A DNA stretch of 64,000 bases from the NCBI RefSeq assembly GCF_902652985.1, contig NC_047023.1, positions 39,246,001 through 39,310,000 on the forward strand, in the 5' to 3' direction. Below, in pieces: positions 1 to 64,000 of this stretch; position 1 is the first letter of the stretch; each line of letters starts with the position of its first letter. The notes beneath the pieces were generated by a model. It did no database searches and was not told the origin of the DNA. It worked only from the letters and a program-made list of their open reading frames with translations. Source of the DNA: Pecten maximus. Taxonomy: Eukaryota. A program made the position numbers and the translations under genes.

Positions 1-2289
1 GGCGATCTATCGAGGTTTTACTGTCTGTTAAAGAGTGGTGGTCTATCGAGGCTTTACTTTCTGTTAAAGGGTGGCGATCTATCGAGACTTTACTGTGTGT
101 TAAAGAGTGGCGGTCAATCGAGGTTTTACTGTCTGTTAAAGAGTGGTGGTCTATCGAGGTTTTATTGTCTGTTTAAGGTTGACGATCTATCGAGACTTAA
201 CTGTCTGTTAAAGAGTGTCGGTCTATCGAGACTTAACTGTGTGTTATAGAGTGGCGGTCAATCGAGGTTTTACTTTCTGTTAAAATTTGGTGGTCTATCG
301 AGGATTTACTATCTGTTAAAGAATGACAGTCTATCGAGACCTAAGTGTCTGTTAAAGAGTGGCGATATATCGAGACTTTACTGTATATTAATGAGTGGTG
401 GTCTATCCAGTCTTTACTGTCTGTTAAAAAGTGGTGGTCTATTGAGGCTTTACTGTCTGTTAAAGAGTGGTGGTCTATCGAGGTTTTACTGTCTGTTTAA
501 GGGTGACGATCTATCGAGACTTAACTGTCTGTTAAATAGTGGCGGTCTATCGAGAATTATCTGTCTGTTAAAGGGTGGCGGTCTATCGAGGCTTTACTGT
601 CTGTTAAAGGGTGGCAATCTGTCGAGACTTCACTGTCTGTTAAAGGGTGGCGATCTATCGAGACTTTACTGTATATTAATGAGTGGTGATCTATCCAGTC
701 TTTACTGTCTGTTAAAGGGTGGCGATCTATCGAAACTTAACTGTCTGTTAAAGAGTGGCGATATATCGAGGTTTTACTGTCTGTTAAAGAGTGGCGGTCT
801 ATCGACGCTTAACTGTCTGTTAAAGGGTGGCGATCTATCGAGACTTTACTGTGTGTTAAAGAGTGGCGGTCAATCGAGGTTTTACTTTCTGTTAAAAGTT
901 GGTGGTCTATCGAGGTGGTACTGTGTGTTAAAGAGTGGCAGTCTATCGAGACTTAACTGTCTGTTAAACAGTGGCAGTCTATCGAAACTTAACTGTCTGT
1001 TAAAGGGTGGCGAGCTATCGAGGTTTTACTGTCTGTTAAAGAGTGGTGGTCTATCGAGGCTTTACTTTCTGTTAAAGGGTGGCGATCTATCGAGACTTTA
1101 CTGTGTGTTAAAGAGTGGCGGTCAATCGAGGTTTTACTGTCTGTTAAAGAGTGGTGGTCTATCGAGGTTTTATTGTCTGTTGAAGGTTGACGATCTATCG
1201 AGACTTAACTGTCTGTTAAAGAGTGTCGGTCTATCGAGACTTCACTGTGTGTTATAGAGTGGCGGTCAATCGAGGTTTTACTGTCTGTTAAAATTTGGTG
1301 GTCTATCGAGGATTTACTATCCGTTAAAGAATGACAGTCTATCGAGACCTAAGTGTCTGTTAAAGAGTGGCGATATATCGAGACTTTACTGTATATTAAT
1401 GAGTGGTGGTCTATCCAGTCTTTACTGTCTGTTAAAAAGTGGTGGTCTATTGAGGCTTTACTGTCTGTTAAAGAGTGGTGGTCTATCGAGGTTTTATTGT
1501 CTGTTTAAGGGTGACGATCTATCGAGACTTAACTGTCTGTTAAAAAGTGGCGGTCAATCGAGGTTTTACTGTCTGTTAAAAGTTGGTGGTCTATCGAGGT
1601 GGTACTGTGTGTTAAAGAGTGGCAGTCTATCGAGACTTAACTGTCTGTTAAACAGTGGCAGTCTATCGAAACTTAACTGTCTGTTAAAGAGTGGCGATCT
1701 ATCGAGGTTTTACTGTCTGTTAAAGAGTGGTGGTCTATCGAGGCTTTACTTTCTGTTAAAGGGTGGCGATCTATCGAGACTTTACTGTGTGTTAAAGAGT
1801 GGCGGTCAATCGAGGTTTTACTGTTTGTTAAAATTTGGTGGTCTATCGAGGATTTACTATCTGTTAAAGAGTGGTAGTCTATCGAGACCTAAGTGTCTGT
1901 TAAAGGGTGGCGATCTATCGAGACTTTACTGTATATTAATGAGTGGTGGTCTATCCAGTCTTAACTGTCTGTTAAAAAGTGGTGGTCTATTGAGGCGTTA
2001 AAGTCAATCGAGGTTTTACTGTCTGTTAAAATTTGGTGGTCTATCGAGGATTTACTGTCTGTTAAAGAGTGGCAGTCTATCGAGACCTAAGTGTCTGTTA
2101 AAGGGTGGCGATATATCGAGACTTTACTGTATATTAATGAGTGGTGATCTATCGAGTCTTTACTGTCTGTTAAAAAGTGGTGGTCTATTGAGGCTTTACT
2201 GTCTGTTAAAGAGTGTCGGTCTATCGAGGCTTTACTGTCTGTTAAAGAGTGGTGGTCTATCGAGGTTTTACTGTCTGTTAAATAGTGGC
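1..2289. repeat. 36-bp tandem satellite (TGTCTGTTAAAGAGTGGYGGTCTATCGAGGTTTTAC), about 63 copies, runs off the window start
   Basis: Direct 36-bp periodicity, giving the 12-aa pseudo-ORF unit CLLKSGGLSRFY. Variant patterns recur at +1008 bp. Confidence 0.97.
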
Positions 2290-4939
2290 CAAATAATAAC
2301 CGTGCTGGAGTCGCGGGGTGTGGACCGATACATAACAAGATAGGTTTGTAGTTCTTTTTTCCAGTCTTTGCGTTCATGTTGAGCAATCTTGAGTCGTTTA
2401 AATAGAGAACGATTCTGGCGTTCAATTTCACAATTGGCTTGAAGCCAGAGCGGGGTAGTACGTTTATGGATTATACCATATTCTTGAAGAAACTGCTTGA
2501 AATCCCCATTTATAAATTGTGGACCATTGTCGGTACGGATCGAGGCTGGAATGCCATGTGTAGCAAATGTAGTTTTCAGACTTGCAATGACCTTGTCACT
2601 TGTAGTTGACTTCATAACGGTGATATCGACCCATCTGGAGAAGAAGTCTACTAACACATGTAAATTGTCGTCACTTGGAAGAGGTCCTAAATATCTATGT
2701 CAAAATCAAGACCTGATGGTAATTCTGTCCTAGCCATGGGTTCTGGATTTGATGGTTTAGCCATTAATTGACATCCGTAACATGACTGACAATGTTTCTC
2801 AATATGTTTGTCCATTTTTGGCCACCAAACCTTTGACCTTATTCGTTGTTTCATCGCAACAATGCCTGGGTGTCCTTCGTGACCTAGGTTAAGTACACTT
2901 TCTCGAAGAGATTCAGGAATCACAATACGTGTCCCACGCAACACAAGTTTCCCTATCGCACACAGTTCTGATCGTACAGGTATGTAATCCTTGTAGGGAA
3001 TCTCGGACCACCTGCCATTAACAATGCATTCCCGTAGAGCTTCTAATTCCTGGTCATCTCCTGAGGCGCGTTCGATGTCGCGTGTTGTCATAGCAACAGG
3101 AGTCGAGTTCTCTGCAATCTGCTTGATATATGTCTCTGCATCATTTCGTTTTGGTTCCTCAGAGTCTGAGGACGCTGAAATCAATCTGGATAGACAGTCC
3201 GCGATATTTTGAGGTCCAGGAATATATTTCACCATGTATGTGTACGACTGTAAGTGTAATATCCAACGTTCTTCACGAGCACAGGGTTTTAATTTCTGTG
3301 AAAAAATGAAATGTAGTAGCTTGTGATCAGTAACAAGTTCAAATTCCTGTCCAGATAAGTACTCTCACATGCCCAAACAATCCCTAATGCCTCTTTCTCC
3401 GTCTGTGAATATTTCCGTCAATGTCAGTTAGACTTCTACTCGCATAACAGATTATACGTGAGTGATTTTCCTGCTCCTGCACTAGAACTCCATCTAATCC
3501 TACAGGTGACGCGTCAGCAATAACCTGTGTCTTGGCTTTAGGGTGGAAAAATCCTAAAACACATGCATTTGACGACAACTCCTTAAGTTTCTGAAATGAC
3601 TGTTCCTGAGCCGGACCCCAATTAAATGGTGTTTCTTTCCGAGTCAACTGTCTGATACGGTTGCCAGATTGGGTAAAAACCTTGAGCTAAAATTGACCAA
3701 ACCCAGAAAACTTCTGACCTCCCCAGCATTTGATGGTTGCCTTGCGTTCACAACTGCTTTGACTTTATCTTTATTTAAACCAATTCTATGCCCAGACAGC
3801 ACATGTCCCATAAATGTGATCTGTGGCATATTAAACTGTTATTTATCCAAGTTTAATGTCAATCCCTTTTCACGAAGTGTTTGTAGGGGTTTATCCAAGT
3901 TCTTGTTGTGTTCGCTCTGTGACGCTCCATGTACAACAATGTCGTCAAATATACTATTGACACCTGGACAATTTCTCAGAACCTGTTGTATGATTTTATT
4001 ATACAACTCTGCGGCACAACTAATGCCAAACATAAGTCTTTTAAACCGATACATGCCTTGGTGAGTTTGGAATGTTGTAATGCTGCGTGATTCTGGTGTT
4101 AACTCAATCTGGGGGTACGCCCAGCGAATATCAAGTTTGGAGAATACCTTACTTTGATTCAGGTCCTGTAGTTAGTTCATCAATTGTTGGTATTGGGTAC
4201 CGTTCCTGAATAACAGCTTCATTAGCCCTACGCATATCCATACAAAGTCTTATCTCTCCATTTGACTGAGGATAATAACAACTGGACTTACCCATGCACT
4301 GGGTTCCTCAACTTCCCAATAATGTCTAGTGACTCAAGCTCCTGTATCTTGGCCTCTAGTTTATCCCTCAAATGATATGGAATACGCCTTAATGGTTGAA
4401 CAACGGGCTGTACTGTCTCGTCCATTACAATATTCATTTGATAATCCTTCAGCTTCCCAATCCCTGTGAAACACTATATTTCTTCAGAAGCTCAGCCCTG
4501 CTAATATTTTGTTCAACAGTACAAATGTTCTCATTACCTACTCTAAGAACTCCAAAATCTGTAGCAGTAGTCTTCCCAATCAGTGGTTGACCCATTCCTT
4601 CCAGGACATAAAACATTACTCTGGGTACAACCTGGTCTTCAAACATGACGTCTGCCTCAAAGCAAACTTTTTCAGCTTTTCGCAGAGTCCTCGGTCTATC
4701 CTGTTAACCCTTGCACCAGAATCAACAGTACAAGAAATGGGTACTCCTCCACCTGTTACCCGAACTTGTTCTCCTATCGGATCCCTTGATACACTTAACA
4801 CAAAGTTGTCATTGAACTCCTCAGAATCCTGCTCTTGTACAAGTTTCTCTGTACGTCCTTTAGGCATGTTATTACCATAGTTCATTACCTTAGTCTTACA
4901 ACACTTTTGGAAATGTCCCATTTTCTGACATTTATGCAT
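2268..4939 (-). pseudogene. Gypsy pol pseudogene (PR-RT-RH-IN), frameshifted and truncated inside the integrase after YRSTP
   Basis: ORF fragments 4616-4939, 3839-4054, 3644-3829, 3384-3647, 2687-3235 and 2268-2657 carry consecutive Gypsy pol motifs. Confidence 0.92.
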
Positions 4940-5149
4940 TTATTCCGGGTTGGACATTCCTTATCTTTTGAATAATGTCCTTGTCTCCCAACCGGAAGCA
5001 TACTTGAGACTTGTTGCCATGGTTACTGGAAGTAACATGTTCATTTGACCCATATGTACGGTTACCCGATTTGTGTCCCTTTCTGACTGCGTGTACAGTT
5101 TCGTCTTGCATGACTCCAGCTTGTCTCTCGGCCGCTTCATATTATCTTC

Positions 5150-7237
5150 ATTTTTTCATTTCAACAAATTTTATTGACAGATGGAAAAGTCAGTTGGATT
5201 GAATAACAGGCTAAAGCCTATATAAATTCTCTCCATAGGTCGAACAAGTTTAACAAATCAATATTCATTATATGATAATTATGATATGTGATATGAAATT
5301 TTATAAACATATACACAAATGATAACAATAACTATATAAGGGGAGGTAACTCATTTGAATGAAATTATAACAAGCTTAAGATAACACAAGAATTTAGAAC
5401 ACATACAACACATCCACTCACACAAAGTACAATAGCTACAAACATAGTCAATGTTTAGTATATACATGTAGTTGAAATTAATTAGTAAGAAGTATAACTA
5501 ACCGTGCACATACAAATTATCTAATTTAACTACAGTTGAGTGGCTAGACCAAAAGTCCATGTGCAATTACTGCACAGGTCATCACCACCCAAACTGTTTG
5601 ATGCTTAATATAATAAGGATATGGTCTATAATTGTAATGCATGCACATGATTTTAACAAATTAATTACAATATAAATAACAAACAAGATCATTGAAGGTA
5701 AATTTATTAATACTAAACTAATTTATTTCGCATGTTCAACTGGCCTCAGATATCATGGATTAAAAGCTTCAAATAAAATAGATGTCATAATAATCATAAT
5801 AAACAAATTTATTTATTAATTAATTAGCATGGTCATTGTGAAGTGACTCACTATAAGATGAAGTTTTTGAATCTTTTAGACTTCCCTATAAAATAATGAA
5901 TGTTATTTAGAATTTGCCTATTTATGAAAATATTACAGATAGGACATCCATATAGGAAAATGTCAATACTAATATGGTTATGATCATGTGTATAATTATT
6001 AAGAACTTGAAAAAGGTTATTACGTAGATCATTGTAAAAGCGACATTCAAGGAAAAAGTGAGAAACTGTCTCAAGTGCGTCTGAGCAGTTACAAGCAGGA
6101 CTGTCTGTGAGGTGGTCATGATGTAAATCAAATTTTAAATCACTGCAATAATTTCTAAGCTGACAAAGAATAATATTGGCCCTTCTTTCCCCTTCAGATT
6201 TAAAAATTTTGAGAGAGTCTATATCAGACACTTTATCTTTATCTAGTTTATGTTTAAAGTTTACAAGTGTAGGAGAATCAAAAAAGGTTAGCATTAGAAT
6301 TAATTGTGCGACACATAAGAGGAAAGAAACTGTCATAATAGTTATTAGTTCTGCATAATGGCGGGTTAAATTGTCTTGTGTGACGGAGAGGATAGTGATT
6401 TTGATTGGGAATGTTAGTAAAAGAAGTGAGTACATGTTGTAAATAAGTTGGTGCGTGTCCATGCATTAGTTTGTACATCATGATGTATTTGTGTTTTTCT
6501 CGTCTGGCTGCCAGAGATTCCCAACCAAGTTCGGTATACAGTTTATGATGTGAGGTTCCTGATCTGAGTCCTGTGATAATTCTTGCTGCTTCTAACTGTA
6601 TGGATTCCAAAAGTTCAGATAATTGTTGGGTGCAATTATCCCAGACAATGTCTGCATATTCCAAAATTGGTCTTATAAATGCTGTATAGATTGTAACTAA
6701 TGTTTTTCTGTTGACTTTAGTTTTGATGTAGCGAAGAATGTTAAGTCTGCTATAAGCTTTTTCATAAATTATCTGAATATGTTGATTCCATGAGGCATCA
6801 TCTTTGAAAGTTAGTCCTAAATGTGTGTGTGATCTAGTGTCTGTAATTTGACTGTTTTGAAACGTTATTATGGGGTGGTTTGTGTTTTGTTTCCTGGAAA
6901 AGATTATAGATTTTGTTTTATTTGGGTTGAATTTTATGTCCCATGTGTTTGCCCACTCACTCATAGTATTTAGGTCAGTTGTTAATGATTGGGCTGCTTG
7001 TACCGGATCATTATCAATAATAACATATAGGGATGTGTCATCTGCAAAAAGTTTAATATTAGTAGATATATTTTCTGTGACATCATTAATGTAAAGAAGA
7101 AAAAGAAGTGGGCCAAGAACAGACCCTTGGGGTACCCCTGCATTAACAAATTTAAATTGAGAATGGTATCCCTCAGTACAGACTCTTTGCATTCTGTCAG
7201 AGAGATAATTCTGGAACCAAGCAAATTATAATTTAAA
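5150..7237 (-). mobile_element. 5'-truncated non-LTR retrotransposon (CR1/L2 group) nested in Gypsy gag, with a 13-bp TSD
   Basis: RT motifs GVPQGSVLGP and LFADDTSLY, C-terminal CNC..ETVSHFFLEC, about 700 bp of 3' UTR ending in AATAAA plus a short A-rich tail. TSD TCATATTATCTTC at 5137-5149 and 7238-7250. Confidence 0.93.
5851..7237 (-). pseudogene. LINE ORF2 3' half (RT plus C-terminal Cys/His motif), frameshift near 6300
   Basis: ORFs 6278-7192 and 5851-6462 are consecutive frames of the same ORF2. Confidence 0.88.
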
Positions 7238-7242
7238 TCATA

Positions 7243-7762
7243 TTATCTTCTCGTTTCCTGTATTTTTGTTAGAGTCAATGTTCCTCCTTTTTCTAGAAAT
7301 TTCATTCGTAGTTGTATCGATGTACACTTATCTATTACTTGGTCTCGAATTTGATCATCTTTACTATCCCCAAATTCACATGTCATGGCTTTGTCTCGCA
7401 ATCGAGTGATAAATTGTTCGACAGACTCACCGGAATCTTGCTTAAGTTGCTTAAACTGGTGTCTTTCGAACGAGATGTTTCTTTGGGGTGCGAAGTAATC
7501 ATTAAGTTTCCGTACCACCAGGGTGTAATCCTTCGCCTCTCCAGTGTCAGCTAGGGTGTCAAAAAATTTCTTGCACCCTCATCCCGGCACAATGGAGTAA
7601 TAACGCCCTTTTCTGTGTAGGATCCGTTTTCCCTTTCCCCACAACAAACAGTTCAAATGTCCTTTTCCTTTTCCCCCTTCTCTGAGAAATGGCTGATGAA
7701 TCGCCGTGGCAATCAAGATTAGGAACACCTCCAATTTCCATGTAAGTCGCCATTTTAACCAA
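7243..7762 (-). pseudogene. Gypsy gag N-terminal part
   Basis: KRALLLHCAG...YFAPQRNISFERHQF..QDSGESVEQFITRLR..CEFG..IRDQVI is typical Gypsy gag. One frameshift near 7560. Confidence 0.88.
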
Positions 7763-7787
7763 TTAAATGTACACTGTATACAGTTTG

Positions 7788-7800
7788 ATCCTCGTCGCCA
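7788..7800 (-). promoter_or_regulatory. Primer-binding site TGGCGACGAGGAT, complementary to the 3' end of tRNA-Ser(GCT)
   Basis: The plus strand reads ATCCTCGTCGCCA, 2 nt from the LTR edge, matching the metazoan tRNA-Ser(GCT) 3' end plus CCA as recalled. Confidence 0.85.
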
Positions 7801-7802
7801 AT

Positions 7803-8003
7803 TGTAGCATCTATCGTGCTTCATGTACTTGGATGGTCCATATCTCCGGATTTAACCTGGATGATTCACGTGTCACATGTAAAACTCATGGGAATCCATT
7901 TTACATCGGAGAGTTCCAATATTAGAGAAGACATAGTCATACGAGTTATGTCCCGTTACTTAACTTCATACTTTACAAATACATTTATATATGGGATACC
8001 ACA
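7803..8003 (-). repeat. 5' LTR of Gypsy element 1 (201 bp, TGTGG...CTACA)
   Basis: TG..CA termini, bounded by the PBS on one side and resumption of the satellite (CTATCGAGG at 8004) on the other. Confidence 0.85.
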
Positions 8004-8091
8004 CTATCGAGGTTTTACTGTCTGTTGAAGAGTGGCAGACTATCGAGGTTTTACTGTCTGTTAAAGAGGTGTGGTCTATCCAGGCTTTACT
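8004..8091. repeat. Remainder of the 36-bp satellite (about 2.5 units)
   Basis: Same unit as 1-2289. Confidence 0.92.
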
Positions 8092-8189
8092 AAGGGGATA
8101 GTACGTTGTTTTGAGTGGCTATACAGGCGATTAGAACGTGAAATTTGGTTTAAACTCTTGACCTATAGGTAGATCTGATATGGGTAAAT

Positions 8190-9794
8190 TGTATCTTTTA
8201 AATGGGTTTTTCTTCTGTTAGCTAGTGTTTTCGCTATTATCTTGTAATCAACGTTTCGTAAAGTCAACGGTCTCCAATTTTGAATTATTTCACGTTCCCA
8301 CATTTTGTATAGTAAGGTAAACATACCTAGTTTGAGATTCCGATAGTTTATTTGATGTAAATATTTCTTTTAAAACCGCTTAAAAAATCCTTCTTTTATT
8401 AAGTACCAGTATTGTTGATAAAATTCAGAAGCAATACCGTATTCACCTCGAGATGTCTTCTTCTTCATTTGACCGATACTATTTTGTATTTCTTTTTCAG
8501 TTATATCTCTCTCCAGCTCATCTTTCTGAGCATCTGTCAATTTAGCATTAACGTTTTCTACTAGCGAATTCGCAGCATCTCTGTCCCAACCCGTGGATGT
8601 AAAAGGTTTTAATAAAACTTTGTTTGTTTATCTAAAATTGCCGTTATACCATCTTTATAATTACCATCTCCTGCCTTTATTCTGTGCCATAACTTTTCTT
8701 TTGCCTTAGTTTTCTCTAAGTTGCAAAATATATCGTTTCATTGTCCACAAAATTTATGCTTCTAGACCTAATTCTATGTCATTCTATCCTTTGTTTGAAG
8801 TAAGACTTTATTTCATTAATTAAAGAATCAATTTGTTCCTGGTGATTATCTAATTTCATATTTTTTTCTAGTTCATGTCGTTTTCTTTTTGGTTCACTTT
8901 CTTTCCTATTCAGTGTTTTTGACACATATCAAGTTTTCTTATCATAACCTTTATTTCCCACCATTCAGTGATGTTCCTAATTTTACTTTTTCTGTTTTCC
9001 AATATACCCATAAAGTTTCAAAGATTCTATCACTGATGTATTCATATTCCATGTTCCAGGATCAACTTTCGCCTGGTCGACTTTTAATTCAGAAGTTATC
9101 AGATTATGATCACAGTATATGCACGGAATTATCTTGGAGTTAACCATACCATTGAACAAATTGTCAGATACTAAAATGTAATCGATTCTAGTTCTGGAGT
9201 TTCCTCTTCTTAATGTGAACTATTTATTTTCGGGGTGTCGCTCCCGCCACAAATCTCTGAGCTCACATTTTTTCCGTCAGATTTTTAAATTGTTGTCACG
9301 TTGGATCATTTGTATTTGTTACTGGGATTCTATCATAAATATTATTTAGCGTGCAATTAAAGTCTCCCATAACAATATAATTTGCTACTATTGTTTCGCC
9401 TAATTTGTTAAAAACATTTTTCTTTCTGTACAAGTATTTGGTGAGTATATATTCATCTAATTAGATACTAGGGTATCATCTTTTTTAATGCAACATTCTA
9501 ATAATCTTCCTTCTACGTCTCTACTTGATTCAGAAACAGTAATATTCGATTTTAATTGAGTTAATATTGCTACTCCTCTAGATGAAGAAGTACCGTTATT
9601 CCATACACTATCCTTTCCTCCCATATCCTTCCATTCTTTATCCCAAACACACTCATCTGTATCTGTCCAATGCGTTTCTTGTATTGTTATTATATTAAAT
9701 TTCTTTTTAGATAACCATGAAAATAACTCGTGTCGTTTTGTTTTTTTTCTTTTAAACCATTAATATGAATGGATGCAATACATAAAGATGACAT
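8190..9794 (-). pseudogene. Degraded L1/Tx1-clade LINE ORF2 (AP endonuclease through the start of RT), 3'-truncated
   Basis: Hand translation: MSSLCIASIHINGL..IQETHW, WNNGTSSSRGVAIL, MGDFNC, DLWRERHP..RIDYILVS, NWRPLTLRNVDYKIIAKTLANR. Many stops and frameshifts, so it is absent from the ORF track. Confidence 0.88.
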
Positions 9795-10554
9795 GATTGC
9801 CGTAAATGAATAAAAACAGTAATTAGGGACATTATCAAACATCCTGAATGACAATTGTTTTGCTCATTTTATTGGCCTGTCGTTCTGCCTTCTGTGGCGT
9901 TGCTGACCTATCACTGTTCGTCATTTTGCGTGTGCTCACAGGTGTAGCTAATCCATCTAAAGGGTGCAACGTTGATATTATCTTGATTGATCAAGTGTGT
10001 AATAAAAGTTAATTCGAGGTGGAATGTAGATGAGTCGTGTAGCACTATACGGCCTACCATAATCTCTGAAGTTTGTCCTAAAGTCATACATGGTCAGTTG
10101 ATAGTATCTTGCTTGTAACCAGCATATCCATTGGCTTAAAACGTCATATCATCGGCACATATCGTATAAAAATGTCTTTTGTAACCTTGCTTTTGGTTAA
10201 GTGATATATACAGCTCAATATGATTTCTAGGAGAAAGGAGTCCATCAATAAAAGTGGGGTTTAACATGGCTTGTTTAGAGTAGATTAAATTATAACGTAT
10301 GTTATCGGTACATAACCAATCTTCATAATGGTCACAGAAAAGGAGATAAAACAATGTAGCAGTATATTGTTATTTTTTTAATTTTAAAATTCATGTCACT
10401 TACAATTAAACACATTGTTTGTAGGGAATACATGTGGTGTGATCCAAAATTCGCGTGTAGGTCGTCTTGGAATCTGTTAATTGAAAAAAAACACCATTAT
10501 ATACATAGTTCAACTTGATTAAATCATTGTGTAATGTTTAAATATATAAGCACG

Positions 10555-10692
10555 AAGAACTCAAAATGCCATTTGCAGTTGATTATCGCTAGCGTTTTCA
10601 AGTAGTGACATTAAGGTTTTCACCTGCAGATAGTCGATACACTACTTGAAAACGTTAGCAATAATCAACTGCAATTGCCATTTTGAGTTCTT
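10555..10692. mobile_element. Fold-back/MITE-like inverted repeat (about 53-bp arms, about 32-bp spacer)
   Basis: AAGAACTCAAAATG...CAAGTAGTG pairs with CACTACTTG...CATTTTGAGTTCTT. Confidence 0.75.
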
Positions 10693-11062
10693 TATCTTTA
10701 CATATATTTTATATTAGAAAATAATTCTAAATCGGTAAGCACTGTCAAAGATAATAATATACATATAAGTATATTTGTATCTGCGTCGTGGTTGAAAATG
10801 TACAGTGCAGAGATGCCGACATTCCAGCTACATAATAAAATGTAGATTCAAGCTCTGCCTACTTATTCGCCCATCTATCATTGTCTTTGAACAGTGAAGT
10901 TATGAATTATTATTGTCATTTTGCATATATCTAGATATTAATATACCCGAAAATATTAGATCTAGTACGAGTGTTAATTTAACAATTTGACCACACACAG
11001 TGTTTAAAAGATGATGTGGTAGTTGTTGTCTTATTGTAGACTTCGACTAGTACTTAAACATA

Positions 11063-11101
11063 AATGAATGAATGAATGAATGAATGAATGAATGAATGAA
11101 T
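11063..11101. repeat. (GAAT)n microsatellite
   Basis: About 9 perfect units. Confidence 0.95.
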
Positions 11102-11129
11102 ATATAAATAAACAATTAATCAAATTCCA

Positions 11130-11362
11130 AACATCTGTTATGTTTTGTTACATAATTATCATACAATTTTGGTATAATGTGCTTTGTTTTTATCGATATG
11201 ATAATTTATAGAAGATGATTTATCTAAATAACAAATATCGCCTGAGTCGAAGGCCGAGATTAATATTGGCTACCTTAGCTCTATAAATGATCATATCGAT
11301 AGAATCAAAGCGCCATAACAGTTTTATTACATTTCGGTAACAAAATCATAACACAGAATGTT
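11130..11362. mobile_element. Degenerate long palindrome with GC-rich centre (fold-back element)
   Basis: GCTTTGTTTTTATCGATATGAT pairs with ATCATATCGATAGAATCAAAGC, and the outer arms also pair. Centre is CCTGAGTCGAAGGCCGAG. Confidence 0.65.
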
Positions 11363-11670
11363 AAAGGTATGATTCGAAGCCATTTTAAACTCTTTCTCCA
11401 CAATATTCGCCAGATTTCCTATGTTAGGCTGGATGATTGTAAACAATTCAAATATAATTAGGTTTATATTATCACAGCACTTAACCTCGATGTACTAAAT
11501 CACATCCCATAGTAAAAATCACTACAATCGTTGAGAGATATTAAAATATTGCAATGCCAAATAATGTGTTTCGTTCCCAAACTAACCACAAGTTCATAAT
11601 AAACTAGTAAAAATGTAAATATAATTACCCTGGAACTGGGCGAGGTAGAAGACATGCTGCTCACCATCAT

Positions 11671-14600
11671 CTAAGCAGCTGGGTAAGGAAACTCCCCTAC
11701 GTAGTTACCGCTGAAATGCAAGTGCAATATTGTATTAAATTCGGAATGTGTTTAATGTCACTTCAAATGGTTATTAGTATAATCATTATCATTGTTAACT
11801 GGTAAAACTGATGGTTATTAATTCTAAAGATGACAACTAATGACAACATCTTGCGTTAATTCTAAAGATGACAACCAATGAAATCATTTTACCTTAATTC
11901 TAAAGATGGCAACTAATGACAACATCTTACGTTAATTCTAAAGATGACAACTAATGACAACATCTTACGTTAATTCTAAAGATGGCAACTAATGACAACA
12001 TCTTACGTTAATTCTAAAGATGACAACTAATGACAACATCTTGCGTTAATTATAAAGATGACAACAAATGACAACATATTACCTTAATTCTAAAGATGAC
12101 ATCTAACGACAACATCTTACGTTAATTCTAAATATTACAACTAATGACAATATCTACGTTAATTATAAAAATGACAACCGATGACGACACCTTATATTAA
12201 TTATCAAGATGATAACTGGTGACAACATCTTACCCAGGGCCGTAGTTGCACACTACGAGAGTTGCCTTCTTCATGGAACTGTTCTTGAGAGTATTGCAAA
12301 CCTTCACACCACATCCGACGTGGGTAGAATCATGCCACACAAGCTATTCAAATAACCATTAAACATTATAATGTCGTGATATTTATGTTAGACAGTATTA
12401 TGTTAGACAGTACATTGTATTATGTTAGACAGTATTATGTTAGACAGTATTATGTTAGACAGTATTATGCTATACAGTATTATGATAGACAGTATGATGT
12501 TATACAGTTTTATGATAGACAGTGTTATGTTAGACAGTATTATGTTAGACAGTATTATGTTAGACAGTATTATGATAGACAGTATGATGTTATACAGTAT
12601 TATGATAGACAGTATGATGTTATACAGTATTATGATAGACAGTGTTATGTTAGACAGTATTATGTTAGACAGTGTTATGTTAGACAGTATTATGTTAGAC
12701 AGTATTATGATAGACAGTGTTATGTTATACAGTATTATGTTAGACAGTGTTATGATAGATAGTGTTATGATAGACAGTATTATGTTAGACAGTGTTATGT
12801 TAGACAGTGTTATGTTAGACAGTATTATGCTAGACAGTATTATGATAGACAGTGTTATGATAGACAGTATTATGTTATACAATATTATGTTAGACAGTAT
12901 TATATTAGACAGTATTGTGATAGACAGTATTATGTTAGACAGTGTTATGATAGACAGTATTATGTTAGACAGTGTTATGATAGACAGTGTTATGTTAGAC
13001 AGTATTATGATAGACAGTGTTATGTTAGACAGTATTATGATAGACAGTGTTATGATAGACAGTGTTATGTTAGACAGTATTATGATAGATAGTGTTATGA
13101 TAGACAGTGTTATGTTAGACAGTGTTATGTTAGACAGTATTATGTTAGACAGTGTTGTGATAGACAGTATTATATTAGACAGTATTATGATAGATAGTAT
13201 TATATTAGACAGTGTTATGTTAGACAGTATTATGATAGACAGTGTTATGTTAGACAGTATTATGATAGATAGTGTTATGTTAGACAGTATTATGTTAGAC
13301 AGTATTATGATAGACAGTGTTATATTAGACAGTGTTATGTTAGACAGTGTTATGTTAGACAGTATTATGTTAGACAGTATTATGTTAGACAGTGTTGTGA
13401 TAGACAGTATTATATTAGACAGTATTATGATAGATAGTATTATATTAGACAGTGTTATGTTAGACAGTGTTATATTTTCTATCTGTCCGGAAGGCATCCT
13501 CGAGGATTTGGAAGGGTGAATTCACAAACATCCTACTCACGTCAGCCGCCATTTGAAAACGAATTCAGAAATTAATGTCTCAGAGGCTGGATTTGCATTA
13601 AAACGAATGGTTTTAACGATAAGAAATCATCATAAAAATCGGACCAAATCCAGTGTGAAAAGTCCGGTCATGGTTAGCTCGGTGCTACTACGGCTTGTGA
13701 TTTTGTTTGGCTTATGAAAGGTTCTATTCGATATTTTGAATTGGATAAAGACAACTGGTGCATTTATTTTCATCATTTGTAAATTCGTCTCCGGTCTTGC
13801 ACGTGTAAGCAACGTGGTAGTCAGAATATAATCCACAAAGTATACTAACACAGATATTATACAAAGAAAAAAATCGTCACGAATGACCAGTAGCCATTCT
13901 CTAGTCAGTATGCTTCATCAAGGTGAAGTTGTAATCAATTTACAGAAAATACAAAAGTATTCTTCTTTAAAAGTCTAAATATAAACAAATCCCAAAGACA
14001 AGTCGTGACGTCATGATATGCAATACAATTTGCACGGACTTTCACTGGAAATCAAAACAAACACTAAGGGGAAAGTTGTTAAAAGAGACTAAAGATGATA
14101 CGTATTTAGTTTGACTTTGTGTGTTAGAAGCATCCATCTGTTGTAAGACGACTCACCTGGGTATAGTGCCCGCACATCCTTCCAGGGTTACAGGTCTTGG
14201 TTTCGTAGTCATAATCTTTGACCTCACCTGCCCAAGCTTCTACAGCAGCTGACGGTTCCACTCCACCTAATAAAAAACAACATTGTGGTTCTTATATATT
14301 AAGTAAATGTAGACCCTCTTATGCATTTAAAATTGTCATTGTATATGCCTAAAGGCTGTATGCTGAATATATTGCTATATCTTCTGAATTAGAAGCTTGT
14401 CAAATGACAGAAGAGTCATACGATGTGGATGTAGCTATCAGTTCCGTCAGAAATCAACATCTATAATAATATATATAATATATATAATGCTGAATTTGAC
14501 CGAATGAGTTTTGATTGAACTATATCCACGTCCGATGGACTTTTAAATATGATAGATGTTTTAAAAGGATATAAATGTATAAAAAATGCCATATCTTTCA

Positions 14601-15594
14601 ACTGAAACGGAAAGCAAGAGTACTGACCTTGGGCAGTCGTTACAAAAAGGTTTTCTCCGACATAATTGTACTTGCTCTTGTCTGAACGATGGGGATTGTG
14701 TCCCCAAATACACTTGTCTGCGTATTTTTGGGCTGTAGTGGCAAGCGTGTCATCCCACGCCTACGATTGAAAACAGTATTACATTAAAACATGATAGCCA
14801 TACAAAGAGTTGCGGCCCCCTTTCTAATTACCAGAAAAGAATTATCCTGTTTATTCCAAATCTTTATTAGTACCGCGAAGATTTCAGGGATCATCTTGTA
14901 TTAGATAACCGACATTATATATTAAAAACTTGTTACAAAACTGCTTAAAGTGGTATACATGGTAGAGCTATATCTGGCGTCATTAACACCAACAATTGAA
15001 GAAAACGCCTTTAGAAAGTCCCTTAGAAAGTCCCTTAGAAAGTCCCTTAGACAGTCCCTTAGAAAGTCCCTTAGAAAGTCCCTTAGAAGTCTGAAACAAA
15101 TATAGCAGCGACATGCAATTTGATTTCTTCGGGACGCAGTTCATCATTTATTAATCTCATATTTTAAAAAAAAGTTCAATCTTTTGGAGGGTGATAATAG
15201 TGTTAAGTGTGTATCTTTTGTAATGCACATTTGTATAAAGCCTATTCGTGCTATCTATAGGCCATAATTACTCCATTGTCGAAGACATGCAACACCTTAA
15301 ATTAATGAGAACTGAGAACTCAAGATACTGATTCAAACTTACCATGTCTGACAAATCCTTGGGTGTTGGCCTTGCGTGATGTCTGACTTTGTTGTGAGCT
15401 TGTACAAATTTCTTTGCATCGCCGGAACTGACCCCTCTCCTGTTCAGGCGATCAACAATAGTCAAAGATTCCCCCACCTCAGCCTCACCCGCATTTCTCC
15501 TCATCTTGGCAATCATCCTTTGCATGAATTTGTCCGGCTGCTGTGCAGTCGCATATGCCAGCATCACGAACATGAATGCCACAATAAATTGCAT
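11671..15594 (-). CDS. Secreted CAP-superfamily (SCP/PR-1/CRISP; PI16/GLIPR1-like) protein, 214 aa, 5 coding exons
   Basis: Exons 15594-15343, 14760-14628, 14266-14157, 12343-12234 and 11710-11671, all GT-AG with compatible phases (0,1,0,2). Signal peptide, then HNKVR, AWDDTLA..AQKYADKC, VGENL, CGHYTQLVWHDSTHVGCG, VVCNYGPGGNYVG. Confidence 0.95.
11818..12233. repeat. 38-bp intronic minisatellite (about 11 copies) abutting a splice donor of the CAP gene
   Basis: Unit TTAATTCTAAAGATGACAACTAATGACAACATCTTACG. The last unit ends at the exon boundary (ATCTTAC|CCAGG). Confidence 0.93.
12384..13475. repeat. 14/15-bp intronic minisatellite TATG(T/A)TAGACAGT(AT/GT), about 73 copies
   Basis: Direct periodicity; source of the MLDSI and SNIIL pseudo-ORFs. 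Confidence 0.96.
15008..15090. repeat. 12-bp tandem repeat CCTTAGAAAGTC, about 7 copies
   Basis: Direct periodicity. Confidence 0.93.
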
Positions 15595-15829
15595 TGTGTC
15601 AAATAGCTATAAAAGAGAGAGAGAGAGAGAGAGAAAAAGAAAAGCTAGTTTCCACTGACATATACTGACAAGTAAAAATAGTGACGAAATCAACAATGAA
15701 AAGCATTGCAAATCGTAAGCTCTTTGAATTTTTTAAACCTATAACAAAAAAAAGGAAACAAAAAAGGAAACAACAAAATACAAAACAAACTTGTCCATCA
15801 CCTGAACCCCAAAATATGGCGTTACTTAC

Positions 15830-15900
15830 TGTGTAACAGCTTGACGTGGTCTGCTTGTCTCAGTCTGTAGATGTTGAAGAACTGAAGAGGTTTATTTATA
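15830..15900 (-). promoter_or_regulatory. TATA box (TATAAATA, 15900-15893) and short non-coding first exon of the CAP gene
   Basis: TATA lies about 70 nt upstream of a consensus donor A|GTAAGT at 15830/15829. A matching acceptor with a (TC)n tract is at 15607, 12 nt before the ATG. Confidence 0.7.
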
Positions 15901-16189
15901 CTCAGATACCGATGCTGCCAGCCATCAGTAAGGCGAAAAAAAATGTTATGCTTCGCTGAGTACAACGCTTTGATATATTACATGTGCATAACCTAATTAC
16001 CTGTTAATAGCTCGAATTAGTCATGAATCTGTAGATAGTTTTATGATATGATATCAGATTAGCTGAAGTGTAAGATCAGAACTAATCCCATAATTTATAA
16101 CAATGAATAATCATGACGAGCCCTACCAAATTATTTAATTATGTACTTAACTATCGTAAAGTTCTATAACTAGAACAATGTCAACAAAA

Positions 16190-16572
16190 AAACAAGAGCA
16201 CCGCCAACGGATGCACCATACGCCGTCTGACTTTATCCAAAGATTGTTTGCTTGTTATTTAAAGTATTCTTTAGCTTAAATTAAATTAAGTCCAAAATGG
16301 ATTGAAATTCTTGGATTAAAAATTAAAGTCCAAACTGGGTAAGAATTGTTGGACAAAACTAAAATAAAGTCTAAAATAGGTAGAAAATATATATATATAA
16401 CAAATATGTCCATAATATCAAAAAATAGAAGTTATTTCCTCCAATTAAATCCATATTGTCCTTGTTAGACTCAACATGATTTGACAGCATTGAAGACCTC
16501 GGAAGAAACCTTAAATCGGACGGACGGACGAAGACCTTGTAACAAAATACACGTCCGTCGAAATTATAAAAA
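16190..16572 (-). mobile_element. Degenerate HINE/Helentron-type non-autonomous element, reverse orientation
   Basis: AACAAGAG plus a hairpin-like stretch at one end and (GGAC)n near the other, mirroring the element at 59544-61320. Confidence 0.5.
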
Positions 16573-16727
16573 TAGGTAGCATAAGTGGAATTGAGTTTTT
16601 GTTGCATAGCTTTTTAACTTGTAAATGGAACTAGCGCGAGATATATCTAGTAATATATTTCCTTGGTTATTAAGAATTAGTTTTTTTCTCCATTATATTG
16701 GCAATCGCACGGCAATATATTGAGATT

Positions 16728-17182
16728 TTACTATTTAACAATTAAACTCTTTGCAGACTGTATTTATTGGCAAGATCAATGCAATCTGTGTGACAGATAA
16801 TTAGAATGACGCCCGTTAACCTAGCAAAGATTTCGACTTACAATCGCGTAATTATGACGTCATTTTGGTGCTTTGTTGATCATAGTCACGCCGAGGCTTT
16901 GTATAAAACATCAATTTGAATGCAAACCAAACACTACAATGAAATCGATTTCACATGTGCCGTTCTTTCAATTGAACAAACAGGGAAATAGCTTAACTTA
17001 AACCCCAGATTAAGCAAAGAGAAAGTGAAGTTTAACGTATCTTAATGTAAATATAACAACTAAATGCTTGTTAGATTGTATTTATTGGCAATATCAATGC
17101 AATCTGGGTGACAGATAAATGTTCATGACGCCCTTATTACGAATAAATACAATCTACGAAGCGTTTAATTGTTAAATAGTAA
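16728..17182. mobile_element. Non-autonomous element with TIRs and an internal direct repeat of about 75 bp
   Basis: TTACTATTTAACAATTAAAC pairs with GTTTAATTGTTAAATAGTAA. TGTATTTATTGGCAA..GACAGATAA..ATGACGCCC occurs at about 16759 and about 17077. Confidence 0.7.
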
Positions 17183-17189
17183 TCACACT

Positions 17190-17352
17190 TATTAGTCGGG
17201 ATGGAAGCTCGCGAGGGGGAGGAAACCGGATTACCCGGGGAAAACCCACGTGGTCGGGCAGGTGACCCAATACCTTTTCACGTCCGATCGGGGAATCGAA
17301 CCCCGGCCGCCTAGATGAAAGGCAAGTATGTTACCACTGCGCAAACCCGACC
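17190..17352 (-). mobile_element. tRNA-derived SINE with V-domain-like core
   Basis: Minus strand: A box GCGCAGTGG, B box GGTTCGATTCC, then GGGTTTTCCCCGGGTAATCCGGTTTCCTCC. Confidence 0.85.
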
Positions 17353-17401
17353 ACTATATATAAGCGTTATTGGGTTATCTAAGGGTTATCAGGTAGACTA
17401 A

Positions 17402-20400
17402 TGTCGGATGGTGAGAGATTACTCGAACAACAACATGTTGTCAGCCATGCTGGATTTATTACCTCATTACTACGTCCGGTTTCCGGTTGCATACAAATTA
17501 CAGAATGTGTTTATACTTTACGGAATGGACATAGTATGGAACGCAACTTATAGATATTATGTTATAGACATTACATCTCTCCCTTTTTTAGTATTGAAAT
17601 TAAATTACATTTTAAATTTAAAGTTAAATGTCCATGTGATTACAATTGAACACACTTTGTAGAATCGACTAGAAATTAAAGACTTATATGAATTTATATG
17701 GAGTTATGTTTTATATAGTGTCTCTGAATATTGATGAACAATTATACGAATAACAAATTGCACAGTTAACTCGGTTATAAGTTTCAAATACGAAACAAAA
17801 TGTAAACTGAACTATAAACTATAAGGTCTATTTGACCCGGATTATTATGCCCCAGACACAGTTGAGTCATCATAAACTAATCTATATAATCTAAACAAAG
17901 TCTTTGGCATATTTCAAATTGGGTTTTCTGTCCCTGCCACTTCTTCTGGGTACCGTCATATTGGCTGGACTTCCACTGAGTGGGACATGGACAGATTCAT
18001 TCTGTTGAGAATTCTCTGGAGATGAATTTACACTATCACCTCCTGAATTTGGCCACAAGATGTCCTCAATCTCTTCCTCAGATGGACCTTTTGGCGGTAA
18101 CTCTTGGATTCCTGACCGTACACGTTTGAATCGCGATACGATTCTCGTTACATTCCCTGTCACAGTAACCATTGGTCCCTTCTTTTCCAAAACAACTTTT
18201 GGCTGTGCCTGAAACTTGGGCGCAAGTTTATTTTCTTTGATGTCTTGTTTTATCAATACAGTATCTCCCACGGCTATTTCCCGCGGACGAGCTTGATTTC
18301 GAATATCAGCTTGATATTTCATCTTGTATTTCTCCTGACTGTCTCTTTCCCTGACTTGTTGGTCAGTCGATGACATACACACATTTGACTGTGGTACGGG
18401 TAACTTTGTCTTTGGTTCTCTGTTGAACATAAGCCTATGTGGCGTGTATCCCGTCGTTCTGTGAGGCGTTGCACGGTATTGCCTCAAGAACCTGAACATC
18501 TCCTGTTTCCTGTTTTTATTCTCTAAGTGTGCCGCACGAACAATTTTCATGAGCGGTTTGTTGAAACTCTCCGCTTGTGCGTTAGCAAGCGGCCATCTTG
18601 GTGTAATACGACGGTGATCAAATCCCATGTCCTCAGCGTACTTGCGAAATGCATCCGAATTAAACGGTGAGCCATTGTCACTTTTAATGATTTTTGGACA
18701 ACCAAACATACTCAGTACCTTGTCTAATACAGGTATTGTAGCATTCGCAGACACGGAACGTACTATTTCAACCACTGGATAGCGTGAATACTCATCAACC
18801 ATGACGAATAGATAATCACTACTTGGTAAAGGTCCACAAAAGTCAATACTTATGTTCTCCCAAGGACCTGCGGGTAACTCTGACATACGTAATGGCTCCA
18901 TAACCATTGGCTCCGGTGTCAAAGCTTGACAGGCTATGCAATCTTTCACTGCATCCTCAACTTGACTATCCATATTTGGAAACCAAACTTTTGATCTCAA
19001 AAATGCTTTTGTCTTTGCCATTCCCTGCTGTCCTTCATGTGCGACATTAATAGCACGATTCCTTAGCGTATAAGGTAAAACAATACGATGATCTCGTAAT
19101 AAAATGTTGTCAGAATGTACTGTAAGTTTCATCACGCACATTTCTCAGGGACACAAGTTCCTCCATGTGTAGATTCTCCTCATGCACATGTTTTAAGTCA
19201 TGCCATCTCCCATTTCTTACGAACTCAATCGCCTTCTGTAGTGTGTGACGTTGCTTCTCTGACGTCATCAAGGCGTATGGCATGTGGTAATGACTCTGAA
19301 GTTTACGTAGATTTCAGCGACCTCCTCTTGAGCAGATTTCTGTAATTTCTCGGGTAGTGGATGTCGTGAAATGTAGTCTGCTACATTTTTTCTCACTGGG
19401 TTCATACCGTATGTTGAATTTGTAGGGTTGTAGTCTGAGTCCCCATCTCTCAATCCTCAGACTTTGAAGTTTTGGTTTTTCCCATATCTTCTCCAATGGT
19501 TTGTGATCAGTAACTACTGTAAAGTGGCACAAACCTCTCAGGTAAGTATCGAAATGTTCACAAGCCCATACAACAGCTAGGGCCTCGCGTTCAACTTGAC
19601 TATAACGCGACTCTACGGACGTCAACGAACGACTCGCGTAGGATACAATCTTGTCCTGGACAAGCACAGCACCCAATCCTATAGGGCTAGCATCCACTCT
19701 GACCTCGACTGGCTGCTTAGGATCATAATAAGTCATAACTATGTCACTAGAAAGCTTGTCCTTTAACATCACAAATGTTTTTTCACAGGCATCGTCCCAC
19801 TTCCATGTTACGTCATTATGTGTGAGACGTCGTAGGGGCTCGCAAATTGTGGCATAGTCCTCGAGCTGTAGCTCACCATTACAAGGAAACTCTTTACTTC
19901 CTTGACGTTTTGAGGTCTCCCAAACTCTTGGACGGCCTTGACCTTTTCTGGATCAGGAGAGATACCCTCCTTGCTAAACACAACACCAAAAATGGTTAGT
20001 CTGCCTTTGCGAAATTCACACTTTTTACCGTTCAGTGTCAAACCACTGTCTCGTAGCCTCTCAAGGGTTGCTCTCAATACCCTGTCATGTTCCTCTGTGT
20101 TCTTTCCATAAACAATGATGTCATCAGATATATTCCTGACTCCGTTTACCCCCTGAATGACTTGTCTAATAGTTTCCTGGAAAACTTCGGAGGCTGATGA
20201 TATTCCAAAGTTCAGACGTTTATACCTGTATATACCTAGGTGAGTAGAAAATGTTGTAATGTACCTGGACTCTGTTTCAAGTTCCAGTTGGTGATATCCA
20301 CTCCTGAGGTCAAGTTTACTAAAGACAGTAGCTCCATTTAAATCTAAAATGAGCTCCTCAATTGTAGGCATGATGTGTCTTTCCCTCACAATAGCCTTAT

Positions 20401-20964
20401 TGGCCTCACGCATGTCAATACACAACCGTATCTCGTCTGGATTTCTTTTGGGAGGGGTTACTATAGGCGACACCCATGGTGTAGGTTCACCATCGACCTT
20501 CTCGATGATATCCTCCTTGACTAGCTTGTCTATTTCAACTTTCACTTTATCCCTCAGATGAAAAGGTGTCCTCCGTGTCGTTGTGCTACAGGGGCGACAT
20601 CGGTATTGATGTGTAACTTTACTTTACGGTCTTTTAGTTTGCCTATCCCCTTGAAGAGATTTCTGAAACAAGCTTCATCCTCTATATTCTCCGATGTAGC
20701 CACCAGCTGCTCCTGGACCTGGCATACTTTGAGTATCGATAATCGGCTGGCTGTTGGGTATCCCATTATGGATCCATATGTCCCCTTGACTACATGCAAC
20801 GTTATTGTGTCAAATACTATTTGAGTTTCTATCTTTAAAGTACAAGTTCCTAAAACTTTGAGGGTTTTACTCCCTCCATAAGGTACTAACCTTGTCTTGG
20901 TTTTGTATCTGGACAAAGCAGGCTTACCTAGTTTCTCGTAGTCAGCCTCATCAAGGATGTCGAC
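17402..20964 (-). mobile_element. Second Ty3/Gypsy element, 5'-truncated (gag and protease active site missing), with PPT and 3' LTR
   Basis: RT (LDLRSGYHQ, ISDDIIVYG), RNase H (VDASPIG, EREALA), IN (IDF/SDNG/AES). PPT AAAAAAGGGAGAGA at 17589-17576 is followed by TGTAATG. The outer LTR edge near 17402 is uncertain. Confidence 0.92.
17891..20964 (-). pseudogene. Gypsy pol pseudogene (PR C-terminus, RT, RH, IN) with frameshifts
   Basis: ORFs 20554-20976, 19808-20545, 19314-19772, 19268-19453 and 17891-19141. Confidence 0.92.
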
Positions 20965-23036
20965 AAATTTATACAAAAACTACAAGATACATTTCTCTTC
21001 CAGCATATAAACCAACCAAACAGATGGCGAGGAATGGACAATCCACAATTCTTGACCTTGTTATAACAAAGGATGAAAAATCACTCTCACCTGTAGAATA
21101 CCAGAGTGCACTTGGCAAAAGCGATCATTGTATGCTAGTCTTTAATATATTATCTAATATTAACGTAAGTTTGCAACAAAAAATGAAAACAGGTCATAAA
21201 GAAGCTAACTACACAATGATAAATGATGTATTAGGAAACACAAACTGGAAAGAGAAAATAAAACCGTCAAACACCATTGATGAGAATTGGAATCAATTCA
21301 AGAGGATCTTGAAGGAAGCAGAAGAAAAATATGTCCCAAGGAAAATTATAAAAATTGGGAGAAACAACAAGCACAGTTTTCCAGCGGACCAGGCAACACT
21401 AGATGCCATCAGAAAGAAGCACTCTTTGTCCAGAAAAGCTATAATGAGTAAGAATCCAGAAATACGCATGGAATACAATAACATGCTAAATAAAGTCAAG
21501 AAATTAACGCGTAAAGCAAGAAAAGATTATGAAAATAGCATCGCAAGTAAAGCAAAAACCGATCCTAAAGTAATTTGGAACTACATTAAGTCAAAATCAA
21601 CAACAAAATCTGGCACTGCAGACCTATATCTAGACCCAACAGACATTCAATCGGTCAAAATAACAACAGATAAAGGAAAAGCAAATATACATTGTAAATT
21701 CTTCAGTAGCGTTTTTTGTAAAAAGAACAGGATGGACCTATACCGGAAGTACAACAAATGCAGATAAAAGAAGAGATGTCTAAGCTAACTGTGGAGGAGG
21801 AAGCAGTCTATAAACTACTGAAGAACCTCAAACCGGACAAATCACCAGGATTAGACGATCTCCACCCCATGTATCTAAAACACATTGCACTATCAATATT
21901 GGGACATTGACAGGGGACGTGGTGGCCGAGTGGTTAAGGTGTACCGACACTTTATCACTAGCCCTCCACCTCTGGGTTGCGAGTTCGAAACCTACATGGG
22001 GCAATTGCCAGGTACTGACCGTAGGCCGGTGTTTTTTCTCCGGGTACTCCGGCTTTCCTTCACATTCAAAACCTGGCACGTCCTTAAATGACCTTGGCTG
22101 TTAATAGGACGTTAAACAAAAACAAACAAAACCAAAAATTGACAGATATCTTCAATCAAACCTTATCAACGGGTACACTGCCGGAAGATTGGAAAAGGGC
22201 TCGGGTCAGCGCAATTTTTAAGAAAGGGGACAAATGCCCGGCAGGAAATTATAGACCAGTCAGTCTAACATCTGTGCTATGTAAAGTTTTAGAAACAATA
22301 ATAAGGGAACACATAACATTTTTTATGAGAACAAACAACTATTTTTCGCATAAACAATATGGCTTTTTATCGGGAAGATCGACCTGCCTCCAACTACTAG
22401 GGTTATGGACAAATGGACCAAGGCTCTAGACAATAATAAAATCATTGATTGTATTTACATGGATTACCAAAAAGCGTTCGACACTGTCCCACATAAAAGA
22501 TTAGTCAACAAACTTAAGGCGTATTATTTCTCAGAACAAATCATCTCTTGGATATCAGGATTTCTAACAGACAGAAGTCAAAAAGTTACTGTGAATGGTG
22601 AAGATTCAGAATGGGGTAAAGTAACTTCAGGCATTCCACAGGGAAGCGTCCTAGGGCCAATTATATTTGTAATATTTATAAACGATCTGCCAAACATCGT
22701 TAAATCGGATATGTACCTCTTTGCAGATGATACTAAGATCATTAAAATTATGGAAATCACTGACCACTCCACTGAGCTCCAGGATGACCTAAACAATATG
22801 TGCAACTGGACCGATCCATGGCTTCTCAAAATGTACCCAGACAAATGTAAGCACGTGAGAATAGGCACAGGAATACCAAAGGATCAAGATCACAAGATGT
22901 CACATACAACCTTAAAGGAAACCCACTTCAAACAACAACACCGAAAAAGGAATTGCCGTTATAATAAATTCTGCGAAAAAAAAAGAAAAAAAAAAAAAGA
23001 AGCAAATTCCATGTTTGCCCTCCTAAGAAGAACATT
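20965..23036 (+). mobile_element. CR1-like LINE ORF2 fragment (EN C-terminus plus RT), interrupted by a SINE, truncated at both ends
   Basis: ILDLVIT, LGKSDHCML, PDKSPGLDDLHP, NYRPVSLTS, YMDYQKAFDTVPH, GIPQGSVLGP, LFADDTKI. Frameshifted. Confidence 0.92.
21913..22137 (+). mobile_element. Full-length tRNA-derived SINE (V-domain-like core, CAAA tail) with 7-bp TSD
   Basis: A box GTGGCCGAGTGG, B box GTTCGAAAC, core TTTTCTCCGGGTACTCCGG. TSD ATTGACA at 21906-21912 and 22138-22144. Confidence 0.93.
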
Positions 23037-23183
23037 TAAGCATTATTCTCAATTTATTTTTGGTTTATGAAGTCATAGACAAAAAACGGATGGGTATTCT
23101 TTTTCATAAACGCTTCGCGAACGCCCATCCGTTTTTTTTGTCTATGACTTCATAAACCAAAAATAGATTAAGAATAATGCTTA
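23037..23183. mobile_element. Near-perfect fold-back palindrome (about 63-bp arms); probable terminus of a larger non-autonomous element reaching about 23.9 kb
   Basis: TAAGCATTATTCT..ACGGATGGG pairs with CCCATCCGT..AGAATAATGCTTA. The loop contains CGCTTCGC. It truncates the LINE. Confidence 0.8.
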
Positions 23184-24484
23184 TAATTTTATTGTAATAA
23201 CTAAAAACAATGCTTATAAGACATCAACCATTATGTATTCAATTTATTTTAACGAATTAATAGATTGATGTGCGGCGCATCAATATTACACCAGCGCTTC
23301 ATTGAGGCCAATAACTGTGCCGCTTTTAAAACTTCCCGCGAAAACGATCATGCCGAACCGGTTTGATCCAGTTCGCACTAGTCTGAGGACGCAGTCAACA
23401 GTCACTCACGGTGCTGTAGGCTAACAAATCAGAAACAGTGGAATGTTTGTTATATATATGTAAGAGCCTTGTGAGGAAAATTAAACACTCAGATATTGAA
23501 AGATGAGTTGGAAAACATCCCCGATGACAGAACATTGCTAATCGAGGAGGCGTATGAGTTGGACGGTATCAGAGGCAAGTTGTATTTTCCGCGGCCACAA
23601 GTGGGCCTACGCCATTTTGATTATGGCCGCAGTTTTGATTGATTATCGAAGCTAAAGTGTTGCTGATTACACGTTTTTGGTTTGCAGAACATTCTCGACT
23701 GTAGCTTCTGATAGAGCTTTCGTATCTCCGATGACTTTATAATCGATATTCTGTTCGATAACCAATCCGAAAATATCCGACGTTGAACGACACATTGATA
23801 GTCGCAAGCAGAGGACGTCAAAAGTAATTCTACGTGTATTACGTCATTAAAAATGACGTAAATTTTTTCGGGCTATGAAGAATGAAAGACTCGATAACTT
23901 TAAAAATGAATGGTAAAAATAAATACGGAATTACACTTTTTATTGATATTTATCATGCAAATATTGGAATTTAATCGATTTAATTTGTAAGAAATTTGTT
24001 ACCACATATTATCCACTTACAAAATAGTAAAGTCAGGCTCGAGGTGGATTGATGGCAAAACATGGACCATATTAAAACCTCTCTTTGATATATTTCATGA
24101 TTGATGTATATATATATGCAATTGTATACCTAGAAAATTCTTCATTACTGACAATATTTGCATTTCAAGGAGATTGTGGTTATTTCAAAAGGACTGCTAT
24201 TTCAAGCTAAAACTATTGTGAACATTCTTTTTTAAGATTTCATTCATTATATACAGAGAATCATCATTAACGTACTAACAAGTTTAGAATTCCATTTATT
24301 GATATCATAAAACAATTATTGGAAAGGATATTAAAACAACAATGTCTTTTAAAACAACGGGATACAAATCAATACAATTTCCCGATCTTGGAATCTAAGG
24401 ATGCAGGACATGACATGAAATATATAGGATTTCACATATGTCAAATTGTCAATCTCAACTTATTCCATCTTAAGGAACCAAAAG

Positions 24485-25269
24485 TTATTCCTCAACGGAA
24501 TCGTCATCGCTTTCGTCTACTGGCTTTGGTTGTGCTAAGCTCTTAGCATCCATCAGATACATGCTCCAGTCCTTTCCAGGTTCATATGGTAGGTGTAGAT
24601 GTCTGGCGAAACTGAGGTACCAGAGTACAGAAGAAATGTGTGCACATGCAACAACGTGCCCCTGCAGGACAAATGAGTTCTTTCTCGAGGAAAAGATAAT
24701 ACCGAGCTTTGGATGGTATTACAAGTTTTCCATCCCTTTTTTGCAAACAAAACATTGTGAATGGCTCCCTCCAGCTGAAGGTATTGGAAGTGTAATGCTC
24801 GGAGGTGAATTCAAAGTTGCTGTTGTTGCGTTCTGTTGTTGTTCACTAATATGGCTAACTTTTTGTTTGCTGTTTGTTTGTTTTTATATACTGATGTGTA
24901 ATATAACGGTCTACATTTATTGCAAGTAACACTGTCTTCCTTGATTTCAACGTAAAACTGCTTTGATAGGAATTTGCGGAAATCTCTGTTTGCTACACCA
25001 TGGAGAGATCGTCTATTTCCTGGTTTAGTTCTTTTGGAACATAAGCAACATGGGAATTCTTTCGATGATGGCATCCTGAAATCATGAAACGGATTTTATT
25101 CAATGTATTTAAACACCATGCATGCTGTTGGGTGAAAATTATATCTAAGATAAAGCAAGAATGTACATAAGGGATCATGAATGTTGATATTATACATTAA
25201 TTGGCGATCGTTAATATTTTGAGTATAGCTTGTTCTCTCCTATCTCGCCATGTTGGATAGAGTTTGCCC
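24485..25269 (-). mobile_element. Internally deleted ISL2EU/PIF-Harbinger-related DNA transposon remnant (transposase N- and C-termini fused)
   Basis: Pseudo-CDS 25074-24485: CCLC..CNKC, SPPSITLPIPS..SHSQCFVCK, ICPAGARCC, then SWIM-like CAHISSVLWYLSFARH..DESDDDSVEE*. Terminus GGGCAAACTCTATCCAACATGGCG is followed by AT. Family call is from recalled motifs. Confidence 0.65.
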
Positions 25270-25291
25270 ATGTAAGATAGCTATGTAAGAT

Positions 25292-26933
25292 TATAAGACT
25301 CTATCATATGTGGTTCATGTAGTTTAGGGATATTCCACCCGAGGTGTCACAAAATGTGGTAAAACCCGAGGCTTGCCGAGGGTTTTACCACATTTTGTGA
25401 CCCAGAGGGTGAAATATCCCTATCCTACATGAACCACATATGATTGAGTATTTTTCTCTCATTCCCCAACCTAAAATATGCAAAAATAGGCACTATCTGT
25501 CGATAGCTTTCTCAGATAGACGCCATTTTTTCTCAATCCAAACTTTTTCTCTACTGCATATAATAAAAAAGAACAGCGCCAATCGATTTACCATACCCCA
25601 TATATGCAAACGACGTTTGCTGTTCTACAAACGAAGGAAACCATTCATTTCCACAGTCTAACGTTGTTTCAGCAGCCCTGTCATTGCAAGCAAAGCCAAA
25701 TCACTTGATGTCGGCCAAGCTAGTGTGTCCTTTCGCGTGAAAATATAGTTCCATGTTTTATTAATAAAAAACAATAAAAGAACGTGTTTTTTACATAATT
25801 TATATCATAAATAAAAAAAATTATTATCTGATTACATATCTTAATTCAATGTATTAACCGATGAAATGGTTCCGTTTGCGTCAGCACAGGGGCCTGGAAT
25901 TTGTTTACTCTACTGTAGGGCTACTCATTAACCTTTGTAACTGGAAATTGGGAATTGGCTCTTAAGAGAACAAACATTCGGTAAAAATGACACCCCTCGA
26001 TGTTCATATAAAAATAGATATTTATTTTAATTGTAACACATAGTCTAGTCTTTATTTGTGTAGAGTAACCGGGATAACTAACTGTCATCTTAGCCTTCCA
26101 TTGTTATCGACGGACCTACCTTCATCATTCCATCAAGAAAACCGGTTAAACACATATAATCCTATGTCACAGAAAAGATCGAATACTCGTATCGAGTCAC
26201 TGTTCGCTGGTTCACACATGAAGTTGCCAAAATCACTGTGAATTTAAAACTACCACCCACGAAACATGGCGATCGAGATCGACATCACTCTCAATAGCCT
26301 TGAACTATGAATGGAATTCCAATGACAGTCGTGACGTCATGTAGTGACGTAGTATTTTATAAAAGAATGTGATTTGGCAATAAAAAGTACATTGTGTTCC
26401 GTGAAATGATCAAATATGTCGAGGTGCAAATCAAATTATATGTAAAATTGGAAAACTCATTTCAGAGTTGGATTTTTCAAGTGATTGTTGTTAGAACTAC
26501 TTTTTCTCGGATGTTGACAATTTGATCAAGGCCACGTCGTCAAAAGTCGGTCAAGTTAAAGCAATTTTTATCGGCGAATTTTGCATTCGTTCATCACTTA
26601 ACCACAAAAGGAATGGAATTTGGGTGCAAACTTAGTTTGGCAAAATCGGGTATGATCTTTCAGAATATCATAAGTATTTTTAGTAAAAACCTCAAATAAA
26701 GAACTTAAAAAATTGAACAAAATGGATGGCTGAGGACTCTTTCGCCAGACATTTGGTGGTGATATGAGAGAAAAAGACTCTTCCATTATGTGTGTATGTA
26801 GGATAGGGATATTCCACCCTCGGGATAACAAAATGTGGTAAAACCCTCGGCAAGCCTCGGGTTTCACCACATTTTGTGACCCCTCGGGTGGAATATCCCT
26901 ATCCTACATACACACATATGAAAGAGTCTTATA
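25292..26933. mobile_element. 1.64-kb non-coding element with TIRs of about 175 bp that are each self-palindromic; TA at both ends
   Basis: TATAAGACTCT...AGAGTCTTATA. The left centre CCCGAGGCTTGCCGAGGG is the reverse complement of the right centre CCCTCGGCAAGCCTCGGG. Confidence 0.88.
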
Positions 26934-27041
26934 TTAATACAATCATATTTATTTTCTGAAAGTATGCATTTGTTTGTGGAATGCGCTCAATACTAAAATG
27001 AGAGTCATTGACACGGAAAACCACCAAATATCGCCATATCA

Positions 27042-27949
27042 CTGCTGTCTGTTAAAGAATGGCGGCCTATCGAGGCTTTACTGTCTGTTAAAGGGTGGCG
27101 GTCTATCGAGGTTTTACTGTATGTTAAAGAGTGGCGGTCTATCGAGGTTTTACTGTCTACTAAAGAGTGGCGGTCTATCGAGGTTTTACTGTCTACTAAA
27201 GAGTGGCGGTCTATAGAGGCTTTACTGTCTGTGAAAGAGTTGTGGTCTATCGAGGGTTTACTGTCTGTTAAAGAGTGTCGGTCTATCGAGGGTTTACTGT
27301 CTGTTAAAGAGTGGCGGTCAATCGAGGTTTTACTGTCTGTTAAAAGATGGTGGTCTATCGAGGTGGTACTGTATGTTAAAGAGTGGCGGTCTATAGAGGC
27401 TTTACTGTCTGTGAAAGAGTTGTGGTCTATCGAGGGTTTACTGTCTGTTAAAGAGTGTCGGTCTATCGAGGGTTTACTGTCTGTTAAAGGGTGGCGGTCA
27501 ATCGAGGTTTTACTGTCTGTTAAAGAGTGGCGGTCTATCGAGGGTTTACTGTCTGTTAAAGAGTGGCGGTCTATAGAGGCTTTACTGTCTACTAAAGAGT
27601 GGTGGTCTATCGAGGGTTTACTGTCTGTTAAAGAGTGGGGGTCTATCGAGGTTTTACTGTCTACTAAAGAGTGGCGGTCTATAGAGGCTTTACTGTCTAC
27701 TAAAGAGTGGTGGTCTATCGAGGGTTTACTGTCTGTTAAAGAGTGGCGGTCTATCGAGGGTTTACTGTCTACTAAAGAGTGGTGGTCTATCGAGGGTTTA
27801 CTGTCTGTTAAAGAGTGGCGGTCTATCGAGGGTTTACTGTCTTTGAAAGAGTTGTGGTCTATCGAGGCTTTCCTGTCTGTTAAAGGGTGGCAGTCTATCG
27901 AAGCTTTACTGTCTTTGAAAGAGTCGCGGTCTATCGAGGCTTTACTGTA
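27042..27949. repeat. Second array of the 36-bp satellite (35/36-bp units, about 25 copies)
   Basis: Same consensus and orientation as 1-2289. Confidence 0.96.
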
Positions 27950-28573
27950 GTTGCTATAGGCTTAATTATTACTGACCTGATCGAGTTAAGTTAACGATTT
28001 TCAATTTCATGAATGAGGAATTTACAATATACTTAATCACAAATATGTGTGCATTTAAGCATGATATATGGCGTAGTTCGTATGAAATGTGAATCGGACT
28101 AGAATTAGGGTAATCACCATTAATTACATATATAATTAACTAGATAATTAATTCAATGTTTACTGGACTGTGGCATCGGAGATATTTTGGTAGTTGTGTG
28201 ATCGCCCACAGCGTTATGTTAAAAGGTTAATTCCGAGGACTTATGTTATATGATGCATTTTATGCAAATGTTAAATGTTAGGCAGATCAAATCTTTCGCG
28301 GCTAAAGGTCGCATTCAAATTGTTCATTTCTACACATGATTTCCCCTCTTTTGTATCGTATTGTGTGAGTTTTGAAGAAAGAATAAAATAATATTTAAAC
28401 CAGTTATCTTCACATGATTCTTAAAACTGACAACATCGTCTTATACCAGTATTTTATGAGATAAAATGTTCAATAAATATATAACAATTCGTCCTTCTTA
28501 GACTCGTCAGCGACGTCAGGGCCAAAATAGTGGACATCCAGATAAAAGAAGCTATGACAATATAATTTTTGAA

Positions 28574-28660
28574 TATAAGATAAATACAAGATAAATACAA
28601 GATAAATACAAGATAAATACGAGGTAAATACAAGAGAAATACAAGATAAATACGAGGTAA
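28574..28660. repeat. 11-bp tandem repeat AAATACAAGAT
   Basis: About 7 degenerate units. Confidence 0.85.
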
Positions 28661-28712
28661 ATGAAAAAAAAACCACATAATTTTGATCAAATAAATAATT
28701 TTACATATTTGT

Positions 28713-28879
28713 TACAGTCGAACGTTGTTATCTCGGAGTCATCAGGGTCATGAAACTTCGAGTTATTCGAGTATTCGAAGTAACCAAGTATTTAGAATTT
28801 TTATGGTCGTATTTGTTTTTTTACTTCGATTTAAACAGGGCGTCCAGTTATCAGAGTTCGAGATAGTGAAGTTTGTATT
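28713..28879. mobile_element. Tc1/mariner-type MITE remnant
   Basis: TACAGTCGAACGTTGTTATCTCG at the left end and degenerate complement TTCGAGATAGTGAAGTTTGTA at the right. Confidence 0.6.
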
Positions 28880-29074
28880 TATTTTTATTGGAATATTTGG
28901 AATTCTATTTTGTCTGTATGGGAGGGGAATTTTGAATACTTAGTATAATAACAATATGTATAAGGTATAATAATACGAGGGTCTAAGTGAGTTACACTAG
29001 CTCAACATACGACATTCAACATTCAACATTAAAAAAATTCATATCGTGTGTTTTCCCTAGCCAACCAGGGAACT

Positions 29075-29249
29075 TTTGAATGTTCAGTGGATCGACAAAC
29101 GACATTCAGATTTTGAATGTTCCGTGTCTCAACATACGACATTCAGATTTTGAATGTACCGCGGCTCATCATACGACATTCAGATTTTGAATGTTCCGCG
29201 GCTCGACATACGACATTCAGATTTTGAATGTTCAGCAGCTCGACATACA
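29075..29249. repeat. 37-bp tandem repeat with an internal palindrome (ACATTCA..TGAATGT), about 4.5 copies
   Basis: GACATTCAGATTTTGAATGT at 29101, 29138, 29175 and 29212. Confidence 0.88.
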
Positions 29250-30961
29250 ACTGATGGTGAAGAGTATGTGACTGATGGTGAAGAGTATGTGACTGATGGT
29301 GAAGAGTATGTGACTGATGGTGAAGAGTATGTGACTGATGGTGAAGAGTATGTGACTGATGGTGAAGAGTGTGTGACTGATGGTGACGAGTATGTGACTG
29401 ATGGTGACGAGTATATGACTGTTGGTGACGATTATGTGACTGATGGTGAGGAGTATGTGACTGATGGTGACGAGTATGTGACTGATGGTGACGACTATGT
29501 GACTGATGGTGAAGTGAATGTGACTGATGGTGAAGAGTATATATTTACCATTGTATGGCACTGCCACTATACAACCCTTCCAATTCAGTTGCGAGTTCAC
29601 CAGCTTATGAACTGCCAACTGAAATTTGAATTTGAAAATTTCAAACAAAAAATCGCACGGCAAATAAAAAAACGCAGATGGTAAATATAAGCATTGAACG
29701 GCTTTCAGTTGGCATTCATAGTCAATATGAATGCCAACTGGACAGAGGTAAATTCAACATGAGAAAGCCGTTCAATGCTTAAGTGACTGATGGTGAAGAG
29801 TATGTGACTGATAATGACGGGTATGTGACTGATGGTGACGAGTATGTGACTAATAGTGAAGAGTATGTGACTGATGGCGAAGAGTATGTGACTAATGGTG
29901 ACGAGTATGTGACTGATGGTGACGAGTATGTGACTGATGGTGACGAGTATGTGACTAATGGTGACGAGTATGTGACTGATGGTGACGAGTATTTGACTGA
30001 TGGTGAAGAGTATGTGACTGATAGTGAAGAGTATATGAATGATGGTGACGAGTATGTGACTGATGGTGAAGAGTATGTGACTGATGGTGACGAGTATGTG
30101 ACTGATGGTGACGAGTATGTGACTAATAGTGAAGAGTATGTGAATGATAGTGAAGAGTATGTGACTGATGGTGACGAGTATGTGACTGATGTTGACGAGT
30201 ATGTGACTAATAGTGAAGAGTATGTGACTGATGGTGACGAGTATGTGACTGATGGTGACGAGTATGTGACTAATAGTGAAGAGTATGTGAATGATAGTGA
30301 AGAGTATGTGACTGATGGTGACGAGTATGTGACTGATGGTGACGAGTATGTGACTAATAGTGAAGAGTATGTAACTAATAGTGAAGAGTATGTGACTGAT
30401 GGTGACGAGTATGTGACTAATAGTGAAGAGTATGTGACTGATGGTGAGGAGTATGTGACTAATAGTGAAGAGTATGTGACTAATAGTGAAGAGTATGTGA
30501 CTGATGGTGACGAGTATGTGACTAATAGTGAAGAGTATGTGACTGATGGTGAGGAGTATGTGACTAATAGTGAAGAGTATGTGACTGATGGTGACGAGTA
30601 TGTGACTGATGGTGACGAGTATGTGACTAATAGTGAAGAGTATGTGACTAATAGTGAAGAGTATGTGAATGAAAGTGAAGAGTATGTGACTGATTGTGAC
30701 GAGTATGTGACTGATGGTGACGAGTATGTGACTAATAGTGAAGAGTATGTGAATGATAGTGACGAGTATGTGAGTGATGGTGAAGAGTATGTGACTAATA
30801 GTGAAGAGTATATGACTGATGATGACGAGTATGTGACTGATGGTGACGAGTATGTGACTGATGGTGACGAGTATGTGACTAATAGTGACGAGTATGTGAC
30901 TGATGGTGAAGAGTATGTGACTAATAGTGACGAGTATGTGACTAATAGTGAAGAGTATGTG
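29250..30961. repeat. 21-bp minisatellite ACTGATGGTGA(A/C)GAGTATGTG (about 70 copies), split by a 242-bp insertion
   Basis: Direct periodicity; source of the TDGEEYV and TYSSPSV pseudo-ORFs. Confidence 0.96.
29541..29782. mobile_element. 242-bp double-hairpin insertion without TSD
   Basis: Removing it restores GAGTAT|GTGACT exactly. IR-A is ATATTTACCAT/ATGGTAAATAT and IR-B is TAAGCATTGAACGGCTTTC/GAAAGCCGTTCAATGCTTA. Confidence 0.85.
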
Positions 30962-31177
30962 CTGTCCTTGATTTTAACGAAGGCATTCCTTAAGATTTGA
31001 AAGTTCAAAGTTAATCAAAAGCTCTTGAAATTCTCCGAAATCAACTTTTCGTAAATTCCATTCATATACAATATCACACTTTAACTGATACATTTACTTA
31101 AGCTAGTAAGATGTTTCGATAAACTCATAGTTGAGCGAGTTCCCGAGCGATTAATTACTGTATATATTATTAATTAA

Positions 31178-34100
31178 GTTAAGTCTACATCTCTATCATT
31201 AAAACGGTACTTGGTAAAGTCCACACCTCTATCATAAAACGGTACTTAGTAAAGTCCACATCTCTCTATCATAAAACGGTACTTAGTAAAGTCCACATCC
31301 CTATCATAAAACGGTACTTAGTAAAGTCCACATCCCTATCATTAAACGGTACTTAGTAAAGTCTACATCACTATCATAGTACTTAGTAAAGTCCACATCA
31401 CTATCATAGTACTTAGTAAAGTCTACATCCCTATCATAAAACGGTACTTAGTAAAGTCCACATCCCTATCATAAAACGGTACTTAGTAAAGTCCACATCC
31501 CTATCATTAAACGGTACTTAGTAAAGTCTACATCACTATCATAGTACTTAGTAAAGTCCACATCCCTATCATAAAACGGTACTTAGTAAAGTCCACATCC
31601 CTATCATTAAACGGTACTTAGTAAAGTCCACATCCCTATCATTAAACGGTACTTAGTAAAGTCTACATCACTATCATAGTACTTAGTAAAGTCCACATCA
31701 CTATCATAGTACTTAGTAAAGTCTACATCCCTATCATAAAACGGTACTTAGTAAAGTCCACATCCCTATCATAAAACGGTACTTAGTAAAGTCCACATCC
31801 CTATCATATAACAGTACTTAGTAAAGTCCACATCCCTATCATAAAACGGTACACATCCCTATCATAAAACGGTACTGAGTAAAGTCCACATCCCTTTCAT
31901 TAAACGGTACTTAGTAAAGTCCACATCCCTATCATAAAACGGTACTTAGTAAAGTCCACATCCCTATCATTAAATGGTACTTAGTAAAGTCCACATCCCT
32001 ATCATAAAACGGTACACATCCCTATCATAAAACGGTACTTAGTAAAGTCCACATCTCTATCATAAAACGGTACTTAGTAAAGTCCACATCCCTATCATTA
32101 AATGGTACTTAGTAAAGTCCACATCCCTATCATAAAACGGTACACATCCCTATCATAAAACGGTACTTAGTAAAGTCCACATCTCTCTATCATAAAACGG
32201 TACTTAGTAAAGTCCACATCCCTATCATAAAACGGTACTTAGTAAAGTCCACATCACTATCATTAAACGGTACTTAGTGAAGTCTACATCCCTATCATAA
32301 AACGGTACACATCCCTATCATAAAACGGTACTTAGTAAAGTCCACATCCCTATCATTAAACGATACTTAGTAAAGTCTACATCCCTATCATAAAACGGTA
32401 CTTAGTAAAGTCAACACCTCTATCATAAAACGGTACTTAGTAAAGTCCACATCCCTTTCATAAAACGGTACTTAAAAAAGTCCACATCCCTATCATAAAA
32501 CGGTACTTAGTAAAGTCCACATCCCTATCATTAAACGGTACTTAGTTAAGTCCACATCTCTATCATTAAACGGTATTTAGTATGGTCTACATCCCTATCA
32601 TAAAACGGTACTTAGTAAAGTCAACACCTCTATCATAAAACGGTACTTAGTAAAGTCCACATCCCTTTCATAAAACGGTACTTAAAAAAGTCCACATCCC
32701 TATCATAAAACGGTACTTAGTAAAGTCCACATCCCTATCATTAAACGGTACTTAGTTAAGTCCACATCTCTATCATTAAACGGTATTTAGTATGGTCTAC
32801 ATCCCTATCATTAAACGGTACTTAGTAAAGTCCACATCCCTATCATTAAACGGTACTCAGTAAAGTCTACACCCCTATCATATAACGGTACTTAGTAAAG
32901 TCCACATCCCTATAATTAAATGGTACTTAGTAAAGTCTACATTACTATTATAAAACGGTACTTAGTAAAGTCCACATCCCTATCATTAAACGGTACTTAG
33001 TAAAGTCCACATCCCTATCATAAAACAGTACTCAGTAAAGTCCACATACCTATCATAAAACGGTACTTAGTTAAGTCCATATCCCTATCATAAAACAGTA
33101 CTTAGTAAAGTCTACATCACTAATATAGTACTTAGTAAAGTCCACATCCCTATCATTAAACGGTACTTAGTAAAGTCCACATCTCTATCATTAAATGGTA
33201 CTTAGTGAAGTCCACATCTCTATCATTAAACGGTACTTAGTAAAGTCCACATCCCTATCATAAAACGGTACTTAGTAAAGTCCACATCACTATCATTAAA
33301 CGGTACTTAGTAAAGTCCACATCCCTATCATTAAACGATACTTAGTAAAGTCTACATCACTATCATAGTACTTAGTAAAGTCTACATCCCTATCATCAAA
33401 ACGGTACTTAGTAAAGTCCACATCCCTATCAATAAACGGTACTTAGTAAAGTCCACATCCCTATCATTAAACGGTACTTAGTAAAGTCCACATCCCTATC
33501 ATAAAACGGTACTTAGTAAAGTCCACATCCCTATCATTAAACGGTACTTAGTAAAGTCTACATTACTATTATAAAACGGTACTTAGTAAAGTCCACATCC
33601 CTATCATTAAACGGTACTTAGTAAAGTCCACATCCCTATCATTAAAATGGTACTTAGTAAAGTCCACATCACTATCATAAACGGTACTTAGTAAAGTCCA
33701 CATCCCTATCATATAAACGGTACTTAGTAAAGTCCACATCCCTATCAATAAACAGTAATTAGTAAAGTCCACATCCCTATCAATAAACAGTAATTAGTAA
33801 AGTCCACATCCCTATCATAAAACGGTACTTAGTAAAGTCCACATCCCTATCAATAAACGGTACTTAGTAAAGTCCACATCACTATAATTAAACGGTACTT
33901 AGTAAAGTCCACATCTCTATCATTAAACGGTACTTAGTAAAGTCTACATCACTATCATAGTACTTAGTAAAGTCCACATCCCTATCATTAAACGGTACTT
34001 AGTAAAGTCCACATCCCTATCAATAAACGGTACTTAGTAAAGTCCACATCACTATCATAAAACGGTACTTAGTAAAGTCTACATCCCTATCATTAAAACG

Positions 34101-36541
34101 GTACTTAGTAAAGTCCACATCCCTATCAATAAACGGTACTTAGTAAAGTCCACATCACTATAATTAAACGGTACTTAGTAAAGTCTACATCTCTATCATT
34201 AAACGGTACTTAGTAAAGTCTACATCACTATCATAGTACTTAGTAAAGTCCAAATCACTATCATTAAACGGTACTTAGTAAAGTCCACATCTCTATCATA
34301 AAACGGTTCTTAGTGAAGTCCACATCTCTATCATTAAACGGTACTTAGTAAAGTCTACATCACTATCATAGTACTTAGTGAAGTCCACATCACTATCATA
34401 GTACTTAGTAAAGTCCACATCCCTATCATAAAAACAGTACTTAGTAAAGTCCACATCCCTATTATTAAATGGTACTTAGTAAAGTCTACATCACTATCAT
34501 AGTACTTAGTAAAGTCCACATCTCTATCATTAAACGGTACTTAGTAAAGTCTACATCACTATCATAGTACTTAGTGAAGTCCACATCTCTATCATAAAAC
34601 GGTACTTAGTAAAGTCCACATCCCTATTATTAAATGTACTTAGTAAAGTCTACATCACTATCATAGTACTTAGTGAAGTCCACATCTCTATCATAAAACG
34701 GTACTTAGTGAAGTCCACATCTCTATCATTAAACGGTACTTAGTAAAGTCCACATCCCTATCATAAACGATACTTAGTAAAGTCCACATCCCTATTATTA
34801 AACGGTACTTAGTAAAGTCCACATCCCTATCATTAAACGGTACTTAGTGAAGTCTACATCACTATCATAGTACTTAGTAAAGTCTACATCCCTACCATAA
34901 AACGGTACTTAGTAAAGTCCACATCCCTATCATAAAACGGTACTTAGTAAAGTCCACATCCCTATCATAAACGGTACTTAGTAAAGTCTACATCCCTACC
35001 ATAAAACGGTACTTAGTAAAGTCCACATCCCTATCATATAACGGTACTTAGTAAAGTCTACATCCCTATCATAAAACGGTACTTAGTAAAGTCCAAATCA
35101 CTATCATAAAACGGTACTTAGTAAAGTCCACATCACTATCATATAACGGTACTTAGTAAAGTCCACATCCCTATCATAAAACGGTACTTAGTAAAGTCTA
35201 CATCCCTATCATATAACGGTACTTAGTAAAGTCCACACCCCTAATCATTAAACGGTACTTAGTAAAGTCCACATCCCTATCATAAAACGGTACTTAGTAA
35301 AGTCCACATCACTATCATCAAACGGTACTCAGTAAAGTCTACATCCCTATCATAAAACGGTACTTAGTAAAGTCCACATCACTATCATTAAACGGTACTC
35401 AGTAAAGTCTACATCCCTATCATTAAACGGTACTTAGTAAAGTCCACATCCCTATCATTAAACGGTACTTAGTAAAGTCCACATCCCTATCATTAAACGG
35501 TACTTGGTAAAGTCCACATCCCTATCATTAAACGGTACTTAGTAAAGTCCACATCCCTATCATTAAGCGGTACTTGGTAAAGTCCACATCCCTATCATTA
35601 AACGGTACTTAGTAAAGTCCACATCCCTATCATTAAACGGTACTCAGTAAAGTCTACATCCCTATCATATAACGGTACTTAGTAAAGTCCACATCTCTAT
35701 CATAAAACGGTACTTAGTAAAGTCTACATCACTATCATAGTACTTAGTAAAGTCTACATCTCTATTATTAAACGGTACTTAGTAAAGTCCACATCCCTAT
35801 CATAAAACGGTACTTAGTAAAGTCCACATCCCTATCATATAACGGTACTTAGTAAAGTCTACATCCCTATCATATAACGGTACTTAGTAAAGTCCACATC
35901 CCTATCATAAAACGGTACTTAGTAAAGTCTACATCACTATCATTAAACGGTACTCAGTAAAGTCTACATCCCTATCATAAACGGTACTTAGTAAAGTCTA
36001 CATCACTATCATTAAACGGTACTCAGTAAAGTCTACATCCCTATCATAAAACGGTACTTAGTAAAGTCCACATCCCTATCATTAAACGGTACTCAGTAAA
36101 GTCTACACCCCTATCATATAACGGTACTTAGTAAAGTCTACATCACTATAATAGTACTTAGTAAAGTCCACATCCCTATAATTAAATGGTACTTAGTAAA
36201 GTCTACATTACTATTATAAAACGGTACTTAGTAAAGTCCACATCCCTATCATAAAACGGTACTTAGTTAAGTCCACATCCCTATCATAAAACGGTACTCA
36301 GTAAAGCCTACACCCCTATCATATAACGGTACTTAGTAAAGTCCACATCCCTATAATTAAATGGTACTTAGTAAAGTCTACATTACTATTATAAAACGGT
36401 ACTCAGTAAAGTCCACATCCCTATCATAAAACGGTACTTAGTAAAGTCCACATCCCTATCATAAAACGGTACTTAGGTAAAGCCCACATCCCTATCATAT
36501 AACAGTACTTAGTAAAGTCCACATCCCTATCATAAAACGGT
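31178..36541. repeat. 35-bp satellite ACTTAGTAAAGTCCACATCCCTATCAT(A/T)AAACGGT, about 155 copies, with 30- and 21-bp deletion variants
   Basis: Direct periodicity over 5.36 kb. Confidence 0.98.
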
Positions 36542-36919
36542 TCCTTCGTTCTAGCAATTATCCTTTCGTTTCACCAACATCAATTTATTTATATACATAT
36601 ACAATATATTTACCCATACAGAGAACATTCAATACTGTTGAAAACGTTAGCTTTTATCAGTTTAGGTGTTCAAAGCTTCTAATGAGATATTCTATCTAGC
36701 GAGGAAACCGTCTGTAATTCTTGTCAGTATTGAGTATACTGTCCGTTTTTTTCCACATTTAGTACGACCAATTTTAAAAGGTTTCATCTGTACCAGAGAG
36801 TCATTTTTATATAAAAATATATACTGCCAAAGCTTCGTGTACAGTGTGTTGTCATTATGGACGATCCTAGTCAAGCTCTATATTCCAATAAGGATGAAGT
36901 AACAACCCACTTAGGGAAT

Positions 36920-38340
36920 CCTTTGTATGATTTGTGTTATCTCCCTTTGTATGATTTGCGTTATTTCCCTTTGTATGATTAGTGTTATTTCCCTTTTGTA
37001 TGATTTGTGTTATTTCCCTTTGTATGATTTGTGTTATTTCCCTTTGTATGATTTGTGTTATCTCCCTTTGTATGATTTGTGTTATTTCCCTTTGTATGAT
37101 TTGTGTTATCTCCCTTTGTATGATTTGTGTTATTTCCCTTTGTATGATTTGTGTTATCTCCCTTTGTATGATTTGTGTTATTTCCCTTTGTATGATTTGT
37201 GTTTTCTCCCTTTGTATGATTTGTGTTATTTCCCTTTGTAGGATTTGTGTTATTTCCCTTTGTATGATTTGTGTTATCTCCCTTTGTATGATTTGTGTTA
37301 TTTCCCTTTGTATGATTTGTGTTATTTCCCTTTGTATGATTTGTGTTATTTCCCTTTGTATGATTTATGTTATCTCCCTTTGTATGATTTGTGTGTTATT
37401 TCTCTTTGTATGATTTGTGTTATTTCCCTTTGTATGATTTGTGTTATTTCCCTTTGTATGATTTGTGTTATCTCCCTTTGTATGATTTGTGTTATCTCCC
37501 TTTGTATGATTTGTGTTATTTCCCTTTGTATGATTTGTGTTATTTCCCTTTGTATGATTTGTGTTATTTCCCTTTGTATGATTTGTGTTATTTCCCTTTG
37601 TATGATTTGTGTTATTTCCCTTTGTATGATTTGTGTTATTTCCCTTTGTATGATTTGTGTTATCTCCCTTTGTATGATTTGTGTTATTTCCCTTTGTATG
37701 ATTTGTGTTATTTCCCTTTGTATGATTTGTGTTATTTCCCTTTGTATGATTTGTGTTATTTCCCTTTGTATGATTTGTGTTATCTCCCTTTGTATGATTT
37801 GTGTGTTATTTCCCTTTGTATGATTTGTGTTATTTCCCTTTGTATGATTTGTGTTATTTCCCTTTGTATGATTTGTGTTATTTCCCTTTGTATGATTTGT
37901 GTTATCTCCCTTTGTATGATTTGTGTTATTTCCCTTTGTATGATTTGTGTTATCTCCCTTTGTATGATTTGTGTTATTTCCCTTTGTATGATTTGTGTTA
38001 TTTCCCTTTGTATGATTTGTGTTATTTCCCTTTGTATGATTTGTGTTATCTCCCTTTGTATGATTTGTGTTATCTCCCTTTGTATGATTTGTGTTATCTC
38101 CCTTTGTATGATTTATGTTATTTCCCTTTGTATGATTTGTGTTATCTCCCTTTGTATGATTTGTGTTATCTCCCTTTGTATGATTTGTGTTATCTCCCTT
38201 TGTATGATTTGTGTTATCTCCCTTTGTATGATTTGTGTTATCTCCCTTTGTAGGATTTGTGTTATTTCCCTTTGTAGGATTTGTGTTATTTCCCTTTGTA
38301 GGATTTGTGTTATTTCCCTTTGTAGGATTTGTGTTATTTT
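36920..38340. repeat. 24-bp minisatellite CCCTTTGTATGATTTGTGTTAT(T/C)T, about 59 copies
   Basis: Direct periodicity, highly homogeneous. Confidence 0.98.
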
Positions 38341-40271
38341 TTAGAAATCGTTTTGATGTTACATTTTCAGCTCAATTAACTTTTCAGTGTGGTTTTCATT
38401 TCTACCTTTTGGGTTTGTTTGTTTTGTTTTGTTGTTTTTTTTTTTGGGGGGGGGGGGGGGGGGGTATGAAATTAATTGAGTGATTAATTCTTTCATTCAC
38501 TCACATCCATTTATTCATTCACCTTTTATACACATGCATATCAAATATGATTTAACAAATTTAACAAGTGTCGCGATTCGTACATTAGTCCGACAAAATC
38601 GATACGAACATGTAAGGAAATATAACTTCCGTTACAAACCTAGGCTATTCAATCTAAAATGTAAAGATTTTATGAAAAGGTGGAATTTTGGTCGATAAAC
38701 TTTAGTAATTATGTATCTTTTCATGCATTGTGTAAATATCTTTTTAAAAACATAATAACTTTAACATAAATAATTTTATGTCCTGGTCGCTATTAGATTT
38801 CCGTTTAACACATGCCTTTCCATATATAAAACCATATTGAAAAAAAAAACTTCCAGTATTGAGTAGCGTTGAACTCGTGTATGGTACAATATATCAAATC
38901 ACCAACTGAAACACCCTTTTAACTTGGTGTGTAAAACTGACAGATTCCTGTGAAATACACACAGTATTCTTTGACATTTCCGTTACTGCCTCCACGACGA
39001 TGAAATGCCACTTTACTACTTGTTCAGCCGTCTATGGTTTATATATCCACAAAATGGGTTTGGCTCCGATAACACAAGCACCTGCTGTTATCCAGTTATG
39101 GGGTTTAACGCCCTCGAAACAGCGACAACCAGAGCAGATAGGAAAGGAAGGACAATATGTGGAGTGTTAAAAAGAGACAGCGGATCATTTAGTCTCTTTA
39201 AAATCACTAAATAGCGGAAAACTATTATTTATCATCACACTGTTTTAAATCGCATTTTTAGGTACAAAGCAAATACCGGCATAGCTTCTTTTGATATCTC
39301 TTACTACAAGGCACTGGAGAAACCATTTCGACCTCAGGGGAGTACCACCGTTACATTTAGTTGTATCTTACGACATTTGACCAGACATACATGTACCAGG
39401 CATGTTCACCCCTGAAAGGACTCATGTAGTGTTTTAGGGTTTTTCATCGCAAGGTCACTTCCAGTTTTAGATAGGGGTCAATGTTTAAAAGGAGTAGTTT
39501 TGGTAATAAACTTTAATTGGATATCGAATTTGTTAAAAAGAATGACATTGACCAACATTCAAGGAAGCATGGCTAAAATATCTGAAAATCTTTAAATGAC
39601 CGTACTGCATGTATTAACCAAAAATCCAAGGGCGGTGAGAATTGCTATTGACAGCAACAACAAAAAAGAGGAAATAGTCAACTTTCGGTTTTGTGGGATC
39701 AAATATCAAAAGTGCTATTTCCAGTAACAAACCTTAGAACTGTTCTAAATTTCTGGATGGTCTAGACTCTTAATGTTTATAAGATACACACCATTAACAC
39801 TTGTCTTTATGTGCTTTGTTTTCTCTCTAGTGTCTTCTTGACACCGGTCCTCATATACTCCTGGCTGTTGCGATAATCAAGAGGCCCTGGTTGATGATAT
39901 TCGACATGTGGCCTGCTGTAATAACGACTACAAACGTATAAATGACTTCAACCAACTCTCAAGATCACAGGGGTCAAAAGTATTAAAAACTAGGCAGTGG
40001 TTTTATATTTTATTTAACATGTCGTCATCCAATATGAAGATCATACTTCAGACCTGTTTATTTATCAGTCATTAGAACTGCATCCAGTTTGATTTAGTAT
40101 TACGTATACGTTAAATTATGTACATTTTATTTACTTATACCCAAAACCTAATTATATTTTAACAAAACACACAGTTGTTTGTCCAAATTAAACGCAATAT
40201 ATTAATATAAGGTTAATAAAATCAGTGCAATTAACATAATGCATAGAGAATCATGTTGTTCTTCGGTGAAC

Positions 40272-40300
40272 CAGAGACCTATATAGTATATAGGTCTCTG
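40272..40300. mobile_element. 29-bp perfect palindrome flanked by a 7-bp direct repeat
   Basis: GGTGAAC|CAGAGACCTATATA-G-TATATAGGTCTCTG|GGTGAAC. Confidence 0.75.
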
Positions 40301-40899
40301 GGTGAACTTAGCAAAAATGGCTATATGCCTATTGCAAGACAGTTGACAAGTCTTTATAGAAGGGTTTTCTGGCTATTTTTTAATATAAGACTAGACATGC
40401 CCCTGTGCCTAGACTGCAACCAGGAACATATATAGGCTAATGAGTACGCATTTATGCATGTCCCTCATTTTTCATTTTTTCGTCAGGTGGTACTGTATAT
40501 ATTTTTGTACAAATTATCAAACATTTCTTTTCAATATAACGATATAATTTATACCGTAAAACTGTGACCTGTTCATGTTACACATTCATTTGATTTTAAT
40601 GAAAGTTGATTTGTGATTTAAAGCTACTTAAATGAAAAGAATATACCAAACAAGGTTTCGTCCTAAAATTTTCGTTTAGGGCGAAACAACGTATTTAGGG
40701 CAAAACACAGGCATTATTCATATTGTGTGTTTTGGCAGCCAACAGATTCTGATGTCCCTGTCGTCAGTAACAATAAGGATGGACACCCTTACAGGATGTC
40801 TACTAAAACGTATCAGACACATGTGCACCGAGAGATAATTGTATCTGTGTTAATAAAAAAAAACACGCGAACAACAAGTGTCACGCGAATACGCCCAAC

Positions 40900-41170
40900 A
40901 ATCATAACGTGACGTCATGACTCTTGTTTTTATAAACAAAGTCACTCTTCTGAAATTGAAGGTAAGGAAATTTGTTATGGAAGTAAACCGTTTGTTGATT
41001 GGTTGCCTAACTGGCAGACTGATAATTTTCGACCAATGAAATTAGTTTTTACAGCACACGATTGTGTTTGACAGGTGTTTGGGAAAGAAGTAGGAAGACG
41101 GCGAAGTAAAATATAAGGTGTTATTTCCCGTATAAAATGAAGAACAGCTCTCAAATTAAGTAATCAGGTA
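40900..41170 (+). promoter_or_regulatory. Putative promoter and 5' UTR exons of the Rab11-FIP-like gene
   Basis: TGACGTCA at 40910, CCAAT-like boxes near 40998 and 41033, donor-like AG|GTAAGG at 40961 and AG|GTAAAT at 41167. No transcript evidence. Confidence 0.35.
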
Positions 41171-41710
41171 AATACACATTTTCATTTGTTTAGATACTCC
41201 CCAGAAATGTGTGTGTTTGCCGTGTAATTTGGCATGCCGGTATGTCAAACTGTGTCGATACTCGGATCGTTCACAGTTTCACGAGAATATGATTGATATG
41301 ACTATTCGCCAAGTTGTGCCTAAGGCCGTTCGTACAAACGGATAAACGTTCTACTCTCTAGCTTTGTACACTTATCTTTACTTACGGTCCATCGAATTAC
41401 AACTCAGAAAGCATGCAGAAATGAATATTCATCTTGTTGCTATGAGTAATCTTATCCCATCGAAATGTCACATTTTATAGTTCAAGAGTTCGTATACATT
41501 GTGTATCAACTCGAACATTTTCCCTCCCGGAGAGGTGTTAGATAAAGTAAATGAAAACAGAATAAACAGTAGATCTGTTAAAAGTAACACTGATACAACA
41601 CTGATTGTGAGATATATTTCCATATGTTGTCATATATGCAAGTTTAATTTGGCATATATATTTTATGTAATAAAAGCCAGACAAGCACATCAATTTAATA
41701 ATTCCTCATC

Positions 41711-42114
41711 ATAAGATAGAGCTCGGGAATATGAATATATTTTTTTCATTCGTAGGGATCTAGATATACTACATAAAAGTGTTTATCCTGCAACTGCCAC
41801 CGCATTGTCGGAATACACCCACCGTATATATTTTTGCTGTATACGGCAGTGACGGAAAACAGCTGTATTTTGGAATCTTTGCACGTGCGTCAGTTCGACT
41901 GACCTACTTCAAAGTGAAACTACGTTTAAAAGGCGAACTTATTTCTATCATTTTTGACACCGTTTCACTTCAAAATGATTATTTTTATGAGTATTTTAAT
42001 GACTGTTGCAGGATAAATAGAATACATGGTCAGTGTCTTAAAATATAAGATAGAGCTCGGGAATATGAATATTTTTTTTTCATTCGTAGGGATCTAGATA
42101 TACTACATAAAAGT
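41711..42114. repeat. Pair of near-identical 70-bp direct repeats flanking a core of about 265 bp
   Basis: ATAAGATAGAGCTCGGGAATATGAAT..CATAAAAGT at 41711-41780 and 42045-42114. Confidence 0.9.
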
Positions 42115-42889
42115 ATATATATGCATTGTTTGAATGATTGTTAGTAAAGGTAAAGGGCTCATTGGTTGACATACCGGTATACATTATAACTGTTAATATG
42201 TTTTGTTTGTAAGAATTGGATAGTATGCCTTTAATAGTGAAAATGTTTGTTGTTACTACTCCTGACTGATGGTAAAGTGACATCTTTTCACATTTATTAT
42301 CTTCAGTCTTCTTTGAAAAAGTGTAACTGTTACCAAATTACAAAGCAGCCTTGTTATATCCTATATTTATATGACATTGATACCAAAAATTGTCATGGAT
42401 GTAAGGCTATAGTTCCCTTTCCATAATTACATTTGATCATAAAAAGTCAATTCACATAGTATAGACAGGCCATATGTCATATGTTATTAACAAATGTATG
42501 ATTCTAGAGGTAAAAATGTACATGGTCTTTACAAGCTGCAGGTATCATTTAATTAAAATAATTATATGTATTGTATTAAATTGGGGCAGAAACAGATGGC
42601 CCCTATATAGAAGAGGATGTACATGTAAAAGCTTCAATTAAATTTTACAATTGACAATGGCAATAAACGGTTTGGAGCTTGTCAACTGAAAGTTCACAAT
42701 ATATATAGCAGACGGTAAACCTGTTAATGATAAAAAATATATAACAGTTTGGAGAATTAAATGATATCTGCCTGGAAATAGTTGTAGTAATTTTGAAAGA
42801 ATATATTCATTTTAGGTGTTCCAGTTATTTGGAATGGATTGAATATGATTTAACAAGAACTAGAAGAGTTGTTGAAGATCAGATACAGG

Positions 42890-45800
42890 ATGGCAACAGA
42901 ACCTGATGAAGTAACAGTCATAGGTGGGTAGTAACTGTATATATATGGTAGAGTGTAAAATTCTTATCATCTTGACTCAGTGTGGTGTAAAATAACCAAA
43001 TAATCATTATAAATCCAATCAGTTTCACTTCTTATGGTAAATACAAGTGAATGTAGTATTTAATGTGTCTAATAGGGTAAAAGTAAAGATAGCTCTCTGT
43101 TATTCTTGAATCTTGTAGTCTTGTGTCTGCCAGTCTTATAGTACTGGTAATGTATAGATGTTTCATAGTAAATTGATGTGGTCCAAATTAAATATACAAT
43201 GTTGTAAGTATTTTCACCCTACAGTGTATTTGGGCAGTACCGATTGGATTATCTTGTAAGCTTTTTTGTCATGTTTCCCTTGTGTAGTCATAGTATAAAT
43301 TGAATAAATCGTGCAAATTGTGTTCTACAAAACCACTTTAGCATCTTATATTCTTGATGCCATCAGCAGTAGAATAAAATAAGTATTTCAGTAGTTACAA
43401 GTTCCTGAGATGTTTTGACTCCTATACATACTGTAGTTGACTGGAAATGTATTATGATTAGTTTGAAAGTACATGTATTATATAGTAGTGGAAATCTTTA
43501 TTGACACATTAAAACACCTCATGTCACAAGGTGATTGTATACATCACTGGTATACATGTTGAAATTCATTTTCCTAATATGAATGATATTGCTATTTAAA
43601 GCGCTTAATAAAAAAAAAAAATGCATTAATAATATGTAAAGATGTACATATATGTGTATTGGAAAGATGTTGTAATGAAGAAATATTTCAAAAATGTAAA
43701 CTTTATTTTGACAAGATAATTTACTTTTTTTTGACAAGATACTGTAGTTTAGATGAGATTTGATAGACTGTAATAGAGGTTAGAAAGAACAAATCATATG
43801 TACCGGTATACAAAATGTCATATCTAACGTTTTGTATAAAATTAATATCTTAACATTTTATACAAACTACTGATATTTTTGTCTGCCCTTCTTATTTGTT
43901 GATACAGGAGTTTATCCAGATTTATTTGAATGAAAGTTTCAAAACAGTAGCATTTCTTGTAACAGTAACTGTATATTTCCAATAACTTCAAAAATGCAAA
44001 AGTAATCAACTTAAGAAGTCAGACATTATATTGTGTATATATGACCCCTTGAATTTCTGTCAGTTCAAGACAAGTAGTGGGAATATATAACCAGCGATGT
44101 ACTCTAGTGATACAAGTTAGATAAAACTATATACACCTGTTATTATAGATAACTGTCTTGTACTTGTATAGCTACCTGGTAACATAAAATGTGTGTGTAG
44201 TCCAGTTACAGTGTTTCAGCTTTGTTAGCTTTATTCCTGCACATCTTCATTAATTCTAGAGATGGAAGGACTAAATTGATCCATATGCAATAGTAAAAAA
44301 CATGCTGTGTAAATCAAAATTGTCAATCGGTGAAGACACAAATGAGTACAGTATGAACAAACTTTTTTATTGAGATTAATACGAGAAAAAGAAGAAAATC
44401 CTGGAAATTCTTCTCAAATTAACACTTATAATTTCAGATAAACCAAATTTCATTATACGGTATTCACTGTACTTCTTATAAAATATTTACCTTGCTTAAA
44501 AAATGTAGGGAACTTTTGCCATGGGCTAGTCTATACAGCTATTCAGACACCCTGAATAGAGACATTTCTTTTATGATGCACATTGTGTTGATTTGATAAT
44601 GTATGCTTTAATTTTGTATTTGTGGTATCACTAGTACTGATGTTACAGTATACGTATCTACCGGTAATGTCTCTGAGAAGACAATGTCAGTTGTAATGCT
44701 TGACTGCTGCAGACTATGCAAAATATGAAAAAAACAAGCGTTTCGTATATGCCACACATTATTTATTTTACAAAAATTGCTAAGCAAGTTATATTTACTA
44801 ATGTTAATCACTCATGTTGGTCCAGATGAAAGTGTGCGAGTGGTCTTATAATTATAATGGGAAGAAAACAATACCTGAAGATAATATTAATCTATATGGT
44901 CTGGCATTGGTGATGACCATTTGACAAACCCTGGTCACCTATGTGTTATCATTGTATTACATGGAGTGTGACCACACAGAGTGTTTTTATATTAATATGT
45001 GCAGAGGTATCAAATATAGGTATTCTTTGTGATGATGGACACTTTTATAGGAAGAAATGAATTACCAGAGCTCCACTTGAATGACTAAGTGTTATTCCAG
45101 TGGTGACTTAGTAAGATATTACGACTATAAAGTTATTTACTGTGCAATAAAGATCTAAGGAACCTGTAATAATCCTATAAACTGATGACCATATAATGTA
45201 CAGGTATAAAAAGTCTTAACTCAACAGATCAAGTGAAGGCCAGGATTGCGCGCAGATATCGGTGCAATATTACTGACACTGCAGAATCGTTTAACATTCT
45301 AAAGGAAGTTTCAGGGTTTCAGGAAGTCCTTACAGCAGAGATGAAAATGTTCAGCCGATTGGCTGATTTCAGCCTTTTTGAGTAATGTAATGTAAACTTG
45401 TAATTTTTCCCATTGAAAAGATTGAGTAATCTAATTTTCAGCCTTTTTGCCCTTAGTCCATTTTCATCTCTGCTAGTCTTTCACCTGTGTAGCCATCATG
45501 TTTCCTGATAAACCATACATAATACATATGTTGTATGTGCTTATTTTTTCTTATTTGCCAGGACAATTAACTTGGAATTTCCAACTTTCTTGAGGGTTGA
45601 GTTAACATTATATTTACCGGTATTTGAGTTCCAGCTCAAATTGTTCTTTTCTGCTTCATAATATATGTAATCAAAAATGGATAAAATCAGCCACTTTAGC
45701 AGTCTTAATCAATTATCAATTAATTTTTAAACCAATATGATGCTTAATTTGATGTATGACCTTTTTTTTTTTTTTTTTTAGTTTTGAAATCTTTTTTATT

Positions 45801-48800
45801 CATCCTTTTACATGTAGTATACATACAGGTATATTATATTACATGGTATAATAATACAGACATATCATTACAGCAGTAAGATGTACAATACGTATTAAGT
45901 GATGAATATATTGACCAGGTTAGGTGGCATAGTGGTGATGCTCTCCCCTCTCACAAAGACCACCTGGCCATTTGCCATCCAGACACAGGCCAACAAGCAT
46001 AATATGGTTAATGTTGATGTCAGGTCATTCTGGTCAAATATATATAAAACAAATTATTAGATCAAATTTTTTTAATATAACTATTTGCATCACTGAAAAC
46101 TTGAGATGAGCAAGTGGAAAATAAACTGCATTGATCAGTATATATCTGTATGATAGTTTGACCTGTGACCTTTGGTCTCATTCTGATATCTGAAGAATTT
46201 AGTATATACAGGGTAATATTTTGTGCATACTTAATGTTATTTTGATTTTTCAATAATTCATGCATGAACTGTTGCTGCACCCTATGCAGATTGTTAAATA
46301 TTGTTTTGTATCACCTCTAAAGAATTCTCGTTTTGATTAGGCATGCATCATTGTGTTTATGTAGATCTTATATATACCCAGTCATGCATGAGTCATTGTG
46401 ACCACAGGTATAGCTATAAAGGTCAAAGTTCATGTCATGTAGGATTGTTAAATTGACATATACATGGTATGTATTTTTATTCTACCACTACAGCGATGTC
46501 TCAGGCCGGCCTTTAATATGTTGCCATTGCCCTAGTGATGTACATGTCCTTATCGTCATCAATCCACAGATTTGGTTAAGATATTTTATATCAGAGTTCT
46601 ACATTCACTCATTAATAGTGATAGGGTGCTGACATTTTACACCAGAGTTCTCCATTCACTTATTGATAGAATGTTGACATTTTCCATGAAAATTCTTTTT
46701 TGATCAAATTAACATCTTTGATCTGCAGTTAAATTAGGAATTTTCATTTTTTTTTTCATTTGGTTTTAAATTTCTTTCCATGAGCCACTAGGGCATACAT
46801 CCAATAATTACAATAAAATGACCTCGTATGTTTTGTGTATGCATATAGTCACAGATTGTATACAAGTACTTGCTGGCCTAGCTTACCCTAGGGCTCAAGA
46901 TTTATTTGATATTCAGGTCTGAACATTTTATAGACCAGAATTAAATGTAAAAAGATTGGTGACTATATAATCAGATTGTAAAATTTTCAATATTCAATGC
47001 ATACAGCCGGGTATATGCTTATATTTATATAGGAAATTGTAACTCCAAACAATTATGGACAGTCATATAACTAATTTTGATTGTGATTGTATAGACCTGA
47101 AAAATATGATTTAAGATTACCTTATATAGAATACCTTATCATCAGAGCCTTGAGAGAAATGCATAAATTATGTGTAAAATCTTACTGGTATGTAAAAGGT
47201 ATGTAGGGTTATACTATATGTACCTCATGATCAGCGTGTATGTGTATAATATGAAACATTTTGTATTTCCTGCAGCAGTGCACAAGCTGATGTGGTAACA
47301 TGTACAGTCAACTGTATATACAGGAACTTCCTGTATTTGAGTGCAAAATTTTTTAATAATTTTATACATCTACATACTCCCTAATGCAAGCATGTAATGT
47401 CTGATATTATCATCTTAAAGAGGGCAGTGATTACAATAGTATCAAAAGTGAAAATGAAAACATATTTTTCAATAACAGCGGAAATTAACATATAGAATCA
47501 TTAAATAGTGTAAAAACTGAGAGGTTTGCTATTTCATAATAATTTAATTTTGTATGAAACACGCATTTTCATTGGCTGAAATAATTTTGTTATACCTCCA
47601 TAACAAAATTTTTGACGTTGCGAAATGTAACGTCATTTTTGATTGGCTGATGACGTGGCTAATAATTTATCACAGAAAAGAGTTCGCCAAAGAAAGTGAA
47701 ATATCTTGGTGTGTATAAGATGAAATTAAATTATAAGAATTAACATTAATTATTTTTTCTGTTATACAGTCATAACAAAAAAAACTGGAGTGTACTCTCT
47801 TCATAAACCGCGAAGCGGTTTATTTAGAGTACATGTAGGCGGTAAACCAGTAACTAACAAACACTGACTATAGTCAGTGAGATGAAACCTAGTGATAGGT
47901 GGAGTCATGTAGGCGGTAAACCAGTAACTAACAGACACTGACTATAGTCAGTGAGACGAAACCTAGCGATAGGTGGAGTCATGTAGGCGGTAAACCAGTA
48001 ACTAACAAACACTGACTATAGTCAGTGAGACGAAACCTAGTGATAGGTGGAGTCATGTAGGTGGTAAACCAGTAACTAACAAACACTGACTATAGTCGGT
48101 GTGATGAAACCTAGCGATAGGTGGAGTCATGTAGGCGGTAAACCAGTAACTAACAAACACTGACTATAGTCGGTGTGATGAAACCTAGTGATAGGTGGAG
48201 TCATGTAGGCGGTAAACCAGTAACTAACAAACACTGACTATAGTCAGTGAGATGAAACCTAGTGATAGGTGGAGTCATGTAGGCGGTAAACCAGTAACTT
48301 ACTAATGCTGACAAAACACTGACTATAGTCAGTGAGATGAAACCTAGCGATAGGTGGAGTCATGTAGGCGGTAAACCAGTAACTTACTAATGCTGACAAA
48401 ACACTGACTATAGCCAGTGAGACGAAACCTAGTGATAGGTGGAGTCATGTAGGCGGTAAACCAGTAACTAACAGACACTGACTATAGTCAGTGAGACGAA
48501 ACCTAGTGATAGGTGGAGTCATGTAGGCGGTAAACCAGTAACTAACAAACACTGACTATAGTCAGTGAGATGAAATCTAGCGAAAGGTGGAGTCATGTAG
48601 GCGGTAAAACAAGTAACTAACTAAAACTGACTACAATCATCTATAGAGACGAAAAGTAGTAATGGGCAAAGTCAATAGTCAGGTAGGTGGTAAACCAGAA
48701 ACTAACGAAGAAACACAGGATATTGTAGGATGCAATCATTCAAATATAATAGATATTGTCAATTATATATATGTATGCTAATTGTATTTGTTCAGAATTA

Positions 48801-51800
48801 TAATTATGTTCAAACACCAGTAGTATATATTCAGACATAATGATTTCTTTTTATGATGAATTGACACTTATTTCCTTTTGCATGTATTTCAGTTGTCAGT
48901 GCTAAAGGGCTACAGGGCAGAAAAGCAGGTTTGTGGAAAAAAATTATCTACATTTTCTATAGAACACATCATTGTATGTCAGTAATATAAATCATACAAT
49001 TGATTTAAGTTAGTAAATTTGTATCAGTTTAGAGCTGTAGCACTAGTATGATCCGAGATATAGCCATCATGGTACCAGTAACATTGATCTACTTTCTTTT
49101 CCAATTGTCTATCATGGACAAGCATGTATCATTTACAGAATAAAATATAACATGCTAAATAATTATCTGTTAATTTTCTCTGTTGACCACAGGACGACAC
49201 AAATACTCGGTGATATTTGGTGTCGGAAGCAAGAAATACCGTACAGCAGTCGTTAAGCATCCAGAACCAGAATGGAACGAGGAATCTGTTATGTAAGTCT
49301 ACCAAGCATTGCTGACAGTTGATGTAACAAGGAGAACCGAATCCTTAATTAAGTTAAACTTGCAGGTTTGGGGTGATAGACTGAGTATAATTAGGTATAA
49401 ACCTGTGGGGTCCCAATACAATGTTATTGTAAAAGTCATTAAAGCCTCCTCCAGTATCTATTTATCTATTTTTCGCACACCTCTCATCAGATGATTGGCT
49501 GTTTGAATTACCCTTATTTCAAGGTCTGTCATTCATCCATCTATAAAATTCCTTATCATTAATTAGAAGTCCCAAAAGGTTCTCTTTCAATTTTCACATG
49601 TAGGTTCCTTCAAGTCCTAGTTGTGTATAATCCATTCCAAACTTGATCATAAAACATATCTTTATGTAAGAGACAGGCCATTTTGAATTTTGACAGTTAG
49701 CATTATTTCTCAGAAAGTATTGTAAGGATCATATACAGGTTCCCCGTTGGTCTGCACTTCTTTTCGAAGTTTCTCCCTTTAAAAATTCATCTTTGTCAAA
49801 ACATAGTGCTGATGAGCATGTGTTACCGCTAACACTTCTGACCGAAGTCGGATGTTTGGAGACACTGAAGTACATGATTTGTTCGTCGTAGTTTTGATGT
49901 ACAATACATGTATCAAATTCCAGAACTTTGGGTAGTACTATTGATTCTTTTGTACTACATTTGTATTACAAACTAGATCCAAGACTTGAGTTTAGAACAT
50001 AGATATTTAGCTACAAATTACAATTGAAGTTTATTGTGAAATCTTCTTTGCTTTTCTCTAAAAGAATTTCAAATAAAAAAAATTCGAACAGTATACTGAG
50101 TATTTAAAATAAAGGAATTGAATAGAATGAATACTTAAATGTTTACATCTTGTATTTCAGCCATGTGAACAATATCCTAGACCAAGTATTCTTTATTGTG
50201 ACGGAGAAAGAAGATATACTTGGTCAGGTGAACATCCCAGTAACCTCCCTTCAGGCATCACCAGGACGCAACATGAAGTCGACACTTCAACCTCACAAAA
50301 AGTGTTCAAATCCAACAGGAGAGTTAGTGTACCAATGCTATGTCTCCAAGCGTCGTCCCGCGGGAATGAACTATGAGTCCAAATCTCCGACTCTATCCCA
50401 TAAGTACAGGAAGGAAAGACGTGGCTCCACATTATCTACTATAAACAAGAAGTTCTCCCGCTCCATTCATGATCTTCTCAGCTTTGGCAAATCTAGTAAT
50501 AATAATGAGGAGGACAATACCCCGAAACTTAAGTCCAAACATGGGCCAAAGTTCATGAGCATCAGCTCTGGGCTGGACAGCTCGGGTAAACTGCCTGTGA
50601 TATTGAGTGTGAGTCCCAATGTCGGACTGACCAGTGGAGGTACACGAATCACCATTGTTGGGAAGAACTTGGGGTTCAGTAAGAGTGATATTGTAGATCT
50701 GACTATTTGTGAATGTGACTGTGTGGATTATATTGAATATGAGTCTTCTTCTAAGATTCACTGTAAAACAAGGTCCACTCTCCCTGGCAAGGGTGACATC
50801 ATCCTCGAAACAGAGTCAGGTGGCATTGGTACTCTAAGAAATGCATTTGCTTTTGTTGATGAACTTCCGGAAAATGGTGTGAACCCATTTGATAGCCCCA
50901 ACCCATTCGATGATGGTGATGTGGATTCTGGGGAACAAGCTAGTTTTACTATTGGGGATTCTCCAGAGATGCAAACAAAGGCAATATCTGTAAGTTGTTT
51001 GTTTGGTTGATCTGAATTTAATCGTTAATATTTGAATAATTTTATGTGAATGTTGGTCAATTTTATAACTAAAGACATTTTTGACTTTTAAAGTATCAAG
51101 TACTCCTGTAGATGGAAAAAATATATATCAAGTAATGATCAGTGGCCTTATTGGCAGATAGGAATTGCTCTAAGTACTCGTCATTTGTGTACTGATGCAA
51201 AATTACTTACACATGTACATTAATTAAAGCAACACCGTGTAATGAGACACCTTGTCTCCTGTTGTGCCCATCATGCATTGAATTTCTTAATTTTCTGGAG
51301 TTCTCCCTTGGGGATATATATTTTACTAGAATAGCCTAAAAGACAACTTGACAAGTACTAGTTGGATATCCGTGGATGTGTTTTTACCAAGTAATCATGC
51401 ATAGCTTTGAATAATTCCTTTATATAGATATTTTTTTATGGTAATATCTTTACCTGCAGGTGCCAGTGCCATCACCAAAAGGAGGAAGTGTGTCCAGCAT
51501 GTCTCCCCCCTCTAAAAAACATTTTGTGAAACACTTGAGGAGGGCAAGTGAGGGACATGTTCTACAGCAGTTAAAAGGGGGACCAGGTAAATTAATAGTA
51601 TTCGTTCATAAGTCCCTGTTTTGTTTCCATATCAGTAATGGTAACTCTAGAAAGTTTCTCTCAAAATCCCTACAATAATCAAATGTACATTGTATGTTTT
51701 TATCCTACCTCAGTTTAATTTTTGGCCAATTCTTTAAAAATTGCAGGAGTTATGGCCCTTTATTTCCAATTTACATGGTATTGCAACAGACAAATGCCCC

Positions 51801-53647
51801 CTGCCCTCATCACAATGGGTCACCATGATGAGTATGAGGGATGTACAATATAATGATTTATAAGGGCAAAGGCACAAAATGATGACATCTTTGTGTTCTT
51901 GTTTCTAAATTTCTAAAAAAGTAAATCTACCGTTCTTATTTACTGAACAGTTAGATTGAGGATCCAAGTAGGCATAGATCAAGCACTATCCTTTTATTTA
52001 TTAATTACCTCAAATGGATTAAGTTAATGAATGGAGGTATGTTATCTTGACTCTATACTCTACGGTTGGTAAATTTCACGGTGCTTATGTATCGTAGTTG
52101 TCTCGGTCAGAACTATTTGGCAAGAACTAAATCCTGCAAAAAACTTTTTTTGTAAACATTCTCCAGTAAACACTTTTATAACTTTGTATATATTAATATT
52201 CGCTAGGTATTTATGTTTGCCCTGTATTTTAAGACTAAAAAAGTTGAAATCAAATCTCCACGAATATTACCAACTACAATGTATACAGATACATGTATGT
52301 CTATTTCTATATACATGTACATCTATATGCAAAGATAAAGGACCATAATATCTCACAAAGTTTGCGGGTTTTTCGGGTCAAGGTCACAGTTACTGGGACC
52401 AGTATTGCTTTAGCAAAGCCCAGGGATATTATGTGAATATAGGAATTTCTCCAGAGCTATTTTAGTGTAGCTGATATTTAATGGAAAATCAGTATATATC
52501 ACAATACCTGTGATAACAACCAAATTTTTTTGTATAGAAATAGATGATATAAAAATAACTTTTATAATATGAACTTGTGTGAAGTAGAATCTATATCATC
52601 AGACTTGGATGATGTTTTGTTTACTGTATGTGAAGTAGAATCTATATCATCAGACTTGGATGATGTTTTGTTTACTGTATGTGAAGTAGAATCTATATCA
52701 TCAGACTTGGATGATGTTTTGTTTACTGTATGTGAAGTAGAATCTGTATCATCAGACTTGGATGATGTTTTGTTTGGTCCCGTCGACTTCGACTTATCCA
52801 AATTTTACTGTATGTGAAATAGAATCTATATCAACAGACTTGGATGATGTTTTGTTTGGTCCCGTCGACTTCGACTTATCCAAATTTACTGTATGTGAAG
52901 TAGAATCTGTATCATCAGACTTGGATGATGTTTTGTTTACTGTATGTGAAGTAGAATCTATATCATCAGACTTGGATGATGTTTTGTTTACTGTATGTGA
53001 AGTAGAATCTATATCATCAGACTTGGATGATGTTTTGTTTACTGTATGTGAAGTAGAATCTATATCATCAGACTTGGATGATGTTTTGTTTACTGTATGT
53101 GAAGTAGAATCTATATCATCAGACTTGGATGATGTTTTGTTTACTGTATGTGAAGTAGAATCTATATCATCAGACTTGGATGATGTTTTGTTTCAGTGGC
53201 AGCCACTCCGCCGGTGTCACCTACACCAAACAAGATGGAGAAGCTACAGCAACAGGTCCTGGAACTCAAGAAGGAGAATCTAGGTATATACTTAACACTA
53301 TATATAGTTGGGACATTTGTATGGAAAATCAAATTTTGGTTAAAGATCATCTTCAATATTGCAAGTGTTGCATTCACATAGTATTACGATCTCTGCAAAA
53401 TAACCAAATTTCACAAATTATCAGTTCTGCAAAAATACTGACTTTATTAAATTATTGTATCAAAACAAATTCACCGGGTACACTAATGAAGTGAAGAAAT
53501 AAAATAAAAATAAAAATGTTTTTTTTTTCAGCTTTGAAACAGGATAACAAAGACATGAAAGCTTACATTGATAAGTTGGTAGCAAAGGTCATACAGCATT
53601 GCCCAGACGCTCTCGAATCAGGCACAATGCAGAACAGATGGAGATAA
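42890..53647 (+). CDS. Class-I Rab11-family-interacting-protein-like protein: C2, Sec5/EXOC2-like IPT/TIG domain, 2 NPF motifs, FIP-RBD; 442 aa, 7 coding exons
   Basis: Exons 42890-42923, 48893-48928, 49193-49292, 50161-50989, 51460-51586, 53197-53283 and 53532-53647, all GT-AG with matching phases (1,1,2,0,1,1). C2: VTVIVVSAKGL..KYRTAVV..PEWNEE..ILGQVNIPV..GEL. RBD: DMKAYIDKLVAKVIQHCPDAL. Confidence 0.92.
45334..45474. mobile_element. 141-bp MITE with 16-bp TIRs
   Basis: AGCAGAGATGAAAATG pairs with CATTTTCATCTCTGCT. TSD not clear. Confidence 0.7.
47530..47832. mobile_element. Truncated fold-back element with a GCGAAGC hairpin centre, related in layout to 23037-23183
   Basis: TGTACTCT..ATAAACCGCGAAGCGGTTTAT..AGAGTACA. 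The right arm is replaced by the 74-bp array. Confidence 0.6.
47832..48705. repeat. 74-bp intronic tandem repeat (about 11 copies) containing the palindrome CACTGACTATAGTCAGTG
   Basis: CATGTAGGCGGTAAACC at 47832, 47906, 47980 and onward. Confidence 0.96.
52577..53196. repeat. 51-bp intronic tandem repeat (about 11 copies) whose last unit supplies the splice acceptor of coding exon 6
   Basis: Units end GATGTTTTGTTTAC; the final unit ends GATGTTTTGTTTCAG|exon. Two units carry an insert of about 30 bp. Confidence 0.96.
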
Positions 53648-56600
53648 TTGAGCACAAGAGTTTCAAGGATATTAAGATGTCATGATGATGTGATTTGTTT
53701 TTTATTGATAGCAGATATGTTTCTCCAAATGAAATATATTGCAAATACTTGTGTAAAATGCTCTAAGATGTATGATAGCTTTCAGTTATCTGTCTTAATA
53801 TGAATCCTAGCTGTTCTTTTTCACTAAAAATCTTATAGCAGTATCCGGGAAATATCTTAACATCTATGGAACACTACTGTTATTTTAAACTTCAATAAAA
53901 CTTTGTCACATGATCAAGGAAGTGTATGAACATCATACCACTGTTCTTGTATACAGTCTCTAGTTTCAGGAATGCTCTATAGAAAATATTTCAGTAATGG
54001 TCTATAGAAAATACCTCATGATTTTTCCTAAGGAATTCAATTTCTTACTTTCCATGAAAAATATCAGTTAATCTGAAGTTTAAAGGAATCCTTGTTAAAC
54101 TTGGTAAGTTATCATAGCATTTTATATGCTGAAACATTCTTTCAATTAAAATATAAACTTGATCTATGCAAATATTTGCTGCCTTTTTGATGTGCATTAT
54201 AAGTATATGGTGAATAGGGTAGATTTTTTTCGAAATTTGGTATGTAGTATTTAATTTATTAGCATATATTTAACAAATAAAAGCTTTTTTATGTCATTCT
54301 TTAATTCCACTGAATACCATTTGCTCTGAAAAACTTGAAAATGTGAAATTTACCTGTAAATAGCATTAGATGTTTTGGCATTATGAATATTGATCTGGTT
54401 GCTAAATACATGTACCAGAAAATGTTCTATTATTGATATTTTCATTAGATGAAAACACTCCTGTGATATGAATTGATTGCCTTTTTTTTATTTTGGGGAA
54501 TTTTGTGTTTTTGGTGTTGATGATCATATGAATCAGCTACAGCCTTCAGGTTTTTGTCTACAAGTATATTTTGAAAATATTTGCCTGATAATTTTTAGCT
54601 TCTCCTAAAGATGTATATTACCTAAACAGTAACATGTTGAGAGAAGAAATTCTTACTTAAAGATCTTTTAAGGTGTTTATTTCAAAATGTTTATTATGTC
54701 TATTAATGGATGGTCCAGATGAATTGTACACAAAAGTTGAAGTAATAATATGCAGGTAATTAGGAATAGATGTCTAAGTTTAAACAACACAAGGGAGATA
54801 ATCCACATACATATCATTTAGGGAAGCATATTAGCTTTAAGCATTGACAGACTGGTGGTTTCGTGTAGAGACTCTCACTAGAAATAGTAAATTAAAGGAC
54901 ATACCTCCTTAAGTGTTTGCATAATGTAGGTAGATTTTCCTGTCTCCACCATGAAATGGATAGAGTGTATACATGGATCGTAGGTCAGGAAAACAGCTTT
55001 GTTTTAGGTCCAAAATTATTCTTGGTTTTGGAAAGTTGTAAGATTTTATAGAGGCTCTTTTGGGTTCAAAAATTGTTCTTGGTTTTGGAGAATTATTAGT
55101 TTTTTTTTATCAAAGTTTGAAATTGACACATTGATCTTCATTTGTAAAAAAAAAAGAAAATGAGATACATTTTGAAATTTGTTTTTTGCATTATTTTCCC
55201 CATTAGAGTCTTACTTCTCAAAATAGTTGGGGTGTTAGTTTATGTTTCAAACTAGCATTTTCAGTATTTGGGTAGATCAGTAAGACATTGATGATAGTAG
55301 ATTGCTATTAAATTACAATGACATGTTAAAGAATTAAAAGGAGTGAGTTGTGATGATTGAATTGTCACAGTTGATGGATATAAAATATTAAGTTCTGAAA
55401 ACAGGACATTTCATAACTTCCTTCAGACAAACTAATACCTAAAACTACATTGTTTCTATCAGGTACATTTCATGTTGAGGCTGTCATCATTGAAGAAGGT
55501 ACAGCTGAAATTGTCTAGGGTGTGGTGTAAAAAAAATTGTTATTGGCATTTGAAGTTGAACTTATCTGTGATTACTGAATGATATTATTATTCATGACAA
55601 AATTAGAATGTACATAAGTAGTGATACTATTTTATTTAGACAACAGATATTTAATCAGTAAATTCAGAAAAATGGAACTGTTACTTAATACAGTTTACAT
55701 TCAAATTGTAGGAATTATTCTTTGAGTTTGAGGATACAAGTTTTCTTGTACTAGTATGTTTGTTACTTTTTCAGTCACCCAAATCAAATCTTTTTCTCCT
55801 CTTTAGATCTGACATTACATTTTATATTCAGGATGTTTTTTACTTCTTCTTAGGATATTTTCTTGTGATCAACTTTTGTTTATATTGTAGTTAAAATATT
55901 TTGAGACGTGGGGAGTTACCGGACTGTATAACGATGAGAAAGTTCACTTTGACTAATATGTTGATGATAGTATATATATTACATTATGTGACAGTTCTTA
56001 TCTTAGTCACCAGGAAAACATTTTCTTCAAACTTTTTTATTTTATTTTTTTATGAAAAGTTAGTCTGGATTAACATGATCTCACTGTATCTGTTTAATGG
56101 TATTGTAATATCAGGAAAAACAATTATGAAAAATGTTCACGCGACTTCAGCTAGAATGTTATGTATGACTGCATTTCCTTCAATATAATGTCTTTGTGAC
56201 TTACAAGTCGTGTGTTACAAAATCATATTATAAATGTTGGTTTTGGGGTGTTATTGATCCTTTCAGGGTTGTATGGTACATATAATATTCACTACTCAGT
56301 GTTCTTTAAGCAGCTGGTACATATCCTATATACCCACCGAACTATTAATCATAGTGCTTTACTTTCATTATTGTTATCATGAATGCTTATTTATTAAAAA
56401 AAAAGATAAAAAAAATACAGCTTTACAATGTCTAAGACTGTCATGCAATTGCAAAGCTTTACATATGTATCTGTTATCATAATGTTTTCGGTAAGGATCT
56501 CGCTGTAGGAATGCAAAACATGAAATATTTTCTTATAAATGAATATCACTAGTAATAGTATGATCTGAATACATACATTGTTGTCACCAATCTCATTTTT

Positions 56601-57631
56601 GGTGATTATATTTTTGTAAAATCATTTAAGTGTATTGAATCTGGATTGAATCTATTGTCTATGATAGGAAACCCTGCCTGCTATACAATTCTGAAGGTTC
56701 TGATTTATGAAAGATTGTATTATACAAGTTTAGGTATTCTTAACATTTGAATATTAAAACAGGAATCATTTACGGTATGAATATATTTTAGAAAATCATT
56801 CATATTCAAATTAGGCTAAAGGGAGATTTTTAAAAGCAAAGCAAATTATTTGCCTCAAAAATGTTCATTTTTCCTTTGAATTCCTATGCAAAAATTTAAA
56901 TGTTTTGAAATGTGATAGTTTTAATAATGTAATATTTTGGTTTGAATTTTAATGTTTTGATAATGTTGCAGATTTAACATACTGTTGCAGTGGTGTGTTC
57001 CAATTTTTAATGAAGATTTTGAATATCACTTGTTAATTGTTAATAAACATTCTTGTTGGTTTGTTGGCTGTTGGTGATATAGGGTAGCAGCATTCATGTT
57101 ACAAAAAAGTATTGATTACGTTAAGAAAATGTTGCCATATTGTGAATTTTTGTGATTTTGCACAGAATTTTGTTAGAAATCTTTGTTTTTGGAAACAATG
57201 AGAATCTACACTGTATCATATCAATACACTGAATACCATAGTGTTAATGCAGGTTATTTCTGATACTGATGACGAGTAGAGTTAGCTTATAGCAATGCCA
57301 TAAGTTCATTAATTTGACGACAGCTCTTACCTCAGTATATCTGGCGAAGTTGCAATCTCATCGTAACGAGTCAATAAGTCGACAAACTACATTGTGTAAT
57401 AGTCATGTTACTTTGTATAATTAGAGTTAGAGACAGCAATCTGTGATACATGTATTGGGTACTCTGATATTTTGTTTTGACAATTTTAATGTTGAAATAC
57501 TACCCGACACAATTTGATGATAATATTATACATGAATAGAATATATTTATTTGTACAAAGAGGCCTTTACAAAAAAATGTACATTTCAAAATTTCTTGGA
57601 CCATAGTACTATTTTTTAGTTATAGTCTTGT

Positions 57632-58358
57632 TGTTAGACCATATGCCATCATGACAAGTTAGGCCATGTCGTTATGACAAGTTATTAGCTCACCAGTTAC
57701 GAGTAACTGTGAGCTTATGCTGTACACCGGCATCGGCGTCCCTTGACACCCAACTTTAAAGTTTTTGGGGTAAGTTTTTGGAAAGCTTGGTAAGTCCAAA
57801 AGTATACACCTCACAACCTTCTAATTTGGTTTATACATTCATTAGAGGTCTTGGAGTGACGTTGTGGAAAAATCATGCAGAAAAAAAATGTGATTTTTCC
57901 GCATTTTACCATTTTGTGGAGTTAACTTTTTTGGCACCAAAACCCACTTTACAGTTTTTGGGGTATTTGGAAAGCATGTAAGGCCACACCCTTCTAATTT
58001 GGTTTATACATCCATTAGGGGTCTAGGACTATAAAGGAGTGATGTTATGTGACATACAATTTCAAAATGACATGCTTATACATACATAAACAAATGAGTG
58101 CATAGTGTGATTGCTGCTGCCGGTGAGCTTCACAATCATTGATTGCACTTGAATACCATGTCATTATGACAAGTTAGACCATGCCATTATGACATTTTAC
58201 ATGTAGAATATATGTTATTATGACAATTACGACCATATGTCATTATGACAAGTTAGATCATGTCAAATTATATACCATGTCATTATGACAAGTTGGATCA
58301 TATGTCATTATGACAATTTAGACAATACATCATAACAAGTTAGACCATGTCATTATGA
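57632..58358. repeat. Degenerate 23-25-bp minisatellite (GTTAGACCATGTCATTATGACAA) split by a HINE
   Basis: Units at 57632-57683 and 58155-58358. Confidence 0.75.
57684..58151 (+). mobile_element. HINE/Helentron-type non-autonomous element
   Basis: 5' TTAGCTCAC..GTGAGCT hairpin, 3' subterminal GGTGAGCT, terminal hairpin CAATCATTGATTG. Confidence 0.75.
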
Positions 58359-58976
58359 TTAGTCCTTGTGAGCACGTACTTCATGGTACTGTTACTAAAC
58401 AACTTTTTATCTAATATCAAGTGATGACTAACTATATAATGTTCAGTATTTTGGAGATCTTAAGTGTCCTTATATTTTCCCAACACATGCAGATGCTGAC
58501 CAATGTCCTCAGATTTTGACTACTAGTCATTCACTGTTCCACCACAATCACCTTACAGAGAAAATCACTTGCCTGTATTTCTCCACCAAGACTGAAGAGT
58601 TATACTAGGTACTTGTTGAAGGGAGGTAACTTTTCTCCATAATTCTTTTTTTTTGTCTTTGAGAAATAGCTGGTGTATTTGATAGGCTTGCTCCTCTACA
58701 AGTTGTCAGCATAGTAAACATTTTAGCTACTTGATACTGATGTTTCTAGAGGGGATTTATCTTCAAGATCAAAGTTTCTGCATGCATCCTTGGACTTTGT
58801 GATGACTAAATTGAAGGCATTCAAAGCGTTTTGTTCTGAGACATAATAAACTAACCATGAAAATGCATAGATGATACTGTGGATTTGAAGATACAAGATC
58901 CAATATAAAAAATCCAGTGAATCTTTTATGTACCTTCATGTTGCTACATGTAAAGAAACCACTGGTTTACATGCTT

Positions 58977-59204
58977 GGGGCCGCGGTGGCCGAGTGGTTA
59001 AGGTGTCCCGACACTTTAACACTAGCCCTCCACCTCTGGGTTGCGAGTTTGAAACCTATGTGGGGCAGTTGCCAGGTACGGACCATAGGCCGGTGGTTTT
59101 TCTCCGGGTACTCCGGCTTTCCTCCACCTCCAAAACCTGGCACGTCCTTAAATGACCCTGGCTGTTAATAGGACGTTAAACAAAAACAAACCAAACAAAC
59201 CAAA
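58977..59204 (+). mobile_element. Full-length tRNA-derived SINE, same family as 21913-22137
   Basis: Colinear with the copy at 21913, CAAA tail, imperfect TSD ACATGCTT/ACATACTT. Confidence 0.93.
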
Positions 59205-59543
59205 CATACTTCCGTAAGTCTCCAGACTATTCTTACTCAACGTAGAAAATACAGAGCCTTCAGCTTTCTCATGACATATTGAAAGAGTGCATGGGAGATA
59301 GTTTTAACGAGGACAGAACCTTTGGTATTGAAAATAGATAGGATTTCAAGAATAACTTTTTAAACAAGTTCAAGTCTCCTAGGGAAGAAACCAACTGCTG
59401 TATACTACCATATGACATGTTCTCTCTAAAGCCATGAATACAAGTGCCTCTACATATATATTACAACGCTTGGGAACCTTTTCATATTTAACTTCACTAT
59501 GACTGCAAATTTTGAATTGGTTCTTTAAAAATGAAAAGGGTCA

Positions 59544-61320
59544 TTTTTAGCCCACCATCATCAGATGGTGGGCTATTCAAATCGCCCTGCGTCCGTGGTC
59601 CGTGGTCCGTCCCTCCGTCCGTCCGTCCGTCCCTCCGTCCGTCCGTCCGTAAACAATTCTTGTTATCGCTATTTCTCAGAAAGTACAGAAGGGATCTTTC
59701 TCAAATTTCATATATAGGTTCCCCTTGGTGCCTAGTTATGCATATTGCATTTTGAGACCTATTGGAAAACAACATGGCCGACAGGCAGCCATCTTGGATT
59801 TTGACAATTGAAGTTTGTTATCGCTATTTCTCAGAAAGTACTGAAGGGATCTTTCTCCAATTTCATACATAGGTTCCCCTTGGTGCCTAGTTGTGCATAT
59901 TGCATTTTGAGACCAATCGAAAAACAACATGGCCGACAGGCAGCCATCTTGGATTTTGACAATTGAAGTTTGTTATCGCTATTTCTCTGAAAGTACTGAA
60001 GGGATCTTTCTCCAATTTCATACATAGGTTCCCCTTGATGCCTAGTTATGCATATTGCATTTTTAGACCTATCGGAAAACAACATGGCCGACAGGCAGCC
60101 ATCTTGGATTTTGACAATTGAAGTTTGTTATCACTATTTCTTAGAAAGCAATGAAGGGATCTTTCTTAAATTTCATATGTAGGTTCCTCTTGGTGCCTAG
60201 TTATGCATATTGCATTTTGACACCAATCGGAAAACAACATGGCCGACAGGCAGCCATCTTGGATTTTGACAATTGAAGTTAATTGTTATCACTATTTCTC
60301 AGAAAGTACTGAAGGGATCTTTCTCAAATTTTATATGTAGGTTCCCCTTGGTGCCTTGTTATGCATATTGCATTTTGAGATCAATCGGAAAACAACATGG
60401 CTGACAGGCAGCCATCTTGGATTTTGACAATTGAAGTTTGTTATTGCTATTTCTCAGAAAGCACTGAAGGGATCTTTCTCAAATTTCATATGTAGGTTCC
60501 TCCTAGTGCCTAGTTATGCATATTGCATTTTGACACCAATCGGAATACAACATGGCCGACAGGCAGCCATCTTGGATTTTGACAATTGAAGTTTGTTATC
60601 GCTATTTGTCAGAAGGTACTGAAGGGATCTTTCTCAAATTTCATATTTAGGTTCCCCTTGGTGCCTAGTTATGCATATTGCAGGCAGCCATCTTGGATTT
60701 TGACAATTGAAGTTTGTTATCGCTATTTCTCAGAAAGTACTGAAGGGATCTTTCTCCAATTTCATACATAGGTTCCCCTTGGTGCCTAGTTGTGCATATT
60801 GCATTTTGAGACCAATCGAAAAACAACATGGCCGACAGGCAGCCATCTTGGATTTTGACAATTGAAGTTTGTTATCGCTATTTCTCAGAAAGTACTGAAG
60901 GGATCTTTCTCCAATTTCATATGTAGGTTCCCCTCGGTGCCTAGTTATGCATATTGCATTTTGAGACCAATCGGAAAACAACATGGCCGACAGGCAGCCA
61001 TCTTGGATTTTGACAATTGAAGTTTGTTATCACTATTTGTCAGAAGGTACTGAAGGGATCTTTCTCAAATTTCATGGTCCCTGGTGTTGCATTTTGGGAC
61101 CAATCCAAAAACAACATGGCCGACAGACAGCCATTATCGCTAAATCTTAAATTTTATATATAGGTTCCCCTTGTTTGAAAAGTACTAGAGGGCTGTTTCT
61201 GAATTTACACAGATTAGTAAGACTTAGAGGAAGGGAAAAGTAGAGAAAAGATCAATCTGACATGGAACCTATAAAGATCATTCAATGGTGGGCGCCAAGA
61301 TCCCTCTGGGATCTCTTGTT
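59544..61320 (+). mobile_element. Complete HINE/Helentron-type (DINE-1/Pearl-like) element carrying about 9 tandem 155-bp core repeats
   Basis: 5' AGCCCACCATC..GATGGTGGGCT, (GTCC)n, repeats at 59771, 59926, 60081 and onward, 3' ATGGTGGGC, terminal hairpin AGATCCC-TCT-GGGATCT, T-rich flanks. Confidence 0.9.
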
Positions 61321-63235
61321 AATATGAAAATGTATTTAATGAAACTTTGGCAAACATATCCAGACGTTGATATGCATCCATAATCATGCAATTTTTCACT
61401 TTCCTGTACTTATGTATTACCAGGATATTTGTACAAGTGATCATTATTGAAATATAAGGTTCTAATTCTATCTTTTCTATCAATCAAAATATGGTTTATT
61501 TCACTACCTAGTCAAAATAATCAAATGCTTTACTTAGTTTTAAAAGGGGAGATAATTCTAATATGCTATGAAGTTGTTTTCACGCAAAGAGTAAGTCCAT
61601 GGGTTACAAGTCACTGTCATTAATAAATCAAAGTTAATAATTTGAAAATAATCTTTAGGTGAATTAAGAAATATTTATTCTAGACACATGTTTTATCCTT
61701 TTTTTGTATTATATTGGCAACAGTTTGATACACATAACTAAACCCTACATTCATGGTCATATACATGTAATAGAGTACATGTATCAGTAGCACAATAAAC
61801 AGCAAATTGAAGGTACATTATGTATCATCACTAAATAAAATCATTTCTATAAGCATCTGACCTAGTCTGTAAAATCCATTACTATAGCTAAAATGGTGGT
61901 GCTGTTGTTAGGATTCTTGCCAAATACAGTACATTTAATGACTAGATCAGTTGTTTTGTATGTGTCTTTGTAAATGTAAACACCATAAATGAAGGGAACA
62001 TTGGGTATATTAACTCAAAATAAAATACCTTGTACTTCAATTTTCCTGTTGTTTAACTGAAAAATGTGGGCTATACATGTGAAGGGTGCTTGCTAGATAA
62101 CAAACCTTGACACATGTTTTACGTACCATATTTTGTTTGGTCTTGATGTTACATTGTATTTTATAAAATGTTTTGTGTAATTTGGTACATAGAGCCCTTT
62201 TATAATCAGAAAGACTTTAAAAGGGTCTCCATTACTTCATATGGATATTTTACTATTGTGAACACACTGCATGTATTTGTCTTAATGCATATTCCATTCT
62301 AGCCAGAGTTTCCTCTGGTCCAACACCAGGTGTTTTGACAGAGCTTACATCAGACATGTGTCGATTAAAATGTCAGTATCTGGTGTTTGGCGAGAGGAAC
62401 CTTTGGTAATTCTATTCATACACTCACTATTATTACTGTCATATTCTAGATTAATGGTCACAAACTCTCATGCATGTCTCATAATGTGTACATGAATGTA
62501 TATTCATTGATTGTCTTGGTAGTTATTCAATATAACTATCATTCAACTCTTGTTCCACAAAAATATGAAATGTTTGCATATAACAGGGACCAATTTTGCT
62601 ATAAATTTTCAACAGGTTTGAATTATAAAGTATTGATTTACTTGCTATTAATTGAAATTCGGCATTTCATGCATGTAGCAACCTAGTTTTATTTTCTGAG
62701 ACTAAGTTTTGATAAATGATTTATTGTCCAGTTATTTTGGAGGATACAAGCTTTATCACTTAATGTACATGTTATGTACTTATATCTATGCAGTTTTCAG
62801 GAAAAAAATAACATTTTTAGGCATGATTGAGGCTGTCTTGAGTAGAATTTTTACGGAGACAGCTTTCATAAGTATACATTGAATGATTAACTTCAATGAA
62901 AATATTATGCAAATTAGACAAGATGTGTACACCCAAGTTATACAATCAACTTGTTACTGCATTAGAATATACACATATCAAGCATAAGCTTCTCATTCAT
63001 TTACTGTGATCAGGAGATATGTTATTTACTTTGATCTAGAGATCTGTTGTTTACTCCAGTGAAGATCTGTCATTTTCTCTAACGGAGAGATCTGTTACAC
63101 TTAAGTTTTGTGGTATATTTCTCGTCTTGCACTTCCATGATGATGTTACTGCAGTGTTACTATGTGTTATGATGATTGTATAGGGTTATCAATAAAACTG
63201 TTTTCAGAGATGATGTAACTGCTGAATTTTGAGTC

Positions 63236-63681
63236 TTTATCCCACCTGCCAAAAAGGGAAGTGAGCTTATCCCTAATTGGTGTGGCATCCATCATCGTTG
63301 CATCCTTTGTCAACATTTACATTTTTAAAAATAACACCTCAATAACCAGGAGGCCCAGAGACTGGAAATCAGAACGTAGCATACTGGGATGAAAGCTACC
63401 AAGTTTGTTCAAATTAATGACTTTGACCTTTTTTTGAGACCAAAATTCTTTAACAATGACTTCTCAATTAAACCAAGAGTCTCGAGAGAACTGATCTTGG
63501 GCCAGTAGTATAATGTAATGAAGGACTACAAAAATCATTTCAAAGAATAAACCTAGCCTATTTATTTGAATAAAGTGGTTAATCAGCTGTGCATCTGCAT
63601 ACATGACCTAGAATGTCCAAGATCAACTTCAAAGCCGCATTAGAAGCAGATGAGCAATACAGGCCCATTTGGTCTCTTGTT
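63236..63681 (+). mobile_element. Degenerate HINE-type element
   Basis: TTTATCCCACCTG..GTGAGCTTAT start, TGACCTT motif, end GATGAGCAATACAGGCCCATTTGGTCTCTTGTT. Confidence 0.6.
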
Positions 63682-64000
63682 AACTGCATTACACATCTGT
63701 TTTGTCCAGCAAAGTCCCCTCTGCAGTGATAAATGTACAATTAGATTTGTAAATATGTCTCATCCCTTAGCTTTGTTCAAACAATAGGCCCCACAGGTAA
63801 AATATTAATATTTCCAGAAATCCTGAAATACTCTTTACGAAAATCTGACCAGTGATGGTTGTGGTAGAAAGTCTGGAAATACAAAAAAGGGAAATAAATA
63901 AAAAAATAAAAAAATTTAAACAAGAAAGATAAAAGACAAAATGGCATCTATGATTACATGATAATGAAACAGGATGAAACATACAATAAACTTTAACACA

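Follow-up and report, generated by a model that had tools for sequence, protein, structure and literature searches.

A Pecten maximus gene of an ancient, uncharacterised family: a Sec5-type IPT domain between a C2 domain and a putative Rab11-binding C-terminus

Does the stretch of Pecten maximus DNA analysed here (64,000 nucleotides, positions 39,246,001 to 39,310,000 of contig NC_047023.1; hereafter the window) encode one genuine protein that places an IPT domain like that of Sec5/EXOC2 between the two ends of a Rab11-FIP, and, if so, to which family does the protein belong and what might it do? Of the routes by which recycling vesicles reach the plasma membrane, Rab11-FIPs and the Ral-exocyst axis are the two best known. 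To our knowledge, they meet only indirectly in model organisms. The class-I FIPs comprise RAB11FIP1/RCP, FIP2, FIP5/Rip11 and Drosophila Rip11, and we know of no characterised FIP that contains a Sec5-type IPT. The initial annotation of the window had made the same point, and a literature search agreed with it, finding no paper that describes the present family or a FIP with IPT or TIG domains.

A transcribed, single-copy gene

The gene corresponds to RefSeq entry LOC117333846 ("uncharacterized protein", 442 aa) and consists of seven GT/AG-bounded coding exons lying between positions 42890 and 53647 of the forward strand. The coding sequence, 442 codons and a stop in 1329 nt, runs from an ATG at 42890 to a TAA at 53645-53647. 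Its features, numbered from the first letter of the window, are as follows.

42890..42923, + strand: coding exon 1; residues 1-11 and 1 nt more, with the start codon and the initial C2 strand; GT donor at 42924
48893..48928, + strand: coding exon 2; microexon of 36 nt, residues 13-23, in a C2 loop; phase 1 at both junctions, AG/GT flanks; located via a translation match
49193..49292, + strand: coding exon 3; middle of C2, residues 25-56; a Pfam C2 fragment when searched alone
50161..50989, + strand: coding exon 4; residues 58-333 in 829 nt; last part of C2, KKFSRSI..SF motif, IPT and NPF motifs
50450-50485, + strand: conserved KKFSRSI..SF motif (exon 4)
50594..50848, + strand: Sec5/EXOC2-type IPT/TIG domain, residues 202-286, intron-free; Pfam TIG E 7.5e-11
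50882..50914, + strand: two NPF motifs, then acidic residues (NPFDSPNPFDD, N298-D308), read from the sequence
51460..51586, + strand: coding exon 5; residues 334-375, disordered linker
51514-51555, + strand: basic RRAS motif region (exon 5), invariant in bivalves
52578-53193: 51-nt tandem array
53197..53283, + strand: coding exon 6; residues 377-404, beginning of the coiled coil
53532..53647, + strand: coding exon 7; residues 406-442 and TAA, putative FIP-like Rab11-binding motif
53564-53572, + strand: YID (Y416-I417-D418), in coding exon 7

The in-frame translations of the exons tile the database protein from one end to the other; phase-1 and phase-2 junctions each split a single codon. The spliced 442-aa reading frame originally proposed is intact. 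Analyses of the whole protein were performed on this identical database entry, while exons were searched individually. The surroundings are rich in repeats, with long tandem arrays in introns 1 and 5 and retroelement ORFs upstream.

Pecten transcript contigs were compared with the genomic sequence over the interval 48800-52570. The splice joints 48925/8 to 49190/3 and 49292 to 50161 are present in contigs from runs of three studies, the exon 2-3 joint being found in runs X1, X3 and X8; the exon 4-5 joint (50989 to 51460) occurs in runs X1 and X3, from two studies. Exon-1 letters appear as loose contig ends before 48891 (runs X1, X3, X7 and X8) and the first 30 letters of exon 6 as a loose end behind 51586 (runs X1 and X3), the form in which the exon 5-6 joint is seen within this interval. 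A single 2611-nt contig from run X1 spans exons 2-5, including exon 4 from end to end, and bears exon-1 and exon-6 letters at its extremities. Exon 4, whose linkage the initial annotation had wished to see confirmed by RNA-seq, is joined to exons 3 and 5 in RNA. For another scallop, the complete orthologue (442 aa) can be read from contigs of 1651 and 1417 nt. Exon 4 matches nothing but itself in the Pecten genome. We conclude that the window contains a single-copy, transcribed Pecten maximus gene.

Three modules: C2, Sec5-type IPT and a FIP-like C-terminus

The AlphaFold model of the protein shows three confident modules separated by disordered linkers. The first is a beta-sandwich (residues 5-121, pLDDT ~83-96) with C2 domains among its Foldseek matches; as initially annotated, an N-terminal C2 is indeed present, scored by Pfam at residues 8-93 with 34.1 bits (cut-off 22). 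The closest solved C2 structures, in both the PDB profile search and Foldseek, are generic (Munc13, NEDD4, E-Syt).

The second module scores 41.5 bits as Pfam TIG (residues 202-286; cut-off 20.9) and has a pLDDT of ~86-95. When searched against the PDB with phmmer, it returned the Sec5 Ral-binding domain first (1UAD_C and 1HK6_A; E 6.5e-16, full domain, ~40% identity), whereas plexin and MET matches were partial and the best single plexin domain reached 23 bits as against 61 for Sec5. In Foldseek, 1UAD_C was the first IPT chain among the matches listed (TM 0.82, rmsd 2.3 A); the matches ranked above it are C2 domains. A profile built from the family's IPTs gave a median per-domain score of 60 with EXOC2 and of 27 with 133 other IPT proteins, and when Pinctada EXOC2 was searched against the Pecten genome, the window IPT was the sole matching place outside the EXOC2 gene. 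In the phylogenetic tree, family and EXOC2 IPTs form one clade relative to the nearest other IPTs (support 100/96); within it, the bivalve IPTs are a clade of their own (100/98) inside a metazoan family clade (98/93). The tree was built on EXOC2 sequences gathered by a word search with Lottia EXOC2; plexin and MET were weighed in the PDB search rather than in the tree. The likeness to Sec5 put forward at first is real, and the IPT of the window protein is of the Sec5/EXOC2 subtype and origin. A HMMER search with the 97-aa IPT was dominated by giant multi-IPT proteins, whose repeat scores add up: they made up most of the best 150, those scanned being Kelch-TIG proteins, and EXOC2 was absent from these 150. 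The same search exposed relatives of the family with multiple IPTs.

The C-terminus required closer scrutiny. Pfam places RBD-FIP (PF09457) at residues 392-433 with 18.3 bits, or 19.3 with exon 7 alone, both below the cut-off of 23.3; the Sinanodonta orthologue lies above it, with 23.9 bits. RBD-FIP is the third commonest Pfam match in the family, found in 13 of 19 members at E≤1, but oysters and Mytilus gave no such match at E≤0.1, and in orthologues without the match generic coiled-coil families score about equally. Neither the family profile (E≤10) nor the last exon alone retrieved a FIP RBD chain from the PDB, the exon search returning nothing at all. In contrast, hhalign matched the family profile to canonical Pecten FIP RBDs with a probability of 95.6% and a score of 38.2, as against scores of at most 12.0 and probability figures of at most 1.3% in 31 reversed and shuffled controls. 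In the reciprocal direction, a family C-terminal HMM placed the three canonical Pecten RBD exons at the top of 1712 ORFs. AlphaFold predicts a helix at residues 387-427. Y416, P429 and L432 are invariant in 19 sequences, including that of Pigoraptor, while annelid members have YME, YLE or YMD in place of YID. In the preceding linker, all of 12 bivalve sequences have R360, R361, A362 and S363. Together, these comparisons suggest that the C-terminus of the protein is homologous, at the profile level, to FIP RBDs; the coiled coil and FIP-like motif first noted there are supported, with a Pfam score in Pecten that stays below the cut-off.

The NPF motifs have a narrower distribution. In the bivalve alignment, all four scallop sequences have them, Mya has one NPF, and the oyster and mussel sequences have none. 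Thus, the two motifs from which a link to EH-domain proteins had been drawn are real, but represent a scallop-specific addition rather than a feature of the family.

A family distinct from class-I FIPs and EXOC2

Like class-I FIPs, the protein has a C2 at its extreme N-terminus, a long disordered middle, a coiled coil and a YID-type motif in the last ~50 residues, and FIP2 shares with the scallop members the possession of NPF motifs, which in FIP2 serve EH-domain recruitment. Unlike class-I FIPs, it carries between C2 and RBD one Sec5-type IPT, of which other members have up to three, and its RBD is divergent, below the Pfam cut-off. A canonical class-I-type FIP gene exists separately on another Pecten chromosome, C10, with an RBD exon scoring 37.6 bits and the following C2 exons.

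C10 24247158-24247266: canonical Pecten FIP, C2 exon
C10 24251738-24251869: canonical Pecten FIP, C2 exon

The first C2 exons of that gene were not found by pattern in a search of up to 40 kb out of 66 kb of upstream C10 sequence. The two C2 domains are weakly alike (35% over 23 residues), and BLASTP gave no alignment between the second half of the C2 of the window protein and the canonical C2 exon. The intron at the 3' side of exon 3 coincides exactly with the canonical FIP C2 intron (phase 2, five codons and 2 nt after PEW), and the introns at its 5' side both interrupt a Gly codon, in phase 1, at positions within 2 residues of each other. The original description as Rab11-FIP-like is supported as regards the FIP-type ends, but the gene is not the orthologue of the scallop class-I FIP, the canonical gene being that on C10.

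The relationship to EXOC2 is similarly partial. Both IPTs belong to one subtype (~40% identity, TM 0.82, one clade at 100/96), and family members outside bivalves keep T11, G12 and R27 of Sec5; these Ral-contact residues are replaced in the bivalve members. In the window protein the IPT is internal and intron-free, whereas that of Pecten EXOC2 lies at the N-terminus and spans two exons or more. The Sec5 helical domain (PF15469) is absent, by Pfam, from LOC117333846 and from all family members scanned, and the protein is for this reason not an exocyst subunit. True Pecten EXOC2 maps to yet another chromosome, at C11:13.91-13.93 Mb. Since Pecten retains both a canonical class-I FIP and EXOC2, the window gene represents a distinct, paralogous family. 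With plexins and MET, whose IPT domains are extracellular, the module shares the Pfam TIG model (PF01833) and the Ig-like fold. Unlike them, it stands in cytosolic company (C2 and RBD), and plexin/MET matches were partial and weaker; no Pfam match or predicted helix in the window protein suggests a membrane span.

The arrangement C2-(IPT)1-3-RBD recurs in proteins of many bivalves and of the annelids Paralvinella and Owenia. A filasterean, Pigoraptor vietnamica, has it too, in a sequence from a culture transcriptome in which contamination is possible. The Pigoraptor IPTs branch basally in the clade of Sec5-type IPTs and outside those of the metazoan family members, as one would expect of a non-animal. 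Bivalve members are 46-90% identical to the Pecten protein, in which C2, Sec5-type IPT and the C-terminal Y-x-x-x-L..P..L helix follow in the family order. In the ESM Atlas, the window protein falls into its own "hypothetical protein" cluster (score 0.96) of 53 members, mostly from Mollusca, with C2 in 100%, TIG in 98% and RBD-FIP in 13%; the next clusters are arthropod Rab11FIP1/5 (0.75-0.76), which we regard as a lead only. Some family members bear database names that are misnomers: the Mya protein is called "EXOC2-like", and those of Paralvinella and Owenia "Exocyst complex component 2". The family is thus ancient and uncharacterised, with a spread from bivalves and annelids to a filasterean, and the lineage restriction initially assumed for this architecture does not stand.

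Proposed function and alternatives

The Sec5 IPT is the Ral-binding domain (bioRxiv 10.1101/2025.08.28.672893; title of 1UAD), and alanine replacement of its Thr11 strongly lowers RalA affinity (bioRxiv 10.1101/2025.08.28.672893). In the alignment, the Pecten equivalents of Sec5 T11, G12 and R27 are L205, S206 and V223. Sec5 Arg27, invariant in EXOC2, is reportedly a Ral-contact position as well (Fukai 2003). At the three positions, EXOC2 sequences have T in 27 of 28 cases and G and R in all 28, and the non-bivalve family IPTs have T/S, G and R/K in 20 of 21 each; in bivalves, the R27 position is occupied by Glu in seven of ten sequences, and by Val in Pecten. Conservation of T11, G12 and R27 outside bivalves suggests that the ancestral partner of the family IPT was probably Ral-GTP. 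Since the positions are replaced in bivalves, the partner there would now be a different one, or none, and Ral, the second GTPase first envisaged, is doubtful for the scallop protein.

We postulate that the window gene, a member of an ancient family of C2-(Sec5-type IPT)1-3-RBD proteins paralogous to class-I FIPs and EXOC2, encodes a cytosolic adaptor that acts as a Rab11 effector, a reading to which we assign a probability of roughly 0.6. If the protein works as class-I FIPs do, its C-terminal helix would dimerise and bind Rab11-GTP via the YID/P..L patch while the C2 would dock the complex on acidic phospholipids. The IPT would provide a third contact, ancestrally probably with Ral-GTP and in bivalves with another partner or none. 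The two NPF-acidic motifs, confined to scallops, may in addition recruit EHD-type EH-domain proteins in the manner of FIP2.

The proposal is most exposed at the C-terminus. The protein might instead be a C2-IPT scaffold whose helix is a generic dimerising coiled coil, YID..P..L having ceased to bind Rab11 or never having done so, and whose IPT and C2 serve a different pathway, related to membranes or to the exocyst. The sub-threshold RBD-FIP score in Pecten, its absence at E≤0.1 from several orthologues where generic coiled coils do about as well, the failure of the exon and the family profile to match any FIP RBD chain in the PDB and the annelid YME/YLE/YMD would all fit such a scaffold. We nevertheless regard it as unlikely: the profile-profile match is specific (38.2 versus at most 12.0 in 31 controls), the reciprocal HMM ranking agrees, Y, P and L are invariant from filasterean to scallop, and the motif lies at the extreme C-terminus behind a coiled coil, exactly as in FIPs. 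A mollusc-restricted invention that couples Rab11 and Ral in scallops, its IPT binding Ral-GTP or the exocyst, appears improbable. It would draw on the Sec5 type of the IPT, the Sec5 IPT being the Ral-binding domain (bioRxiv 10.1101/2025.08.28.672893), but the occurrence of the family in annelids and Pigoraptor partly refutes it on distribution, the changes of T11 to Leu, G12 to Ser and R27 to Val in Pecten speak against Ral binding, and the missing Sec5 helical domain against joining the exocyst. As for a prediction artefact, by which a C2/FIP gene had been fused to a neighbouring IPT fragment, or a pseudogene, the repeat-rich DNA, the arrays in introns 1 and 5 and the upstream retroelement ORFs could have invited one. 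The 2611-nt contig with exons 2-5 and exon-1 and exon-6 letters refutes this idea; the frame is intact, full-length orthologous mRNAs exist in related species, and bivalve proteins are conserved at 46-90% identity to that of Pecten, leaving the probability of an artefact negligible.

The adaptor family can also be read more boldly. Its members might be ancient holozoan coincidence adaptors for Rab11 and Ral, FIP paralogues whose Sec5-type IPTs bind Ral-GTP directly and so link the recycling carriers of Rab11 with Ral signalling, bypassing the exocyst; bivalves would have cut the IPTs to one and rewired it away from Ral, and scallops would have added the NPF-EHD connection. Loss of the family, or its divergence beyond recognition, in vertebrates, insects and nematodes would explain why it had not been described. 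We consider this version possible but doubtful.

Whatever its present partners, the occurrence of the family in a filasterean as well as in annelids and bivalves places its origin before animals, and the database entries that name its proteins "EXOC2" or "EXOC2-like" need correction. FIP-type ends and a Sec5 Ral-binding module on one chain suggest a direct link between Rab11 and Ral that has been lost from the standard models, and the IPTs with Ral-contact residues in annelids and Pigoraptor, set against those without them in bivalves, constitute a natural experiment.

Gene structure and transcription of LOC117333846

The window (G000:C9:39246001-39310000 of the Pecten maximus genome) contains a gene matching at 100% the RefSeq "uncharacterized protein LOC117333846" (P0001, 442 aa). 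Its coding sequence, rebuilt from the DNA, comprises seven exons totalling 1329 nt, with GT..AG at every intron. Their in-frame translations, checked exon by exon, tile P0001.

Coding exons of LOC117333846 in the window
42890-42923, +, exon 1
48893-48928, +, exon 2 (36-nt microexon, indicated by P0001)
49193-49292, +, exon 3
50161-50989, +, exon 4
51460-51586, +, exon 5
53197-53283, +, exon 6
53532-53647, +, exon 7

The length of 442 residues proposed in the initial annotation was thus correct, microexon included. Searches were run with the exons individually; whole-protein analyses used the database entry P0001.

Transcript contigs from four public runs, belonging to four studies, were mapped to window positions 48800-52570. 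Contigs from runs X1, X3 and X8 cross the joints 48925/8 to 49190/3 and 49292 to 50161, and those from X1 and X3 the joint 50989 to 51460, all with GT..AG borders; a single 2611-nt X1 contig carries exons 2-5. In contigs from X1 and other runs, the loose ends match exon 1 on the side preceding 48891 and the first 30 nt of exon 6 beyond 51586. For the exon 6-7 joint, outside the mapped interval, support comes from P0001 and from Logan contigs of another scallop (1651 and 1417 nt), which encode a complete 442-aa orthologue, P0003. Together, these joints, loose ends and full-length contigs show that a single mRNA contains the IPT exon along with the exons for the C2 and the RBD, confirming the linkage that the initial annotation had proposed to check and excluding a fused-gene artefact. 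The gene is already annotated, though uncharacterised, and some of its relatives carry wrong names; literature searches found no published description of it or its family.

Two introns contain tandem arrays. In intron 1, a 74-nt repeat (47827-48384; 7.4 copies, 93%) is followed by 85- and 148-nt variants reaching 48633, which leaves about 260 nt before the microexon. The end of intron 5 holds about 12 copies of a 51-nt repeat (52578-53193, with an 82-nt variant at 52722-52938). This array ends at most 3 nt from exon 6, whose polypyrimidine tract and AG acceptor lie inside the last, altered copy. Upstream of the gene, long ORFs at 2268-3235(-), 6278-7192(-), 17891-20976(-) and 20892-23070(+) look retroelement-like when their translations are judged by eye (integrase-like, reverse-transcriptase-like and LTR-type pol). 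Satellite-like arrays with long repetitive ORFs on both strands occupy 391-2001, 12376-13519, 27231-27950, 29154-31008 and 36982-38344, and appear in the composition profile as swings in GC skew.

Domain layout and the Sec5-type IPT

Pfam identified in P0001 a C2 domain (residues 8-93, 34.1 bits), a TIG domain (202-286, 41.5 bits) and, below the cut-off of 23.3, an RBD-FIP match (392-433, 18.3 bits). An AlphaFold2 model built on a 35-sequence alignment showed three confident modules joined by disordered linkers: a C2 sandwich (residues 5-121), an IPT sandwich (203-289) and a long helix (387-427). The architecture claimed from sequence reading was right.

[quoted passage not shown] Plexin-A1/A4/A2 and MET ranked lower, with partial alignments (best single plexin domain, 23 bits). 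In Foldseek, 1UAD_C was the first IPT chain after the C2-domain matches (TM 0.82, rmsd 2.3 A). The best-domain median of a bivalve-IPT HMM was 60 bits over 118 EXOC2 proteins versus 27 bits over 133 other IPT proteins, the closest found among 1.84 billion proteins. A careful IQ-TREE run on 108 IPT domains separated family and EXOC2 IPTs from 49 other IPTs by a 100/96 branch. Within this tree EXOC2 IPTs were monophyletic (100/97), metazoan family IPTs grouped at 98/93 and bivalve IPTs at 100/98, and both Pigoraptor IPTs were basal. These results bear out the Sec5-type assignment. The expected grouping with EXOC2 held in the tree against outgroups of which those that could be labelled are Kelch-TIG proteins; the contrast with plexin and MET, which the tree does not include, rests on the PDB phmmer search. 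A search of the whole Pecten genome with Pinctada EXOC2 returned the EXOC2 gene (G000:C11:13912878-13930535(-), at least 17 exon matches) and the LOC117333846 IPT only. At least two exons encode the EXOC2 IPT (query residues 6-42 and 38-97); the IPT of LOC117333846 is intronless.

The C-terminus and kinship with Rab11-FIPs

The C-terminus appears, from its sequence, to be a divergent FIP RBD, for which the evidence is weak at the single-sequence level and better at the family level. RBD-FIP is the third commonest Pfam match in the family (13 of 19 members), and in Sinanodonta, a freshwater mussel, it exceeds the cut-off (23.9 bits). Residues Y416, P429 and L432 are invariant in 19/19 sequences, from scallop to Pigoraptor. 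Among 1712 ORFs, a family C-terminal HMM gave the top ranks to the three canonical Pecten RBD exons, and hhalign matched the family alignment to these RBDs with 95.6% probability (score 38.2; reversed alignment 6.8; 30 column shuffles at most 12.0, or 1.3%). The Pfam RBD-FIP model has eight matches in the Pecten genome: those on C1 and C10 exceed the cut-off, one on C8 falls slightly short of it, and the window's own scores 16.7 bits; all eight carry the pattern Y-[ILV]-D..[LI]...[VI]....P..L. The exon slightly under the cut-off lies at G000:C8:38856136-38856255(-) (22.6 bits), and two near-identical copies (about 18-19 bits) lie 29 kb apart at G000:C14:28441196-28441270 and 28470096-28470170.

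A separate Pecten class-I-type FIP gene is present on C10, its C2 exons having been located with the family C2 HMM. One C2 intron occupies exactly the same position in the two genes (phase 2, lying five codons and 2 nt beyond the PEW motif), and a phase-1 intron in a Gly codon before the next strand matches within a 2-residue indel. The two C2 domains resemble each other little in sequence (35% over 23 residues), and no alignment was obtained for the second half. The ESM Atlas assigns P0001 to a cluster of its own, whose 53 members are mostly Mollusca; the next clusters, arthropod Rab11FIP1/5 at 0.75-0.76, serve as a lead only. We conclude that the family is paralogous rather than orthologous to class-I FIPs.

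Family distribution and possible partners

In a word search the single-IPT form was found in bivalves only (Pecten, Ylistrum, Mizuhopecten, Pinctada, Tegillarca, Crassostrea, Magallana, Saccostrea, Mytilus and Mya); Sinanodonta is a further bivalve with this form. An exhaustive protein search added relatives with two or three IPTs.

Multi-IPT family members
P0040: 957 aa, C2, three IPTs and an RBD-like end; coding sequence intronless in two NCBI assemblies
Paralvinella palmiformis: three IPTs
Owenia fusiformis: two to three IPTs
Pigoraptor vietnamica (filasterean): C2 and two IPTs, with a clear Y-V-D-R-L..P..L C-terminus
Several further relatives: C2 and two IPTs

P0040 is encoded by one uninterrupted ORF on a 20.7-kb genomic contig (L010:2001-4874, GCA_029979725.1; also loci L011 and L012), unlike the seven-exon scallop gene. 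Since members span bivalves, Paralvinella, Owenia and a filasterean, the family is ancient in Holozoa, and the lineage restriction suggested initially was mistaken. No gastropod or cephalopod members occurred among the matches, which is suggestive only, EXOC2 proteins of these groups being present in the same database. Members from Mya arenaria (P0028), Paralvinella (P0045) and Owenia (P0191) are named "EXOC2-like protein" or "Exocyst complex component 2" and are without the Sec5 domain PF15469; bona fide EXOC2 is a separate protein wherever retrieved (Mya P0234, Paralvinella P0238).

An NPF motif with acidic residues behind it is of the type that EHD EH domains bind, FIP2 being an example. 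NPFDSPNPFDD occurs in 4/4 scallop sequences, a single NPF in Mya, and none in the aligned oyster and mussel family sequences; by analogy, the scallop protein may bind EHD EH domains. KKFSRSI..D..SF after the C2 domain is invariant across bivalves, as is a basic KKHF.KH.RRASEG before the coiled coil, which resembles an RRxS kinase site.

The second GTPase envisaged for the IPT can be judged from Ral-contact positions. The 2003 structure paper of Fukai reportedly places Sec5 Arg27 among them, a role backed by its invariance in EXOC2 (28/28 in the IPT alignment). Sec5 Thr11 hydrogen-bonds RalA Tyr36, and T11A causes a strong drop in affinity, according to a preprint citing Fukai 2003 (bioRxiv 10.1101/2025.08.28.672893).

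Ral-contact positions in 28 EXOC2, 21 non-bivalve family and 10 bivalve IPTs
Sec5 T11: EXOC2 T 27/28; non-bivalve family T/S 20/21; bivalves L, T, V, I, H or S; Pecten L205
Sec5 G12: EXOC2 G 28/28; non-bivalve family G 20/21; bivalves S 8/10; Pecten S206
Sec5 R27: EXOC2 R 28/28; non-bivalve family R/K 20/21; bivalves E 7/10, V 2/10, I 1/10; Pecten V223

Judging by these residues, the ancestral family may plausibly have bound Ral in the canonical way, whereas such binding is unlikely in the scallop protein; Ral was probably the wrong partner to propose in scallop. We favour, with a probability of roughly 0.6, the reading that the LOC117333846 protein would act as a Rab11 effector in which the IPT provides an additional contact.
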